From contig NZ_VIAQ01000007.1 in the NCBI RefSeq assembly GCF_006546655.1, positions 4,465 to 44,464 of the forward strand: 40,000 bases of DNA, read 5' to 3'. Below, piece by piece: positions 1 to 40,000 of the stretch (positions are counted from its first letter, which is position 1; each line of letters begins with the position of its first letter). A model generated the notes under the pieces. That model searched no databases. It saw only the letters and a list, made by a program, of their open reading frames with translations, and was not told the origin of the DNA. The translations under genes were made by a program, and so were the position numbers. Origin of the DNA: Methanolobus vulcani. GTDB taxonomy: Archaea; Halobacteriota; Methanosarcinia; Methanosarcinales; Methanosarcinaceae.

Positions 1-1453
1 TTATATCTTCTGCATGGAATGTAGTATCTCCAAGTTTCCCAAGTGCATTTATTATCTGCTCCTTGCTTGTTGGAGCTTTCTTTGCTTCTTCTACAACATA
101 ATCTCCAATAGCTTCAGTTTCTAGATTGCGGCTTTTGACTTTGATCTTCAGTTTTTCCCCTTTGCGTGCATGAATGGTTATGGTCAGAGGTGTTGTCATT
201 AAATCCATATTCTGCAACCTTTCAAGCATCTGCGGGTCCATGGACACATATACTTCATCATGTTTCCTGACCGACTTGCTAGTTTTAGGACTTATCAGCA
301 GGGTTGCAGTTTCGCCTTTGTGCGCAATCTCAACAGGTTTATCGTCAACCAGAATGCCATCAATACGACAGCCAATTATCCTTATTTTTGTGTTAATGCT
401 GATGCCATCATTGACCTTGATGTCTTGTTCAGGTACAATAGTCAGCTTTCCTTCTTTCTCTGACTTGGCAATGTTTGCAACTTTTCCAAGGTAAGCACCG
501 TAGTTTGCACTATACTTGCGCTGGGTTACGTCTTCCTCACCAAGCACAAATCCCCTTGTAAAACCACGGTAGAATAATTTCGCAAGCTCTGTTTCCATCT
601 CTTCGAGTTCTTCATTTGTGAAGTTCTCTCCGGTTTTGCAAACCTTCTCTGCAACTGCCTTGTAGGTTCTTGCACTGGCTGTTACGTATTCAGGTTTCTT
701 CATCCTGCCTTCGATCTTAAGACTTTTAACACCTGTCTTTATTATATCTGCAAGCCCGGGGAAGGTACAGAGTTCAGCACAGCTTATTGGATAATCGCCC
801 ACAATATTGCTGTCAATTATCTTTCCATCAGCAGACATCTTGTATTGTCGCCTGCATGGCTGGAAACATGCTCCACGGTTTGCACTTCTGTCTGTAATTG
901 CAGTACTGAAAAGGCATCTTCCTGAAAATGAGTAACAAAGAGCACCGTGGACAAAAAGTTCGATCTCAATCTTCGTTTTGTCAATGATGCTTTTGACCTG
1001 TTCGGTTGTCAGTTCCCTTGAAAGAATAACCCTTGAAGCTCCTGCATTGCCAATAAACTCAACACCCTGTGGGTTATGGATGGTCATCTGGGTGCTTGCA
1101 TGTAACGGAAGATCAGGGAAGTGCTCTTTTAGCAGGAAGAAAAGACCGAGGTCTTCAAGAATTATGGCATCGATCTTGTAAGAATAAGCTTTATGCACAA
1201 CATTGATGGCTTCCTGCATCTCATGTTGTTTAAGCGGGATATTAAGGGCTAGGAAAACTTTGACACCGTAGGAATGTGCAAGGTCGATATTATCTCTTAA
1301 ATCTTCAATTGCAAAGTTCTTTGCACCCTGGCGTGCATTGAATTCTCCCACTCCAAGATAAACGGCATCTGCTCCTCCTTTTATGGCCGCTCTTAAAGCT
1401 TCAGGGTCACCGGCAGGAGCCAGTACTTCAGGTGGGGTGCAGACTGAATTCAT
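1..1453 (-). CDS. Peptidase U32 family protein; the C-terminal end runs off the left window edge
   Basis: Hand translation of the minus strand from the ATG (cat at 1451-1453) gives MNSVCTPPEVLAPAGDPEALRAAIKGGADAVYLGVGEFNARQGAKNF...ELFVHGALCYSFSGRCLFS...RSANRGACFQPCRRQY...SLKIEGRMKKPEYV. This is the conserved U32 core. The frame stays open to position 2, so it has no stop in the window and is missing from the ORF track. The plus-strand ORFs 174-494, 260-463 and 978-1181 are its shadows. Confidence 0.8.
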   Translation of the reverse strand, partial: MNSVCTPPEVLAPAGDPEALRAAIKGGADAVYLGVGEFNARQGAKNFAIEDLRDNIDLAHSYGVKVFLALNIPLKQHEMQEAINVVHKAYSYKIDAIILEDLGLFFLLKEHFPDLPLHASTQMTIHNPQGVEFIGNAGASRVILSRELTTEQVKSIIDKTKIEIELFVHGALCYSFSGRCLFSTAITDRSANRGACFQPCRRQYKMSADGKIIDSNIVGDYPISCAELCTFPGLADIIKTGVKSLKIEGRMKKPEYVTASARTYKAVAEKVCKTGENFTNEELEEMETELAKLFYRGFTRGFVLGEEDVTQRKYSANYGAYLGKVANIAKSEKEGKLTIVPEQDIKVNDGISINTKIRIIGCRIDGILVDDKPVEIAHKGETATLLISPKTSKSVRKHDEVYVSMDPQMLERLQNMDLMTTPLTITIHARKGEKLKIKVKSRNLETEAIGDYVVEEAKKAPTSKEQIINALGKLGDTTFHAEDI

Positions 1454-1494
1454 TGAATTATAATTAGTATGCATGCAAATCAGTTAAATCAGTT

Positions 1495-3021
1495 TTAATC
1501 GTCAGTTTCGTTCTCGTCAACGTATTGTGATTCTATAACAGTACCTTTTCCAACAAGCAGGTTATATGAATCATTTGCTTCATTGTATTTGACAAGAACA
1601 TTGAATATTTTGATGATGCTGCCATATGGCACTTTTGTAAGAACTTCGTTATCTTCAGAAAGGTTATGGGAAGGAATTACAGCATAAACAGCCTTTTTTG
1701 AAGTACCGTCACATATGCGGAAAAGTCTGTATTTCTCATCCCCGAGGTCTCCTGACATAACAGAACAGACAACATTGATACGCTTTTTGTTGTGTTTCTC
1801 GATTTGTGACAGGCGGGCAAACTTTGATTTTGCAGATAGATCAATGAAGTGTTTTGCAAGTTTGTCCTTTCTGAGTATTGCATAAGAGTATTTAATATCA
1901 GTATTGATGTAGCGATAAGGTTCATCACACTCAGCAAGCTTTTCCATAAGTCTTGTGGTTTTGATATCCTTTTTCTGCTCAAAGCTCCAGCAATTTTCAA
2001 GGCTGCATTCTCCTGACCACAGGAATGTGCAGGGACTGTATATCCTAACACCAAGTTTCTTTAGCATAATAGTAAGCCTGCGAAGTTCGGTTGAATTCGT
2101 CTTGTCAGCAGGTTCGATGATTATGATATTTCCATCCTGTGAGAGCTTTTCTGCCATACTCTTAACAAGATCAGCTTTTTCTTCCAGACTCATATCCTTC
2201 ATTTCATTCAGAACATTGGAAAATATCATCAGATCAATATTATCAGGTAGTTTTTCGACATCAAGTTTTGATACATCTGTCCTGATGGGGTCTTTGACTG
2301 CGACATTTGACTTGATGGCCGCGTATTGTGGCACCAGGAAATTGTAAGCTTCTACATTCTCATCGAAAAGTTCAACGGAATAGATCTCAGCCTTGTGGTC
2401 ATCCAGACGATTGTACATATCAACAACGGCTAATGAAATTGTTCCGGGTCCGCTTCCGACATCAAGTATTTTCATACGGGTCTTTAATAGTCCGTCCTTT
2501 GCCATTTCATAGAGCAGGTACTGGAATTGTATGAAATAAACCGGAAACTGGTATGCCAGATAGCCAAGTACACTGTAGCCTTTTTCATAGCTTATGTTCC
2601 TTGAGCTGCTTTCATTCCAGTAGCTTGCTTTCTGCATGCGTATGGCTTTTCTGATCTTCTCCAGCATCTGCGGATCATCCCAGCTTTTGCCTGTCTTTTT
2701 CTCGATGTACTGTTCAATAAGACGCTCAAGCTTTCTGGAAACAGCAGCAGATCCAAAGAATTGGTCATTCTTTTTTATTTCGTCTTCGTTGAGTTTTATC
2801 TGCTTAACGGGGGATGCACGGACAATGCGAAAATTATCATTTTCAGGGATAATATCTACACCAAGATCAAAAAGAAGGGGCTTAAGTACCTCGTGTATTT
2901 GTTGAAGGGATGAGTCTTCTTTCAGATAATCCCTTAATTCTGATAACATAAATTCCGGTTTCATACGTGAAACATATTTGAAAGTGGATATGATCTCCCT
3001 GTCTGACATTAATGGATTCAT
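1495..3021 (-). CDS. Class I SAM-dependent methyltransferase, Rsm22-like
   Basis: 508-aa ORF. It has SAM motif I (KILDVGSGPGTISLAV) and a post-I acidic residue (IYSVELFD), followed by MIFSNVLNEM. The C-terminal Cys cluster CTFLWSGECSLENCW resembles Rsm22-type enzymes. Confidence 0.7.
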   Translation of the reverse strand: MNPLMSDREIISTFKYVSRMKPEFMLSELRDYLKEDSSLQQIHEVLKPLLFDLGVDIIPENDNFRIVRASPVKQIKLNEDEIKKNDQFFGSAAVSRKLERLIEQYIEKKTGKSWDDPQMLEKIRKAIRMQKASYWNESSSRNISYEKGYSVLGYLAYQFPVYFIQFQYLLYEMAKDGLLKTRMKILDVGSGPGTISLAVVDMYNRLDDHKAEIYSVELFDENVEAYNFLVPQYAAIKSNVAVKDPIRTDVSKLDVEKLPDNIDLMIFSNVLNEMKDMSLEEKADLVKSMAEKLSQDGNIIIIEPADKTNSTELRRLTIMLKKLGVRIYSPCTFLWSGECSLENCWSFEQKKDIKTTRLMEKLAECDEPYRYINTDIKYSYAILRKDKLAKHFIDLSAKSKFARLSQIEKHNKKRINVVCSVMSGDLGDEKYRLFRICDGTSKKAVYAVIPSHNLSEDNEVLTKVPYGSIIKIFNVLVKYNEANDSYNLLVGKGTVIESQYVDENETDD

Positions 3022-3272
3022 AGCTTGTTCCCAGTGATAAATATGGTGATGGAAATGTAAGAGATACCGTTGATTTTATCAATATGTTATCTTGTTTACT
3101 ATTATACATTAGGGCAAAGCGAGACATTTATATAGGATATGGTTGTACACAAATTTGGTTGTCTTAAAACAAGTAAATTGGATATATTCCAAAAATCATG
3201 GCAACAAGTACCAACTAAATGCATATATCTTCCCTTTGGACGAGGGATAAATCATTTAAAAGGACTATAAAC

Positions 3273-3590
3273 ATGGAATCTGAAAAACCATTGTTCCAGA
3301 AAATACTACATAAAGCACGGGACTCCATTCTTAATTTCGACAGCAATGAAGCCGAATCTGCTGTAAGGGAAGCAGTAGATGCAGGCATGGACCCTGTCGA
3401 TCTTATTGAACTTGGATTCATTGAGGGAATGAAAGAAATAGGAGATAGATATGAGAAGGGCGATGTGCCTCTTTTGCATATATTCGCTGCCTCCAGAATT
3501 ATGGAAAAAGGCCTGGCTCTTCTCAAATCTTGTGCAAACGAGAACAAACTTGATCTCAAAATGTTCGGTAATATTGCCATGAATGCATAA
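3273..3590 (+). CDS. Stand-alone N-terminal helical cap (B12-binding_2-like) domain of a methyltransferase corrinoid protein; no Rossmann cobalamin-binding domain
   Basis: The ATG at 3273 lies inside track ORF 3219-3590. The sequence ...FDSNEAESAVREAVDAGMDPVDLIELGFIEGMKEIGDRYEKGDVPLLHIFAASRIMEKGLALLK matches the four-helix cap of MtaC/MtbC/MttC-type proteins. The ORF stops before any DxHxxG / Rossmann segment. Confidence 0.55.
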   Translation: MESEKPLFQKILHKARDSILNFDSNEAESAVREAVDAGMDPVDLIELGFIEGMKEIGDRYEKGDVPLLHIFAASRIMEKGLALLKSCANENKLDLKMFGNIAMNA

Positions 3591-3622
3591 AGCAGAATCT
3601 ATACTGCTTTATGCCTTTTTTT
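3590..3622 (+). terminator. Hairpin plus T-run terminator after the corrinoid-cap ORF
   Basis: aagcag (3590-3595) pairs with ctgctt (3604-3609), followed by tatgccttttttt. Confidence 0.45.
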
Positions 3623-3663
3623 AACTGTAATCTTTATTAGTGATAAGTTCCCAATTTTTAATT

Positions 3664-4065
3664 ATGGGAAGTCTTTCCATTGATGAAAACGTCCTGATGC
3701 GACGATCAGACATACTTATCGCAGATGGAAACTATGAGGATGCCATATCCTGCCTTGATATGATCCTTGAAGAAAAACCGGATGATGAAGAAGCCCTTTC
3801 CATGAAAGGACTTGCTTATTGTCTCAAAGGTGAGATTGAAAAGGGAATTGATATTCTGGAAGAAGCCCTTTCAATAGACCCTTTTTCAAAAAAAGTCCTT
3901 ATTACTTTTGCAGATGCCTGTCTTCATTCTTCGATGCCAGAGAAATCCCTGGAAATACTTGACAGGGCAATAAGCTACTATCCTGATGACGATGGGTTCC
4001 TTATGCTCAAAGCCATCATAATCGGTACTTTGGGAAATAATGCAAGGAATTCTTATCTTAATTAA
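3664..4065 (+). CDS. Small TPR-repeat protein
   Basis: The ATG at 3664 lies inside ORF 3640-4065. TPR-like repeats are visible: ADGNYEDAISCLDMILEEKPDDEEALSMKGLAYCLKGEIEKGIDILEEALSIDP. Confidence 0.6.
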   Translation: MGSLSIDENVLMRRSDILIADGNYEDAISCLDMILEEKPDDEEALSMKGLAYCLKGEIEKGIDILEEALSIDPFSKKVLITFADACLHSSMPEKSLEILDRAISYYPDDDGFLMLKAIIIGTLGNNARNSYLN

Positions 4066-4109
4066 TTCATATCATTAACTATTTGTGCAAATATTTTATA
4101 TTTATTTAT

Positions 4110-5204
4110 ATGAGCTGGTATGTGATAGATGTAATTGACAAGGCTGTGGAAAGGACACGTATCTTCCTTTTTGAGCCATTTGACATTACAAAATGGTTTA
4201 AACTTGCATTAATAGTCTTTTTCATCGGTGGTTCAGGAGGCTTCAATAACGGTGGAAATGCGGGATCATATGATACTTCCGCAGGTGAACCAGATATTTC
4301 CTGGATTCCCGATAGCTTTACTGATTTTATAAGTAGTTTATCTCATCATATATCGACATTTTCTGAAACAACAATGTTAATAGCAGTGGTTTTGTTTTTG
4401 TTGCTGATTTTTTTAGTAGTTATTATTTTCGGGTATATAGGCAGCACAATGGAATTCGTGCTAGTGGAATCACTTGTAAGTAATGATGTCAGGGCACGTG
4501 AGTATTTTAAGAAGTATATGGGTAAAGGTCTCTCACTCTATATTCTGCGTATGATATTGTTGTTGGTGTTTATTCTAATTATAGCTATAATGTCACTACC
4601 TTTTATATTCCTGATATCTGAAAGTAATTCAGGTCCTTCAGGAATATTAGAAATTATCGGACTGTTCTTTGTTAGTATTGGTATAATTATGGTACTAGCT
4701 ATTGTTTTCGGAATTATCGGTTCATTTATAAATATGGCCATTCCCATTTCCATGTATCAGGATTCAGGTCTGTTATCTGCAATAGGGAGTGTATTCAGCC
4801 AATTCAAAGCTGATTGGAAACAAATAATAATTTACTGGATAGGACGCGTTATTCTGGGAATTACTGTTGCCATTATGGCAGGTATTATAGGTCTGATAAT
4901 ACTCGTAATTCTGTTATTGATCTTAGGATTTATCGATCTGGCATTATACTTTATTCTCAATATGATATTATCTGCAACGGTATTGTGGTCACTGCTAATA
5001 TCAATAGTGATTGTAGAGTTGTTGGTTCTGAGTTTCGTATCGGCTATAATCAGGATGCCATTTTCGGTATTCATGAAATATCACATGCTGAGTTTCCTGG
5101 AATTATGGTACCAGATCAGGATACCAATGTTTGATGAGCATTACCCTATTTCAGTCAGCGGTTCAAATCAGTCGATTGAAGAAGCTATGGTTCCTGAAGA
5201 ATAA
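4110..5204 (+). CDS. Polytopic membrane protein of unknown function
   Basis: The in-frame ATG at 4110 gives MSWYVIDVIDKAVERT... At least 6 long hydrophobic segments follow (IAVVLFLLLIFLVVIIFGYIG, ILRMILLLVFILIIAIMSLPFIFL and others). Confidence 0.6.
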   Translation: MSWYVIDVIDKAVERTRIFLFEPFDITKWFKLALIVFFIGGSGGFNNGGNAGSYDTSAGEPDISWIPDSFTDFISSLSHHISTFSETTMLIAVVLFLLLIFLVVIIFGYIGSTMEFVLVESLVSNDVRAREYFKKYMGKGLSLYILRMILLLVFILIIAIMSLPFIFLISESNSGPSGILEIIGLFFVSIGIIMVLAIVFGIIGSFINMAIPISMYQDSGLLSAIGSVFSQFKADWKQIIIYWIGRVILGITVAIMAGIIGLIILVILLLILGFIDLALYFILNMILSATVLWSLLISIVIVELLVLSFVSAIIRMPFSVFMKYHMLSFLELWYQIRIPMFDEHYPISVSGSNQSIEEAMVPEE

Positions 5205-5289
5205 GTTGCAATTATGGTAACTCTGTTTACCACCTTTTTCCTTATTCTCTACCGGATAACTGATATTCTCTGCCTGCTTTAATCCTGAT

Positions 5290-5892
5290 ATGAAAAAAGT
5301 GATACTTGCCTCTTCTTCTCCAAGAAGGAGCGAACTGCTTTCCACTCTTATTGGTCAGGATTTTGAAGTTATTGTCAGTTCTTATGATGAGAAAGCAGTT
5401 GAAGGTCTGTCTCCAGTTGATCTGGTAATGCATCATTCAAGAGAAAAAGCATTTGCTGTTGCAGAAAAACTGGCCGAAGGAATCATTATCTCTGCTGACA
5501 CTGTTGTTGTATGTGATGGAGAAATTCTGGGCAAACCTGATAATTCAGATGACGCTGAAAGGATGCTTAAGAAAATGAGTGGTACAAAGATACAGGTAAT
5601 CTCAGGAATAACTGTAATGGATGTGGTTTCCGGTTCAGAGTTCACAGAACATGAAATTACAGATGTGTGGATGCGTCAGATGTCAGAATCCATTATCAGG
5701 AAATATGTCAACACTGGGGAAGCCGAAGGGAAAGCAGGTGCATTTGCAATTCAGGGAAAGGGTGCGATACTTGTTGAAAGGATCGAGGGTGATTTTTTCA
5801 ATGTGGTCGGACTTCCGCTTTATAGGCTGTCTCAGGTCCTTGAAAAGTCTGGAATTGATGTTTTTGGTAAAGTTCCGGAAAACGAAAACTAA
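5290..5892 (+). CDS. maf: Maf-family nucleoside triphosphate pyrophosphatase
   Basis: Motifs ILASSSPRRSELL, ISADTVV, GKP, KAGAFAIQG and GDFFNVVGLP. The length (200 aa) is typical for the family. Confidence 0.85.
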   Translation: MKKVILASSSPRRSELLSTLIGQDFEVIVSSYDEKAVEGLSPVDLVMHHSREKAFAVAEKLAEGIIISADTVVVCDGEILGKPDNSDDAERMLKKMSGTKIQVISGITVMDVVSGSEFTEHEITDVWMRQMSESIIRKYVNTGEAEGKAGAFAIQGKGAILVERIEGDFFNVVGLPLYRLSQVLEKSGIDVFGKVPENEN

Positions 5893-5990
5893 TAGTATAA
5901 TTTGAGTAATAAAACAATAGTAATAATACAATATTACTTTCTTATGCACTCCATAATATTTATGTAAACAGCAACAAAGAGAGATTATAT

Positions 5991-7019
5991 ATGTCCGGTT
6001 ACACTGCAAAAGAACGGTTCATTCGGTCCCTTGAAGGAAAAGATGTGGATAAGGTCCCTGTTTGTTCTGTTACACAAACAGGAATTGTAGAGCTAATGGA
6101 ACTTACAGGCGCAAAGTGGCCGCAGGCTCACTATGATCCTGAAATGATGGCAACCCTTTCAATAGCCGGTCATGAGGTCATCGGACTTGAGGCTGTAAGA
6201 TTTCCTTTTTGCAATACGGTGATAGCTGAGACTCTTGGTTGCATTTTCAATGAAGGCTCAATTGACACACAGCCTTATCAGCTTGATTTCCCATGCAAAA
6301 ACAAAGAAGATGTTGAGAATATCTCAATTCCTGCTGACCTGGCTGAAAGCAGAAGGGTCAAAATAATGCTTCAGGCTGCAGAAGTTATTAAAAACAGGAT
6401 TTCAGATGACATTCCACTCATAGCCGGAATGATAGGGCCGGCTGCAATCGCATTTTATCTATCAGGTGCAAATAATTACTTGCGCTGGTGTATCACTGAA
6501 CCGGAAATTTTGAAACGTCTTATGAAAATGGGAACTGAGTTCTGTATAGAATATTCAAATTTGCTCTTTGAAAAAGGAGTAGATGCAGTAGTAATAATAG
6601 ATTCAGAGGCAGGACCTGATCTTTTCCCACCACCACTGTTCACTGAACTTGTACTTCCAGAATATCATTTGCTGACTGCTGGAATGAAAGGGCACAAAAT
6701 TCTGCATATATGTGGTGATGCCACAGATATTCTGGATGGTATGGCGGATTCAGGATTTGAAGGTCTAAGTATTGAGGAAAGGACTGACCTTTCATATGCA
6801 AAGAGCATTGTTGGGGATAAGGCCTGTTTAATTGGTAATGTGTCACCGGCAGCTACTCTTTTATCGAAGTCAACAGAAATGATAAAAAAGGAAGCAAAAC
6901 AATGCATAGAGGATGGAGTTGGCATACTTGCACCTGGTTGTGGTATAGCTCCTCGTACGCCTGTTGCGAACATTAAGGCTTTTGTAGCTGCCAGGGATGA
7001 ATATTATCAGGAACAGTAA
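5991..7019 (+). CDS. Methylcobamide:CoM methyltransferase (MtaA/MtbA family, uroporphyrinogen-decarboxylase fold)
   Basis: 342 aa. The N-terminus ...TAKERFIRSLEGKDVDKVPVCSVTQTGIVELMELTGAKWPQAHYDPEMMATLS is typical of MT2 enzymes. Also present are HICGD and APGCGIAP near the C-terminus. The isozyme (MtaA vs MtbA) cannot be decided by eye. Confidence 0.85.
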   Translation: MSGYTAKERFIRSLEGKDVDKVPVCSVTQTGIVELMELTGAKWPQAHYDPEMMATLSIAGHEVIGLEAVRFPFCNTVIAETLGCIFNEGSIDTQPYQLDFPCKNKEDVENISIPADLAESRRVKIMLQAAEVIKNRISDDIPLIAGMIGPAAIAFYLSGANNYLRWCITEPEILKRLMKMGTEFCIEYSNLLFEKGVDAVVIIDSEAGPDLFPPPLFTELVLPEYHLLTAGMKGHKILHICGDATDILDGMADSGFEGLSIEERTDLSYAKSIVGDKACLIGNVSPAATLLSKSTEMIKKEAKQCIEDGVGILAPGCGIAPRTPVANIKAFVAARDEYYQEQ

Positions 7020-7154
7020 TATAGTCTGAATATGCCTATTTTGCTTTTTCTTAAAATCATTTTTTCCCCAATTTTTTTAATTTTGGATTTCTGATCAGGA
7101 TACCATTTTATTTTATTATTGCATATTATATGCAGTTTTCAGAGGTTTTATTGA

Positions 7155-8066
7155 TTGAAAGGATGGATACTGTACAAAACAACTCAGAATTCCCTGAGCC
7201 CGGAAGCATATGAAATTCATCGTTTAATAGAAACTGCCGGCAAAAAAGGCATTGATATTGAGGTTGTATCACCTGACCAGTTCGATCTTCTTGTAACAAG
7301 GGAAGACCGCAAAAGCATATTGCTTAATGGTGAAGTAGTGCCGCTACCGGATTTCCTTTTACCGCGCATGGGTGCCGGGACTTCTTATTTTGGAATGGCC
7401 GTTATACGTCATCTGGAAAAACTTGGTGTTTATATTGTAAACTCTGCACAGTCTATTGAAACTGTAAAGGACAAACTTTATTCCCAGCAGATACTTGCAG
7501 GTAATAATATTCCCGTGCCGCGTACAATGCTTGGTAAATATCCAATTGATGATGCCCTTGTGGAAAAATACCTGAAATTTCCTCTTGTTGTAAAGACAAT
7601 TTCAGGCTCTATGGGGAAAGGAATTTTTCTCTGCGACAATAAATCACAGTTCAATGATCTGATGGGACTTATACACGTGACTAATCCCAAACTGAACATA
7701 ATCCTTCAGGAATTCATCAAAAGCAGTCATGGAAAGGATCTCAGGGTCTTTGTTGTCGGTGGAAGACCTATTGCCTGCATTGAACGGACTTCAAGTGACA
7801 ATAATTTTAAGGCCAATTATTCCAGGGGAGGACAGGTTGCCAGATTCACAATGACTCCTGAAGTAAAGTGGCTTGCAACAGAGACTGCAAGATTGTTCGG
7901 ACTTGATATAGCAGGTATTGACCTTCTTTTTGATGGAAAACATTTCAGGGTTTGTGAGGCAAATTCATCTCCGGGTTTTAAAGGCATAGAGAGTTGTTGT
8001 GATATCGATATTGCCGATGAGATATATAGTTTCATAAAGATCAGGTTAGGAAAATATGATGATTAA
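7155..8066 (+). CDS. RimK-family ATP-grasp alpha-L-glutamate ligase (MptN/CofF-like in methanogens)
   Basis: 303 aa with a TTG start. ATP-grasp elements include KLYSQQILAGNNIPVPRT, PLVVKTISGSMGKGIF, DLRVFVVGGRPIA, NYSRGG, AGIDLL and EANSSPGF. Confidence 0.8.
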   Translation: MKGWILYKTTQNSLSPEAYEIHRLIETAGKKGIDIEVVSPDQFDLLVTREDRKSILLNGEVVPLPDFLLPRMGAGTSYFGMAVIRHLEKLGVYIVNSAQSIETVKDKLYSQQILAGNNIPVPRTMLGKYPIDDALVEKYLKFPLVVKTISGSMGKGIFLCDNKSQFNDLMGLIHVTNPKLNIILQEFIKSSHGKDLRVFVVGGRPIACIERTSSDNNFKANYSRGGQVARFTMTPEVKWLATETARLFGLDIAGIDLLFDGKHFRVCEANSSPGFKGIESCCDIDIADEIYSFIKIRLGKYDD

Positions 8067-8287
8067 TCAGGAACGACCAAGTCTTCTGTAATATATGATA
8101 TACAAATATGCCCTGTGTATGTACAACATGAAAGTTATGAATCAGAGTAATTTATAACGTTTATATTTATGGTCGTTTTTTTATAAATTTTAACAATGTA
8201 AACATATACATTAATTTTAGCAGTATAAATTGGATATTATCTCTCAGACTGATGTTTTATAATTCTTATTGTCAACCAGGACAACAC

Positions 8288-8300
8288 ATTTATATATTTA
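8288..8300 (+). promoter_or_regulatory. TATA box candidate for chemoreceptor gene 1
   Basis: atttatatattta is followed by ctgtagtatat. The same two-part motif recurs upstream of chemoreceptor gene 2 (10645-10656 plus ctgtagtatat). Confidence 0.4.
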
Positions 8301-8416
8301 AATTATCTATATAATTCTGTAGTATATGTGCAACAACTACACACATACACAGATGATTTCATTCACGATTGTTATTATAAATTTATAGTGTATATACATC
8401 AACAGGAAGTGGACAT

Positions 8417-10471
8417 TTGAAACTGAATTTGAAAAACATTACAATAAGTAAAAAGATCATTGCACTTGCTTTGATCCTTACTATTTTGCCCGTGACTGCA
8501 GTCGGAATATTTGCTTACGAGCAGACTTCTACTGCTATCAGGGAACAACTTCATGAAAGACTTGATGAGCAGGTGTTCATGGAAGAAAAATACGTAGCAA
8601 CTGTATTTGAGGTTGCAGATGAAACACTTGAATCTAATATAGGTGTTGCAAGGATCAATTTATACAATTATGGAACCCCTTCAATATCAGATAATAATCT
8701 TGTCTTTGGGGACACTGTTGTTAATGGAAATAATGAACTTGCAGATCTTATAAAAGAAGAGACAGGTTCTGATTCAACAATTTTCCAGGTATCTGGTAGT
8801 TCAGCAGTCCGCATTGCTACAACCATATTAGATGAAAGTGGAAACCGTGCTCTTGGAACAGCTGTTTCTCAGGAAGTTTATCAAACAGTTGTACAGAGAG
8901 GGCAGGCCTATATGGGTCAGGCAACTGTGCTTGGTGAACCTTTCCTTACAAGATACGAACCTATCCAGGATAGTTCAGGAAAGACCATAGGTATTATTTC
9001 TGTAGCAATTCCTCAAGAACACTATCGTCAGATAATCAAGGAACAGATGGAATCCATCACCTTTGGTGAAACAGGTTACATGTATGTAATAGACACCGAT
9101 GGTGACGTTATTATTCACCCAACCAGTGAAGGTGAAAACCTTCTTTCAAACGATTTCGTTAAGACAATGGTTTCAGAAAAGGAAGGAAGGCTCAATTATG
9201 ACTGGGAAGGTCGTGAAAAGGCTATTAGTTTTGCATACTATCCAGAGAATGACTGGATTATTGCATCCGGTACATACGTTGATGAGTTTGAGGCTCCAGT
9301 AAGGGCTATCAGGAATGGTCTTATTGCTGCTATCCTTGTATTCATCGTGCTTGGTTCCGCAGCAGGAATTTTCATAAGCAGAACAATCTCAAAGAGCGTT
9401 GAAGGAATCGTCACAGACTTCAAGAAAATATCTGATGATGCAATGGAAGGCAGGATTAATTCCAGAGCAGAAACCGATGTAGATATTGACTTTACAGCAA
9501 TTCCGCTGGGTCTTAATGATATTCTTCAAACTTTAACTGGTGTCATTGATGTTGTAAGTAAGAGTGCAGATAATGTTGCTTCAACCTCACAGGAAATGTC
9601 TGCAGCAATAGAGGAAACAACAGCTGCAACTACTCAGGTTGCTGATACTGTAAATGAGATTGCAAGAGGTTCACAGGAGCAATCCGCAAGATCAGAAGAT
9701 GTTGCAAGAACAATGAATGACATGACTGTTGGTGTGCAGGACATTGCAAGCAATGCGCAACTGGCAGCAGAAGCAGCAAACGCTTCAAGAGACTTCATCA
9801 CGGAAGTCGGCAATCAGTCAAGAGATATGCTTGTTCAGATGGATGCTATTCAGAACGCTACAAACGACTCTGCAAATGTTATCAGAGATCTTGAGGGCAA
9901 ATCAAACCAGATAGGCGAAATCGTACAGCTTATTACAAGTATAGCTGACCAGACAAACCTGCTTGCTCTTAATGCTGCTATTGAAGCTGCAAGAGCAGGA
10001 GAACATGGACGTGGATTTGCTGTTGTAGCAGACGAAGTAAGAAAACTTGCTGAAGATTCTGGAGCTGCAGCTTCACAGATTTCTGAGCTTATTGCAGAGA
10101 TTCAGGACGGAACACATGCAGCAGTCGATTCAATGGACTCCGGTACTAAAACAGTGACAGAAGGTGTGACCGCACTTTCAGGTACTGTAGAAGCTGTCCA
10201 GAAGATCGTAGAGGAAAGTAACAGGGTTGCTCAGATGGCAGAGAATATTGCTGCTGCTGCTGAAGAGCAATCTGCTTCCATCGAAGAAGTCACTGCAACT
10301 GTTGATGAAGTCGCTTCTATCTCACAGCAAGCAGCAGCCGGTACGGAGGAAACTTCCGCAGCAGTTGAGCAGCAGAATGCATCCATGCATGAGCTTGCAA
10401 AGAGTTCACAGGAACTTGCTCAAATGGCTGCTGAGATGCAGGAATTTGTTGCAAAATACCAAACAGAGTAA
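8417..10471 (+). CDS. Methyl-accepting chemotaxis protein (Cache-type sensor, HAMP, MCP signalling domain)
   Basis: 684 aa with a TTG start. An N-terminal TM segment is followed by a periplasmic sensor ([16 protein letters not shown] is Cache-like) and a second TM ([18 protein letters not shown]). The highly conserved hairpin tip is present: [38 protein letters not shown]. Confidence 0.9.
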
Positions 10472-10644
10472 TCTCAAGAAGGGTTTTTCCTTCTTCACTC
10501 TTTTTTTAGTTAACCTATTTTCTTTTTAATATTATTTTCTTCTCTATTTTTTGTGTTTATTATATAAAAAGATATTAAGTTAGTACTAAATTTTTATTTG
10601 CATTGCGTTACAGCATAGCGAAAAACTGCAATTTCCCTCACTAG

Positions 10645-10656
10645 TTTTATATATTT
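10645..10656 (+). promoter_or_regulatory. TATA box candidate for chemoreceptor gene 2
   Basis: ttttatatattt followed by gagctgtagtatat. This is paralogous to the motif at 8288-8300. Confidence 0.4.
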
Positions 10657-10759
10657 GAGCTGTAGTATATATCACTGTTCAACTAATACACAAAAACGAA
10701 TTAAGGACATTTTACATCTGTTCATAATTCTTTTTAAAATTATAACATGGTGATTTAAA

Positions 10760-12823
10760 TTGAAAAAATCTTCCTTCAATCTGAAAAATATATCTATTAA
10801 CAAAAAGATCATTGCTCTTGCATTGATACTTAGTATTTTACCGGTAACTGCTCTTGGAATATTCGCTTATGAAAAGGCTTCAACTGCCATAGAAGAACAG
10901 TTATATGAAAGACTTGATGAACAAGTATGGATGGAAGAACAGTATATAGAAGCTGTTTTTTCAGTCGGCCAGGAAAGTCTGGATTCAAATTTGGGTGTGG
11001 CACGCAATAGTTTCTATTCATTAGGTAACCCTATGATATCAGATGGGAATCTATTATTTGGTGATTATGTTGTCAATAGTAACTATGATGTCATTGACGA
11101 AATAAAAACAGAGACTGGTGGAGATCTTACTATATTCCAGGTAAAGGATGGTTCAGCTGTTCGTGTCTCAACTACTATCAAGAGTAGTAGTGGAAATCGT
11201 GTAGTAGGTACCAGTGTATCCAATGCTGTCTATCAGACAGTTGTGCAGGGAAGCCAGACCTATTCAGGAAGAGCTGATGTGCTTGGTGAATGGTACATGG
11301 GTACCTATGAACCTATAAAGGACACCTCAGGAAAGATAATTGGTATTCTCTTTGTTGGTCTTCCTGAAGAGCATTATACACAGGAAATCAGAGAACAGAT
11401 GTTAGATATCACAGTTGGTGAAACTGGATATATGTATGCGATGGATTCCGAGGGTAACCTTTTGATTCACCCTACCGACGAAGGCGAGAATATGTATCAG
11501 GACGCTTTCATACAGGAAATGATTGCAAATAAAGAAGGTAGGATTAGTTATGTTCTGGATGGTCGCCAGAAAGTAATGAGTTATACCTACTATGATGATA
11601 AGGACTGGATTGTTGCAACCGGTACATATGTCGATGAGTTCGAAGCTCCTGTAAGAGCTATCAGGAACGGTATTATAGCAGCTGTACTTGTGTTTGCTAT
11701 TCTTGGCTCTGTAGCAGGTGTTCTTATCAGCCGATCAATATCCAAAGGTGTAGAGGGAATCGTCTCAGACTTCAAGAAAATCTCCGATGATGCAATAGAA
11801 GGTAAGATCAATTCCAGAGCAGAAACCGATGTAGATATTGACTTTGTAGATATACCACACGGTCTTAATGAGATTCTTGCTACACTGACAAATGTAATTG
11901 GTGTAGTTAGCAAGAGTGCAGAGGGTCTTGCTTCAACATCACAGGAAATGTCTGCAGCAATAGAGGAAACAACAGCTGCAACTACTCAGGTCGCTGACAC
12001 TGTAAATGAGATTGCAAGAGGTTCACAGGAGCAGTCTGCAAGATCAGAAGATGTTTCAAGAACAATGAATGACATGACTGTTGGTGTGCAGGACATTGCA
12101 AGCAATGCGCAACTGGCAGCAGAAGCAGCAAATGCTTCAAGAGACTTCATTACGGAAGTCGGCAATCAGTCAAGAGATATGCTTGTGCAGATGGATGCTA
12201 TACAACATGCTACCAACGATTCTGCAAATGTAATCAGAGAGCTTGAGGGTAAATCAAACCAGATCGGTGAGATCGTACAACTTATTACCAGTATTGCGGA
12301 CCAGACAAACCTGCTTGCTCTTAACGCTGCTATTGAAGCTGCAAGGGCAGGAGAGCATGGACGTGGTTTTGCTGTTGTAGCAGATGAGGTAAGAAAACTT
12401 GCTGAAGACTCTGGAACTGCAGCATCACAGATTTCCGGACTTATCGCAGAGATACAGGATGGAACTCATGCAGCTGTAGACTCAATGGAAGCTGGTACCA
12501 GAACAGTAACACAAGGTGTAAGTGAACTTACAGGTACTGTAGAAGCTGTCCAGAAAATCGTAGAGGAAAGTAACAGGGTTGCTCAGATGGCAGGTAATAT
12601 TGCTGCTGCTGCTGAAGAGCAATCTGCTTCCATCGAAGAAGTCACTGCAACTGTTGATGAAGTCGCTTCTATCTCACAGCAAGCAGCAGCTGGTACGGAG
12701 GAAACTTCCGCAGCAGTTGAGCAGCAGAATGCATCCATGCATGAGCTTGCAAAGAGTTCACAGGAACTTGCCCAGATGGCTGCTGAGATGCAGGAATTTG
12801 TTGCAAAATACCAAACAGAGTAA
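10760..12823 (+). CDS. Methyl-accepting chemotaxis protein, tandem paralogue of 8417-10471
   Basis: 687 aa with a TTG start and the same architecture. The C-terminal ~300 aa are almost identical to the upstream paralogue, while the sensor half is clearly diverged. Confidence 0.9.
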
Positions 12824-12836
12824 GCAAATAGAGTAA

Positions 12837-12880
12837 GGAGTGAGTTTTCACTCCTAACTTTTATTTTTTTATTCTTTTTG
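12837..12880 (+). terminator. Hairpin plus T-run terminator after chemoreceptor gene 2
   Basis: ggagtga (12837-12843) pairs with tcactcc (12848-12854), followed by taacttttatttttttattctttttg. Confidence 0.5.
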
Positions 12881-13132
12881 TTTCATCTTTAACTGATATT
12901 GACTATTGTTTGTCATATTTTCTAATTTAAAGCTTTGATTTTACGGGCAGTTGCCAATGTTTTTATATCATAGTTCTATTTCTTCGTAACTGCGTTTAAA
13001 ATGCGTCAGATATAAGTATTTGAAATGAAAAATATCTCATTATCTGTATAAAAAAGAAGGGTCCTGTGGGATCTGAATTATAAGCCCGAAAGTTGAAAAA
13101 AGATATGGGGAAGTTGATAATAAAGTGATAAT

Positions 13133-13675
13133 ATGCCAGGATCAGATCTAGATAGCAAAAAAGTTTTAATGGTTGTCGCACAGGAAGGTTTCAGGGATGA
13201 GGAGTTCTTTGAGCCAAGAGAAGTTTTTGAGGATGCAGGTGTAACTATTACCATTGCAAGTAAAACTACAAATGAGGCTTCCGGTGTTCTGGGAAGGTCT
13301 GTAAAACCTGATGTTGCAATTGCTAACGTAAACATTGCAGAGTACGATGCCATAGTCATATCCGGAGGTCCGGGTTCCAGGAAGTATCTGTGGCCAGATA
13401 AAGACCTCAGAGAACTGGTTGCAGATGCATTTGAGCAGGAGAAGATTGTTGCTGCTATTTGCATTTCTCCTGTGGTCCTTGCAAGGGCAGGTGTCCTTGA
13501 GGATAGAAAAGCTACTGTGTTTAAGGACCCTGAATCTATAAAGGAGCTTAAGAAGGGTGGTGCTATCTATGAAGACGAAGGCGTGATCATTACAGATAAT
13601 GTTGTCACCGGAAGAGACCCCGCCAGTGCAGAGGCTTTTGGTGAGGCTGTTCTTGAAGCTCTGGAGAATTTATAA
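13133..13675 (+). CDS. DJ-1/PfpI family protein
   Basis: 180 aa. KVLMVVAQEGFRDEEF, AIVISGGPG, and the nucleophile-elbow Cys in VAAICISPVVLARAG. Confidence 0.85.
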   Translation: MPGSDLDSKKVLMVVAQEGFRDEEFFEPREVFEDAGVTITIASKTTNEASGVLGRSVKPDVAIANVNIAEYDAIVISGGPGSRKYLWPDKDLRELVADAFEQEKIVAAICISPVVLARAGVLEDRKATVFKDPESIKELKKGGAIYEDEGVIITDNVVTGRDPASAEAFGEAVLEALENL

Positions 13676-13739
13676 ATGGGGCGTAAAACCCCCATGTCTT
13701 TAGCATAGGGAATGTAAGCGTCTAATACCCTTGATTCCG

Positions 13740-14114
13740 TATTATTCTATTACCGCTTCCTTGCAATGTTTGCAATGGTGCTACAAAAATACCCATCGTT
13801 CCATAAAGTGTGTTCTTCCCAATAATATTGTTTTAAATGTAACTCATTTTGTTCTCATAAACGATATGTCGATTCCTGTTTTAAACGCCTAATGATAGAA
13901 TCCTATATTTCGGCTCACTCTTGACGAGTAAATGAATATGGTCTTTGTCTGTCTTCATTTCCACAATTTCAAAATTAGATTTTGTAGCAATCTTTGACAA
14001 TGAATTTTTTAACTCATTTTCACTACCAATCGAAACATTCTGTCTATATTTACAGACAAAAATAACATGGTACAATAACAAAAACTTACTATGGTTTTTC
14101 CTTTTATACTCCAC
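13740..14114 (-). pseudogene. tnpA: IS200/IS605 Y1 (HUH) transposase TnpA, decayed
   Basis: ORF 13881-14114 gives ...LLLYHVIFVCKYRQ...DKDHIHLLVKSEPK, containing the HUH motif, then stops at 77 aa. The expected C-terminal piece (..HTLWNDGYFCSTIANIARKR) is readable further downstream in another frame, around 13740-13810. This means at least one frameshift or stop separates the HUH part from the Tyr-containing part. Confidence 0.65.
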
Positions 14115-14169
14115 AATATCATCTCATTAACATAAAGTATAAATAACGTTAACTCTAGTATATGTTTGT

Positions 14170-15291
14170 ATGTTAAGAGCTTACAAGTATAGGATGTATC
14201 CTACAAAAGAGCAAGAAGAGATGTTCTTTCAACATTTCGGAGCATGTAGATACATCTATAATTGGGCTTTAGAACAGAAAATTAAGACATACGAACAGAA
14301 CGGTAAATCAATATCAAGATTTGACCTGAATAAAGGAATATCAATGTTAAAAAGAGATGGAGAACACGAATGGCTCAAAGATGTTAATTCGCAGTCATTA
14401 CAGGGTGCTACTCTTAATCTCGATAATGCTTTTACAAGATTTTTCCGTGAAAAGAAGGGATTCCCGAAATTTAAATCTCGAAAAAATCCAGTACAGGCGT
14501 TCAATGTTCCTCAAAATTATAAGGCTGATATTGAAAATAACAGGATATATCTCCCGAAAATAGATTACATCAAAACTATTTTTCATCGACCTTTAGGAGA
14601 TGGAGACTTAAGAACCGCTACAGTAACACGTACACCCACTGGAAAATATTACATTAGTATTCTTGTAGATGATGGTGCGGAAATTCCGAAAAAACCGAAA
14701 TTTTCCGTAAACGATACTGTGGGAATAGATGTAGGTATCAAGGATTTCGCTATCACTTCAAATGCTGATAAAATCAACAATCCAAGACACCTTAAAAACT
14801 CCATGAAGAGACTTAAAGTTCTATCAAAACGCCTATCTAAAAAACAGAAATGCTCAAAGAACAGAAATAAAGCTCGTCAACAAGTAGCTAAGCTCCACGG
14901 AAAAATAAGCAATCAGAGACACGATTTCCAACATAAAGTTTCAACAAAGCTTGTTAGCGAGAACCAAGCAATAGCAGTAGAAACCCTTAATGTGTCTGGT
15001 ATGCTTAAAAATCACTGTCTAGCTCAACACATAGCTGACGCATCGTGGACTTCCTTCATAACAAAACTCGAATATAAAGCCGAATGGTACGGAAAGACAA
15101 TTCTCCGTATTGGAAGATTCGAGCCGAGTACAAAAATCTGTAATGTCTGTGGCTACTACAACAGTTCCATAACATTAGCAGATAGAGAATGGGAATGCCC
15201 GGATTGTAATACTCATCACGATAGAGACATAAATGCCGCTATCAACATTAAGAAATTTGCTCTCCAAGAGCAGAACTTGATAGGAATATAA
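14170..15291 (+). CDS. tnpB: TnpB (IS200/IS605 OrfB) RNA-guided RuvC-type nuclease
   Basis: 373 aa starting MLRAYKYRMYPTKEQ. The split RuvC has GIDVGIKDFA (D), AIAVETLNV (E) and HDRDINAAINI (D). A zinc ribbon is present: CNVCGYYN...WECPDCNTHH. Confidence 0.9.
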   Translation: MLRAYKYRMYPTKEQEEMFFQHFGACRYIYNWALEQKIKTYEQNGKSISRFDLNKGISMLKRDGEHEWLKDVNSQSLQGATLNLDNAFTRFFREKKGFPKFKSRKNPVQAFNVPQNYKADIENNRIYLPKIDYIKTIFHRPLGDGDLRTATVTRTPTGKYYISILVDDGAEIPKKPKFSVNDTVGIDVGIKDFAITSNADKINNPRHLKNSMKRLKVLSKRLSKKQKCSKNRNKARQQVAKLHGKISNQRHDFQHKVSTKLVSENQAIAVETLNVSGMLKNHCLAQHIADASWTSFITKLEYKAEWYGKTILRIGRFEPSTKICNVCGYYNSSITLADREWECPDCNTHHDRDINAAINIKKFALQEQNLIGI

Positions 15292-15400
15292 TTGTCACCG
15301 TAGGAACTACGGGAAGAGCCTGTGGACTTGCTTCCGTTGGGAAGGGGAATGAAGCAGGAAGCCACGAAGTCTTTAGCTTCGGGGTAGTTCACAAGCTATA
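15292..15400 (+). ncRNA. Probable omega RNA (reRNA) scaffold / right end of the IS
   Basis: A GC-enriched stretch immediately 3' of tnpB carries consecutive stems: ccgtag-gaa-ctacgg, cttcc-gttg-ggaag and cgaag-tctttag-cttcg. This position and character match what is known for TnpB guide RNAs. The 5' boundary probably lies inside the tnpB 3' end. Confidence 0.5.
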
Positions 15401-15462
15401 AGCCGGATTCCCAGCTTATTTCTCAAATCTGTTCTATCTAAAACTGATTTTACTTATTATAT

Positions 15463-16230
15463 TCAAACTTCAACTACCATGAGGTCTTTTGCGATTATGA
15501 CCTCGCCTTTGTAGTATTTTTTTATGTGGTCTGTTGCTTCGCCATAATGTCCCTGCATATGTGGATAAAGGTGTGTAAGATAGAGTTTTTTTGCGGTTAA
15601 AGGATATTTTTCCATCATGAGAGTAAGCATGTCAGGTGTGGTGTGGTTGGTCATGGGGAATTCCAGCGGGAAGGAGCATTCGTGTATGAGTACATCCACG
15701 TCCTCTGCCAGTTCCATGACATCGTTGCAGGGTTCAGTATCTCCAGTGTAGACCACAGTACTGCTGTTGCTCTTGATACGATAGGCAAGGGAATTGTCGG
15801 TGTGTACCGTCTTAGCACATCTGATGGTACAGTTGCAATCCCCGTTAGTGCTCTGTGGTGTGAATTCATCCCCTGGCGAGAGTTCTGTGATCTCTACTGT
15901 GAATTTGTCCTTGAGATAGTCATAGACGTTAAGGGTCTTCTCAAACCATTCACGTGTTCCCTTTGGCCCGTATAACCGCATGTCTGTCCTTCCTACAAGC
16001 CAGTTGGCCTTGATGAGTGCCAGTACATCTCCTACGTGGTCAAGGTGCAGATGTGTGAGTATTATGGCATCAATGTCTTTATGATCATGCCCGCTCTCGT
16101 AAATTCTTCCAAGAACACCGCAGCCGCAGTCAAAAAGCAGGAGATTCTTCTCTGTATCCAGCAGTATTCCGGATTGCACCCTTCCATCCTGTGGTATGCC
16201 AGTACCTGTGCCAAGAAACGTTATTTCCAT
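15463..16230 (-). CDS. MBL-fold metallo-hydrolase (RNase Z/ElaC-like size class)
   Basis: 255 aa. HLHLDHVGD (the HxHxDH motif), with later H/D ligands in VYTGDT and LIHECSF. Confidence 0.8.
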   Translation of the reverse strand: MEITFLGTGTGIPQDGRVQSGILLDTEKNLLLFDCGCGVLGRIYESGHDHKDIDAIILTHLHLDHVGDVLALIKANWLVGRTDMRLYGPKGTREWFEKTLNVYDYLKDKFTVEITELSPGDEFTPQSTNGDCNCTIRCAKTVHTDNSLAYRIKSNSSTVVYTGDTEPCNDVMELAEDVDVLIHECSFPLEFPMTNHTTPDMLTLMMEKYPLTAKKLYLTHLYPHMQGHYGEATDHIKKYYKGEVIIAKDLMVVEV

Positions 16231-16316
16231 ACCTGCTATAATAAGACTTAAGTAACTTAATTGTTATTATCTGGTGTTCAAAACCACATGACCGGCATTC
16301 CACTACTATTCTAACT

Positions 16317-16400
16317 GCGAGGGTTGCCCAGCTGGTCAAAGGCGCCGGACTTAAGATCCGGTATCGAAGGATTTCGAGGGTTCAAATCCCTCCCCTCGCA
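16317..16400 (+). tRNA. tRNA-Leu (anticodon UAA), class II with a long variable arm; no encoded CCA
   Basis: Folded by hand. The acceptor stem is GCGAGGG/CCCTCGC with discriminator A. The anticodon stem is CCGGA/TCCGG with loop CTTAAGA. The variable region is TATCGAAGGATTTC. The T arm is GAGGG-TTCAAAT-CCCTC. Confidence 0.9.
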
Positions 16401-16410
16401 TCGCTTCTAA
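16397..16410. repeat. Left copy of the casposon target-site duplication (cgcatcgcttctaa, 14 bp; 15 bp if the next g is counted)
   Basis: An identical string is found at 29023-29036. The first 4 nt are the last 4 nt of tRNA-Leu. Confidence 0.85.
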
Positions 16411-16440
16411 GGGATATAGGTAACTCAGAAAAATGCAACT
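16411..16440. repeat. Left terminal inverted repeat of the casposon
   Basis: gggatataggtaactcagaaaaatgcaact is the exact reverse complement of 28993-29022. Weaker similarity continues about 10 nt further inward. Confidence 0.9.
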
Positions 16441-16540
16441 TTTAAAAATAAATTGGTGCTAAGTGACTATCTGTGCGAAGTATAAGAATTCTTTAACAAA
16501 AGAAAAATTATATCAGCTTTGAAGAAAGTATAGCTGTTTG

Positions 16541-19500
16541 ATGGCAGATAACGATGAGTTTAATGTTTCTACCGATAACGAGGATAGAGCACAATTTGTA
16601 ACAACTGCATTAAGTTCAGTGCCTTTTGTTGGTGGATTGATATCTGCTTCTGCAAACTACGTAATAAAAAAAAGACAAGACAAAAGATTGTCTGAAGCTT
16701 TAAACAAATTTATTACCAATAACATAGAAAAAAAGGTTGAAGATTCAGATTCTAAATACTTATCTCTTCATAATGACTATTTATCTCTTCAGGATGATTT
16801 TAGATCCTTTGAGGATAATTTTGATGAACTCAAAGCTGGCATTAAATCGATTGAATCACAAAACTTCGAAAGTGAGTATCAATATCTATTGGAATCACTT
16901 CGAGAAAACGTTAAGGAAAATAATCCTACAGAAGCTTTGAAGCGCCTTGGAAATCTAAAAAGTAAAATTTGGGATAAATCACCATCTAACATAAGATATG
17001 CTTTGTTATCTATTGAAGCATCAGCAAACTTAAAGTTAAATAGATATCAAGATGCAGGGAAGCTTTTGATAGAAGCTTTTCAATATAGTAGTATTGAAAA
17101 GGCTATGGTCAATGCTGCATACGGATATTTTTTATTGAATGATTATTTAAATTCAAAAAAATTAGTTGAAGAAGTATTGGAAAATAATCCCACTAATGCT
17201 CGCGCATTCTCGATTCTGATACAAATGTTTACAACTGAAGAAGAATTAGATGCTATTCCCGACTACTTAAAAGAAACACAAGATGTAGCTTATGCTATTG
17301 GAAACTTTTTTTTGAAGATAAACAAATTTGAAGAAGCAATAAAGTGGTTAGAAATAGCTATCGTTAATGAAAAAGAAACTATTATAGAAATGCGGCCTCT
17401 CTTAGCAAGCATTTTACTTGATATGATTTTGTCCGATTCAGAAAAAATTCAAGAATTTCAATTAAATGAAAAAGATAAGAATACACTTAAAAAAGTGATC
17501 GATCTGATTACAACCTCATGGAATTCCATTTCAGATCCAAATCTTCAGAAAATACATGTTGATTGGATAGTTAACAGATGTATTGCCAAACACCTTTTAG
17601 GTAATCAGGACGGTTTTAAAGATGATATAAATGATGCTTTTAAGTTCGATCCATCTGATTCAAGGATTATTTATTTTAAAGCTTTAATGGTACTAGAGCA
17701 CAATGAAATCGAAAAAGCTATTTCTTTACTAAAAGATATTGATTTTGACAAAACCATACCTGAAGTACCATTATTATATTTTGACCTATTAAGAAAACAA
17801 GGCAAATTTGCTGACGCAATTACTGAAATTAATGATTTTTTGGAACAAAATGAAGATTTCCAAAAAATAGATTTCCTCTATAGAATTCTTATTTATACAT
17901 ACCTCGACTCTGATGTTGAATCTGAAAATTGTGTTGAAAAAGCAATAGATCTAGCTGATAGTAGAGTAAAAGCCGATCCAACAAACATTGAAAACATAAT
18001 AGATTTGTCACAATGTCTGGCTAAATCCGGACAGATTGATTCGTCAAAGTCCCATCTAATCAATGCTAAAAATATTATTTCTGATTTTACCCCAACTATT
18101 CATTTAATGGAATTAGCAGATGTTTTTTTCAGATTAAATTTATTTGATGATGCATCTGAAATTTATCAAAAATTTGTTGACTCAACTCAAGTTACAGATT
18201 TAACTCACAAACTTGTAGAATCATATTACCGATGTGGGGATATTGGAAAAGCCCTTGAAATATCTAAATCATTAAGGGAAGAGTTCGGTATTATTGATCA
18301 TATTACAAATATTGAAATTGCAATATATCATGATATAGATGATCTTTCTGAGGCTAAAAAAGTTCTAACTGAATATATTTCCAAATATCCAGATGATATG
18401 GATATGAAATTGAATCTAGCTTATTTAAATCTTAGATGTAATAACTTAGGTGATGTCGAGAACTTTTTAAATACATCATTTGATATTAAGTCGTTATCTA
18501 TCGAAAATGGCATACGTTTAGCTCTTTTATTCAATGAAAGAGGATATTTCAAAGAAGCAATTGATATCCTATATGAAATACGGAGATACAATTTTGAGAA
18601 TGAGAATGTTCATGTCGCTTACATTAAATTAATTCTTTTTAATGAAAAAGAAGAGCGTGAAAATTGGTTATCCCCAGAAAAAGTAGATGCAAATACTGTT
18701 GTAATACTTGAAGAAGATGCAGGAAAACAAGTAACCTACATCTTAGATGATCGAAGTGATGTAGATTTCCAAAAAGGAGAGATTGGACTAGAATCCCCCT
18801 TAGCTAAACTTATTTTCGGAAAAACAAAAGGTGACAAGATTACGCATAAAACTTCTTTATCTCAAGAAATACTTGAAGTAAAGGATATTAAAAGCAAATA
18901 TATCCATGCATTCCAAGAGAGTTTAGATAAATTTAATTACCTATTTCCTGACACACAAGCGTTAACAAAAATCTCCTTCCCAAAAATTGAGGAGGAGGGA
19001 ATCCCTCAAGACTTCCTAAAAACTATTACTGATGTTGTAGTCTTAAGAACGGAAAATAATTCAAAAGCTATAGAATTATATCTTGATAAAAAACTGCCTA
19101 TTGGAACTCTTGCAACCATAATCGGCCAAACAATTTTTGATGTCTGGTTTGAATTTACAAAAAATGAAGATTTAGGAATTTATTGCTCAATTGGAAACAG
19201 TCAAGAAATCAATGAAGCTTTAAACAATCTTGAAAATAGTTCTAAAATTGTAGTCGATCCACTTTCTCTCATCACTGTTTTTACATTAAATATTGGAGAT
19301 TTAATTGTAGATAGTTTCGGCAAGTTAGGTATTGCCCAATCAACAATTGACTTACTTCATGAAACACTTATAGAACAAAAAAAGATTTATTCAAGAGTAC
19401 ATGGTTTTTTAGTAAATGATGATAAGAACCTCATTTTCAAAGAGACTGATTCAAAAGATGTTGAAGAAAAAATAAATGTATATGAACAAATGTTAAATTG

Positions 19501-20164
19501 GATTCCTAAAATTTGTGAAATTATACCATGCAAAGAAGCTCTTTCTCTTAAAAAAGATAAAAAGAAAGAATATGATGATTTACTTGGAAGAGCATTTGTT
19601 GATACTATTCTTATTGCAACCGAAAATGAGAATATTTTATGTACTGAAGATAAAGTGCTTCGTTCAATTGCTAAACAAGAATTTAATGTTGATGGGATCT
19701 GGACTCAACCTTTACTCTTACATTTTCTAAATAATGATATCATTGATCGTAACCAATATAACGAATTGACAATTAAATTGGTAAATTTGCATTATTACCA
19801 CACCACTATCAATTCAGAAGTTTTAGTAGAAGCAGCAAGAAAAACAAATTGGAAAATTGAAGATTCTCTTAAGAATTTTTTGAATATTCTTCGCGGAAAA
19901 AACTGTGATGAAGACTCTGCATTAGCTGTGAGTACGCATTTTCTTTCTGCAATTTGGAATGAAAAAATACCTAGAGAAGATTTGTATGTTCTAACTTTGA
20001 ATTTACTAAGTGTTATTGTTCAAGAAAGATTTGCACCATTTATTATCGATAAAATAAAAAATAGAGTTAATATAAACATCCATTTATTTTCTTCAGAAGA
20101 TCGAGAGGAGATCCTTGAATTAATTAGCTTATGGGAAGCTATTTACTATAAATCCATTTTGTAA
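16541..20164 (+). CDS. Giant cargo protein: N-terminal hydrophobic Gly-rich helix, coiled coil, long TPR array, GreA/B C-terminal-like domain, C-terminal PIN-like nuclease domain
   Basis: ATG at 16541. TPR-like repeats run through most of the length. The GreA/B-C-like block lies at about 18674-18900: VVILEEDAGKQVTYILDDRSDVDFQKGEIGLESPLAKLIFGKTKGDKITHK. The PIN-like block lies at about 19240-19700, with KIVVDPLSL (Asp1), LLHETL (Glu), and AFVDTILIATENENILCTEDKVL (Asp3 plus the T-x-D motif). Confidence 0.7.
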   Translation: MADNDEFNVSTDNEDRAQFVTTALSSVPFVGGLISASANYVIKKRQDKRLSEALNKFITNNIEKKVEDSDSKYLSLHNDYLSLQDDFRSFEDNFDELKAGIKSIESQNFESEYQYLLESLRENVKENNPTEALKRLGNLKSKIWDKSPSNIRYALLSIEASANLKLNRYQDAGKLLIEAFQYSSIEKAMVNAAYGYFLLNDYLNSKKLVEEVLENNPTNARAFSILIQMFTTEEELDAIPDYLKETQDVAYAIGNFFLKINKFEEAIKWLEIAIVNEKETIIEMRPLLASILLDMILSDSEKIQEFQLNEKDKNTLKKVIDLITTSWNSISDPNLQKIHVDWIVNRCIAKHLLGNQDGFKDDINDAFKFDPSDSRIIYFKALMVLEHNEIEKAISLLKDIDFDKTIPEVPLLYFDLLRKQGKFADAITEINDFLEQNEDFQKIDFLYRILIYTYLDSDVESENCVEKAIDLADSRVKADPTNIENIIDLSQCLAKSGQIDSSKSHLINAKNIISDFTPTIHLMELADVFFRLNLFDDASEIYQKFVDSTQVTDLTHKLVESYYRCGDIGKALEISKSLREEFGIIDHITNIEIAIYHDIDDLSEAKKVLTEYISKYPDDMDMKLNLAYLNLRCNNLGDVENFLNTSFDIKSLSIENGIRLALLFNERGYFKEAIDILYEIRRYNFENENVHVAYIKLILFNEKEERENWLSPEKVDANTVVILEEDAGKQVTYILDDRSDVDFQKGEIGLESPLAKLIFGKTKGDKITHKTSLSQEILEVKDIKSKYIHAFQESLDKFNYLFPDTQALTKISFPKIEEEGIPQDFLKTITDVVVLRTENNSKAIELYLDKKLPIGTLATIIGQTIFDVWFEFTKNEDLGIYCSIGNSQEINEALNNLENSSKIVVDPLSLITVFTLNIGDLIVDSFGKLGIAQSTIDLLHETLIEQKKIYSRVHGFLVNDDKNLIFKETDSKDVEEKINVYEQMLNWIPKICEIIPCKEALSLKKDKKKEYDDLLGRAFVDTILIATENENILCTEDKVLRSIAKQEFNVDGIWTQPLLLHFLNNDIIDRNQYNELTIKLVNLHYYHTTINSEVLVEAARKTNWKIEDSLKNFLNILRGKNCDEDSALAVSTHFLSAIWNEKIPREDLYVLTLNLLSVIVQERFAPFIIDKIKNRVNINIHLFSSEDREEILELISLWEAIYYKSIL

Positions 20165-20244
20165 TATTACTCATATATATTTAGAACTTAAATCATTGAA
20201 TTAACTTGCTAAAATAAAAGCGATCTCTTCCTTTAAAAATATTT

Positions 20245-22878
20245 TTAAGTAATTATTGATGCAATTCTTTTAATAGCTGGTGTATTAAGATTGATATCCT
20301 TATTCACCAGAATCCTATCCTTTATCCTCTTGAAAGTACCTCGATCTACTCCCCATTCTTCAACTTGTGATTGAGACAATTCAAGTATCTTTCTCATAAT
20401 ACATCCCTTGTAAATGAATACCTGTGAACGCTTAACATCTAGGGCCTGTTCATCAATGTTGTTGGCTTCCTTGCCAATGTAAACAACTCCATCAGCGTGA
20501 ACATGCTTTCTCTCAAGAACCCCAGTATTTCCATCGAACTTATGCTCAAGGTGTTCAGCATATTGCATTATTGTCTTGCTCAATGGCTTGAAATAACGAG
20601 ATCCTTCTTTGATTTCCCCTGTCTCATAATCAATGAATGGCTCATACACAGTCTTCTGAGAATCTGTAGAAAAAGGCATCAAAGGTTTTACTGCCTTCCC
20701 GTTTTCTTCAAGTGCCTGGAATCCTACAAGATAGAAATTGAAAGGCTTGATCTGGTCATTCCATTCCTTACCTGCATTGAATCCCTTGAACCTTCTCAGA
20801 ACATTTGGAGTTGAAACAGTTAGTCTTGAGATTGCATACAAACCTGAATATTTCTCTTCAATATCAATTCCTGAGATTATTCCATAATTCAATTTGAGAA
20901 GATCTTCCCATATCTCAGCCTGCCAATCATCAACAGTTTTTGGGAATGGATTTGTTAAATGCCCAAGTCCATGTAACTTGAAAGACCTCTCACCTTCCAT
21001 AAACTTGATTGTACCATTCTCATAAGTATAAAGGGCATATCGCTTAGAGGAAATGCCATAGAACCACATGTCTTCTTTTTCAGCCTTCAACAGATCAATA
21101 TCAAGGTTGTATGGGTTAAGAGGCTGGAAATAGTTTATGATCTCCTGGGCATGTTCAGGAGGAACAAAGATGGAATCAGTATCCATATATGCATGAACTG
21201 AACCCAACTCTTTTACTTTGGCTTCTGCCATTGCTAAGAATAACTTTGACCCTGCTGTAATCATGACAGCAAGCAAAGGATGGAAGTAATTGCCTGCTTT
21301 CTCAAACCTGTTCTCAGAGGTATTGAAGTCATCCAAACCATAAACCTGAATATCGCTTTTCTTATCCTCTGGATTAAGTTCAATGAAAATACCATAGCTT
21401 GTGGCATTAACAAGTATTTTGATAGCCTGTGCTCTGCTTTTCTCTTGTTGTTTGATTTTTTGCCTTTCCTGAACAAGTACCTGAACCAGATTGTCCTTTG
21501 AAGGATCAATATCAATTCCAAGTATCTGACTAGTCCTTAATCCCTTCTGAACACCCTTTGGAATATACTTGATAGCTTCAACGATCTTTGGAACTTTGCC
21601 TGTAAGAATAACTGAAGCTATAACATCAGGAAGAGCATACCACAATTCAGAATCAGAACTTAGATAATTAACCCCAACGTTATAGCCTGCTCCAGAGCCT
21701 TTGTAATCCATCCTTACAGGCAATATGTCATTGTCAGGTACAATCTTAACCATTACAACAAAATCTTTCCAGTTATCTTTATTTTGAAGATAATCAAGAT
21801 CCACTTTTGAGAGCATGTCCTTAATCTCATTAGTAACAACCTTCATCTCAAGGGATTCAGCAATCATGAACTTCCAGAGATCCATCATCATTGTAACGGT
21901 TGGATACATGCTTGTAAAATCAAGAACTGTGACCTTTGTTGGTTGTTTTCTAATCTTACATTCACACCTTCCACCATAATAAGAGGTCATGATGTTTCCG
22001 ATCATCTCTGAAGGAAATTCAGGATTTAGATCTAAAAACGATTGAATGCCCAGTTGTTTTAGAGCATGTTTTCCTATTGAAGCAGAACTGAAGATTCTGG
22101 TTGGTGGGATGTTTATTTGATAACGATCCAACTCATCAATGAGCTTTTCATAGACATGATATGTTGTTTCAACATCTTGAATTAGATAATCAATATATCT
22201 CTTGGTTACTTTACCATGTTCAATTCCCTTCATCTTTTTGATGGGAGTATTGAGCTTCTCACCTGCTTTTTCAAGTGAGATATGTTTTGATTGAAGAAGC
22301 ACCTCAGCCAGCTTTTGAGCATCAAGATAATATCCTGAAAAATACTCTTCACCTTTGTTCTCTTTGGTTGTTGTCAACTTGAAAGTATAGGCATCTCCCA
22401 TCTTTTTAACAATGATAGGAGGATTTAATTTGTTCTCTGAAAGAGTAAAAGTAAAACCACCTTTGTTTCTTCCTCTTGATTCTCCAACTCTTTTCGAGAT
22501 CTTACTGGTGTCAAAAGGCAGATTGAAACCAATACAAAGAGCATGCCTCCTAAATATTTCTGTGTAAAAAACATTATCTATAAACTCATCCAAAAGGTAA
22601 AGGGGAATTTCATTCATTCTTGCATAAGCTGAAAAAGCATTTTTCTCATTTTCAGTTAGCATTGAAGGATCATAGAACAATCCTTCATGCTGAATGTAGC
22701 CTTCCTTGTATATCTGAAAGAAGCCAATCTTGAAATTCTGATATTGATCTATTGTTGTTTCTGTATCAAATACCAAAACCCTATCATGCCTTAATGGGTC
22801 TTCTCTTGGTCTAAAGAAAGGATTGCCTGAAGATACCTTGACCTTCAGAGTATATCCCCTTACTGCAATGTTAGACAT
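20245..22878 (-). CDS. polB: Family B DNA polymerase of the protein-primed type, with a C-terminal HTH tail
   Basis: 877 aa. Exo I VLVFDTETT, Exo II GFNLPFD, Exo III YLIQDVETT, Pol A LDFTSMYPT, Pol B KILVNATSYG, Pol C YMDTDSI and KxY SKRYALY. The extra C-terminal ~50 aa read GVDRGTFKRIKDRILVNKDINLNTPAIKRI. Confidence 0.9.
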   Translation of the reverse strand: MSNIAVRGYTLKVKVSSGNPFFRPREDPLRHDRVLVFDTETTIDQYQNFKIGFFQIYKEGYIQHEGLFYDPSMLTENEKNAFSAYARMNEIPLYLLDEFIDNVFYTEIFRRHALCIGFNLPFDTSKISKRVGESRGRNKGGFTFTLSENKLNPPIIVKKMGDAYTFKLTTTKENKGEEYFSGYYLDAQKLAEVLLQSKHISLEKAGEKLNTPIKKMKGIEHGKVTKRYIDYLIQDVETTYHVYEKLIDELDRYQINIPPTRIFSSASIGKHALKQLGIQSFLDLNPEFPSEMIGNIMTSYYGGRCECKIRKQPTKVTVLDFTSMYPTVTMMMDLWKFMIAESLEMKVVTNEIKDMLSKVDLDYLQNKDNWKDFVVMVKIVPDNDILPVRMDYKGSGAGYNVGVNYLSSDSELWYALPDVIASVILTGKVPKIVEAIKYIPKGVQKGLRTSQILGIDIDPSKDNLVQVLVQERQKIKQQEKSRAQAIKILVNATSYGIFIELNPEDKKSDIQVYGLDDFNTSENRFEKAGNYFHPLLAVMITAGSKLFLAMAEAKVKELGSVHAYMDTDSIFVPPEHAQEIINYFQPLNPYNLDIDLLKAEKEDMWFYGISSKRYALYTYENGTIKFMEGERSFKLHGLGHLTNPFPKTVDDWQAEIWEDLLKLNYGIISGIDIEEKYSGLYAISRLTVSTPNVLRRFKGFNAGKEWNDQIKPFNFYLVGFQALEENGKAVKPLMPFSTDSQKTVYEPFIDYETGEIKEGSRYFKPLSKTIMQYAEHLEHKFDGNTGVLERKHVHADGVVYIGKEANNIDEQALDVKRSQVFIYKGCIMRKILELSQSQVEEWGVDRGTFKRIKDRILVNKDINLNTPAIKRIASIIT

Positions 22879-23212
22879 TTGTAGGCATCTCCATTACAAT
22901 ATCATCTAATCGATCTACAAGTTCTCTCAGTAGGGCTAAGAGTGAAATTGCATTAACCACCTTTTTATTTTCTTCAGATGCATCTTTGGATCTTACTTTA
23001 GGACTAAGCCTGTTCTGTTTTGCTGTAACCTTTGAATGACAGTTCATACAGAGTGGCTTGACCACATCTGAATTATTTCTGCCATCTACATGATGCATCT
23101 CAATAACTTTCTCATCGTCTTCTCCACATACAGCACATGCCATAGGTGGCTTCTTTCCTTTCTTATATCTGTTAATACTCTTACTGTAAGCTTCTTTATC
23201 CATAGTATCCAC
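22871..23212 (-). CDS. HNH endonuclease
   Basis: 113 aa. CAVCGEDDEKVIEMHHVDGRNNSDVVKPLCMNCHSKV gives CxxC...HH...N...CxxCH. It overlaps the polB start by 8 nt. Confidence 0.8.
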   Translation of the reverse strand: MDTMDKEAYSKSINRYKKGKKPPMACAVCGEDDEKVIEMHHVDGRNNSDVVKPLCMNCHSKVTAKQNRLSPKVRSKDASEENKKVVNAISLLALLRELVDRLDDIVMEMPTNV

Positions 23213-23215
23213 TCC

Positions 23216-23857
23216 TCAACTTTGATAAATATCCAAATATTCGGGTTCTTCCTGAGCCTCATTTATTTCATAAAGGCGTTCAAGATCTGTTACAAAGAAA
23301 TGTTTTGTACCATTTACATCGGTGATATGTATATCAATAAATCTTTTCAATAAACTTGAATCGCCGGTCTTTAAAGCTCTGTTAATTGCATTGAAATATA
23401 AACCAATTAGAGTTCTATCCTTTGAATTTGTGGTTACGATTGAAATTTGACCTGCATCTTTCTCATAGATGAGCATTTCAACTTCAATTCTATCTGTTGT
23501 GGTTACTTTCCATTTTCCTTTGGATTTATAGAGATATTTTCCAAGATTTCTGATTATGTCTTTCTTGTTAATTCCAGTCTTTTCAACAGCTTTGGAATAT
23601 GGTACCCCTTTCCTCATAAGCCTGAGAATTTGAAGGCTTAGTTTTCTATCCCGCTTTTGTTGTGAACTTAAACCGTTCCAAGAGCTTGTGCTTAAGTCAT
23701 GATCCTTAAGCCTGGTATTTCTCAGTTCGTTCAAGCTTAGGGTTGGAAATCTTTCATGGAATCGGATTATCCTTCTAGCATACTCAGAGCTTCTTGGTTC
23801 AGCCTTGAGCCATTCTCCATAAGTCTTGTATTCCTTTGAGAAGCGCTTGAGTGTCAT
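23216..23857 (-). CDS. Casposon protein of unknown function with a central HTH-like segment
   Basis: 213-aa ORF packed tightly between the RHH gene (ATGA overlap) and the HNH gene (3-nt gap). LRLMRKGVPYSKAVEKTGINKKDIIRNL looks like an HTH. Confidence 0.6.
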   Translation of the reverse strand: MTLKRFSKEYKTYGEWLKAEPRSSEYARRIIRFHERFPTLSLNELRNTRLKDHDLSTSSWNGLSSQQKRDRKLSLQILRLMRKGVPYSKAVEKTGINKKDIIRNLGKYLYKSKGKWKVTTTDRIEVEMLIYEKDAGQISIVTTNSKDRTLIGLYFNAINRALKTGDSSLLKRFIDIHITDVNGTKHFFVTDLERLYEINEAQEEPEYLDIYQS

Positions 23858-23994
23858 TTCTCAGCCTCCATGAGCCTGATGAATGCAATTCTCAACACTT
23901 CAGCCTGAGAACATCCGTATTCTTTCGCTTTCTGTACCAACTTACCCTTTAGATAAGGGGAAAGTGTAACCAATATTCTGGTATTCGACTTCAT
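23854..23994 (-). CDS. Ribbon-helix-helix (CopG/Arc-like) protein, 46 aa, below the ORF-track cutoff
   Basis: Hand translation gives MKSNTRILVTLSPYLKGKLVQKAKEYGCSQAEVLRIAFIRLMEAEK. This has a beta-strand then two helices, with the typical S/T-x-x-E-h-h-R pattern. Its stop overlaps the next ATG (ATGA at 23854-23857). Confidence 0.6.
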   Translation of the reverse strand: MKSNTRILVTLSPYLKGKLVQKAKEYGCSQAEVLRIAFIRLMEAEK

Positions 23995-24088
23995 ACAATA
24001 ATCAACATCATAGGAAAGAATATATACAGATTTGAAGTATAGTTTAATGTATAATTTGATATATTTGCCTAATAAGATTGGTGTATTA
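23995..24088. promoter_or_regulatory. Divergent promoter region between the replication module (minus strand) and the integration module (plus strand) of the casposon
   Basis: A 94-bp AT-rich spacer with several TATA-like strings (atatatacag, tttaatgtataatttgatatattt) lies between divergently oriented first genes. Confidence 0.3.
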
Positions 24089-24337
24089 ATGATTAAGAAT
24101 GAAGTAGATTTTAAGGTAAATACTGAAAATTACTTACACGAAAGTGGGCCTGTTAGGCGGGAGACTTTGATAAATCATCTAATAGAATCCAATGGCTATA
24201 GCAGATCTAGTATTGAAAGAAAGTTAACTAATCTAAAAAAGCAAGGGATTATTGTAACCTTGAAGACAACTGAAGATTTTGCTAGATTTGGTATAAAAGA
24301 AGAAGATAAGAGATCTGCATATAATCACAAGAGATAG
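24089..24337 (+). CDS. Winged-helix DNA-binding protein
   Basis: The in-frame ATG at 24089 lies inside ORF 24032-24337. GPVRRETLINHLIESNGYSRSSIERKLTNLKKQGIIVTLK is a typical wHTH with its wing. Confidence 0.55.
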   Translation: MIKNEVDFKVNTENYLHESGPVRRETLINHLIESNGYSRSSIERKLTNLKKQGIIVTLKTTEDFARFGIKEEDKRSAYNHKR

Positions 24338-24446
24338 TTTTGAAAGAAAAAGGCATATTGACAAGGTTTTTGAATACCTAGAAAATGGAGATGACATAGA
24401 CATAGAAACTGCGTTAACAGAAATCAGAAGATATGAAGAACGCTAT

Positions 24447-24986
24447 GTGATGGATTCAAAACAACTTGACAATTTAGTTACTATACTTTATGATAAATCC
24501 AATGTTAGAATTATAGATAATATTTTGAGTATTCTCTACAAACATATTATTGTAAAAGAAATACTCCCTTCTGATAAAGATAATTTACTGAAAGTTCTGA
24601 AAAAACTCCTATACAAATTCCCAGAAGCTCATCCAAATTATTCAATGATTAGGAGGCATATTCTTCGACTTCTTGGATATTATGAGGATTATGCTGTCGT
24701 TGAGCAATTAATCAAAGATACTGAAAATGGTAGATTACCACAATTCAAAAACGATTATTTGACTAATTTTACAACAAATATTATTGAAGTAGGCAGAATT
24801 GAACTATTCGAACTTGAAGTAAAGGTGAGAAAATCAGGTGATGAAAAGACAGCTGAAAGTTTGAATGAGATCAGGAATTACGCTATAGAAAATTTAAATG
24901 AATCTGGAATAAAAAACCCATTAGAAGCTATTAAGGGTGGAAATCTAAATATTCAATTTAGTGGAATCAAGGGGATCAAAAAATGA
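24447..24986 (+). CDS. Alpha-helical protein of unknown function, translationally coupled to cas1
   Basis: 179-aa ORF. Its stop overlaps the cas1 ATG (ATGA at 24983-24986). The reading frame is also open for 50 codons upstream, with no canonical ATG/GTG/TTG start there (see findings). Confidence 0.55.
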   Translation: MMDSKQLDNLVTILYDKSNVRIIDNILSILYKHIIVKEILPSDKDNLLKVLKKLLYKFPEAHPNYSMIRRHILRLLGYYEDYAVVEQLIKDTENGRLPQFKNDYLTNFTTNIIEVGRIELFELEVKVRKSGDEKTAESLNEIRNYAIENLNESGIKNPLEAIKGGNLNIQFSGIKGIKK

Positions 24987-26185
24987 AATTCCTTCTTCTA
25001 AACGGTCATGGAATCGACATGCGAGTAAATGGGGCTAAACTACACATTAAGGATGGAAGATTCTCAACAACTGATGAACCAGAGGAATATGTATTCTCTC
25101 CAAAGAGGATGGATGTTGATAGCATCATTATCTATGGTAAAAATGGAAATCTTACACTTGATGCCATCCGATGGCTCATTAAACATAATGTACAGATATC
25201 AATTCTCAATTGGGATGGAAAGTTATTGACAACAATGCTCCCTCCTGATAGCACTAATGTAAAAACGAAATTTGCACAATACCATGCATATGAGACTCAA
25301 GAGAATAGAATAAAGATAGCAAGGGCCCTAGTTGAGGCTAAAGTTGATAAATCAACTGTTGTGCTTGAGTACCTAAATCAACGTTATTCTACTGTTGATT
25401 TTGATTTATCAACGGATGTTGATAAGCTAAAGAAGGTCAACTCAATAGTTGAAATAATGGGTGTTGAAGGCGGTATTGCTTACAAATACTGGCATGAGTT
25501 CTCAAAGGTCATTCCTGAGAAGTATGATTTTGAATCTAGAATCGATTCGAGTCGGAGGGCCACAGGGGCAGGGGATATGGTAAATGCTATGCTAAACTAT
25601 GGTTATGCTTTGCTAGAAGCGGAATGTCTTAGGGCTATCAATGCTGTTGGCTTAGATCCTCATGTTGGTTTTTTACATGAAATGAATACTGGAAAGAACA
25701 GCTTGGCTTACGACCTGCAAGAACCATTTAGATTCCTTGTTGATCTAGCGGTTATCAACCTTGTTGAGTCTGAGAGAATGGAAAAGAAGGATTTCATCAG
25801 GACAGAGAATTATTCGCTCAAACTTAGACCTAGTGGAGCTAAGAAGCTAACTAAAGAGCTCAATCTATGGTTCAACAAGAGAGTTAGTTACAAAGGAAAT
25901 ATGACTATGTGGAGTTATGTTCTGTTCCTGAAAACTAGAGAATTGGCTCAGTATTTAGTTGGTAAACGTCAGAATGTTGATTTCATAAAACCACGATATG
26001 AGGCTAAACGACAGGACTCAAACGACATACGACAGAAGATATTGAGTATTTCTTATTCCGATTGGAAAAAGCTAGGTTTCTCTAAAGGTACGTTGCATTA
26101 TATGAAGAAAAATGCTAAGGCAGATAAGCCTTTTACTTTGAATGCTCATGTTAGGGAAAGGTTGGAATTATGGGAAGGATGTTAA
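24983..26185 (+). CDS. cas1: Casposase (Cas1-family integrase with a C-terminal HTH)
   Basis: 400 aa. The Cas1 catalytic-region motifs are GVEGGIAYKYW (Glu), DPHVGFLHE (His) and LAYDLQEPFRFLVD (acidic). The C-terminal extension is ISYSDWKKLGFSKGTLHYMKKNAKADKPFTLNAHVRERL. Confidence 0.9.
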   Translation: MKFLLLNGHGIDMRVNGAKLHIKDGRFSTTDEPEEYVFSPKRMDVDSIIIYGKNGNLTLDAIRWLIKHNVQISILNWDGKLLTTMLPPDSTNVKTKFAQYHAYETQENRIKIARALVEAKVDKSTVVLEYLNQRYSTVDFDLSTDVDKLKKVNSIVEIMGVEGGIAYKYWHEFSKVIPEKYDFESRIDSSRRATGAGDMVNAMLNYGYALLEAECLRAINAVGLDPHVGFLHEMNTGKNSLAYDLQEPFRFLVDLAVINLVESERMEKKDFIRTENYSLKLRPSGAKKLTKELNLWFNKRVSYKGNMTMWSYVLFLKTRELAQYLVGKRQNVDFIKPRYEAKRQDSNDIRQKILSISYSDWKKLGFSKGTLHYMKKNAKADKPFTLNAHVRERLELWEGC

Positions 26186-26203
26186 TATTAAAAAATAATA
26201 CTA

Positions 26204-26701
26204 ATGTATATGAGATTCAAAGAAGAATATTTCTTTTGTAGTCCTAAGTTGCTTAGAAACATCCCAGAAGTAAATGAAATCTTTGAATGCATAAAAGCTG
26301 TTAAATGGCAACCCGAGTTTAAGCTGGAAGACAAAAATCACCAATCTGCTTATAACAAAGCTTTTGAACAGGAATTTTCTAATTATCTTTGGTCTAATAA
26401 ACCATTACTTAATGACAATCCAAAATTGATTGGAGACTTTCAGAAAAACGATGTTTTTGTTGAAATTCAGTTTGGAAATAGTGCTACTATTTATCGTGAT
26501 TACTATAAATTCCATTATGGGCTAGCAAATAAACTACTATCTTTAGCAGTATTGATTGTTCCAACAAACCCAAAAAAGTTTTTTCCAACTCGAAAATCAA
26601 GTGTCAGTAACATGGCAGAATTTGATTTTGCTTACAAATACTTCAATTTACTTCCAATTCCTGTTCCTATATTATTGATAGGATTACTGCCTGAAAATTG
26701 A
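26204..26701 (+). CDS. BglII-like restriction-endonuclease-fold protein with no partner methyltransferase
   Basis: 165 aa. GDFQKNDVFVEIQFGN gives D-x8-E-x-Q, the spacing I remember for the BglII active site (Asp84, Glu93, Gln95). Confidence 0.45.
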   Translation: MYMRFKEEYFFCSPKLLRNIPEVNEIFECIKAVKWQPEFKLEDKNHQSAYNKAFEQEFSNYLWSNKPLLNDNPKLIGDFQKNDVFVEIQFGNSATIYRDYYKFHYGLANKLLSLAVLIVPTNPKKFFPTRKSSVSNMAEFDFAYKYFNLLPIPVPILLIGLLPEN

Positions 26702-26714
26702 TAACATTCTCCAA

Positions 26715-26885
26715 ATGTCACAAAAAGAAGCGGAAGCTCTAGGAGTTTCAAGGAGCAGGTTTCAGGGAATCAAGCAAAGAATAAGGGAAAATAGAGATAT
26801 CAACTTGAATACTCCGGCAGTGAGGAGGTTGGTAGAGTATATTTATCCATTAATTGAAGTGGGGTTTAATTGCGTTAATTTGTAG
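26715..26885 (+). CDS. Stand-alone 56-aa HTH protein, paralogous to the PolB C-terminal tail
   Basis: Hand translation gives MSQKEAEALGVSRSRFQGIKQRIRENRDINLNTPAVRRLVEYIYPLIEVGFNCVNL. Compare the PolB tail SQSQVEEWGVDRGTFKRIKDRILVNKDINLNTPAIKRIASII. Confidence 0.5.
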   Translation: MSQKEAEALGVSRSRFQGIKQRIRENRDINLNTPAVRRLVEYIYPLIEVGFNCVNL

Positions 26886-26921
26886 GTATAAAAAAGGAAA
26901 TAGAAACAATATATACTTTCT

Positions 26922-27404
26922 TTAGGAATCTTTAAATTCTATTTTCGTACTTGGGATAACATCATAGTTATTAGTGTCTGTTGTAATATCGGTTATTTCT
27001 ACGTTATCTGACCCTTCAACAATTAATGTAATCGAAGTTTTCTCTTCTGGATTAAGATTCTTAATGAATACTTCCGCATAATTTCCATTTCCACCTAGTA
27101 TTGTTACATCAGCACTTCCGTATTCTGAAACATTGGTAATGTACCCATTCGTATGTATTTCAAAATAGACATGTTGCGCAATTCCATCGCCTTTATTCTT
27201 CAAATAAACAGTAATGTCATATGTGTCTGGGGATATCTCTTGTGTTGAAGATGTAAATAATAAATCTGGGTGAGGAGCAAAAAAACCTGCAATAGCCTTT
27301 GCTATAAAGATGACAGAAACCCCTATGATAATACCAATTATTAATGTCTTTGTTGTAGATTCACAGTTTTTCTGATTAGACTCCATTGCTATACAGTAGG
27401 ACAC
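26922..27404 (-). CDS. N-terminally membrane-anchored beta-rich protein
   Basis: 160 aa with one TM segment (LIIGIIIGVSVIFIAKAIAGFF). An alternating-pattern beta-rich ectodomain follows (ITVYLKNKGDGIAQHVYFEIH, ITLIVEGS). Confidence 0.5.
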   Translation of the reverse strand: MSYCIAMESNQKNCESTTKTLIIGIIIGVSVIFIAKAIAGFFAPHPDLLFTSSTQEISPDTYDITVYLKNKGDGIAQHVYFEIHTNGYITNVSEYGSADVTILGGNGNYAEVFIKNLNPEEKTSITLIVEGSDNVEITDITTDTNNYDVIPSTKIEFKDS

Positions 27405-27549
27405 TTAATATATATATTTATCTTGTGAAATGATAACATGAGGGAGTCGATTTCGGAAAATTAGCAAATGATAGAGAGAATTGAAAAAAATCCGAATTTG
27501 CATACTTCAGCAGTTAACGAAATAGTTAATCGTGCTAATTAAAAATAGT

Positions 27550-28815
27550 TTAATCATTCAGTGAATGTTTATTTTTGAAATCATATATTGAAACCAAATG
27601 ATTGGGGCTGACAGACTTAGCAATCTTCTCATTGACTGTATTATTTTGCATATCTATTATTGTATCAGAAAGTTTTAAACCTAGACTCGCCAAGAGTCCA
27701 GAACCTAATACACCTTCAGCAACCCCTCCTATCAAGCCTAAACTTAATGAAATTCCAAATTTAATTCCATCAGCTCTCCTAGTTATTTTCCTGGAGTCAT
27801 TCCAAACATTCTCAAGTATCTCTGACATATCTCCACTTTTTTCCTCAATGATATCTGTTTTATTTCTTTTTACTCCTTCATTGAGGGAATTTACTATTTT
27901 GTATAAATCTTGATCATCATATTCTTGAATCACTTTTGTGCATCCGCTTATTGTCTCGGGATATAAAGTTATTTTATTCAAAAGAAATTTTCCAATCTCA
28001 GGAGGAACAGAAGAAGTATTAGGCTCACAATCAAATTGTTTTTCTAAATCATTTACATAACCCATGAATTTTTCTCCATAATGACATATAGGCTTCAATA
28101 AACATTTTTGAGGGTTTGATATTAAAAAACCGTATACTGTAAGGTATAAATGAGCTTTTTCAGGATCTATAATCATTAAAGTTCCAATTTCATCAGCCAG
28201 TTCCTCGTAACCGCTGGCTTTAAGGATACTATAACGACTAGCATAATCTTCTAATTTTGCTAAAGTATATGATATATTACTATTTCCAAATGCACCTGTT
28301 GCGTCCATTACAAACTTATTAAAACCATGCTCAGCTAGGGTTTCAAATTCAATTTTGTTTTTTTTGTCCAATTCGTGACCAGTAACGGATAATGAATCAT
28401 ATTGAACAATTGGTGGTTTGAGTTCAGTAAGTAATGGCTCAAGAAAATCCAGATTTTTATAATAGGTAGGAGGCATCATGAGAACAAATTGTATTCGTCC
28501 TGTTTCTTTTTGAAAATCTATCATTTCATCAATTTTATGGGAATTAAAACCCATTGTAAATTCGTGAGTTTTATCAAAAGCTTCTTTGTTGTCTTTAGGG
28601 ATTAACTTCGCTAATGTTGAACCATAAAATGGAACAACACCCCATATATTAGTATAAGGGTCTGCAATTGGTTCTTTCAACTTAATGAACCTATTTTTAG
28701 GTGGATATCTTTCATTTAGTCCTACTTTTCCCTCATCTAGTCTTGTGATAAAACGAATGGTTTCTTCCTTTTCATGAGCCTCATAATCTTGAAGGAACTC
28801 TTCAAAAGTATTCAT
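27550..28815 (-). CDS. Cargo protein of unknown function with a C-terminal glycine-zipper segment
   Basis: The probable start is the ATG at 28815 (MNTFEEFLQ), inside track ORF 27550-28890. The C-terminus has GIKFGISLSLGLIGGVAEGVLGSGLLASLGLKL (GxxxG repeats). Confidence 0.55.
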   Translation of the reverse strand: MNTFEEFLQDYEAHEKEETIRFITRLDEGKVGLNERYPPKNRFIKLKEPIADPYTNIWGVVPFYGSTLAKLIPKDNKEAFDKTHEFTMGFNSHKIDEMIDFQKETGRIQFVLMMPPTYYKNLDFLEPLLTELKPPIVQYDSLSVTGHELDKKNKIEFETLAEHGFNKFVMDATGAFGNSNISYTLAKLEDYASRYSILKASGYEELADEIGTLMIIDPEKAHLYLTVYGFLISNPQKCLLKPICHYGEKFMGYVNDLEKQFDCEPNTSSVPPEIGKFLLNKITLYPETISGCTKVIQEYDDQDLYKIVNSLNEGVKRNKTDIIEEKSGDMSEILENVWNDSRKITRRADGIKFGISLSLGLIGGVAEGVLGSGLLASLGLKLSDTIIDMQNNTVNEKIAKSVSPNHLVSIYDFKNKHSLND

Positions 28816-28992
28816 ATTAGGTAAATAGAGTTTATTGCATAAAAATCTTGTATGGGTAATAATTATTATTTCGATTTTCAAACGAAACAATTAAAATTTA
28901 AAATATAAGTTCCGTTTTTTTGTGTTAACTATATCCCTAATCTAAAATACTAAGGGTACAATTCGAACCTTTTAAAATACAATTCTTAAAAG

Positions 28993-29022
28993 AGTTGCAT
29001 TTTTCTGAGTTACCTATATCCC
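28993..29022. repeat. Right terminal inverted repeat of the casposon
   Basis: agttgcatttttctgagttacctatatccc is the exact reverse complement of 16411-16440. Confidence 0.9.
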
Positions 29023-29036
29023 CGCATCGCTTCTAA
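29023..29036. repeat. Right copy of the target-site duplication
   Basis: cgcatcgcttctaa is identical to 16397-16410. Confidence 0.85.
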
Positions 29037-29154
29037 GGGATATAGGTAACTCTGATTTTTTGTACGCTAGTCCATTTTGGACTTTAATGAAAATACATAC
29101 GGTATATAATTTGATGAGGTAAATTTTAAATTTTTAAAAGCATTCATTAATGTG

Positions 29155-30165
29155 ATGTTATATGCCAATACTAAAGATGGGGAGAAAATAAGAGCCGCTA
29201 AAAAAAATAAGAGTGAAGAAATAAAGGCATATTGCCCTCTTTGTGATTGGCCAAAATGTGAAAAGCCTTTAGTTTACAAGACTGGTGAAGTTAATATCCA
29301 TCATTTTGCTCACCCAGAAGGCACAGAATGTTCAGATAAGTGGAGCAGGGGTAAAGAATCAGAATGGCATTTGGGTTGGAAAAATTTAGTCAACAAGAAA
29401 TATTGTGAAGTTCCAATTGTAAAAGGCTGGAAAAAACATCGAGCCGATATACAAAATAAAAACGGGTTAGTTATAGAATTACAAAACTCTCCCATATCAG
29501 TTTCTGAAATTCATGAACGTGAAGACTTCTACAACAATATGATTTGGTTAATTAACGGACAGGAAAAAAGAATTATTGTACATTCACCTGATTCTTATTG
29601 TGGTAGCGGTTATTGGCCAGATGACTGTAATATGATAATATGGAAGTACTCAAAAAAGGCAATACTTGAAGCTAAAAAAAGAATATTTATTGATATAGGT
29701 AATGAAGAAATATTATATATAGTCAAAAATGTCAATGGGTCATATTACTCTGAAACTAACGAAGGAAATAGGTTTGGTGGCTATTTAATCAGTAAAACTG
29801 ATTTTGTTGATTATTTTTTAAAGGCTAAAAACAACTCTGTTTTTGATAATATTCAGAAGAGTATGCTAGAAGGCAATGGTTGGTATTTAGAACATCTTAA
29901 ATTATTCGAAAAGTATTTTCATTGGTTACTAAAAACAAAAACTCATTCTAGCTTGCGATATAGGGTAAATGAAGAAGAAATGTTTGACGACTATTTTATT
30001 GTTGATGACTATAAATCACCTCGATTTTTGATTGATTTGACTTATTTCATTGTAGAGCACCCTGAATATAATGACAAACGGTATTTATTATTCAAAACTA
30101 TAAAAACTGGTATAGAGTTGGGCTGGCACGATGCTATGAGAGATGGTACATTAAAGTATGCATAA
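29155..30165 (+). CDS. CoiA-like PD-(D/E)xK nuclease-family protein with an N-terminal zinc ribbon
   Basis: CPLCDWPKCEKPL...HHFAH, then SEWHLGWKNLV...KKHRADIQNKNGLVIELQNSPISVSEIHEREDFYNNMIWLING. This matches the H..K, R-x-D and hE-h-Q-x-S pattern of CoiA-type proteins. Confidence 0.55.
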   Translation: MLYANTKDGEKIRAAKKNKSEEIKAYCPLCDWPKCEKPLVYKTGEVNIHHFAHPEGTECSDKWSRGKESEWHLGWKNLVNKKYCEVPIVKGWKKHRADIQNKNGLVIELQNSPISVSEIHEREDFYNNMIWLINGQEKRIIVHSPDSYCGSGYWPDDCNMIIWKYSKKAILEAKKRIFIDIGNEEILYIVKNVNGSYYSETNEGNRFGGYLISKTDFVDYFLKAKNNSVFDNIQKSMLEGNGWYLEHLKLFEKYFHWLLKTKTHSSLRYRVNEEEMFDDYFIVDDYKSPRFLIDLTYFIVEHPEYNDKRYLLFKTIKTGIELGWHDAMRDGTLKYA

Positions 30166-30170
30166 TCAAT

Positions 30171-30440
30171 TTATTTTATTTCACCAACCCATTTCAAAAA
30201 AAATACAAAGCCAATAAGCAAATAAGCTCCCACTTCTCCTTTATTTGACAACCATTCAATAATACCCAACCACCATGGAATTTGACTTTGGGCTGCTAAT
30301 TCAACGCTTGTTTCTATATTTTCTTGACTGGGTTCATTAATAGCCTTCAATGAAAATATCCCAATCTTTAATAACAGAGGTAATACAAACACTGCAAATA
30401 TAATAATTTGAATTGTTTCCTTGTTCAAAAAATCTGGCAT
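30171..30440 (-). CDS. Small membrane protein
   Basis: 89 aa with two or three hydrophobic helices (IQIIIFAVFVLPLLLKIGIF, AYLLIGFVFFLKWV). Confidence 0.4.
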   Translation of the reverse strand: MPDFLNKETIQIIIFAVFVLPLLLKIGIFSLKAINEPSQENIETSVELAAQSQIPWWLGIIEWLSNKGEVGAYLLIGFVFFLKWVGEIK

Positions 30441-30474
30441 TTATTTCTCCACAAAAAGCTAAAATTCTTTAGTA

Positions 30475-31341
30475 TTATGAAAATTTGACAGTTGCAGTCT
30501 TTGTTTTATTCCTTTTTTTACGGAGATTTCCTTCAAGCACTAACAATGAAACACCAAAAGAGTTCAAATCTTGTTCAAACTGGTTGTAAAATTCAGAATT
30601 AATTTTTCCTATATCAAGGACAACTAGTGAAATATTAGGATAGTGTTTGGCATAAGTATGTAATTGACCTAAAGAATTTCGAATATGTGTCTTGCTATTA
30701 CCAATCTTCAGTTCTAATGCTACTGTATTTATATGATTTTCAAGTACAATATCTATTTTATCATTAAACTGTCCACATTCAACTTGTCGATGGATGTTCC
30801 ATCCATTCTTACCATATGTGAAGTTCAAAAGAGAAGAAAGATGACTTTCAAACTCATATTCGTCAATAACTTTTAAGGAATTATCAAACTCTTGTGATAT
30901 TGTGCAAAGCACCGAATATAATATTTCTTCATCTGAAGAAAGTTCGGTTGAGATTTCCGTTTGAGGTCTATTATTTTGGGAGACATTAGATACAATAGCT
31001 TTATTATTTTGGTTTGATTCACTTATTAAATCTGAAACATTAACTTTTCGTTTTTTGAGATAATTTATTATTTCCTCATAACTTAAGTTAGATCTTATGG
31101 AAATTATATAATCATCTATGGTTAACTTGGGAACTTGTTCATCATCAAATACAAATTCATGAGATGTAACTTTAATTCCATAATTTTTTGCCATATATTG
31201 AAGCTGCCTCAATGTGAGTCGACGCAATGCTTTTGTTTTATTTCTTTTTAGCTCTTCACGTCTTTGTATTTCATCGGTTACTTTACCAGCACCCTCTGCC
31301 ATTTTTTGTGCACCCTTTTTTACAGCATCCCATAAAGCCAC
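30475..31341 (-). CDS. SAP-like N-terminal domain fused to a PD-(D/E)xK nuclease-like C-terminal domain
   Basis: 288 aa. LRRLTLRQLQYMAKNYGIKV is SAP-like. The C-terminal KIDIVLENHINTVALELKIGNS gives D...E-x-K. It lies directly downstream of the truncated cas1 on the same strand. Confidence 0.5.
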   Translation of the reverse strand: MALWDAVKKGAQKMAEGAGKVTDEIQRREELKRNKTKALRRLTLRQLQYMAKNYGIKVTSHEFVFDDEQVPKLTIDDYIISIRSNLSYEEIINYLKKRKVNVSDLISESNQNNKAIVSNVSQNNRPQTEISTELSSDEEILYSVLCTISQEFDNSLKVIDEYEFESHLSSLLNFTYGKNGWNIHRQVECGQFNDKIDIVLENHINTVALELKIGNSKTHIRNSLGQLHTYAKHYPNISLVVLDIGKINSEFYNQFEQDLNSFGVSLLVLEGNLRKKRNKTKTATVKFS

Positions 31342-31444
31342 AATATCACTTCTATAAAAAGTTCGTTAAATATAAATCGTTATTACAAATTGATTATATC
31401 TTACTTAAATTTTTATATTTATTCTACGTGTCTATATCAGAAGT

Positions 31445-32338
31445 TTACATAGATTCTTCCCACATCTCCAACCTTTCCCTCACATGAGCGTTCATAGTAA
31501 ACGGTTTATCCGCTTCAGCATTTTTCTTCATGTAGTGTAATGTACCCTTAGAGAATCCCATCTTCTTCCAGTCTGAATATGAGATACTGAGTATCTTCTG
31601 CCTAATATCGTCTGAATCCTGTCTCTTAACAACATAAGCAGGTTTACTAAAATCAAGTGTTTTTCTTTTACCAACAAGATACTGAGCAAGCTCCCTAGTT
31701 TTCAATAACAAAGCATAACTCCACATAACAGACTGCTTCTTGTATGGAACTTTCTTGTTCATCCAGTCATTAAACTCTTCAGTCACTTTCTTAGCTCCTG
31801 AAGGTTTAAGCCTGAGTGAATAGCTCTCAGTCCTGATAAAGTCTGTATTATCCATCTTCTTGGACTCAATAAGGCTGATTACAGCCATATCAACAATGAA
31901 TCTAAAAGGCTCTTGCAGATCATAGGCAAGACTGTTCTTGCTAGGATTCATCTCATGTAAAAATCCTACATGAGCATCAAGACCGGCCGTATTAATGGCT
32001 CTCAAGCATTCAGCTTCAAGAAGAGCATAACCATAATTAAGCATAACATTAACTTTGTCTCCTGCTCCTGTTGCTCTCCTGTATTGGTCTATCCTAGAAC
32101 AAAAATCATATTCATCAGGAATAGCTTTATTGAACTCGTTCCAGTACTTCCAAGCAACTCCGCCTTCGATACCCATGATTTCCTTGATAGAATTAGCAGA
32201 CTTCAGTTTTTCAATATCCTCTGTGAAATCATAATCTATTACAGGATATCTTTGTTTCAGATAATCAAGCACTACAAGAGATTTGTCAAACTTAGCCTCG
32301 ATGAAGTTCTTTGCTATCTTGACCCTGAGGAGGTTGAC
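31445..32338 (-). pseudogene. cas1: Casposase (cas1) lacking its 5' third
   Basis: The track ORF 31445-32272 aligns to residues ~125-400 of the intact casposase (GIEGGVAWKYW, DAHVGFLHE, LAYDLQEPFRF, SISYSDWKKMGFSKGTLHYMKKNAEADKPFTMNAHVRERL). Similarity continues upstream without a start (..LLRVKIAKNFIEAKFDKSLVV) to about 32335 and then ends abruptly. Confidence 0.75.
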
Positions 32339-32340
32339 CT

Positions 32341-32460
32341 GAAATGAGATTCTCTAAGGGTACTCTGCATTACATGAAGAAAAACGCAAAGAGCTATAAA
32401 CCGTTTACATTGAATATACATGTTAAAAAAAGGTTGGATATGTGGAGTAAGTTGCTTTGA
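32341..32460 (+). pseudogene. cas1: Isolated 3' fragment of a third cas1 (last ~37 codons)
   Basis: Translation gives EMRFSKGTLHYMKKNAKSYKPFTLNIHVKKRLDMWSKLL*. Compare the C-terminus of the intact casposase, LGFSKGTLHYMKKNAKADKPFTLNAHVRERLELWEGC*. Confidence 0.7.
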
Positions 32461-32662
32461 CACATTATTCGGGCACATACGAACATCTTTATATAGTATC
32501 CGAACATAGTACGTCTGCTTTTAGAGGCTGAAACTACTTTGATAATTATAGGTCTAGATGGTATTACCTTAACTGTATTTACTGTTTTTTCGTATCTTTA
32601 ACCAAATGGTTGTATTCTTTTTGAGCTAATACTTAAAGGACGTGAAATATTTGTTTAATAAC

Positions 32663-32854
32663 ATGCAGTCAAATGCTCCAGTAGAAGCTGGCAAAACATA
32701 TGAAGTGACAATCGAAGACATTGCAAGAGAAGGCGACGGAATCGCAAGAGTAAGCGGATTTGTTGTTTTTGTACCAGATACAAAAGTCGACGATGAAGTT
32801 ACAATTAAAGTTACTAAAGTAATGAGCAAGTTCGCATTTGGCGAATTAGCTTAA
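32663..32854 (+). CDS. TRAM-domain protein
   Basis: The ATG at 32663 lies inside ORF 32642-32854. MQSNAPVEAGKTYEVTIEDIAREGDGIARVSGFVVFVPDTKVDDEVTIKVTKVMSKFAFGELA is the classic small archaeal TRAM protein. Confidence 0.8.
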   Translation: MQSNAPVEAGKTYEVTIEDIAREGDGIARVSGFVVFVPDTKVDDEVTIKVTKVMSKFAFGELA

Positions 32855-32885
32855 TTTTTGTACTTAAAATTCATTTAATTATACA

Positions 32886-32925
32886 GTAGAAAACCAAGAA
32901 ATTGGTTTCTACTTCACTTTTTTTA
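32886..32925 (+). terminator. Hairpin plus T-run terminator after the TRAM gene
   Basis: agtagaaaacca pairs with tggtttctact (11 bp, one bulge), followed by tcacttttttta. Confidence 0.5.
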
Positions 32926-33236
32926 TCATTTTACTTATATGTTATACCTTACAAAGCGTACACTCTTTACCAGAATATTAAATGCTGTTGTGTACACTAC
33001 GTGCAAAACACCGTGCACTTTTTTCGCCTTGTATATATTCCCGCACCTGAGCGTCGGGATATAGTTATCTCCAAAAAACCGAACTTCTTGAAATATATCA
33101 TTTATATTTTATTTATTTGTATATGCACATGAATTTATAATGAAACACAGTGTTAAAAATAAATGGTCTGAAAAAGCTTAGTAATGATGTTAAATCTATC
33201 AAAAGAATAATATTTAATATGTAATATAGACTTGAC

Positions 33237-33450
33237 ATGGATTCAATTGATGAAATAGTAGACCCAGATATACAATCTTTAGTGAACAAGAAAGACACTA
33301 AAGGGATACTCAACACATTGAGTCATAGTAACCCAAAAATAAGAAGTCAAGCAGAAAAGACTTTTTTCAAGTAGTAAGTTTTAATGACACTGAAATTCTT
33401 ATTGAAGGTTTAAATTCTGAAGTTTAGGCAACACAAAATGAAGTAAAATG
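33237..33450 (+). pseudogene. Decayed HEAT (PBS-lyase type) repeat gene fragment
   Basis: MDSIDEIVDPDIQSLVNKKDTKGILNTLSHSNPKIRSQAEKTFFK* is followed, in another frame, by NDTEILIEGLNSEV*ATQNEVK. These are HEAT-like repeat units interrupted by stops. Confidence 0.3.
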
Positions 33451-34140
33451 AATATGGAACGGTGAAAGTTTTGGTGGATAACTTCACTCTCAATATTTAA
33501 ACAAAGGAATGATTAATGGTGTGAATTTAAATAAAATGTTTACTCTAAAACACCAGCATTAAAGCCGATGTTCCTGATTTTTGTTTCTAATTCTCATTTA
33601 ATGAAACATTGTTTCTTATTCACTTTTATCTGTTAAGAAGGATACTTACTTATGTGGATTACTAAGTGGAGTGGGAATCTACATAAGATACTGGAGCGAG
33701 ATTATCGGGTATCAACCTTCTATTAATAGTGGGGGTACGGTATTAGAAAGTTGATACCTTTACTACATTTGGGTGACGTACACCATATATAGATGATTTG
33801 CCTGATAGCGGTCATCACCCAATATAACATCCAACCAACAATAAAATTGGCTCTATCAGGCAACCTTTTCTAATAATCAATTGAATTTTTCCTGTTTAGC
33901 TGCATCCCTGGTTTGCGATGCGGGGTATATCTACTCAGATTATAACGCCTCTTTTGTAAGCATTATACAGCACCCCGTTTCTATTCCTACTTGTAATTTC
34001 TGCGCCTCACATTATTAAAAGAGATAACAGTGTTAACCTATTCAGTAATAATGTTTCATAAACGATATAAAATATCAAACATTATATTATAATGTGTAAA
34101 TTTTTGCATAGCGCTAATGATATTTTATGGAGGAGTGGGA

Positions 34141-34455
34141 ATGTCAGATACTGTAGGTTTTGTAGTAGTATACAATAAACCAGATGATACTGAGAAATTT
34201 GATACACGATATCAGGAACATTTGAGTTTATTTAATCGAACATTTGGGGATATCGTAGAAAATACGAGGATTTTAAAGTTAGACGATGAAACATTTTATC
34301 AATTCAGTATAGTAGAATTCAAACCTGGTACAGACTTCGATGCTGTGATGAATTCTTCTGAAATGAAAGCTGTGATCGGAGATGTACTAACGTTTGTTCC
34401 TGAAGATAAAGTTAAACTTCTGCCAATAACAGAAACTATCCCTTGCTCACAATAG
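34141..34455 (+). CDS. EthD-like (dimeric alpha/beta-barrel) small protein
   Basis: The ATG at 34141 lies inside ORF 34117-34455. MSDTVGFVVVYNKPDDTEKFDTRYQEHLSLF... follows the typical EthD-family start pattern and size. Confidence 0.4.
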   Translation: MSDTVGFVVVYNKPDDTEKFDTRYQEHLSLFNRTFGDIVENTRILKLDDETFYQFSIVEFKPGTDFDAVMNSSEMKAVIGDVLTFVPEDKVKLLPITETIPCSQ

Positions 34456-34541
34456 TGAATAAGGTTTGATTATGCGTTTTTACTGTGTTAAATAGCTATG
34501 TAAAGTCAATATCAACTTTAAGGCATATTGGGGGTATACAA

Positions 34542-35167
34542 ATGGTAAAAGTAAAAAGAGATAGCACTGCATTCATTATTGTGGATGCACAGAACTTTGT
34601 CCTTCATGAAAAAGGAGCTAATGCAGAATGGGAGCCTGGAAATTCGCTCAGGAAAAGGGTATTGTAAAAAGTACGGTCAAAGCCATTGAAAAAATCCGGG
34701 CAGAAGATATACCCATAATATTCGTTATTATGGAGCTACGACCTCAAATATCACAGGCTTTAAACGCAAACTTACCTGAGACAGATTTCTGGAAAACAAT
34801 AAAGGAACTGGATTTTTCAAAAATAACCCGCGAAGAAGGGGAATTCCAGATGAAGGTCATCGAAGAGTTCACACCTCGGCCTGAAGATCTCATCGTCACA
34901 AAACACCATACTATGAATAGTTTTCACGGCACAGACCTTGACAGGATACTCAGGTCCCTGCACTGTGATAACCTGCTCTTTGGAGGTGCCATTACAAACC
35001 TCTGTGTTGAAAGTACTGTAAGGGGAGCTTTTGACAGAGGGTATAATTGTATTGTCCTGAACGATTGCGTTGCTTCAGTTAGTGACGAGGCACAGAATTT
35101 TGCCATGGAGTTTGTATTTCCAAAATTTGGGAGGGTATGCAACTCAGAGGAGCTTAAGATTTTGTAA
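34542..35167 (+). pseudogene. Isochorismatase-family cysteine hydrolase interrupted by a frameshift near 34620-34635
   Basis: The N-terminal piece MVKVKRDSTAFIIVDAQNFVLHEKGANAE.. (catalytic Asp) is in one frame. The rest, ..GAWKFAQEKGIVKS...IVTKHHTMNSFHGTDLD...GGAITNLCVESTVRGAFDRGYN (Lys and Cys of the triad), is in the track ORF 34628-35167. Confidence 0.65.
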
Positions 35168-35432
35168 AGGAGACAGTCAAATAAATAAAAATACAGTTTT
35201 CATTCGTGCCATTGGGGATTTTAGGAGGAAGAAATGGGAGATAAAAAGAGTACACAAGTATCAGTACTAATAATTATTTAATTTAATGTATTAAATAATA
35301 ATGTTGGGGAAGAGGTTGGATATTTTGTTAAGTACTTTCAGTCCAGTATTATTTGAAAATAATAGCAGACTGTTTTTTAAGATACTTCACCAATCTTACC
35401 CATGATATAAGAATCAGTGGAGAGGGTTGAAT

Positions 35433-36356
35433 ATGAAATCTAAGAGCACACAATTGGCCATAGTGATTGCTGCAATGATATTGTTTAGCGTTATTTTTGT
35501 ACCAACGGCGAGCGCTACTCCAGAGGAATCTAAGGAGAAATGGACGAAAGACCATACTATAAAGAACGTTAAATTGACAAAGATTTACAAGTATGAAGAA
35601 GGGTACCTGAAAATAAATAAGATATATTCTGGTGAGGAGCTTAAGAAGAAGACAGGATTCAGTAAATTAAATGAGGAGATGGAAATTCCTCTGGAGACTG
35701 GAACTGTAATGATAAACAGTAAGGATGACAAATTGGTCGTGACTGAAAATGAATTGCTATTAACGAGCAAAAAGTCTGGAACTATCAAGTTGGAAAAAGG
35801 AAAAGAGAAAGAGTATACGACCAAAACATCGATGGTAATTACATATAAGAACGATCCATACCAATGGTGGAATGATGACTATAAATATCCTCAATGGACA
35901 TGGTCAAAGTTCTTCAGCTGGTATGTACGGGAAGACCCAATAAATCTGGCATGGGATAATTCCTGCTTAACTGAAGTTAAAAGCGAGATACCAGAATCTT
36001 GGACTGATAACCCATCTGAGTACACACATTATGTCTATGATCCTAAACTCGGCTGGAAGAAGGGCGATGGTGTGGCTACAAGTGTATATAGAATATCTGG
36101 TGGATACCATGCACGTTTATGGACAATTTCAAATGGTGCTGTGGTAGCTAATGCTCATGAGGATGATGGGGTTTTCGAATGGCCACTCGGACATCAGGCC
36201 ATTGATTACGAAGGCGCAGAAGGGATAGTTGCCGCATTTTATGATGGATGGGATTTCTTTGCTTATCCCCTTGGTTATCCTCTTGGCAATGAATATACAA
36301 ACGAATATAATGCATACAATAATGGGAATGCTACCGTGATAACTGCAGTTAAATAA
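35433..36356 (+). CDS. Secreted protein of unknown function
   Basis: It has a signal peptide (MKSKSTQLAIVIAAMILFSVIFVPTASA) and a Trp/Tyr-rich C-terminal domain (GGYHARLWTISNGAVVANAHEDDG..GHQAIDYEGAEG). Confidence 0.55.
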   Translation: MKSKSTQLAIVIAAMILFSVIFVPTASATPEESKEKWTKDHTIKNVKLTKIYKYEEGYLKINKIYSGEELKKKTGFSKLNEEMEIPLETGTVMINSKDDKLVVTENELLLTSKKSGTIKLEKGKEKEYTTKTSMVITYKNDPYQWWNDDYKYPQWTWSKFFSWYVREDPINLAWDNSCLTEVKSEIPESWTDNPSEYTHYVYDPKLGWKKGDGVATSVYRISGGYHARLWTISNGAVVANAHEDDGVFEWPLGHQAIDYEGAEGIVAAFYDGWDFFAYPLGYPLGNEYTNEYNAYNNGNATVITAVK

Positions 36357-36394
36357 GGTGGTTCCAGCCACCTTTCTTATCTTTTAGGAGTTTA

Positions 36395-36850
36395 ATGGAC
36401 AAAAATAAATCAATTCTCTCAGCAGCAATTGTGGTTTTGCTTCCATTATTGCCTGCATTGATAGATGTAGGATACAAACTGTATTTACCCATCATGGAAG
36501 ATGTTATATTGCATATACTTATGACTATCATAGTCTTTGGTGTGCCGGAAGCAGTCATAATATATTACGGATACACCACAGGAGATAATATCACCTCCAC
36601 ACTATCAGGTGTCTTTTTAATTCCCCTTTACATCTTCTATTCAGAGATTCTTCTGGAACTGTCAGACCCAGATTTCATAATGGCAGGTTTAGGTCACTGG
36701 CTACGAATTATCACCATTATTGATCTCGTAATTCCAGCTCTAATCTGTGGAGTAATGGGTTATTGTGCATCAAAAAGGACAAGAGCATCTCTTTTAGTAT
36801 CAATCTTTTCCGGAACATTCCTTATTCTCATATTTGTTCTCATTAATTGA
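36395..36850 (+). CDS. Integral membrane protein of unknown function
   Basis: 151 aa with four to five hydrophobic helices. Confidence 0.5.
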   Translation: MDKNKSILSAAIVVLLPLLPALIDVGYKLYLPIMEDVILHILMTIIVFGVPEAVIIYYGYTTGDNITSTLSGVFLIPLYIFYSEILLELSDPDFIMAGLGHWLRIITIIDLVIPALICGVMGYCASKRTRASLLVSIFSGTFLILIFVLIN

Positions 36851-36971
36851 TTGATGTAGTAAATATTTAGGTTACACTGCTTCTTTTATAATTGGTGTTT
36901 CAGACTGGATTCAGTATTCTTATATACCTTAAAGTTCCACGTTTTATAGATGGAAATATTGGGGTGGTCGT

Positions 36972-37505
36972 ATGAAGAAAATCCTATTCATGATATTGGT
37001 TTGTTCTTTGCTTATCAGTGGGTGCACTGAGTCTGACAATGTCCAAAAAGTAGAGGCTGGAGACTTTGTTTCTGTGAATTATACAGGAACTCTAAATGAT
37101 GGGACCGTATTTGACACTTCCATAAAGGAAGTTGCAATAGAAGAAGGTATTTACAATTCTGCCAGGAACTATGAACCTCTGTCTTTTATAGCCGGAACTG
37201 GACAAAGGATTAAAGGTTTTGATGATGCAGTTATTGATATGGAAGTTGGTGATGTTAAAACGGTTGTTATCCCTCCGGAGGATGCATATGGTGCATATTG
37301 TCCAGAGCTTCTGATATCTGTGCCTGTTGAGGAATTCCAATCAGCAAACATTACTCCAATCATTGGCCAGAAAGTAACATCACAAAATCAAGTGGGTGTT
37401 ATTGTGAACATCACTGAACAAAATGTAACCATTGATTGTAATACCAGGCTGGCAGGTGAGACACTGACATTTACAATAGAAATGGTATCAATAGAGAAAG
37501 CCTGA
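36972..37505 (+). CDS. FKBP-type peptidyl-prolyl cis-trans isomerase with a lipoprotein-like signal
   Basis: MKKILFMILVCSLLISGCTES, then GDFVSVNYTGTLNDGTVFDTS...GTGQRIKGFDDAVIDMEVGDVKTVVIPPEDAYG. Confidence 0.85.
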   Translation: MKKILFMILVCSLLISGCTESDNVQKVEAGDFVSVNYTGTLNDGTVFDTSIKEVAIEEGIYNSARNYEPLSFIAGTGQRIKGFDDAVIDMEVGDVKTVVIPPEDAYGAYCPELLISVPVEEFQSANITPIIGQKVTSQNQVGVIVNITEQNVTIDCNTRLAGETLTFTIEMVSIEKA

Positions 37506-37932
37506 TGATATGGCTTTAGGTGGATATGGCGCATTATATGAAATAAAATGAAGCGTGCTTATCAAACCGGATTTTCCAGCCAATCTTCCCGCTATTGCCT
37601 GCATTCCTGCCTTCAGCATATGCTTCCTAAAAGACTGTAGCTATCATTGCAGCACATATCCATGCAAATATCAGATTAAAAACATTCACAGTAGTAATCA
37701 TTTTTTATTGCACATATTTGATTTGGCAGAGAAAACGGCAATCAATTATCATGATGATTAAAAAACCATAGGTTGAAACAATCCAAGTTTTAACAATTAT
37801 TCAGGCGTTAAATTTATTATTAATCTGGACAACTAGCAATCGTTATAAGAAGATGTCAATTTTTTGATACACATAAACACTCCTTGTGTTAAACTTTCTT
37901 ATTAATTCATTTCACATGCACAAGGTGAGAAT

Positions 37933-38403
37933 TTGATACAAAATAAAAAAGAGAATCTAATCCATACATTCATGTATGTTTGTTTTATGGCCTTTGTAAT
38001 GACAGGATACAACATAACAGTCCATCAGGGATTTTCTGCAGATATAATAAAAGTGACCTGGTTGAGTTTTCCTCCTACTTTTATAGTGGCATTTACACTT
38101 GAATATTTTATTGTAGGAAAGCATGGAATGAAATTGGTATTTAGGTTACACAAACACCATCACACCCCTTTTCAGAAAAGAGCTATAACGGCATTGGTTT
38201 TTGTTGCTGGAATGGCAACTTTAATGTCATTATGTTTTTCAATATCGGCAGTTGGATTTTCAAAAGAATTACCGTTAACATGGTGTTCTAATCTTGCTAT
38301 AAATGCTGTATTTGCATATCCTTTGATAGTATTTGTGGCAGGCCCACTTGTAGGCTTTGTATTTAGGAAAATCTTCCCGGAAGGTTCTATTGTTGATCTG
38401 TGA
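37933..38403 (+). CDS. Small membrane protein, four predicted helices; start uncertain (TTG at 37933 or ATG at 37972)
   Basis: 156-aa ORF made of two similar halves, each with two hydrophobic helices. Confidence 0.45.
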   Translation: MIQNKKENLIHTFMYVCFMAFVMTGYNITVHQGFSADIIKVTWLSFPPTFIVAFTLEYFIVGKHGMKLVFRLHKHHHTPFQKRAITALVFVAGMATLMSLCFSISAVGFSKELPLTWCSNLAINAVFAYPLIVFVAGPLVGFVFRKIFPEGSIVDL

Positions 38404-38852
38404 GATGCCGGTAATAAAAGTCTTCTGAAGATTTAAACAAGTCATGTTGTTGTATATGTACAAACATCCGATGTACAATATTTACATTCCCCATCAGATG
38501 CAAAAGATCCAGCCATAAGACGAATGGTAAAATCGCAAGCAAACAACGCTATAAATATCATGATTGCGGGTACAATTATTCAGTGAATTTTCCTGAATTT
38601 TTATAGTAATTTTAGATAGAAAAACGTTTTCATTAGGCTGAATTTCCATCAATCGAAGTAAAATACACTATGTTAGGGGAATAATGGTTTAATCGTCTTT
38701 TTCAATTGAATACATATTTTAGAATTAGTTTGCGTATAATATAAATATGTTCCAACTGATATGCATTGTATAAAATATATCATCTTAAAAAGTCTATTGC
38801 CATTTTATTGAAAATATTGTTAATTATAAAATAGTAAAATTCACCATACGGT

Positions 38853-39584
38853 ATGAAAAATAATGTATTGCAGGGGGTTGAGAGGATACTTTTCACGGTC
38901 AGCGAATTTGAAGCTTATGAGATTTCTAAAAAAATATATCATTATATATGCGAGTATTTTATTGATAAAGATATTAGAGTGTTTTTCAAAAAATATAGAA
39001 AAGAAAATCTATTGTTTCTTATTCCACCTGAAGACATTGATCCAAAAAGAAGTGGAACAACTAATAAGGATTTCCAGGGGCTGTTGACATTTCAATCTTT
39101 TTGCCACAAGTATAAAATTGATACCGAAAAAGCAATGGCAAATTATGTTTCAGAAACAGATTGTGAAAAAAATATACTATCATTAGCAGGTCCTATACCA
39201 AATGAGAAGAGTCGTTTTTTCTTTGAATTTGATGAAATTAAATATTGTTTTGGAGGGGAAAGAGGTTATTCAATAATATCTAAAAATGATAATGAAGAAT
39301 TGTATACAAGTGAAATAATAAACGATGAAATCAAAGTGGATTATGGAATTATCACAAGAATGAAAAATCCATATTGCAAAGAAAACGATGTAATTATAGT
39401 AGCTGGTTGTTTAGGACCTGGAACACAAGCAGCAATTGAATCGTTAACTAAAATTAATAAAGTAAAGGTTTTGAACGAACAAAAGGAATATTACTTTCAA
39501 GTAATTGTAAAATGTAAGGTCGATTCAAGTTTGCGTATAAGCGAATCCGAAATAATGACGGATACTTTTACAAAACTATATTGA
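38853..39584 (+). CDS. Orphan cytoplasmic protein with a C-terminal Rossmann-like Gly-rich segment
   Basis: 243-aa ORF. DYGIITRMKNPYCKENDVIIVAGCLGPGTQAAIESL has a beta-strand, Gly-rich loop and helix. It is surrounded by ~400-bp AT-rich non-coding DNA on both sides. Confidence 0.45.
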   Translation: MKNNVLQGVERILFTVSEFEAYEISKKIYHYICEYFIDKDIRVFFKKYRKENLLFLIPPEDIDPKRSGTTNKDFQGLLTFQSFCHKYKIDTEKAMANYVSETDCEKNILSLAGPIPNEKSRFFFEFDEIKYCFGGERGYSIISKNDNEELYTSEIINDEIKVDYGIITRMKNPYCKENDVIIVAGCLGPGTQAAIESLTKINKVKVLNEQKEYYFQVIVKCKVDSSLRISESEIMTDTFTKLY

Positions 39585-40000
39585 TTCATAATAAACATAT
39601 TCTGAAATGATTGCATTTGTAAGGATGTTACATCTGTATTGATGGTGTGGATGTGTGTGTTGAAGATGCTTAAATTTTCACGCAAGAAGCCCATGATACA
39701 TATCTAGTTTTCAAAGAAGATAGTGCTGCCACGTTCTGAAATTAAAGACTTTGCAGTAAAAGCTAAACGTAAGGAACCATCTAGTATGGCATTATCTAGA
39801 TTTCTTTTTACTTTTATTTCATAAAGGTTATTTAATTAAAATCACAAATTAGATTCATTCTTTTTATTATTTGCTGGTTAAAACAAGTTTTTTTTATTTA
39901 AAAACCTCTATTTTTCAGCTTTATTTTGATAAATGTTAAATTTAATGATTTTATTTGCATAAATCAATTAATAATACTTCTATCTTTAATTAATCAGTTT

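Follow-up and report, generated by a model that had tools for sequence, protein, structure and literature searches.

A family-2 casposon with a mosaic right arm at the tRNA-proximal end of a tandem casposon array in Methanolobus

We analysed a 40,000-nucleotide stretch of Methanolobus vulcani DNA (the window) and found that positions 16411-29022 form an apparently complete casposon of 12,612 bp, E1. Casposons are self-replicating transposons that integrate by means of a Cas1 enzyme. We are confident that E1 is a family-2 casposon in the Methanolobus chromosome, that among the tandemly arrayed casposons at about 16411-33940 it is the youngest, and that its right arm is mosaic. It is a further example of a well-described family and not a new kind of element. 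An initial annotation had proposed a casposon of this length at the 3' end of tRNA-Leu, and this was borne out by a Cas1 70% identical to a known casposase, inverted repeats (TIRs), an exact target duplication (TSD) and core gene synteny.

Target site, ends and empty sites of E1

The integration target is a tRNA-Leu(UAA) gene (16317-16400, plus strand; ARAGORN; Rfam RF00005, 56.4 bits), whose T-arm and acceptor 3' strand lie immediately 5' of the cut site. In 40+ related loci the orthologous tRNA-Leu has the same neighbour, an MBL-fold gene. The left TSD, CGCATCGCTTCTAA (16397-16410), begins with 4 nt that are also the final 4 nt of the tRNA gene, and it is exactly repeated at 29023-29036, where the right TSD is common to E1 and the next element. 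The duplication had been put at 14-15 bp; 14 bp are exact and the figure of 15 was not upheld. Since another TIR copy begins at 29037, the direct repeat really spans 33-36 nt.

The left TIR (GGGATATAGGTAACTCAGAAAAATGCAACTTTT; 16411-16443, plus strand) and the right, outer TIR (28990-29022, minus strand, ending ...GAGTTACCTATATCCC-3') are 33 nt long and complementary at 32 positions. Their first 30 nt are perfect, as initially annotated. The left TIR has a PWM score of 33.7 against a shuffle maximum of 12.2, and for the 19-nt TIR tip 0 chance matches are expected. We found that the 14-mer begins with CGCA at 54 forward junctions, 29 of them preceded by a tRNA-like end of the form GTTCRAAT...CCCC(T) and 19 by another TIR end. 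E1 had been described as more AT-rich than its flanks; this is true of the left flank (32.9% GC in E1 and 39.2% in the flank), while the right flank has 34.3%.

An empty site, with tRNA-Leu followed by a single cgcatcgcttctaa, had been predicted and was found. Three near-conspecific metagenome contigs (L092, L093 and L094), about 95% identical in DNA to the left flank, carry tRNA-Leu, one CGCATCGCTTCTAA and no TIR, and they are homologous to the window precisely as far as 16410. This comparison closes the left junction only, as the distal flank of the contigs (a UDG gene and beyond) is absent from the window. The two 14-mers flanking E1 are the native 14-mer, which is single-copy in these sister empty sites. 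The tRNA-Leu site is occupied differently in a fourth contig (L095), by another casposon, and in M. vulcani PL 12/M, by a solo TIR. Since genomes 95% identical are without E1, the insertion is recent. This suggests that E1 was plausibly mobile not long ago. Its intact ORFs, near-identical TIRs and identical TSDs are the basis for regarding it as possibly still mobile.

Casposase, polymerase and core genes

The casposase gene (24983-26185, plus strand) encodes a Cas1 homologue with a C-terminal HTH (Pfam Cas_Cas1 PF01867, E 3.5e-70). Compared with the M. mazei casposase (PDB 6OPM), 279/399 residues are identical (70%) in a gapless alignment (E 1.8e-193), whereas the best CRISPR Cas1 structure reached only E 1.3e-38. 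The catalytic residues E162, H232 and E247 are conserved, as are R191/R192, which read CGCA. The HTH is 80% identical to that of 6OPM, the catalytic domain only 62%. E1 Cas1 is 100% identical to NCBI TQD27917.1 of Methanolobus vulcani, which is publicly annotated as 'CRISPR-associated endonuclease Cas1'. The gene is closest to those of Methanolobus elements, and among species-representative genomes no element is more than 82% identical to E1 in Cas1.

We found no CRISPR array or CRISPR-repeat RNA family in the 40-kb window, no cas2 among the larger ORFs scanned, and no integrase, capsid or terminal-protein signature at E1. The first two results agree with the initial annotation; its statement that no other cas gene is present does not hold, as pieces of cas1 lie at 31445-32326 and 32344-32448.

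The family B DNA polymerase (PolB; 20245-22878, minus strand) is of the family-2 casposon type (Pfam DNA_pol_B_2 PF03175, E 7.4e-13). Motifs Exo I-III and Pol A-C are all readable in its translation, as had been claimed, with YMDTDS as motif C. A C-terminal tail follows that is homologous to the Cas1 HTH (hhalign 97%, E 5e-11). The protein is 60-83% identical to 11/16 aligned casposon PolBs and 40-44% to the other 5, and the polB module is closest to Methanococcoides elements. Searched as a single sequence, the polymerase is too divergent to match any solved structure; a profile of its family finds its best matches in archaeal PolB structures, such as 5MDN and 4FM2, and not in phi29-type enzymes. 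Family-2 casposon PolBs have been grouped with RNA-primed PolB3-like enzymes (PMC4046053) or, alternatively, treated as a separate divergent 'PolB_CDTDS' cluster (PMC7544198). The initial assignment to the protein-primed type is therefore unsupported, given both the profile matches and the literature placement. Pfam files E1 PolB under DNA_pol_B_2, an 'organellar and viral' family.

Four further core genes accompany polB and cas1. The HNH endonuclease gene (22871-23212, minus strand) had been named as such; its matches are weak (ZorE HNH, E 2.8e-6; Pfam HNH, 0.014) and its synteny is kept in 14+ loci. A conserved 213-aa family-2 protein (orf213; 23216-23857, minus strand) is a putative HTH protein with a faint match only, and homologues 42-75% identical occupy the same position in 14 loci. 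The 101-aa product of orf101 (24032-24337, plus strand), with syntenic homologues in 14 loci, is a putative winged HTH protein with sub-threshold wHTH/MarR matches. The RHH and wHTH regulators initially annotated thus come down to sub-threshold HTH matches. Directly upstream of cas1, orf179 (24447-24986, plus strand; 179 aa) belongs to no Pfam family that we found and has syntenic homologues in 14+ loci. The order PolB-HNH-orf213-orf101-orf179-Cas1 is preserved across about 15-20 loci of Methanosarcinales. All six ORFs are full length relative to their homologues, in line with the earlier description of the core ORFs as uninterrupted.

Mosaic right arm and remnants beyond E1

Two cargo genes flank the core. 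On the left arm, the 1,207-aa product of 16541-20164 (plus strand) combines TPR families, a GreA/B C-terminal domain and a PIN domain (PF20698, 2.4e-21; PF01272, 1.2e-8). It corresponds to the rare 'TPR-GreAB-C-PIN system' of Pfam, whose homologues elsewhere lie outside casposons. Downstream of cas1 is a BglII-like type II restriction endonuclease gene (26204-26701, plus strand; PF09195, 6.2e-10; PADLOC REase_II, 0.0028); none of the scanned E1 ORFs showed a methyltransferase domain.

Immediately after the BglII-like gene lies a polB 3' fragment of another casposon lineage, encoding the C-terminal HTH tail (26703-26885, plus strand). It is 70-82% identical to the PolB C-termini of four other loci (L001, L014, L016 and L095) and 88% identical in DNA to L095, and its in-frame homology ends at the BglII stop codon. 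This fragment marks a deletion and fusion junction. It is followed on the minus strand by orf160 (26922-27404) and orf446 (27550-28890), captured-arm cargo with no significant Pfam or PADLOC family; a homologue of orf446 (62%) adjoins a Cas1 fragment in L051. Nested within E1 is an inner TIR (GGGATATAGTTAACACAAAAAAACGGAACT...; 28902-28937, minus strand; PWM score 30.6). It is of another sequence class, with 3/19 and 6/33 mismatches to the E1 TIR, and this class heads the casposon at tRNA-Leu of the sister genome L095. The spacer between inner and outer TIR (28938-28986, minus strand) holds a stretch like a tRNA 3' end (GGTTCGAATTGTACCCTT; 18/35 positions identical in an anchored comparison with the tRNA-Leu 3' end, p about 5e-4) and a 14-mer, and is colinear with equivalent units in L016, L011, L018 and L062. 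The right arm of E1 combines the polB tail fragment, the nested TIR and the tRNA-3'-like stretch, and 26703-28937 is a TIR-proximal arm captured from another casposon. Since E1 holds the polB tail fragment and the nested TIR internally, deletions have occurred within it.

E1 is not a lone insertion; it stands nearest the tRNA in a tandem array otherwise made of casposon remnants. Directly after the right TSD a second TIR heads about 5 kb of broken casposon sequence, in which two further cas1 fragments lie. This TIR (29037-29072, plus strand; 18/19 to the TIR tip; PWM 30.8) belongs to an older casposon, remnant 2a, and its class (...TGATTTTTTGTACGCTAG) sits directly at tRNA-Leu in three other loci (L083, L084 and L072). 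The cargo of remnant 2a (29152-31341) consists of a CoiA-N-like gene (29152-30165, plus strand; PF25164, E 4.3e-7), orf89 (30171-30440, minus strand) and orf288 (30475-31341, minus strand). In L084 this TIR class at tRNA-Leu is likewise followed by a CoiA homologue (74%).

An N-terminally truncated casposase gene comes next (31445-32326, minus strand), equivalent to residues 109-398 (tblastn 74% identity, E 2e-151) and covering Pfam Cas1 profile positions 136-282 only. Its DNA is 88-89% identical to cas1 of L003, L005, L006 and L009. Head-to-head with it lies a third cas1 fragment, which encodes the C-terminal 35 aa and belongs to remnant 2b (32344-32448, plus strand; tblastn 71% identity, E 1e-12). 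The right arm of remnant 2b carries a TRAM-domain gene (32642-32854, plus strand; PF01938, 2.4e-18), a 90% homologue of which lies between Cas1 fragments in L050, and ends in a degenerate right TIR (33006-33041, minus strand; PWM 25.3, shuffle maximum 12.2).

Between this TIR and another (33056-33091, plus strand; PWM 27.7; 8/33 mismatches), which heads a further decayed unit (33056-33908), is a TSD-like 14-mer, CGCACCTGAGCGTC (33042-33055). It is unlike the native 14-mer and resembles the tRNA-Leu 14-mers of L002 and L084. At a decayed junction (33876-33939) a TIR-like sequence (33876-33908, minus strand) adjoins a reversed 14-mer (33909-33922; minus-strand sequence CGCATCGCAAACCA), and next to this lies GGGTATATCTACTCAGA (33923-33939), which is TIR-like too. 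The sequence CGCATCGC occurs 3 times in the window, with 0.11 occurrences expected. Since the 14-mers at 33042-33055 and 33909-33922 differ from the native one, this part of the array may have undergone recombination, inversion or import.

Integration, alternative histories and relation to known systems

By analogy with the M. mazei enzyme, the E1 casposase would bind both TIR tips (...GAGTTACCTATATCCC-3'OH) and read the tRNA-Leu(UAA) 3' end, the T-arm/acceptor part through its C-terminal HTH and CGCA through R191/R192. It would join the two 3'-OH ends at staggered positions 14 bp apart, and gap repair would duplicate CGCATCGCTTCTAA and leave the tRNA intact. The polymerase, the HNH nuclease and the three small conserved proteins presumably serve excision and replication. 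E1 would have entered the tRNA-proximal copy of a target already bearing older casposons, which would make it the youngest member of an array whose distal members have decayed. At the latest use of the outer TIRs, the captured right arm would have travelled along with E1.

E1 could instead be a casposon by descent that is now a fixed, non-autonomous island, whose genes persist on other grounds, for instance as defence cargo. The polB fragment, nested TIR and fusion junction inside E1 fit this, as does its place in a graveyard of decayed relatives, and movement in vivo is reported to be rare even in M. mazei (PMC10359463). However, the outer TIRs differ at 1/33 positions, the TSDs are identical, the six core ORFs are full length with catalytic residues intact, and the E1-free genomes indicate recent insertion. 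We consider a fixed island unlikely.

More doubtful still is a history without casposase integration in situ, in which E1 came with a larger tRNA-Leu island that was acquired horizontally and inserted by homologous recombination, the crossovers lying in the tRNA/MBL region and in casposon sequence already resident. The non-matching 14-mers, one like the tRNA-Leu flanks of other species and one reversed, the head-to-head cas1 pieces, and a mosaic whose polB module and cas1 have their nearest relatives in Methanococcoides and Methanolobus elements, respectively, would suit such an import. Yet both 14-mers flanking E1 are native, as integration in situ predicts, and import would more probably have brought a donor 14-mer.

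The idea that cas1 derives from CRISPR adaptation, as an orphan or degenerate gene, and lies beside a polymerase from an unrelated integrated virus or plasmid, as the public Cas1 label and the Pfam family of PolB might suggest, is practically refuted by the casposase score, the casposase-specific HTH, the enclosure of both genes in a single TIR/TSD-bounded unit syntenic across many loci, the empty sites, and the finding of neither cas2 (among the larger ORFs scanned), array nor other CRISPR cas genes in the 40 kb nor integrase, capsid or terminal-protein signatures at E1.

As an integrated casposon, E1 closely resembles the family-2 casposons of M. mazei (e.g. MetMaz1FA1A3-C2; PDB 6OPM; Krupovic 2016, PMC4779613; Hickman 2020, PMC6977970; Gehlert 2023, PMC10359463). 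Both target the tRNA-Leu 3' end, as the initial annotation had noted, with a 4-nt overlap between tRNA and 14-bp TSD and the same TSD rule, CGCA plus an A/T-rich tail. Over its terminal 16 nt the TIR is identical to the end used in vitro (PMC6977970), and the casposases share catalytic and CGCA-reading residues, the C-terminal HTH and the accompanying core genes. E1 differs in its genus, in the divergence of its Cas1 catalytic domain, in its cargo (TPR-GreAB-C-PIN and BglII-like nuclease), in its mosaic right arm with nested TIR and polB fragment, and in lying within a tandem array, which is not seen in the M. mazei strains.

Tandem casposons of Methanosarcina sp. 2.H.T.1A.3/.6/.8/.15 and 2.H.A.1B.4, and solo TIRs of M. 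mazei that likewise adjoin CGCA, have been described (Krupovic 2016). One of these strains, 2.H.T.1A.6 (L008), has the same TIR-14-mer-TIR junctions as the E1 locus. In contrast, what is left of the older members here is arms and pieces joined head-to-head, the array contains more than one kind of 14-mer as well as a reversed copy, and the solo-TIR unit lies inside the end of E1, not beside it. MetPsy-C1 (M. psychrophilus R15) and MetTin-C1 (M. tindarius) (PMC4046053) belong to the same genus and family and are different elements, 82% and 80% identical to E1 in Cas1, by which they were compared.

With the Cas1-Cas2 integrase of CRISPR-Cas, E1 shares the Cas1 fold and active site, and with CRISPR adaptation a staggered integration that duplicates the target (the repeat corresponding to the TSD) and a preference for the place beside a 'leader', a part played here by the tRNA end. 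However, E1 has neither Cas2 nor an array, its casposase carries a C-terminal HTH, and the DNA integrated is the 12.6-kb element itself; the M. mazei casposase acts as a homotetramer (PMC6977970). Family-1 casposons and Polinton/Maverick elements, likewise self-synthesizing transposons, have TIRs and encode their own family B polymerase. Theirs is a bona fide protein-primed PolB, whereas that of E1 is PolB3-like or 'PolB_CDTDS', and family-1 casposons target aEF-2 in Thaumarchaeota while E1 targets tRNA-Leu(UAA).

Boundaries, target and casposase of E1

We found that E1 (16411-29022) is a genuine family-2 casposon, apparently intact and recently inserted. ARAGORN and Rfam place tRNA-Leu(UAA) at 16317-16400, and the 14-mer CGCATCGCTTCTAA, the first four bases of which form the 3' end of the tRNA, occurs in exactly two plus-strand copies in the window, at 16397-16410 and 29023-29036. 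Each copy is adjoined on its inner side by an inverted repeat (16411-16443 and 28990-29022); the two repeats are complementary at 32 of 33 positions, the 30 terminal nt being perfect. The initial annotation had given a segment of 12,612 bp with 30-nt perfect TIRs, and both size and repeats were reproduced; its direct duplication of 14-15 bp proved to be exact and 14 bp in length. The 19-nt tip of the TIR has a chance expectation of none in shuffled sequence and is common to 80+ instances in related loci. The GC content of E1 is 32.9%, compared with 39.2% in the left flank and 34.3% in the right, so the element is more AT-rich than its left flank as first described, while the right flank is nearer to it in composition.

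Family-2 casposons of the Methanosarcinales follow a target rule in which a 14-bp TSD beginning with CGCA is found at the 3' end of a tRNA-Leu or at a sequence that mimics such an end (PMC4779613, PMC6977970). E1 follows this rule at the tRNA-Leu 3' end with the published TSD geometry, and its terminal 16 nt (GAGTTACCTATATCCC) are identical to the M. mazei casposon end of the published in vitro assays. In the comparison loci we found 54 non-identical TIR starts with a forward 14-mer beginning CGCA; a tRNA-like 3' end of the form GTTCRAAT...CCCC(T) preceded 29 of these and the end of another TIR preceded 19. This pattern agrees with the observation that integration in vitro requires the TSD plus 30 bp of the tRNA (PMC6977970).

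The Cas1 casposase (24983-26185, plus strand; PF01867, 3.5e-70) aligned without gaps to the crystallised Methanosarcina mazei casposase 6OPM (E 1.8e-193), with 279 of 399 residues identical (70%). Identity was 83% in the N-terminal domain and 80% over residues 336-399, the HTH region, which supports the C-terminal HTH that had been noted on this protein. The top CRISPR Cas1 structure (4N06) gave an E value of 1.3e-38, and full-length homologues of about 400 aa with E <1e-50 came almost all from methanogenic archaea. All residues singled out by Hickman et al. (PMC6977970) are kept, with E162, H232 and E247 for catalysis and R191 and R192 for contact with CGCA. By analogy with M. mazei, with which residues and DNA ends are conserved, we infer that the E1 casposase would act on its own ends and target.

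An identical Cas1 has been deposited on a 55.6-kb contig (NCBI TQD27917.1/WP_154808646.1) as 'CRISPR-associated endonuclease Cas1 [Methanolobus vulcani]', and the 'CRISPR-associated' label is misleading. No tandem array and no CRISPR-repeat RNA family were detected in the window, and no cas2 was detected among the ORFs scanned (systematically, those of 60 aa or more), in agreement with the initial annotation. E1 differs in this from a CRISPR-Cas adaptation module, with cas2 or an array beside cas1.

Polymerase, family context and cargo

The family B polymerase of E1 (20245-22878, minus strand; PF03175, 7.4e-13) carries all Exo and Pol motifs, as first reported, with YMDTDS as motif C, and is orthologous to other family-2 casposon PolBs at 40-83% identity. 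It had also been called protein-primed in type, and for this we found no support. A profile built from 17 PolB sequences matched the archaeal PolBs 5MDN (1.2e-7), 4FM2 and others across motif B only, and within this motif B match no phi29-type or other protein-primed polymerase was among the PDB matches; a single-sequence phmmer search against solved structures returned nothing at E ≤ 1. The sole point in favour of a family-1 casposon or protein-primed transposon is the Pfam match, which was to DNA_pol_B_2 only, whereas the structure matches and the gene upstream of polB, a conserved HNH, set E1 apart from such elements, which are defined by a true protein-primed PolB and a candidate terminal protein. 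Krupovic et al. (PMC4046053) described family-2 PolBs as PolB3-like and RNA-primed, and Kazlauskas et al. (PMC7544198) assigned the family-2 casposon PolB of A. boonei to a cluster of its own kind, 'PolB_CDTDS', which has links to the main group as well as to the protein-primed one. We also found that the C-terminal tail of PolB is homologous to the C-terminal HTH of Cas1 (hhalign probability 97.1%, E 5.3e-11); the homology is visible by profile-profile comparison, and BLASTP of the tail against the Cas1 HTH gave nothing. A similar HTH on the C-termini of PolB and Cas1 is a stated hallmark of family 2 (PMC4046053). E1 was assigned to family 2 because of its Cas1 match and synteny.

That synteny extends over the genes between polB and cas1. 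The HNH nuclease (22871-23212, minus strand) matched two models weakly (2.8e-6 and 0.014), and its identification in the initial annotation is further upheld by CxxC...HH...CxxCH in the translation and by synteny in 14+ loci. Three small proteins of 213 aa (23216-23857, minus strand), 101 aa (24032-24337, plus strand) and 179 aa (24447-24986, plus strand) are recognised by synteny only; their HTH matches were sub-threshold and no HEAT repeat was detected in them. Family 2 is described as having a pair of conserved HTH proteins, of which one ends in HEAT repeats (Krupovic et al. 2014/2016). A scan of species-representative genomes yielded 51 related loci, nearly all from Methanosarcinales and with Cas1 identity to the window of at most 82%, and the order PolB-HNH-213-101-179-Cas1 is syntenic in about 15-20 of them. 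The 2014 catalogue (PMC4046053) includes MetPsy-C1 and MetTin-C1 from Methanolobus, and our literature search found no paper treating casposons together with M. vulcani.

Two cargo genes of E1 look like conflict or defence-type genes. The first encodes a 1,207-aa protein with TPR, GreA/B-C and PIN domains (16541-20164, plus strand; PF20698, 2.4e-21), an identical copy of which is deposited as 'GreA/GreB family elongation factor'. This architecture is rare (15 database matches), and a literature search for 'TPR-GreAB-C-PIN' found no papers. Elsewhere the protein sits downstream of unannotated genes, and because the homologues from metagenomes and from a Methanosarcina MAG lie outside casposons and have no TIRs nearby, we regard it as a captured gene. 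Its coding sequence contains a weak TIR-like match at 18914-18949 (minus strand; PWM 20.0, shuffle maximum 12.2), which is probably either fortuitous or an ancient relic. The second is a BglII-like restriction nuclease (26204-26701, plus strand; PF09195, 6.2e-10), for which no partner methyltransferase domain was detected among the E1 ORFs scanned. Two further ORFs, orf160 and orf446 (26922-28890, minus strand), matched no family.

Occupation of the tRNA-Leu site in related genomes

A metagenome scan with the exact 32-mer of tRNA end plus 14-mer found nothing; empty sites were recovered with a degenerate tRNA pattern and then with homologues of the flanking MBL-fold gene. The predicted empty site, tRNA-Leu followed by a single 14-mer, is present at about 95% identity in three metagenome contigs, L092, L093 and L094, where the tRNA and a single CGCATCGCTTCTAA are followed by unrelated sequence up to a UDG gene. 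Homology to the window stops exactly at 16410. L092 and L093, the contigs that we aligned with the window, are about 95-97% identical to the left flank, L092 across about 10 kb. At the same level of identity, the sister contig L095 holds a different casposon at the site, with a TIR of the class found at 28902-28937 in the window and a polB tail that shares 88% identity with window 26697-26831.

In M. vulcani PL 12/M (about 84% identity) we found a solo TIR at the site without a second 14-mer. Behind the solo TIR, the type strain has UDG, a full type I restriction-modification system and C-terminal pieces of Cas1 (L096, FNCA01000008.1, 1575-9831), so that a quite different island occupies this hotspot. 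In PL 12/M a homologue of orf156 is found downstream of this tRNA-Leu, at a distance of about 16 kb; on this ground we rejected a chromosomal rearrangement or breakpoint at the array and regard the locus as a variable island. Thus one tRNA-Leu site has three states among near-identical genomes: empty, differently occupied and solo-TIR. Across 41 loci with the orthologous MBL-tRNA-Leu site, about half have a TIR at +14, and the site is empty mainly in more distant relatives. In one empty locus, L052, an isochorismatase gene lies within 250 bp of tRNA-Leu, as it does in the window beyond the array. The window isochorismatase ORF (34628-35167) is about 30 N-terminal residues shorter than the L052 homologue, and a 60-aa ORF read in a different frame extends over its start; the region 34485-35167 may contain a frameshift or an alternative start.

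The comparison also bears on other features of the flanks. A TnpB-only element of the IS200/IS605 type (13676-15392; TnpB ORF 14170-15291 with OrfB_IS605, Cas12f1-like TNB and HTH matches) is a precise 1,717-bp insertion relative to L092 and L093, in which 13675 and 15393 adjoin; the L095 TnpB is 76% identical and placed elsewhere. Two paralogues in tandem (8417-10471 and 10760-12823) encode methyl-accepting chemotaxis proteins with Cache sensors; these ordinary host genes show about 80% DNA identity to each other's orthologues and are kept in every sister genome. In more distant organisms, genuine CRISPR arrays with 37-nt repeats and a period of 72-75 occur near orthologous tRNA-Leu genes or casposon fragments (L082:6865-8775, L077:4786-5039, L030:3043-5868), that of L082 ending about 100 bp upstream of tRNA-Leu, and by eye their repeats are unrelated to the TIR sequence.

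Mosaic right arm, recurrent unit and tandem remnants

The initial annotation was right about the casposon itself; besides mislabelling the polymerase, it overlooked the mosaic and tandem context. Directly past the BglII-like stop codon, 26703-26885 codes for the last ~44 residues of a PolB of another lineage, 70-82% identical to tails in the comparison loci L001, L014, L016 and L095. Beyond this piece come two cargo ORFs, an inner TIR (28902-28937), a 49-nt spacer and the outer TIR (28990-29022), and the E1 right arm is the mirror image of the normal 'TIR-cargo-polB 3' end' arm. The spacer carries a tRNA-3'-like stretch (18/35 anchored identity, p ~5e-4). We considered whether the spacer (28938-28986) was merely a decayed right TIR and think this the less likely reading, since TIR ends lack GTTCGAAT and the stretch can be aligned with the T-loop and acceptor of the tRNA. 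A search with TAATCTAAAATACT for a second TSD copy belonging to the inner TIR gave chance-level matches only. The pairing of outer and left TIRs, together with the perfect TSDs, shows that the entire composite moved as a single unit. The locus illustrates exchange of casposon modules, with arms captured by nesting or deletion and conflict-type cargo gained.

The right end also belongs to a recurrent unit of 85-89 bp, consisting of a TIR (36 nt), about 20 nt, a tRNA-3'-like GTTCGAAT...CCCT and a 14-mer, followed by the next TIR in direct orientation. We found it at window 28902-29022, L016:1066-1151, L011:3499-3584, L018:12883-12969 and L062:110-284. It fronts casposons in the Methanococcoides loci L016, L011 and L018, with a shorter variant of 63 bp in L013, and two units stand in tandem beside tRNA-Leu in a Methanolobus-like metagenome contig (L062/L069). 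GTTCRAAT at +54-58 from the TIR tip is expected 0.006 times per TIR and was seen only where another TIR follows. A TRF search for arrays of the unit in the comparison loci returned unrelated coding repeats and genuine CRISPR arrays of other organisms only. The layout may reflect nested insertion into a target copy, mini-elements or an inherited accident. We think it improbable, though worth stating, that the E1 right end is more than debris in the sense of a recurrent unit made by the casposase, with an array growing from the tRNA as 'leader'. Under that proposal minimal TIR units would be inserted repeatedly, or insertion would be nested into a target copy borne at the end of an element. The units could alternatively have arisen by random decay. 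The geometry, a 36-nt repeat and an interval of about 50 nt, loosely recalls a repeat-spacer array.

Directly past the right TSD lies a further TIR (29037-29072) of the '...TTTTTTGTACGC' class, which is found directly at tRNA-Leu in the comparison loci L083, L084 and L072. Behind it, remnant 2a comprises a CoiA-N-like gene, two uncharacterised ORFs and a cas1 without its first 108 codons (31445-32326, minus strand); in L084, a TIR of this class is likewise followed by a CoiA homologue (74%). The truncated cas1 faces, head-to-head, a C-terminal cas1 fragment of 35 codons (32344-32448), and these two pieces contradict the earlier statement that the 40 kb held no other cas gene. Behind the fragment come a TRAM gene and then a right TIR in degenerate form (33006-33041), a layout matching the cas1-TRAM-TIR right arms of L050 and L032. 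Then come the 14-mer CGCACCTGAGCGTC (33042-33055), another TIR at 33056 and a decayed junction (33876-33939) whose 14-mer (33909-33922), CGCATCGCAAACCA on the minus strand, lies between two TIR-like sequences. Both 14-mers differ from the native CGCATCGCTTCTAA, and CGCACCTGAGCGTC is similar to the sequence flanking tRNA-Leu in M. bombayensis (L002) and in L084. The non-matching or reversed distal 14-mers suggest import, inversion or recombination between elements. With these remnants E1 forms a tandem array, of which it is the youngest element and the one nearest the tRNA.

The machinery of CRISPR adaptation has been proposed to descend from casposons. To our knowledge almost all direct evidence of their movement comes from Methanosarcina mazei, and this locus provides a second natural case of recent mobility, in another genus. 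The single lead that might prove of greater value is the pattern of solo-TIR units: if made by the casposase, it would represent natural repeat-plus-spacer-like arrays, a concrete intermediate on the proposed path from casposon solo-TIRs to CRISPR arrays, and a casposon would be able to carry a landing pad for other casposons. Otherwise E1 adds an example to a known family and leaves the current picture of casposon biology unchanged. Its casposase, ends and target resemble the crystallised system sufficiently for existing assays to be applied. The arrangement of E1 plus remnants is like that of the tandem casposons described by Krupovic et al. in some Methanosarcina strains (PMC4779613).

What the first reader, a model, noticed from the sequence alone, without database searches (positions are those of the whole stretch)
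16541..20164. Casposon cargo: 1207-aa TPR / GreA-B C-terminal-like / PIN protein, a candidate single-gene conflict (defence or addiction) system
The first gene inside the left TIR is not a replication or integration function. Four parts can be read in it:

- A short hydrophobic Gly-rich N-terminal helix (ALSSVPFVGGLISASANYVI).
- A coiled coil and a very long TPR-like array.
- A block that matches the GreA/GreB C-terminal domain signature: G-x-IS/L-x-x-SPL-x-x-x-L-x-GK-x-x-GD, here GEIGLESPLAKLIFGKTKGDKI.
- A C-terminal PIN-like nuclease with the acidic residues in the expected contexts (IVVD, HETL, FVDTILIATE, LCTEDK).

A sensor-like repeat array joined to a polymerase- or nucleic-acid-binding module and an RNase-type effector has the logic of abortive-infection proteins. 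I recall, without being able to verify it here, that a TPR-GreAB-C-PIN architecture has been noted in comparative-genomic surveys of conflict systems. I know of no experimental characterisation, and none in a casposon.
Basis: partly seen in the sequence, partly recalled or inferred. Interest (0 to 1): 0.8.

Follow-up and report, generated by a model that had tools for sequence, protein, structure and literature searches.

The report
Known-type antiviral gene riding a casposon
The 1207-residue gene is a genuine member of an already described family of predicted antiviral proteins (TPR repeats + GreA/B C-terminal domain + PIN nuclease, "TGP"); what is new is only that this copy, from an archaeon, travels as cargo of a casposon transposon.

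Summary
Pfam finds TPR repeats, GreA_GreB C-terminal (35 bits) and the dedicated model PF20698, "PIN domain associated with the TPR-GreAB-C-PIN system" (77 bits). AlphaFold models plus Foldseek confirm both folds.

The gene is the first one inside the left TIR of a 12.6-kb casposon in tRNA-Leu of Methanolobus vulcani.

The architecture is not new. Kaur et al. 2021 defined it, and an E. coli member (Agp, with Bab) protects against phage T5, so "no experimental characterisation" is outdated.

Context supports defence:
- A 61%-identical relative lies in a second casposon.
- A 47%-identical relative is inserted in a type I R-M operon.
- N-terminal modules across the family are swappable effectors.

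Still open:
- Whether a Gre-type domain docks on archaeal RNA polymerase.
- What the short, unique N-terminus does.
- Whether the gene serves the host or the casposon.

Verdict: a new member of a known kind in a new mobile context; moderate interest.

The parts
16541..20164 (+). TGP gene (TPR + GreA/B-C + PIN), 1207 aa plus stop codon; NCBI names the product 'GreA/GreB family elongation factor'
16601..16666 (+). Residues 21-42, the Gly-rich, moderately hydrophobic segment FVTTALSSVPFVGGLISASANYVI. The first 40 residues have no counterpart in the closest relatives.
16889..18610 (+). TPR-like solenoid, residues about 117-690; the presumed sensor or scaffold
18677..18892 (+). GreA/GreB C-terminal-type domain, residues 713-784, including ESPLAKLIFGKTKGD
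   Evidence: Pfam 35.2 bits; aligns to E. coli GreA 1grj; Foldseek matches to GreA/GreB/Gfh1/Rnk, probability 1.00
18893..19249 (+). Helical linker, residues 785-903, with family-invariant K786 (123/123) and conserved Y787, A790, F802, P803, Y847, G885
19250..19675 (+). PIN nuclease domain, residues 904-1045; acids D906, D937, D1021, E1036 (acidic, D or E, in all relatives) and D1037
   Evidence: PF20698 76.9 bits; conservation 92-100%; Foldseek matches to PIN proteins
19676..20161 (+). Conserved all-helical C-terminal tail, residues 1046-1207 (W1054, Q1056, Y1073, L1080, W1104, F1134); no known fold matched
16316..16402 (+). tRNA-Leu (anticodon taa), the integration target; its 3' end forms the target-site duplication
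16394..16411 (.). Left copy of the target-site duplication (CCTCGCATCGCTTCTAAG); the second copy is at about 29020-29037
   Evidence: family D3
16411..16443 (.). Left terminal inverted repeat of the casposon
   Evidence: pair I4: 33 nt, 97% complementary
28990..29022 (.). Right terminal inverted repeat of the casposon
   Evidence: pair I4
20245..22878 (-). Casposon family B DNA polymerase, convergent with the TGP gene
   Evidence: PF03175
22871..23212 (-). HNH endonuclease, a casposon core gene
   Evidence: sequence motif; PADLOC HNH models
24983..26185 (+). Cas1 casposase
   Evidence: PF01867, 236.8 bits

Best explanation
The gene encodes a member of the TGP (TPR + GreA/B C-terminal + PIN) family of stand-alone prokaryotic immune proteins. 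It is carried as accessory cargo at the left end of a family-2-type casposon integrated in tRNA-Leu of Methanolobus vulcani.

Shown here:
- The domain composition and both folds.
- Conservation of the PIN catalytic acids.
- The casposon frame.
- Occurrence of close relatives in a second casposon and inside a type I R-M operon.

Inferred from the family model (Kaur et al. 2021) and from the E. coli Agp experiments:
1. The TPR array holds the protein in an inactive state until infection is sensed.
2. The GreA/B-C domain docks the protein at the secondary-channel (funnel) side of the host RNA polymerase.
3. The PIN domain then cleaves transcripts at or near the polymerase. This blocks expression of the invader and possibly of the cell (abortive infection).

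This copy lacks the roughly 150-residue N-terminal module of its closest relatives and has no recognisable effector there. PIN is therefore probably its only enzymatic effector. By protecting its host, the gene also favours retention of the casposon.
For: Family membership:
- PF20698, PF01272 and TPR hits lie in the canonical order.
- The C-terminal 527 residues align end to end with 2,448 cluster representatives, most about 1,300 aa long.

Folds: Foldseek matches GreA/GreB/Gfh1 and PIN proteins, using models with pLDDT 83-86.

Catalytic site: D906 98%, D937 D/E 92%, D1021 D/E 95%, position 1036 D/E 100%, D1037 98%.

Variable N-terminal effectors in relatives: Mrr-like REase in 73 of 112, plus PNP phosphorylase, NNH5, SMEK, calcineurin-like phosphoesterase and HD-CE. 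Kaur et al. described the same pattern.

Experiment in the family: Bab/Agp protects E. coli against T5, and GreA/B-C and PIN mutants lose protection.

Context:
- The casposon has a TIR, a TSD, tRNA-Leu, PolB, HNH and Cas1.
- L003 carries a 61%-identical TGP between a casposon TIR and a Cas1 that is 82% identical to the window's.
- P0014 (47% identical) lies between hsdS and hsdM of a type I R-M operon in at least 12 of the contigs read.
- 14 plasmid records carry relatives.
- There is no conserved neighbour gene.
- The gene has the lowest GC of the region: 0.297, against 0.343 for the rest of the casposon and 0.392 for the host flank.
Against: - No function has been tested in any archaeon.
- Archaea have no GreA/GreB, and binding of a GreA/B-C domain to archaeal RNA polymerase has never been shown.
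- In the Agp study the PIN mutant was also destabilised, so a catalytic role for PIN is not cleanly proven.
- This protein lacks the N-terminal effector or adaptor that most family members have. Agp works through such an N-terminal motif and a partner, and neither was found here.
- PADLOC 2.0 has no model that recognises the protein.
- No relative was found in phage genomes or IMG/VR. That fits a host-side defence but is uninformative about the trigger.
Confidence: 0.7

Rival explanations
1. Addiction or selfish-stabilisation module. The PIN nuclease acts as a built-in toxin, kept in check by the TPR part, and is unleashed when the casposon is lost or silenced. It would stabilise the element rather than defend the host.
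For: The gene sits next to the TIR of a mobile element. PIN is the classic VapC toxin fold. The gene recurs in a second casposon.
Against: No antitoxin-like small gene is adjacent; the gene starts 98 nt after the TIR and converges on PolB. A single long-lived polypeptide has no obvious way to sense loss of its own gene. Relatives are chromosomal, lying inside an R-M operon, and mostly stand alone. The family has swappable effector heads typical of immune sensors. The tested member acts against phage.
Confidence: 0.12
2. Decaying passenger. The protein has lost its N-terminal effector domain and is a non-functional remnant of a TGP gene captured by the casposon.
For: Homology to P0004 starts only at window residue 41 (P0004 residue 149). 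The roughly 150-residue N-terminal domain of P0002-P0004 and P0014 is missing, and the first 40 residues are unique. Neighbouring casposon copies in the array are degraded.
Against: A 3.6-kb ORF in 29.7% GC DNA stays open only under selection or if very recent. Every family-conserved residue checked, including all the PIN acids and K786, is intact. A TATA-like TTATAT lies about 28 nt upstream of the ATG.
Confidence: 0.1
3. Weapon between mobile elements. The protein excludes rival casposons, plasmids or integrative elements that compete for the same tRNA-Leu site, rather than viruses.
For: The tRNA-Leu site carries an array of casposon remnants, and L003 shows three tandem TSD-TIR units, so competition at the site is real.
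Against: Nothing in the architecture suggests recognition of casposon-specific features. The only tested family member responds to phage.
Confidence: 0.06
4. Housekeeping transcript-cleavage or elongation factor, as the database name 'GreA/GreB family elongation factor' implies.
For: The NCBI name and weak hits to GreA/GreB NCBIfam models.
Against: Only the C-terminal domain matches. It covers profile positions 77-151 of TIGR01462 and scores 30 bits against a cut-off of 139. The Gre N-terminal coiled coil with the catalytic acidic tip is absent. The protein is about eight times longer than GreA and lies inside a transposon. Archaea use TFS rather than Gre factors (established knowledge).
Confidence: 0.02

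Closest known systems
TPR-GreA/B-C-PIN ('TGP') conflict system: Kaur, Iyer, Burroughs & Aravind, eLife 2021 (PMC8195603, Fig. 2K); Pfam PF20698
   Same: Same constant core in the same order (TPR, GreA/B-C, divergent PIN). It is a stand-alone gene, and the authors noted the system is 'sporadic in archaea'. The C-terminal 527 residues align full-length to the family.
   Different: It has no recognisable N-terminal effector or EAD adaptor, only a unique roughly 100-residue head. It is carried by a casposon, a context not mentioned in that paper (0 occurrences of 'casposon').
Agp of the Bab/Agp abortive-infection system, E. coli ECOR25 (Ibarlosa et al., bioRxiv 10.1101/2024.11.07.622273)
   Same: TGP architecture. 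The GreA-type S-P motif (S752, P753) is retained, with I758 at the GreA Leu position; these should correspond to Agp S628 and L634 by position in the GreA motif (my inference from the 1grj alignment; Agp itself was not aligned). D906, the first PIN acid, is the likely counterpart of Agp D762, also inferred and not aligned.
   Different: Agp signals through an N-terminal BASS11 amyloid motif to an adjacent Bell-like executioner, Bab. No ORF in this window shares the N-terminal motif, and no small neighbour gene exists. Sequence identity to bacterial members is only about 20-35%.
Defence-like cargo of family 2 casposons: AbiF-like, HEPN, RES, retron-type RT and 'TPR' proteins (Krupovic et al., GBE 2016, PMC4779613)
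   Same: It is a variable accessory gene near a casposon terminus in Methanosarcinales. The element is integrated at tRNA-Leu, with tandem arrays of intact and decayed copies.
   Different: TGP was not recognised there. Large 'TPR' proteins were listed without further analysis. Whether those are TGP proteins could not be checked, because no supplement is held.
VapC-type PIN toxins of toxin-antitoxin systems
   Same: PIN fold with four clustered acidic residues; the best structural matches are PAE2754 and VapC4.
   Different: The PIN is embedded in a 1207-aa multidomain protein. It has a beta-hairpin and helical insertions and a 160-residue helical tail, and there is no antitoxin gene.

Membership tests
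TGP (TPR-GreA/B-C-PIN) system | Long TPR array preceding the other two core domains | tested here: met
   Multiple Pfam TPR families between residues about 120 and 690. The array is colinear with its relatives.
TGP (TPR-GreA/B-C-PIN) system | GreA/GreB C-terminal (FKBP-like) domain | tested here: met
   PF01272 scores 35.2 bits, above the 26.9 cut-off. The domain aligns to 1grj. Foldseek top 14 matches are GreA/GreB/Gfh1/Rnk.
TGP (TPR-GreA/B-C-PIN) system | C-terminal PIN of the PF20698 type with conserved catalytic acids | tested here: met
   PF20698 scores 76.9 bits. D906, D937, D1021 and D1037 are conserved. The PIN fold is confirmed by Foldseek.
TGP (TPR-GreA/B-C-PIN) system | Variable N-terminal effector or adaptor domain (EAD10, REase, PNPase, TIR and others) | tested here: inconclusive
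   Relatives carry Mrr-like REase, PNP, NNH5, SMEK, Metallophos or HD-CE. The window protein has only about 100 residues with no family or PDB match, and its first 40 residues are unique.
TGP (TPR-GreA/B-C-PIN) system | Stand-alone gene without conserved partners | tested here: met
   Neighbours differ in every locus examined, and none are homologous to each other.
TGP (TPR-GreA/B-C-PIN) system | Protection against viruses (abortive infection) and binding to RNA polymerase | not testable with these tools
   Protection is known only for E. coli Agp, and RNA polymerase binding is inferred even there. There are no archaeal data.
Casposon (family 2 type) | Cas1 casposase, family B polymerase and HNH gene bounded by TIRs and a TSD, integrated at the 3' end of a tRNA gene | tested here: met
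   Cas1 scores 236.8 bits, and PolB and HNH are present. The TIR is 33 nt at 97% complementarity, with a TSD. The target is tRNA-Leu. Family assignment by Cas1 phylogeny was not done.
GreA/GreB transcript-cleavage factors | N-terminal coiled-coil domain with an acidic tip, in a protein of about 160 aa | tested here: not met
   Only C-terminal profile positions match, and scores of 17-33 bits fall far below the cut-offs of 126-234. There is no GreA_GreB_N hit.
VapBC-type toxin-antitoxin module | Small adjacent antitoxin gene in an operon with the PIN toxin | tested here: not met
   No ORF lies between the TIR (ending at 16443) and the start codon (16541). The downstream gene is the convergent PolB.
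Bab/Agp-type amyloid-signalling pair | Adjacent executioner protein sharing a short amyloid motif with the TGP N-terminus | tested here: not met
   blastp-short of residues 1-60 against all window ORFs of 25 aa or more gives only noise, E above 0.2.

The most novel reading that the evidence does not exclude
Casposons of Methanosarcinales repeatedly carry a portable, single-gene immune protein that surveys RNA polymerase. Its bacterial-type Gre C-terminal domain would have been adapted to dock on the archaeal, eukaryote-like polymerase, which has no Gre factors. In this copy the protein would be reduced to a minimal sensor-nuclease whose short Gly-rich N-terminus is a remnant of, or replacement for, a Bell/'MEPIS'-like cell-death head seen in its closest relatives.
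Probability: 0.25. Interest if true: 0.65.

Novelty: new member of a known kind. Interest (0 to 1): 0.4.

Why it matters
Three things would follow if the gene is functional.

1. It would be a tractable archaeal example of the TGP immune family. It would test whether a GreA/B-C domain can target an archaeal RNA polymerase.

2. It adds a clear immune gene to the cargo of casposons, the elements thought to have given rise to CRISPR adaptation. This supports the view that these transposons persist partly by carrying defence genes. PADLOC 2.0 gave no hit for this protein, so PADLOC-based cargo surveys, such as the one in PMC11551731, would miss it.

3. The database name "GreA/GreB family elongation factor" is misleading and should be corrected.

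Tried and rejected
- A literal literature search for 'TPR-GreAB-C-PIN' found nothing. The papers were reached through 'GreAB-C' and by DOI.
- The M. mazei casposon paper (PMC10359463) does not mention TPR, PIN or GreA.
- PADLOC gave no meaningful hit for the TGP protein.
- The full-length word-index search returned only 8 hits, probably because the TPR repeats swamped the candidate list (my inference). The exhaustive search with the C-terminal half solved this.
- The genome and metagenome scans gave only 2 loci each, probably because the derived peptide patterns were narrow (my inference). IMG/VR and phage genomes gave none.
- N-terminal region:
  - No PDB sequence match for the window head or for the P0003 head.
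  - The last homologue search, with the P0004 head, returned nothing.
  - So the idea that the relatives' MDP/MEPIS-starting heads are Bell/Bab-like rests only on the motif as described in the Bab/Agp paper. It was not tested by alignment.
- No in-window partner shares the N-terminal motif.
- The unannotated neighbours of relatives are not homologous to each other. L013's 534-aa 'neighbour' is just the N-terminal part of a split TGP gene.
- A membrane-helix reading of residues 21-42 is rejected as unsupported by hydropathy.
- L004 has tRNA-Leu directly upstream of its TGP gene but no recognisable casposon TIR. It was therefore not counted as a casposon.
- The supplement of Krupovic 2016 is not held, so the 'TPR' casposon proteins listed there could not be compared.
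Full report
**Observation.** The window holds an uninterrupted ORF at 16538/16541-20164 on the + strand, 1207 aa from the ATG. The gene is 29.7% GC, the lowest in the region: the rest of the casposon is 34.3% and the host flank 39.2%.

Pfam gives the following:
- many TPR families between about residues 120 and 690;
- PF01272 (GreA/GreB C-terminal) at residues 713-784, 35.2 bits against a cut-off of 26.9;
- PF20698 at residues 904-1045, 76.9 bits against a cut-off of 27.8.

PF20698 is described as "PIN domain associated with the TPR-GreAB-C-PIN system". So the four-part reading is right, and the architecture already has its own Pfam model.

NCBIfam hits GreA/GreB models only over their C-terminal halves, far below the cut-offs. 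PADLOC 2.0 gives no meaningful hit. The identical protein is on record from Methanolobus vulcani under the misleading name "GreA/GreB family elongation factor".

**Structure.** An AlphaFold2 model of residues 681-1207, built with 11 homologues, has pLDDT 82.8 and pTM 0.70. Its 14 best Foldseek matches in the PDB are the C-terminal domains of GreA, GreB, Gfh1 and Rnk, with probability 1.00 and rmsd 1.4-3.0 Å over about 75 residues for the tightest matches.

A model of residues 895-1065 alone has pLDDT 85.8. It matches PIN nucleases throughout the top of the list: PAE2754, P. horikoshii VapC4, SMG6, Shigella VapC, Utp23 and HARP/PRORP. E-values go down to 7e-4, and TM-scores reach 0.69 normalised to the target.

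The last 160 residues form a conserved helical tail with no PDB match.

**Conservation.** An exhaustive HMMER search with the C-terminal 527 residues finds 2,448 representatives of 50%-identity clusters at E≤1e-3, and 525 at E≤1e-30. Most are about 1,300 aa long and align end to end.

In 123 full-coverage relatives the PIN acids are strongly conserved:

| Position | Conservation |
|---|---|
| D906 | 98% |
| D937 | D/E 92% |
| D1021 | D/E 95% |
| 1036 | D/E 100% |
| D1037 | 98% |

K786, just after the Gre-like domain, is invariant.

[quoted passage not shown] It has a constant, rapidly evolving core of TPR, GreA/B-C and a novel PIN, and an N-terminal head that is EAD10 or one of 13 effectors. 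The genes mostly stand alone. The authors proposed that GreA/B-C engages the β' coiled coil at the RNA polymerase secondary channel, that PIN cuts the extruded transcript, and that the head triggers suicide if this fails.

Ibarlosa et al. (bioRxiv 10.1101/2024.11.07.622273) showed that the E. coli TGP protein Agp, with its neighbour Bab, gives abortive-infection resistance to T5. Mutations in GreA/B-C (S628L, L634P) and in PIN (D762N) abolish it, although the PIN mutant was also unstable.

My own survey reproduces the variable-head pattern. An Mrr-like REase heads 73 of 112 relatives. Other heads are PNP/UDP phosphorylase, NNH5, SMEK, calcineurin-like phosphoesterase and HD-CE.

**The casposon.** The frame consists of:
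- tRNA-Leu(taa) at 16316-16402;
- a duplicated target sequence at 16394-16411 and about 29020-29037;
- 33-nt TIRs at 16411-16443 and 28990-29022, 97% complementary.

Inside are PolB (20245-22878, −), an HNH gene, Cas1 (24983-26185, 236.8 bits) and a BglII-like nuclease ORF. The TGP gene starts 98 nt inside the left TIR.

Downstream, separated only by the shared TSD, lies a decayed second element with Cas1 fragments and solo TIRs. This is the tandem arrangement described for Methanosarcina casposons at tRNA-Leu (PMC4779613). That paper lists AbiF-like, HEPN, RES and "TPR" proteins among casposon cargo without recognising TGP.

No paper in the library links TGP with casposons, or M. vulcani with casposons.

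**Context of relatives.**
- **P0004** (61% identical) lies in L003 between three tandem TSD-TIR-like units and a Cas1 gene. The best unit reads GGGGATATAGGTAAC at 262-276, and the Cas1 is 82% identical to the window's. This is a second casposon, with the gene in a different position, next to the Cas1 arm.
- **P0003** (63% identical) starts 175 nt after a tRNA-Leu(tag), but no TIR is recognisable.
- **L006**, a Methanosarcina MAG (46% identical), has Cas1 fragments 4-5 kb away.
- **P0014** (47% identical) is inserted between hsdS and hsdM of a type I restriction-modification operon in at least 12 of the contigs read from methanogen assemblies.
- **P0009** is the distal part of a split TGP gene beside an HsdR fragment.
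- **Plasmids and phages.** Fourteen plasmid records carry bacterial relatives, twelve of them conjugative or mobilizable. No phage genome or IMG/VR contig does.
- **Partners.** No neighbour is conserved between loci.

**What is unusual in this copy.** Homology to the closest relatives begins at residue 41, which corresponds to residue 149 of P0004. Their roughly 150-residue head starts MDP…/MEPIS… followed by a Gly-containing hydrophobic helix, and it is absent here.

That head recalls the "MEPIS" N-terminal motif the Bab/Agp paper describes for Bell, Hell, Bab and Avast2. I could not test this: there is no PDB sequence match and no homologues turned up.

The window protein's own segment FVTTALSSVPFVGGLISASANYVI resembles that helix only weakly (E 8.8). 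No 19-residue window of the protein reaches the usual TM hydropathy threshold of 1.6, and the five most hydrophobic windows all lie elsewhere. No other ORF in the window shares the segment. Its role is therefore open: a remnant, a minimal membrane or amyloid element, or nothing.

**Mechanism and rivals.**
- **Best supported (0.7):** a TGP-type immune protein carried as casposon cargo. It would act by RNA polymerase docking and PIN-mediated RNA cleavage, with PIN as the only enzymatic effector in this copy. The docking and cleavage steps are inferred, not shown, and docking on an archaeal polymerase is unprecedented.
- **Addiction module (0.12):** there is no antitoxin and no obvious loss-sensing logic.
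- **Decaying passenger (0.10):** the ORF and all its conserved residues are intact.
- **Weapon between mobile elements (0.06).**
- **Housekeeping Gre factor (0.02):** the defining N-terminal coiled coil is absent.

**Verdict.** This is a new member of a known, named and partly tested family in a new mobile context. Interest is moderate.

Noticed in passing
window 29037-33925: A decayed second (and possibly third) casposon lies in tandem after the shared TSD. It has a left-type TIR at 29037-29055, an N-terminally truncated Cas1 at 31445-32272 (−), a 96-nt copy of the Cas1 3' end at 32350-32445 (+), solo TIR-like sequences at 28907-28937 and 33056-33086, and an inverted TSD-like sequence at 33896-33925.
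   Followed up: partly
window 13881-15291: An IS200/IS605-type element sits just upstream of the tRNA-Leu site. It consists of a TnpB/OrfB gene at 14170-15291 (OrfB_IS605, Cas12f1-like TNB domain) and a short ORF on the opposite strand at 13881-14114 that looks like a TnpA fragment.
   Followed up: partly
window 26204-26701: A 165-aa ORF directly after Cas1 matches the BglII restriction endonuclease fold (Pfam 39.5 bits). No methyltransferase gene is visible in the casposon.
   Followed up: no
window 26922-28890 (−): Two cargo ORFs at the right end of the casposon (160 aa and 446 aa) have no match in Pfam, NCBIfam or PADLOC.
   Followed up: partly
L010 4240-15995 (also L011, L012): In methanogen assemblies a 47%-identical TGP gene splits a type I R-M operon in the order hsdR, DUF3644, hsdS, TGP, hsdM. 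This is a striking insertion of one defence gene inside another system.
   Followed up: partly
L003 140-390: Three tandem units, each made of a tRNA-3'-end-like sequence plus a casposon TIR-like sequence, precede the element. This suggests repeated integration and deletion at one site. The 896-aa ORF between the TIR and the TGP gene has no detectable homologue.
   Followed up: partly
window residues 785-903 and 1046-1207 of the protein (18893-19249, 19676-20161): Two conserved parts of the TGP core lie outside every Pfam hit on this protein. One is a helical linker with invariant K786 (123 of 123 relatives). The other is a 160-residue helical C-terminal tail with conserved Trp, Tyr and Gln residues. 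No PDB match was found for either.
   Followed up: partly
Genome-contig scan: The scan did not return any Methanolobus vulcani contig, although the search pattern YLKETQDVA is present in the window protein. The species-representative genome therefore probably lacks this gene, meaning the element varies between strains. This is an inference only.
   Followed up: no
window 16504-16515: An A/T-rich TATA-like element (AAAAATTATATC) lies about 28 nt upstream of the ATG at 16541. It would fit an archaeal promoter giving a leaderless or near-leaderless mRNA. In-frame GTG (codon 27) and TTG (codon 33) could be alternative starts that place the hydrophobic segment at the very N-terminus.
   Followed up: no
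window 8417-12823: Two tandem paralogous chemoreceptor genes (Cache_3-Cache_2 plus the MCP signalling domain; 684 and 687 aa) lie in the host flank. The rest of the upstream flank is ordinary housekeeping: Maf, URO-D-like, RimK and DJ-1.
   Followed up: no
window 15463-16230 (−): A metallo-beta-lactamase-fold hydrolase lies next to the tRNA-Leu. It has a weak, sub-threshold resemblance to the anti-Pycsar protein Apyc1 (23 bits against a cut-off of 50) and is probably an ordinary host MBL or RNase-Z-like enzyme.
   Followed up: no

Follow-up and report, generated by a model that had tools for sequence, protein, structure and literature searches.

A family-2 casposon at a tRNA-Leu gene of Methanolobus vulcani, with homologous HTH modules in Cas1 and PolB and a probable relic of a foreign PolB gene

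The window, i.e., the whole 40,000-nucleotide stretch of DNA that was analysed, contains a family-2 casposon (positions 16411 to 29022) at a tRNA-Leu gene, within a tandem array of casposon remains. The resident element is defined by its target, terminal inverted repeats (TIRs), target site duplication (TSD), and main genes:

16316-16402, plus strand: tRNA-Leu(UAA), integration target of the casposon array (ARAGORN); its 3' end is overlapped by the TSD
16395-16410: left TSD copy, CTCGCATCGCTTCTAA
16411-16443, plus strand: left TIR, type 1, inner motif AAAAATGCAACT; 32 of 33 positions complementary to 28990-29022
20245-22878, minus strand: resident family-B DNA polymerase (PolB), 877 aa (Pfam DNA_pol_B_2, E 7e-13)
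20257-20394, minus strand: C-terminal HTH tail of PolB, type B (GVDRGTFKRIKDRI; HMM match, E 6e-21)
24983-26185, plus strand: casposase (Cas1), 400 aa (Pfam Cas_Cas1, E 3.5e-70)
26033-26176, plus strand: C-terminal HTH of Cas1 (HMM match, E 4e-24)
26204-26701, plus strand: BglII-like restriction endonuclease ORF, 165 aa (Pfam Endonuc-BglII, E 6e-10)
28990-29022, minus strand: outer right TIR, type 1
29021-29036: right TSD copy, CCCGCATCGCTTCTAA, adjoining the outer right TIR

The two 16-nt TSD copies agree at 15 of 16 positions and place the insertion at the 3' end of the tRNA-Leu gene, and the outer TIRs carry the motif TGCAACT. PolB is 56 to 82% identical to the PolBs of known casposon hosts (M. 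burtonii, M. psychrophilus, and Methanosarcina), the closest relatives being Methanococcoides casposon PolBs (82%). Three ORFs between polB and cas1 (22871-23212, 23216-23857, and 24447-24986) occupy conserved positions and have homologues at equivalent positions in other casposons; their Pfam matches are sub-threshold (HNH, E 0.014). For the BglII-like endonuclease ORF, no DNA match was found among the fetched loci. The Pfam Cas_Cas1 domain spans casposase residues 16 to 293, and a further C-terminal stretch of about 48 aa matches the HTH profile. The C-termini of casposase and PolB are formed by homologous four-helix HTH domains, about 48 aa long, which are the known signature of family-2 casposons; the element thus combines an HTH-extended Cas1, an HTH-tailed PolB, and TIRs with a TSD at a tRNA gene, as is characteristic of this family.

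Downstream of the right TSD copy, further casposon remains follow:

29037-29069, plus strand: left TIR of the next, degraded tandem element, inner motif TTTTTTGTACGC
31445-32272, minus strand: N-terminally truncated Cas1, 275 aa (Pfam Cas_Cas1, E 4e-46)
31457-31600, minus strand: intact HTH of the truncated Cas1 (HMM match, E 3e-24)
32350-32448, plus strand: isolated Cas1 HTH stub (FSKGTLHYMKKNAKSYKPFTLNIHVKKRLDMW; HMM match, E 4e-13), corresponding to Cas1 residues 364-398 by tblastn

The isolated stub lies in a direct repeat, D1 (77%). Overall, the window is a casposon graveyard at tRNA-Leu. The original prediction had reported three occurrences of one HTH module, in Cas1, in the PolB tail, and in a 56-aa ORF; these three are present, and the HMM scan of the window raises the total to five copies, the two additional ones both residing in Cas1 fragments.

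The coordinates and sequences given earlier for the three segments are correct, and their gapless alignment was confirmed over 30 aa (PolB tail, 20263-20352; Cas1, 26075-26164; small ORF, 26742-26831). Identity amounts to 8/30 between Cas1 and PolB and to 7/30 between Cas1 and the small ORF. The PolB tail and the small ORF are indeed similar, with a gapless identity of 18/30 (60%) in place of the "about 50%" initially stated. Segments that are this short (30 to 48 aa) and basic might resemble one another by chance or by composition, as Lys/Arg-rich helices do. Local alignment scores were set against 2,000 shuffles per pair: the PolB tail and the small ORF scored 113 (shuffled, 21±4; reached by 0/2000), the Cas1 and PolB tails 58 (21±4; 0/2000), and the Cas1 tail and the small ORF 37 (19±3; 1/2000). 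Profile-profile comparison of 113 PolB tails with 108 Cas1 tails by hhalign gave a probability of 98.1% and an E value of 1.3e-13 over 47 gapless columns, and still 96.5% and 1e-9 when two Cas1-like PolB tails were left out; moreover, PolBs with Cas1-type tails exist (P0109 and P0120). Chance similarity, ruled out by the shuffle tests and hhalign, thus has a practically negligible probability, and the Cas1 tail, the PolB tail, and the small-ORF segment are homologous HTH modules. Nor is the tail missing from other casposon PolBs, an outcome for which the original prediction had allowed: it is present in 113 of the 120 homologues listed and is near-universal.

The AF2 model of the PolB tail (pLDDT 95) features four helices (residues 2 to 6, 10 to 15, 20 to 32, and 41 to 50), of which the second and third are connected by W-G-V-D, forming an HTH with a Gly-containing turn; this Gly is invariant across 48 sequences. 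A PDB sequence search with the HTH profile returned a single match, the M. mazei casposase 6OPM (residues 368 to 415, E 3e-20). Foldseek comparison of the 51-aa tail model with the PDB gave nothing at E<=0.001, the domain being too small to be informative, and the Pfam matches of the tail (HTH_23, HTH_28, HTH_29, and psq) were all sub-threshold.

The 56-aa ORF (26715-26885, plus strand), held by the original prediction to encode a small accessory factor, belongs to a block delimited by an additional, internal TIR:

26693-26885, plus strand: PolB 3' relic, tail type A (GVSRSRFQGIKQRI); 76-87% DNA identity to PolB 3' ends at 15+ loci
26922-27404, minus strand: cargo ORF, 160 aa, absent from the syntenic Methanosarcina sp. 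WH1 locus
27550-28890, minus strand: cargo ORF, 446 aa, convergent with the PolB stub
28907-28937, minus strand: internal right-end TIR (TIR'), type 2, inner motif AAAAACGGAACT; 26/31 identical to the left TIR

PolB-derived homology extends from 26693/26703 to about 26855. According to both the HMM scan and DNA matches, it begins approximately 20 nt 5' of the ATG at 26715, the stop codon of the BglII-like ORF overlapping the start of the PolB-derived segment, and the small ORF itself begins at a conserved internal Met, that of "ILQMSQ". Its protein is 80 to 90% identical to the tails of the full-length PolBs P0036, P0050, and P0045, and near-identical tails terminate these three as well as P0029, P0032, P0044, P0083, and P0095. 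N-terminal extensions of the type "...YIGKEANNIDEQALDVKKAQEFVNKQEIMDNILQ", i.e., the stretch that precedes the tail in PolB, occur in 8 of 19 database homologues of the small ORF, whose start positions are not conserved and are scattered between 0 and about 85 residues upstream. Among 1.8 billion representatives, 145 short HTH-profile proteins were found, of which 139 have BLASTP matches in the C-terminal regions of PolB or Cas1, while the remaining 6 have PolB-type tails as judged by eye; a separate family of stand-alone small HTH proteins was not found among them. At 12 of 16 related loci, a short PolB 3' stub is followed by a right-end TIR within 0.7 to 3 kb. The stub of L016 carries a frameshift, that of L011 is fused to an unrelated reading frame of another gene, and that of L009 is located behind an intact PolB. 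Derivation of the ORF by local duplication of the resident tail was considered and rejected, since the two DNA sequences agree at only 67 of 117 positions (57%), compared with 76 to 87% for the tails of other genomes.

If the ORF were a genuine stand-alone HTH protein, with Cas1, PolB, and the ORF product all binding the TIRs and thereby coupling replication initiation to integration, the homology of the three modules and the intact reading frame with all conserved HTH residues retained would be readily understood. The homology reaching past its start codon, however, speaks against a gene of its own, as do homologues that retain differing PolB remnants at the N-terminus, are frameshifted, or are fused to another gene. 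Judged from these sequence relationships, the ORF is a PolB relic, not an independent gene: it is what remains, at the 3' end, of a second PolB gene that came from another lineage of casposons, and presumably has no function of its own. Reading it as a relic averts a false "accessory protein" annotation of 26715-26885.

A relic by origin could have been retained as a DNA-binding-domain-only decoy or repressor, occupying the subterminal motif in the TIRs of type-A casposons. Such stubs are numerous (20 small type-A stub proteins compared with 11 full-length type-A tails among those retrieved), a cognate TIR is kept near each of them, and damaging substitutions are not in excess: deviations at sites invariant in full-length tails number 8/300 in 20 stubs and 5/170 in full-length genes. 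As this rate is not above that of full-length genes, neither decay nor function is proven. On the other hand, the stubs have no conserved start, promoter, or gene boundary; they were retrieved by the HTH search itself, so that their conservation is partly a matter of ascertainment; Cas1 3' stubs are equally common, as simple terminal survival predicts; and one stub is frameshifted while another has lost the otherwise invariant Gly. We therefore regard retention as a decoy as improbable, and it is hardly probable that, in analogy to truncated-transposase inhibitors, the resident element would thereby be favoured over competitors or keep them in check.

At least six types of PolB tail can be distinguished. 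Identity is 0.38 for the PolB tail versus 0.65 for the core, whereas for Cas1 the tail (0.68) is as conserved as the core (0.65). Covariation between the type of PolB tail and the subterminal TIR motif goes beyond PolB phylogeny (Mantel r 0.40-0.62, p≈2e-4, for 29 to 38 elements that are non-independent). Specifically, type A (GVSRSRFQGIK) goes with CGGAACT, type B (GVDRKTFQRIK) with TGC(C/A)ACT, type C with the inner motif TTTTTTGTACGC, type E with AGATACTCA, and type F with CGCAACGC; TIRs were not found for L014 and for the Cas1 side of L024. This covariation is moderate and might also arise if tail, cargo, and TIR are inherited as a block, yet it is suggestive of TIR recognition by the polymerase tail. 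Given that tail type tracks the subterminal motif, the PolB HTH most likely acts as a swappable module that tethers the polymerase to the ends of its own element. If true, this matching would account for the way in which the polymerase of a self-synthesizing transposon finds the ends of its own element, and for the avoidance of cross-replication between casposons that share one array. As a separate observation, PolB tails are mosaic while the Cas1 HTH stays constant.

The original prediction had proposed that all three modules recognise the same DNA element, most plausibly the TIRs. For PolB alone, the covariation of tail and TIR lends this partial support; for the three together the proposal is not supported, the Cas1 helix being near-invariant and the PolB tails hypervariable. 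The recognition helices differ between Cas1 (SKGTLHYMKKNA), PolB (DRGTFKRIKDRI), and the ORF (SRSRFQGIKQRI). That of Cas1, FSKGTLHYMKxNA, is nearly invariant over elements with differing TIRs and constant across six TIR inner-motif types; an underpowered Mantel test of Cas1 tail and TIR gave r 0.33 with p 0.08, from 10 elements only, some with dubious TIR assignments. Casposase devoid of the HTH is inactive, i.e., the HTH is essential for integration, but DNA binding by the isolated Cas1 HTH could not be shown, and a reading of the target leader by this domain, not of the TIR, is favoured (Hickman 2020, PMC6977970). The Cas1 and PolB HTHs thus probably do not read the same site. While the need for the HTH in casposase activity and the tracking of the TIR inner motif by the PolB tail would suit an accessory protein that shares its target with Cas1 and PolB, the constancy of the Cas1 helix, the differing recognition helices, and the undetected binding of the isolated domain would not. 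In addition, the type A tail of the ORF fits the orphan TIR' (CGGAACT), not the functional outer TIRs of the resident element (TGCAACT). Altogether, a stand-alone accessory protein is highly improbable. A more detailed scheme is possible and advanced tentatively: the PolB HTH may be an exchangeable specificity module reading the subterminal TIR (approximately positions 15 to 32), so that each polymerase would replicate only ends with its own motif, while the conserved Cas1 HTH might read something common to all lineages, with PolB stubs such as 26715-26885 as possible decoys at cognate orphan ends.

The surroundings of the relic point to its provenance. The block of PolB 3' stub, cargo, and TIR (26693-28937) recurs in other genomes. 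The 446-aa cargo gene is shared by the window, L001, and L013, and lies beside PolB stubs in Methanosarcina sp. WH1 (83% DNA identity) and an uncultured Methanolobus (70%). TIR' is 89 to 94% identical to the TIRs of three loci (L003, L005, and L019), and in L003 and L005 these adjoin type-A PolB stubs; by this resemblance TIR' is taken as the cognate end of the element from which the relic derives. The 56-aa ORF accordingly comprises the last 45 or so codons of another polB gene, which belonged to a casposon lineage different from the resident one and encoded a type A tail. The stub was kept along with the PolB-side end of the parent element (stub, cargo genes, and TIR' at 28907-28937), now joined downstream of the resident cas1. 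How precisely the two elements came together is a matter of inference: a nested insertion or a deletion between inverted neighbours may have been involved. With nested insertion in mind, a TSD partner of TIR' was sought using the 16 nt after 28937, and no convincing second copy was found. Transcription of both polB and cas1 is directed outward, so that within each gene the HTH-coding 3' end lies closest to a TIR and is left over after interior deletion or end exchange; PolB and Cas1 3' stubs of this kind are expected. Overall, we put the probability at roughly 85% that the locus is a family-2 casposon with the known HTH signature, that the ORF is a relic of a foreign PolB, and that the PolB tail tethers the polymerase to its own ends.

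In adenovirus and phi29-like phages, the replication proteins of linear TIR-bearing elements recognise origins at the TIRs. By analogy, a replicase brought to motifs inside terminal repeats would be expected to show co-variation of motif and protein module; family-2 casposon PolBs, unlike these systems, are not known to be protein-primed. The role of the casposon HTH domain was reportedly acknowledged as an open question by Béguin in 2019. The M. mazei casposase element (6OPM, PMC6977970) resembles the window in its tRNA-Leu insertion, its CGCA-initiated TSD, and its "GGGATATAGGTAAC..." TIR; in the crystal this domain, the HTH, is disordered, and its function was left open there. The M. mazei tRNA-Leu casposon remnants (Krupovic et al. 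2016, PMC4779613), from a genus different from the present host, are likewise tandem and degraded, at one target, with fragmented genes and extra TIRs, and in the parts of that report available to us PolB/Cas1 HTH stubs are not singled out as mini-ORFs. The similarity of the Cas1 and PolB HTHs, which had been thought undescribed, is already known: Krupovic et al. 2014 (BMC Biol 12:36, PMC4046053) described a conserved C-terminal HTH in Cas1 and "a similar HTH domain" at the PolB C-terminus, as repeated in a 2023 review (PMC9939771), and on this point nothing is added here. PolB-tail variability, its relation to the TIR sequence, and 3' stubs are not discussed in PMC4046053. As regards the two full-length genes, the window does not differ from the family-2 casposons described there, with which it shares PolB, Cas1, TIRs, TSD, and the tRNA target, as well as, putatively, HNH and two HTH proteins.

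The 12.6-kb element directly downstream of tRNA-Leu(UAA) is a family-2 casposon, bounded by 33-nt inverted TIRs (32/33 matching) and flanked on both sides by a duplicated 16-mer, C(T/C)CGCATCGCTTCTAA. Its nearest PolBs and Cas1s (82% and 83% identical, respectively) come from Methanococcoides, Methanolobus, and metagenome contigs. The features are as follows, in gene order.

16316-16402, tRNA-Leu(UAA)
16395-16410 and 29021-29036, target site duplication (TSD) copies
16411-16443 and 28990-29022, outer TIRs
16538-20164, plus strand, TPR/GreAB-C/PIN protein, 1208 aa
20245-22878, minus strand, family-B polymerase (PolB); 30-aa tail string at 20263-20352
between polB and cas1, putative HNH ORF, two small proteins, two HTH-type proteins
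24983-26185, plus strand, Cas1; 30-aa tail string at 26075-26164
26204-26701, plus strand, BglII-like ORF, 165 aa (Pfam E 6e-10), directly 3' of cas1
26715-26885, plus strand, small ORF, 56 aa, 3' of the BglII-like ORF; 30-aa string at 26742-26831
minus strand, two last ORFs of 160 and 446 aa, the latter at 27550-28890
28907-28937, TIR', an internal right-end TIR of different sequence type, 52 nt inside the outer TIR
31445-32272, minus strand, truncated Cas1, 3' remnant
32350-32448, plus strand, bare Cas1 HTH stub, 3' remnant

The similarity originally noticed among the C termini of Cas1 and PolB and the small ORF was confirmed by shuffle tests. Over the 30-aa strings, the PolB tail and the small ORF share 18 identical residues (local score 113 versus 21±4 for shuffled sequences, 0/2000), Cas1 and the PolB tail 8 (score 58, 0/2000), and Cas1 and the small ORF 7 (score 37, 1/2000). 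Profile-profile comparison of 113 PolB tails with 108 Cas1 tails by hhalign was likewise significant (probability 98.1%, E 1.3e-13, 47 gapless columns), also after removal of two Cas1-like PolB tails (96.5%, E 1e-9). Of 120 PolB homologues among the matches listed, 113 carry the tail. AlphaFold2 (48-sequence alignment) modeled the PolB tail as four helices with a pLDDT of 95, in which helices 10-15 and 20-32, joined by an invariant-Gly turn, form the HTH. All three proposed copies are thus present, but the window holds five, including the two Cas1 3' remnants.

The small ORF, proposed to encode an accessory factor, is instead the remnant of a second polB that came from another casposon and is accompanied by that casposon's orphan TIR. 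The small ORF has 19 homologues in the databases, every one a small protein (41 to 96 aa), and eight of them start with "...YIGKEANNIDEQALDVKKAQEFVNKQEIMDNILQ", the PolB sequence directly upstream of the tail (compare the window's own PolB), ahead of the common "MSQ...". Consistently, the PolB-like match at the small ORF begins at 26693-26703, in frame ("LKIDNILQ|MSQ"), so that homology crosses the start codon, and the ATG corresponds to a conserved internal Met of PolB. Tails 80 to 90% identical to the small ORF end full-length PolBs of another lineage (P0036 and P0050 of M. psychrophilus, P0045 of M. burtonii, and others). A local duplication of the resident tail was ruled out, since the DNA is 57% identical to that tail versus 76 to 87% to PolB 3' ends of other genomes. 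Among 16 genomic loci retrieved via the small-ORF family, 12 have a PolB 3' stub (the last ~35 to 125 codons) followed within 0.7 to 3 kb by a right-end TIR; stub variants are frameshifted (L016), fused to another gene (L011), or located behind a complete PolB (L009). When 1.84 billion representative proteins were searched by profile, most matches were 40 to 140 aa long, and 139 of the 145 new proteins match PolB or Cas1 C-terminal regions; no stand-alone small-HTH family separate from PolB and Cas1 exists there.

TIR' is identical to the left TIR at 26 of 31 positions and 89 to 94% identical to the TIRs of L003, L005, and L019; those of L003 and L005 adjoin stubs with the same tail type (A) as the small ORF. 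The block of stub, 446-aa gene, and TIR recurs in Methanosarcina sp. WH1 (83% DNA identity) and an uncultured Methanolobus (70%); here a casposon end is passing from genus to genus. The 446-aa cargo gene, which has no Pfam match, adjoins a type-A stub in all three loci where it was located (the window; L001, 10237-11675; L013, 10078-11392). As polB and cas1 point outward, their HTH-coding 3' ends are the coding sequence nearest the TIRs and are left over when an element loses its interior or swaps an end. The PolB-derived segment begins within the stop codon region of the BglII-like ORF, and this ORF therefore marks the rearrangement junction. It is an orphan BglII-like restriction endonuclease ORF with no adjoining methyltransferase, and it has no DNA match in about 100 related loci. 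Since the stub's reading frame is intact and stubs as a class are altered at invariant sites no more often than full-length genes (8/300 versus 5/170), a retained function is possible for this polB relic.

Casposons in tandem form a "graveyard" at tRNA-Leu (16316-33925), with left-end-type TIRs at 16411, 29037, and 33056, right-end-type TIRs at 28937 and 29022, and a degenerate inverted tRNA-3'-end/TIR-like sequence at 33896-33925. Its TIRs are of three sequence types (TGCAACT, CGGAACT/CCGAACT, and TTTTTTGTACGC). A 70-aa TRAM-domain ORF (32642-32854, plus strand; Pfam E 2e-18) between casposon fragments may be a trapped host gene. The 1208-aa cargo protein combines TPR repeats with a C-terminal GreA/GreB domain and a PIN domain of the "PIN-TPR-GreABC" kind (PF20698, E 2e-21) and is predicted to be a conflict or defence-type system. 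Just upstream of the tRNA lies an IS200/IS605-type pair (13881-15291), in which the Y1 transposase is truncated (77 aa, minus strand) and the TnpB/Cas12f-like ORF is complete (373 aa; OrfB_IS605 and Cas12f1-like TNB domains). In the Methanoculleus casposon L025, a 69-nt inverted repeat lies just outside both TIRs (6095-6163 and 14185-14253, 88% complementary); the flanks are therefore themselves inverted copies, unlike a simple direct TSD.

That all three HTHs bind one shared DNA element is not supported by the sequence comparisons. The recognition helices are unlike (SKGTLHYMKKNA in Cas1, DRGTFKRIKDRI in PolB, and SRSRFQGIKQRI in the stub). Across about 100 homologues each, the Cas1 tail evolves like its core (identity 0.68 versus 0.65), whereas the PolB tail is far more divergent (0.38 versus 0.65), down to 11% in pairs more than 80% identical in the core. 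The PolB tail is thus mosaic and exchangeable, with at least six types. Cas1-like or chimeric tails occur in P0109, P0120, P0308, P0325, and P0331. Some of the PolBs end in an HTH of the Cas1 type (ISYSDWGKLGYSKGTLH...), and some stubs either join a PolB-type first half to a second half of Cas1 type or finish with the "LE.WEG" of Cas1; this suggests that the HTH-coding regions of the two genes have undergone recombination or gene conversion with each other.

TIR recognition, while not upheld as a common property, was partly recovered as a lead for PolB alone, whose tail type covaries with the inner motif of the TIR adjoining its 3' end.

PolB tail types (by recognition helix) and TIR inner motifs
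Type A, GVSRSRF(Q/H)GIK, AAAAACGGAACT, 13/15 distinct cases, including the window's stub with TIR'
Type B, GVDR(K/G)TF(Q/K)RIK, AAAAATGC(C/A)ACT, 5/5
Type C, GIKHRSALAYLKKKA, TTTTTTGTACGC, 3/3
Type E, GIAYRGTLKRIQ, AGATACTCA, 4/4
Type F, G(I/V)(K/M)HRSTLKRMKDRI, CGCAACGC, 5/5

The type B cases include the resident PolB with the outer TIRs and two Methanoregula-like elements, in the measured one of which (L026) PolB is 56% identical. Where both ends were identified, the inner motif is identical at both. In Mantel tests of TIR positions 15 to 32, for which samples were small and elements not phylogenetically independent, 14 curated elements gave r 0.62 (p 2e-4) for the PolB tail, 0.24 for the PolB core, and -0.10 for the Cas1 core. 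The Cas1 helix is unchanged across inner motifs; a separate test of the Cas1 tail against the TIR was of low power. For 38 non-redundant pairs, r was 0.46 (p 3e-4) for the PolB tail and 0.17 for the 70 aa just upstream (partial Mantel 0.44 for the tail when controlled for the upstream segment and 0.04 for the reverse); for the 29 long PolBs, the values were 0.40 and 0.26 (partial 0.34, p 2e-4, versus 0.13, p 0.08). By contrast, the outermost 14 nt of each TIR track PolB phylogeny (r 0.50). Covariation of tail type and inner motif is to be expected where the tail of the polymerase recognises the subterminal TIR, but could also reflect inheritance of tail, cargo, and TIR as a block, with crossing over at the conserved "IGKEANNI" sequence. 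Reading of the subterminal TIR by the PolB tail is thus put forward as a testable lead and not as a result; a literature search found no published proposal of this relation.

The similarity of the Cas1 and PolB HTHs, originally presented as not known to be described, was already reported by Krupovic et al. (2014, PMC4046053) and restated in a 2023 review (PMC9939771). For the casposase itself, Hickman et al. (2020, PMC6977970) found that the enzyme is inactive without its HTH, observed neither an ordered HTH in the crystal nor binding of DNA by the isolated domain, and proposed recognition of sequence upstream of the target site.

Follow-up and report, generated by a model that had tools for sequence, protein, structure and literature searches.

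In the 40,000-nucleotide stretch of Methanolobus vulcani DNA analysed here (the window), positions 29007-29052 are best read as a tail-to-tail junction of two casposons that used a single tRNA-Leu(TAA) target, with an older element, casposon A, arriving first and an intact element, casposon B, inserting later on the tRNA-proximal side. We give this reading as a whole a probability of about 0.8. Tandem insertion with one shared target duplication (TSD) is already described (2016) and has been produced in vivo (2023), and the locus reported here is a Methanolobus instance of it.

Two casposon ends share one target duplication next to tRNA-Leu(TAA)

The target gene, tRNA-Leu(TAA), was located by ARAGORN at 16316-16402 on the plus strand and is identical (85/85) in M. 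vulcani PL12/M and in one Methanolobus metagenome-assembled genome (MAG). Its last four nucleotides, CGCA, are also the start of a 14-bp target duplication, CGCATCGCTTCTAA, and by virtue of this overlap the tRNA gene serves as the 'leader' flank of the target. The duplication is present on the plus strand at 16397-16410 (copy 1) and, as an exact repeat that is common to both of the facing casposon ends, at 29023-29036 (copy 2). These are the only two exact copies in the window, and every other match requires three mismatches. The 16-mer that forms the casposon terminus, GGGATATAGGTAACTC, occurs exactly at 16411-16426 (plus), 29007-29022 (minus), and 29037-29052 (plus). When up to three mismatches are allowed, 0.28 matches to this 16-mer are expected in the window by chance, and none of 100 shuffled sequences gave five.

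Read along the plus strand, the order is thus the tRNA, the TSD, GGGATATAGG…(12.6 kb)…CCTATATCCC, the TSD again, and then GGGATATAGGTAACTC followed by TGATTTTTTGTACGC…. At 29013-29046 this places …CCTATATCCC, CGCATCGCTTCTAA, and GGGATATAGG… directly one after the other, so that two casposon ends lie on either side of exactly one TSD at a sequence-specific target, as in a tandem array. The initial annotation of this DNA had reported an exact 16-nt repeat of the casposon terminus at 29037-29052, which is accurate to the base, and had read the arrangement as repeated use of a regenerated target, a view that the two ends across one shared TSD bear out.

The element nearest the tRNA is an intact family 2 casposon

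Casposon B (16411-29022, plus strand) was delimited by its inverted repeats, its TSDs, and its gene content. The inverted repeats are 33 nt long and 97% complementary, and the right end is the exact reverse complement of GGGATATAGGTAACTC. Its genes, all of them open, encode a TPR/GreAB-C/PIN protein, PolB, an HNH-like protein, HTH proteins, Cas1, a BglII-like nuclease, and two further ORFs. The cas1 gene (24983-26185) has a 400-aa product that matches Pfam Cas_Cas1 with an E-value of 3.5e-70 and aligns over its full length (residues 1-399) to the M. mazei casposase 6OPM with an E-value of 1.8e-193; as in family 2 casposons, it is a Cas1-type casposase with a C-terminal HTH extension. The family 2 complement of PolB, HNH, and HTH genes is likewise present: polB (20245-22878) matches Pfam DNA_pol_B_2, while a 113-aa HNH-like protein, recognized as such from the ORF listing alone, and HTH proteins appear in the ORF listing. 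The BglII-like nuclease matches Pfam Endonuc-BglII. The ends of the element read …TATATCCC-3', the same eight bases as the M. mazei casposon ends in the structure (PMC6977970), and terminal inverted repeats of this kind together with a 14-bp TSD starting with CGCA are a further family 2 property of B. These features make B a typical family 2 casposon, and one that is apparently active.

The largest cargo gene of B (16538-20164) encodes a 1208-aa protein with TPR repeats, a GreA/GreB C-terminal domain, and a PIN domain, which corresponds to the Pfam 'TPR-GreAB-C-PIN system' and represents a predicted conflict or defence module carried on a casposon. On the other side of the target gene, about 1 kb upstream of tRNA-Leu, lies a TnpB (IS605 OrfB / Cas12f-like) gene at 14170-15291, which sits within a 1.7-kb insertion (13676-15392) relative to M. 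vulcani PL12/M.

The sequence at 29037 behaves as a casposon terminus

The plus-strand sequence at 29037-29070, GGGATATAGGTAACTCTGATTTTTTGTACGCTAG, was assigned as the terminal inverted repeat of casposon A. It matches the B terminus exactly for 16 nt, and if a single mismatch is allowed the match can be followed to 19 nt (GGGATATAGGTAACTC[T/A]GA), after which the two termini diverge (TTTTTTGTACGC versus AAAATGCAAC), as had been noted initially. The cas1-side terminus of A is GGGATATAGGTAACTCTGATTTTTTGTACGC, which reads GGGATATAGGTAACTCTGA… directly after the TSD CGCATCGCTTCTAA, and the pattern of termini of this A type can be written as TATAGGTAACTCTG[AT]TTTTTTGTACGC. Over approximately 34 nt, the 29037 terminus aligns in register with eight other casposon repeats from the window and three related genomes. 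It keeps the invariant positions and has GTACGCTA in common with the tRNA-Leu-adjacent end at locus L001, and the only replacement relative to the other repeats is that of an A-run by a T-run. Its leave-one-out PWM score was 19.7, against a maximum of 15.3 from 20 shuffles that were scored with the related full matrix rather than the leave-one-out one.

This diverged terminus (…CTCTGATTTTTTGTACGCTAG) recurs on two independent metagenome contigs, L011 and L012, at the same distance from a CoiA-like gene. Contig L012 starts with GATATAGGTAACTCTGATTTTTTGTACGCTAGTC, approximately 115 nt upstream of a CoiA gene on which the 3' end of a cas1 gene converges at a distance of 48 nt. On L011, the order is a cas1 3' end, a 296-aa gene, a converging CoiA gene, and then …TATAGGTAACTCTGTTTTTTTGTACGC at the end of the contig. 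The terminal repeat of A is identical in sequence to that of L012 and differs by one base from that of L011, and both contigs break inside the repeat, as would be expected of repeated termini. A 1.2-kb non-autonomous element at L004 (9795-11117), also found at L005, has a CoiA-like gene as its only gene, enclosed by A-type inverted repeats, and sits at another gene, tRNA-Leu(TAG), 14 bp into the tRNA end. Its two flanking 14-mers, CGCATCATATTTCA and CGCACCATTTATCA, are alike at 11 of 14 positions. In these genomes (L011, L012, and L004/L005), the A-type terminus is therefore mobile together with its cargo.

Could the 16-mer, or the whole 30-nt direct repeat made up of the TSD and 16 nt, instead be native target or attachment sequence? 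We regard this as extremely unlikely. Such a reading would draw on the 36-nt direct repeat, 94% identical, formed by 16394-16429 and 29020-29055, and on the motif GGG(A/T)TATAG, which is found at +14 in every close tRNA-Leu(TAA) orthologue. Against it, the right end of B is the exact reverse complement of the 16-mer, as predicted of an inverted repeat, and in L011, L012, and L004, at places other than tRNA-Leu(TAA), the homology of 29037-29175 carries on into the region ahead of CoiA. The right repeat at L004, which lies on the far side of the element and abuts a non-tRNA flank, is a good A-type repeat, and no tyrosine integrase was found among the B-encoded proteins in the ORF listing or by Pfam. 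The initial annotation had reasoned that the 16-mer would be target sequence if it also stood downstream of tRNA-Leu in relatives free of casposons. Metagenomic tRNA genes whose final 22 nt are the same, which are more distant loci, could be scored in 130 cases, and approximately 115 of these have nothing repeat-like downstream; where a repeat-like sequence does follow, it starts at +14 from the start of CGCA, and once at +15. At the four closest tRNA-Leu(TAA) loci (L003 from M. vulcani PL12/M, L002, L120, and L001), a casposon end is found at +14 in 4/4, and the repeat subtypes and 14-mers differ between them despite identical or near-identical tRNAs. None of these four is an empty, casposon-free orthologous site, and the tRNA-Leu(TAA) site appears to be saturated with casposon ends in this clade. 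Taken together, the in-register alignment, the CoiA-linked recurrence, the L004/L005 element, and the tRNA genes that lack the sequence indicate that 29037 is the start of a true casposon end and not of target sequence.

In M. vulcani PL12/M (L003, 2287-8000; NZ_FNCA01000008), the closest relative with a sequence, the same tRNA-Leu is followed by CGCATGTCTTTTTA, a casposon-type repeat, a UDG-like gene, and a type I restriction-modification system. The defence genes at this locus may be the cargo of a casposon, or the repeat may be a solo end that adjoins an island.

We also considered whether a short-read assembler could have used the shared 30-nt repeat to link two separate loci. Casposons are a frequent source of broken or confused assemblies (PMC4779613), and the L011 and L012 contigs themselves end inside the same repeat. 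However, the window is a continuous stretch of a 55.5-kb contig, an artefact of this kind would require B to be flanked by identical 14-mers at another locus, and the arrangement agrees with published tandem casposons. We therefore consider a misassembly very unlikely.

Casposon A is a one-armed remnant of a distinct lineage

Casposon A extends from 29037 to approximately 32324 and is inverted relative to B. Next to its terminus is a CoiA-like cargo gene (29152-30165, plus strand; Pfam CoiA_N), whose product is 100% identical to an NCBI protein annotated as CoiA [Methanolobus vulcani] and whose homologues adjoining a same-type terminus share 67% (L012), 58% (L011), and 54% (L004) identity with it. 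This gene is followed on the minus strand by a gene for a small 89-aa protein (30171-30440), taken from the ORF listing, which gave no Pfam hit and has two hydrophobic segments, pointing to a membrane protein. Beyond it, also on the minus strand, lies a gene for a 288-aa DUF8371-like protein (30475-31341), homologues of which are found directly downstream of cas1 in both L007 (84% identity) and L011 (80%, the 296-aa protein). A possible PD-(D/E)xK motif (D...ELK) and a weak local similarity to the BglII-like protein of B (E-value of 0.011) weakly indicate a nuclease fold for this protein, for which there was no significant Pfam hit (Cry1Ac_dom-VII scored 17 bits, under the cut-off) and no PDB sequence hit.

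The last gene of the arm is a cas1 gene on the minus strand (31445 to approximately 32324) that is transcribed towards the 29037 terminus and lacks approximately the first 107 codons, with a Pfam match confined to positions 136-282 of Cas_Cas1. While its product is homologous to the casposase, it is predicted that it cannot be functional as it stands. It shares 74% amino acid identity with the Cas1 of B over B residues 127-398, with homology reaching back to approximately residue 108, and the synonymous divergence between the two genes is saturated (dS of 2.1). This level of identity together with the saturated dS argues that A and B are distinct lineages and that A is not a copy of B. The remaining ORFs of A are all open, and the family is under purifying selection. 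No polB gene for A was found in 29053-40000, nor was a distal repeat with CGCATCGCTTCTAA, so that A is defined by one terminus only and represents a remnant rather than a complete casposon.

These results agree with the initial annotation in that the terminus belongs to another, related casposon, as judged from its in-register repeat, the recurrence of the same terminus by CoiA in L011 and L012, and the divergence of the two cas1 genes, and in that A has the opposite orientation, the cas1 genes of A and B both being transcribed towards the junction so that the cas1-side ends face each other. The proposal that the gene order of A mirrors the right arm of B holds for the architecture only: there is no homology between the cargo of one arm and that of the other, and the indications of a nuclease fold are weak. 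A remnant is indeed present, but the range to 32460 that had been assigned to it takes in a separate cas1 fragment on the plus strand (32344-32457). The suggested search by terminus and CoiA-like gene for a full-length relative recovered the terminus-CoiA relatives L011 and L012, in which the same terminus, and not a different one, stands next to the same cargo; neither is full-length. No full-length A-type casposon was found, the best relatives being these two short contigs ending in the repeat and a remnant in L007. In IMG/VR, neither the junction pattern nor the A-type terminus nor the CoiA protein had a match, and a scan with the Cas1 of A returned another cas1 3' fragment (L133) as its sole match.

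The cargo of the A lineage is modular, as L012 lacks the genes for the 288-aa and 89-aa proteins and L011 lacks the gene for the 89-aa protein, and the arm of A could itself be composite, which we treat as a minor possibility. In that case the 29037 terminus would derive from a small CoiA element that became fused by deletion to an unrelated remnant consisting of the 89-aa, 288-aa, and cas1 genes. The L004/L005 element, in which CoiA alone is bounded by A-type repeats, is consistent with such an origin, as is L007, in which a repeat of a different type comes immediately after the homologue of the 288-aa gene. In L011, however, cas1, the 296-aa gene, the converging CoiA gene, and the A-type repeat follow one another with no repeat between the genes; in L012, CoiA converges closely on cas1; and in the window, the repeat matrix scan found no repeat-like sequence after CoiA. 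These arrangements make a fusion quite improbable. The locus also documents a distinct casposon lineage with a CoiA-like cargo gene, a diverged terminus, and a 1.2-kb non-autonomous derivative.

Casposon B most likely inserted second, between the tRNA and casposon A

We infer the order of insertion and the chemistry of integration from the homologous casposase of M. mazei, which requires 30 bp of tRNA ahead of the TSD for efficient integration (PMC6977970). Activity is lost when the M. mazei target is mutated in the 4 bp 5' of CGCA or in bp 12-17 (PMC6977970). In the window, the sequence upstream of the distal TSD copy is the repeat of B itself and not tRNA. As only the tRNA-proximal copy keeps the required tRNA context, a newcomer would be expected between the tRNA and a resident element. 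The target requirement of the homologue, combined with the intact state of B, whose TSDs are identical at 14/14 positions, versus the decayed state of A, makes it most likely that B came second and used the tRNA-proximal copy. Casposon A would thus have integrated first at the 3' end of tRNA-Leu(TAA), with the end that carries the cas1-distal cargo next to the tRNA, and B would later have entered the copy of the 14-bp duplication that lies nearer the tRNA. In that event, the B casposase would have made staggered cuts 14 bp apart, and gap repair would have duplicated CGCATCGCTTCTAA again, placing B between the tRNA and A at a distance of exactly one duplication from A. Loss of the PolB half of A and of the first ~107 cas1 codons, through deletion or rearrangement, could have occurred before or after the arrival of B.

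The junction sequence is symmetric and records no order, and the open ORFs and purifying selection in A mean that A need not be very old. It is thus conceivable that B was the resident, and that A inserted into the distal TSD copy of B and was then truncated. This opposite order is at odds with the need of the M. mazei homologue for tRNA upstream of CGCA, where the distal copy has the B repeat. [quoted passage not shown] We consider it improbable. The proposal in the initial annotation that the intact element inserted second is accordingly probable in view of the target requirement of the M. mazei casposase and the decay of A.

Comparison with known tandem casposons and other polarised targets

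Tandem casposons that share one TSD at tRNA-Leu, with one copy inactivated, were described in Methanosarcina by Krupovic et al. (2016, PMC4779613), who named Met2HT1A3-C1/C2 in Methanosarcina sp. 2.H.T.1A.3 and sister strains and Met2HA1B4-C1/C2 (PMC4779613, Fig. 2), and who read them as repeated use of the same sequence-specific target. The locus described here resembles these tandems in its target at the tRNA-Leu 3' end, in the inactivation of one copy, and in its TPR, HTH, PolB, and HNH genes. It differs from them in being from Methanolobus and in that the older copy is a one-armed remnant, whereas theirs is full-length with stop codons. It also differs in its tail-to-tail arrangement, in its distinct cargo (CoiA-like and DUF8371-like), and in the more decayed layers that lie beyond. 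In M. mazei, both casposon orientations have been found at tRNA-Leu, as have solo-TIRs (PMC4779613), and there, too, the terminal CGCA of the tRNA forms the beginning of the 14-bp TSD. As in the in vivo tandem of M. mazei Go1, the newcomer would have entered the TSD of a resident and one TSD is shared; while that tandem was engineered and lies at an intergenic site, the present one is natural, lies at a tRNA gene, and combines two different autonomous lineages. A full-text search for casposon together with Methanolobus returned passing mentions only, one in each of two papers.

At the level of mechanism, a polarised target that is regenerated and gathers newest-first arrays next to a 'leader' is also seen in the leader-proximal integration of CRISPR spacers and in Tn7 pile-ups at attTn7, and both analogies were drawn by the authors cited above. 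The likeness is one of mechanism and not of family membership, since the inserted units here are 12-kb transposons rather than 30-nt spacers, and both crRNA and Cas effectors are absent. The locus is a natural, well-preserved case, from a second genus, of polarised casposon target re-use next to a tRNA 'leader', the process that underlies the proposed transition from casposons to CRISPR.

Further casposon relics lie beyond casposon A

The truncated cas1 gene of A is abutted head-to-head, with 19 nt of filler between, by a separate relic block on the plus strand (32344-32940), which contains a third cas1 3' fragment (32344-32457), 77-79% identical to both other cas1 3' ends, and a TRAM-domain gene (32663-32854). 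M. sediminis has a counterpart of the whole block, with 86.7% identity, at L134 (9683-10277), where it comes after further cas1 debris, and the TRAM gene may be casposon cargo. In the wider M. sediminis region (L134, 9263-10351), which is a casposon graveyard too, the block is surrounded by the remains of cas1, polB, and repeats, and no tRNA lies closer than 10 kb. Cas1 3'-terminal fragments of approximately 115 nt recur in relics (window 32344, L007 7043, and L133 331) and start within approximately 10 nt of one position, around the codons for W-K-K-M-G-F-S-K-G; inspection by eye revealed no convincing TSD signatures next to them.

Past this block, a clear second junction of an end, a 14-mer, and an end lies at 33010-33087 and is composed of a repeat on the minus strand (33010-33041), the 14-mer CGCACCTGAGCGTC (33042-33055), and a repeat on the plus strand (33056-33087), with leave-one-out PWM scores of 21.4 and 29.4 for the two repeats. 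The left repeat is of the L001 type and the right one of the L002 type; identity is 87% to the L001 repeat and 78% over 45 nt to the tRNA-proximal 14-mer and repeat of L002. The 14-mer of this junction differs from the TSD flanking B and shares CGCACCTG with the tRNA-proximal 14-mer of the Methanolobus MAG L002. We considered the repeat at 33010-33041 as the partner of the A terminus and rejected it, as the flanking 14-mers are alike at only 6 of 14 positions and the block between is the separate relic shared with M. sediminis. A probable third junction, decayed, extends from approximately 33877 to 33957 and has repeat-like sequence on both sides of an inverted 14-mer at 33909-33922 (minus strand, CGCATCGCAAACCA); its repeat at 33877-33908 (minus strand) scored 22.8 by PWM with the site included and 9.2 leave-one-out, which is weak when taken alone, and the junction was also seen as the inverted-repeat pair I13. 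A 45-aa HEAT-like gene fragment (33237-33374) lies between the second and third junctions.

Together with the cas1-TRAM relic, these junctions show that the region past A is a multi-layer casposon graveyard. The relics at 33010-33087 and approximately 33877-33957 and the tRNA-side repeat of L001 resemble the solo-TIRs of M. mazei, which are ends next to CGCA-containing 14-mers whose body has been lost, unlike the 29037 terminus, which still carries 3.3 kb of its element including cas1. The junction 14-mers all start with CGCA, their remaining 10 nt differ, and one is inverted. Such differing 14-mers are not predicted by simple repeated insertion, and one candidate explanation is that a TSD can be carried over with the element, which was reported once in vivo, for MetMaz-C1, including in the form of a reverse-complemented TSD (2023 NAR study, PMC10359463). 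It is a tentative and rather doubtful reading, though one with some chance of being right, that the locus comprises at least four insertions stacked outward from the tRNA, namely B, A, the cas1-TRAM relic, and a mini-relic at 33056-33908, and forms a natural record of the carry-over of old TSDs. If so, a tRNA 'leader' can gather heterogeneous, CRISPR-array-like units of end, 14-mer, and end. With its successive layers and differing 14-mers, the locus is suited to asking whether casposons carry their TSD along, and this multi-layer heterogeneous array is the only part of it that might repay further work.

The three terminus-like sites in this region (33010-33041, 33056-33087, and 33877-33908) were absent from the initial annotation, as was a fourth within the right end of B itself, an inner inverted repeat of a different type at 28907-28937 on the minus strand with a PWM score of 36.9. 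The inner repeat forms part of a nested unit (28907-28989, minus strand) in which it is combined with a fossil 14-mer and a fragment resembling a tRNA 3' end, and beyond which lies the outer repeat, the functional one. The same unit is found in L007 (10871-10960) and in L133 (approximately 1936-2000), and in the latter the 14-mer is still CGCACTTTAGAAAA. This nested arrangement suggests that an ancestor took up its old target through the use of an outer end.
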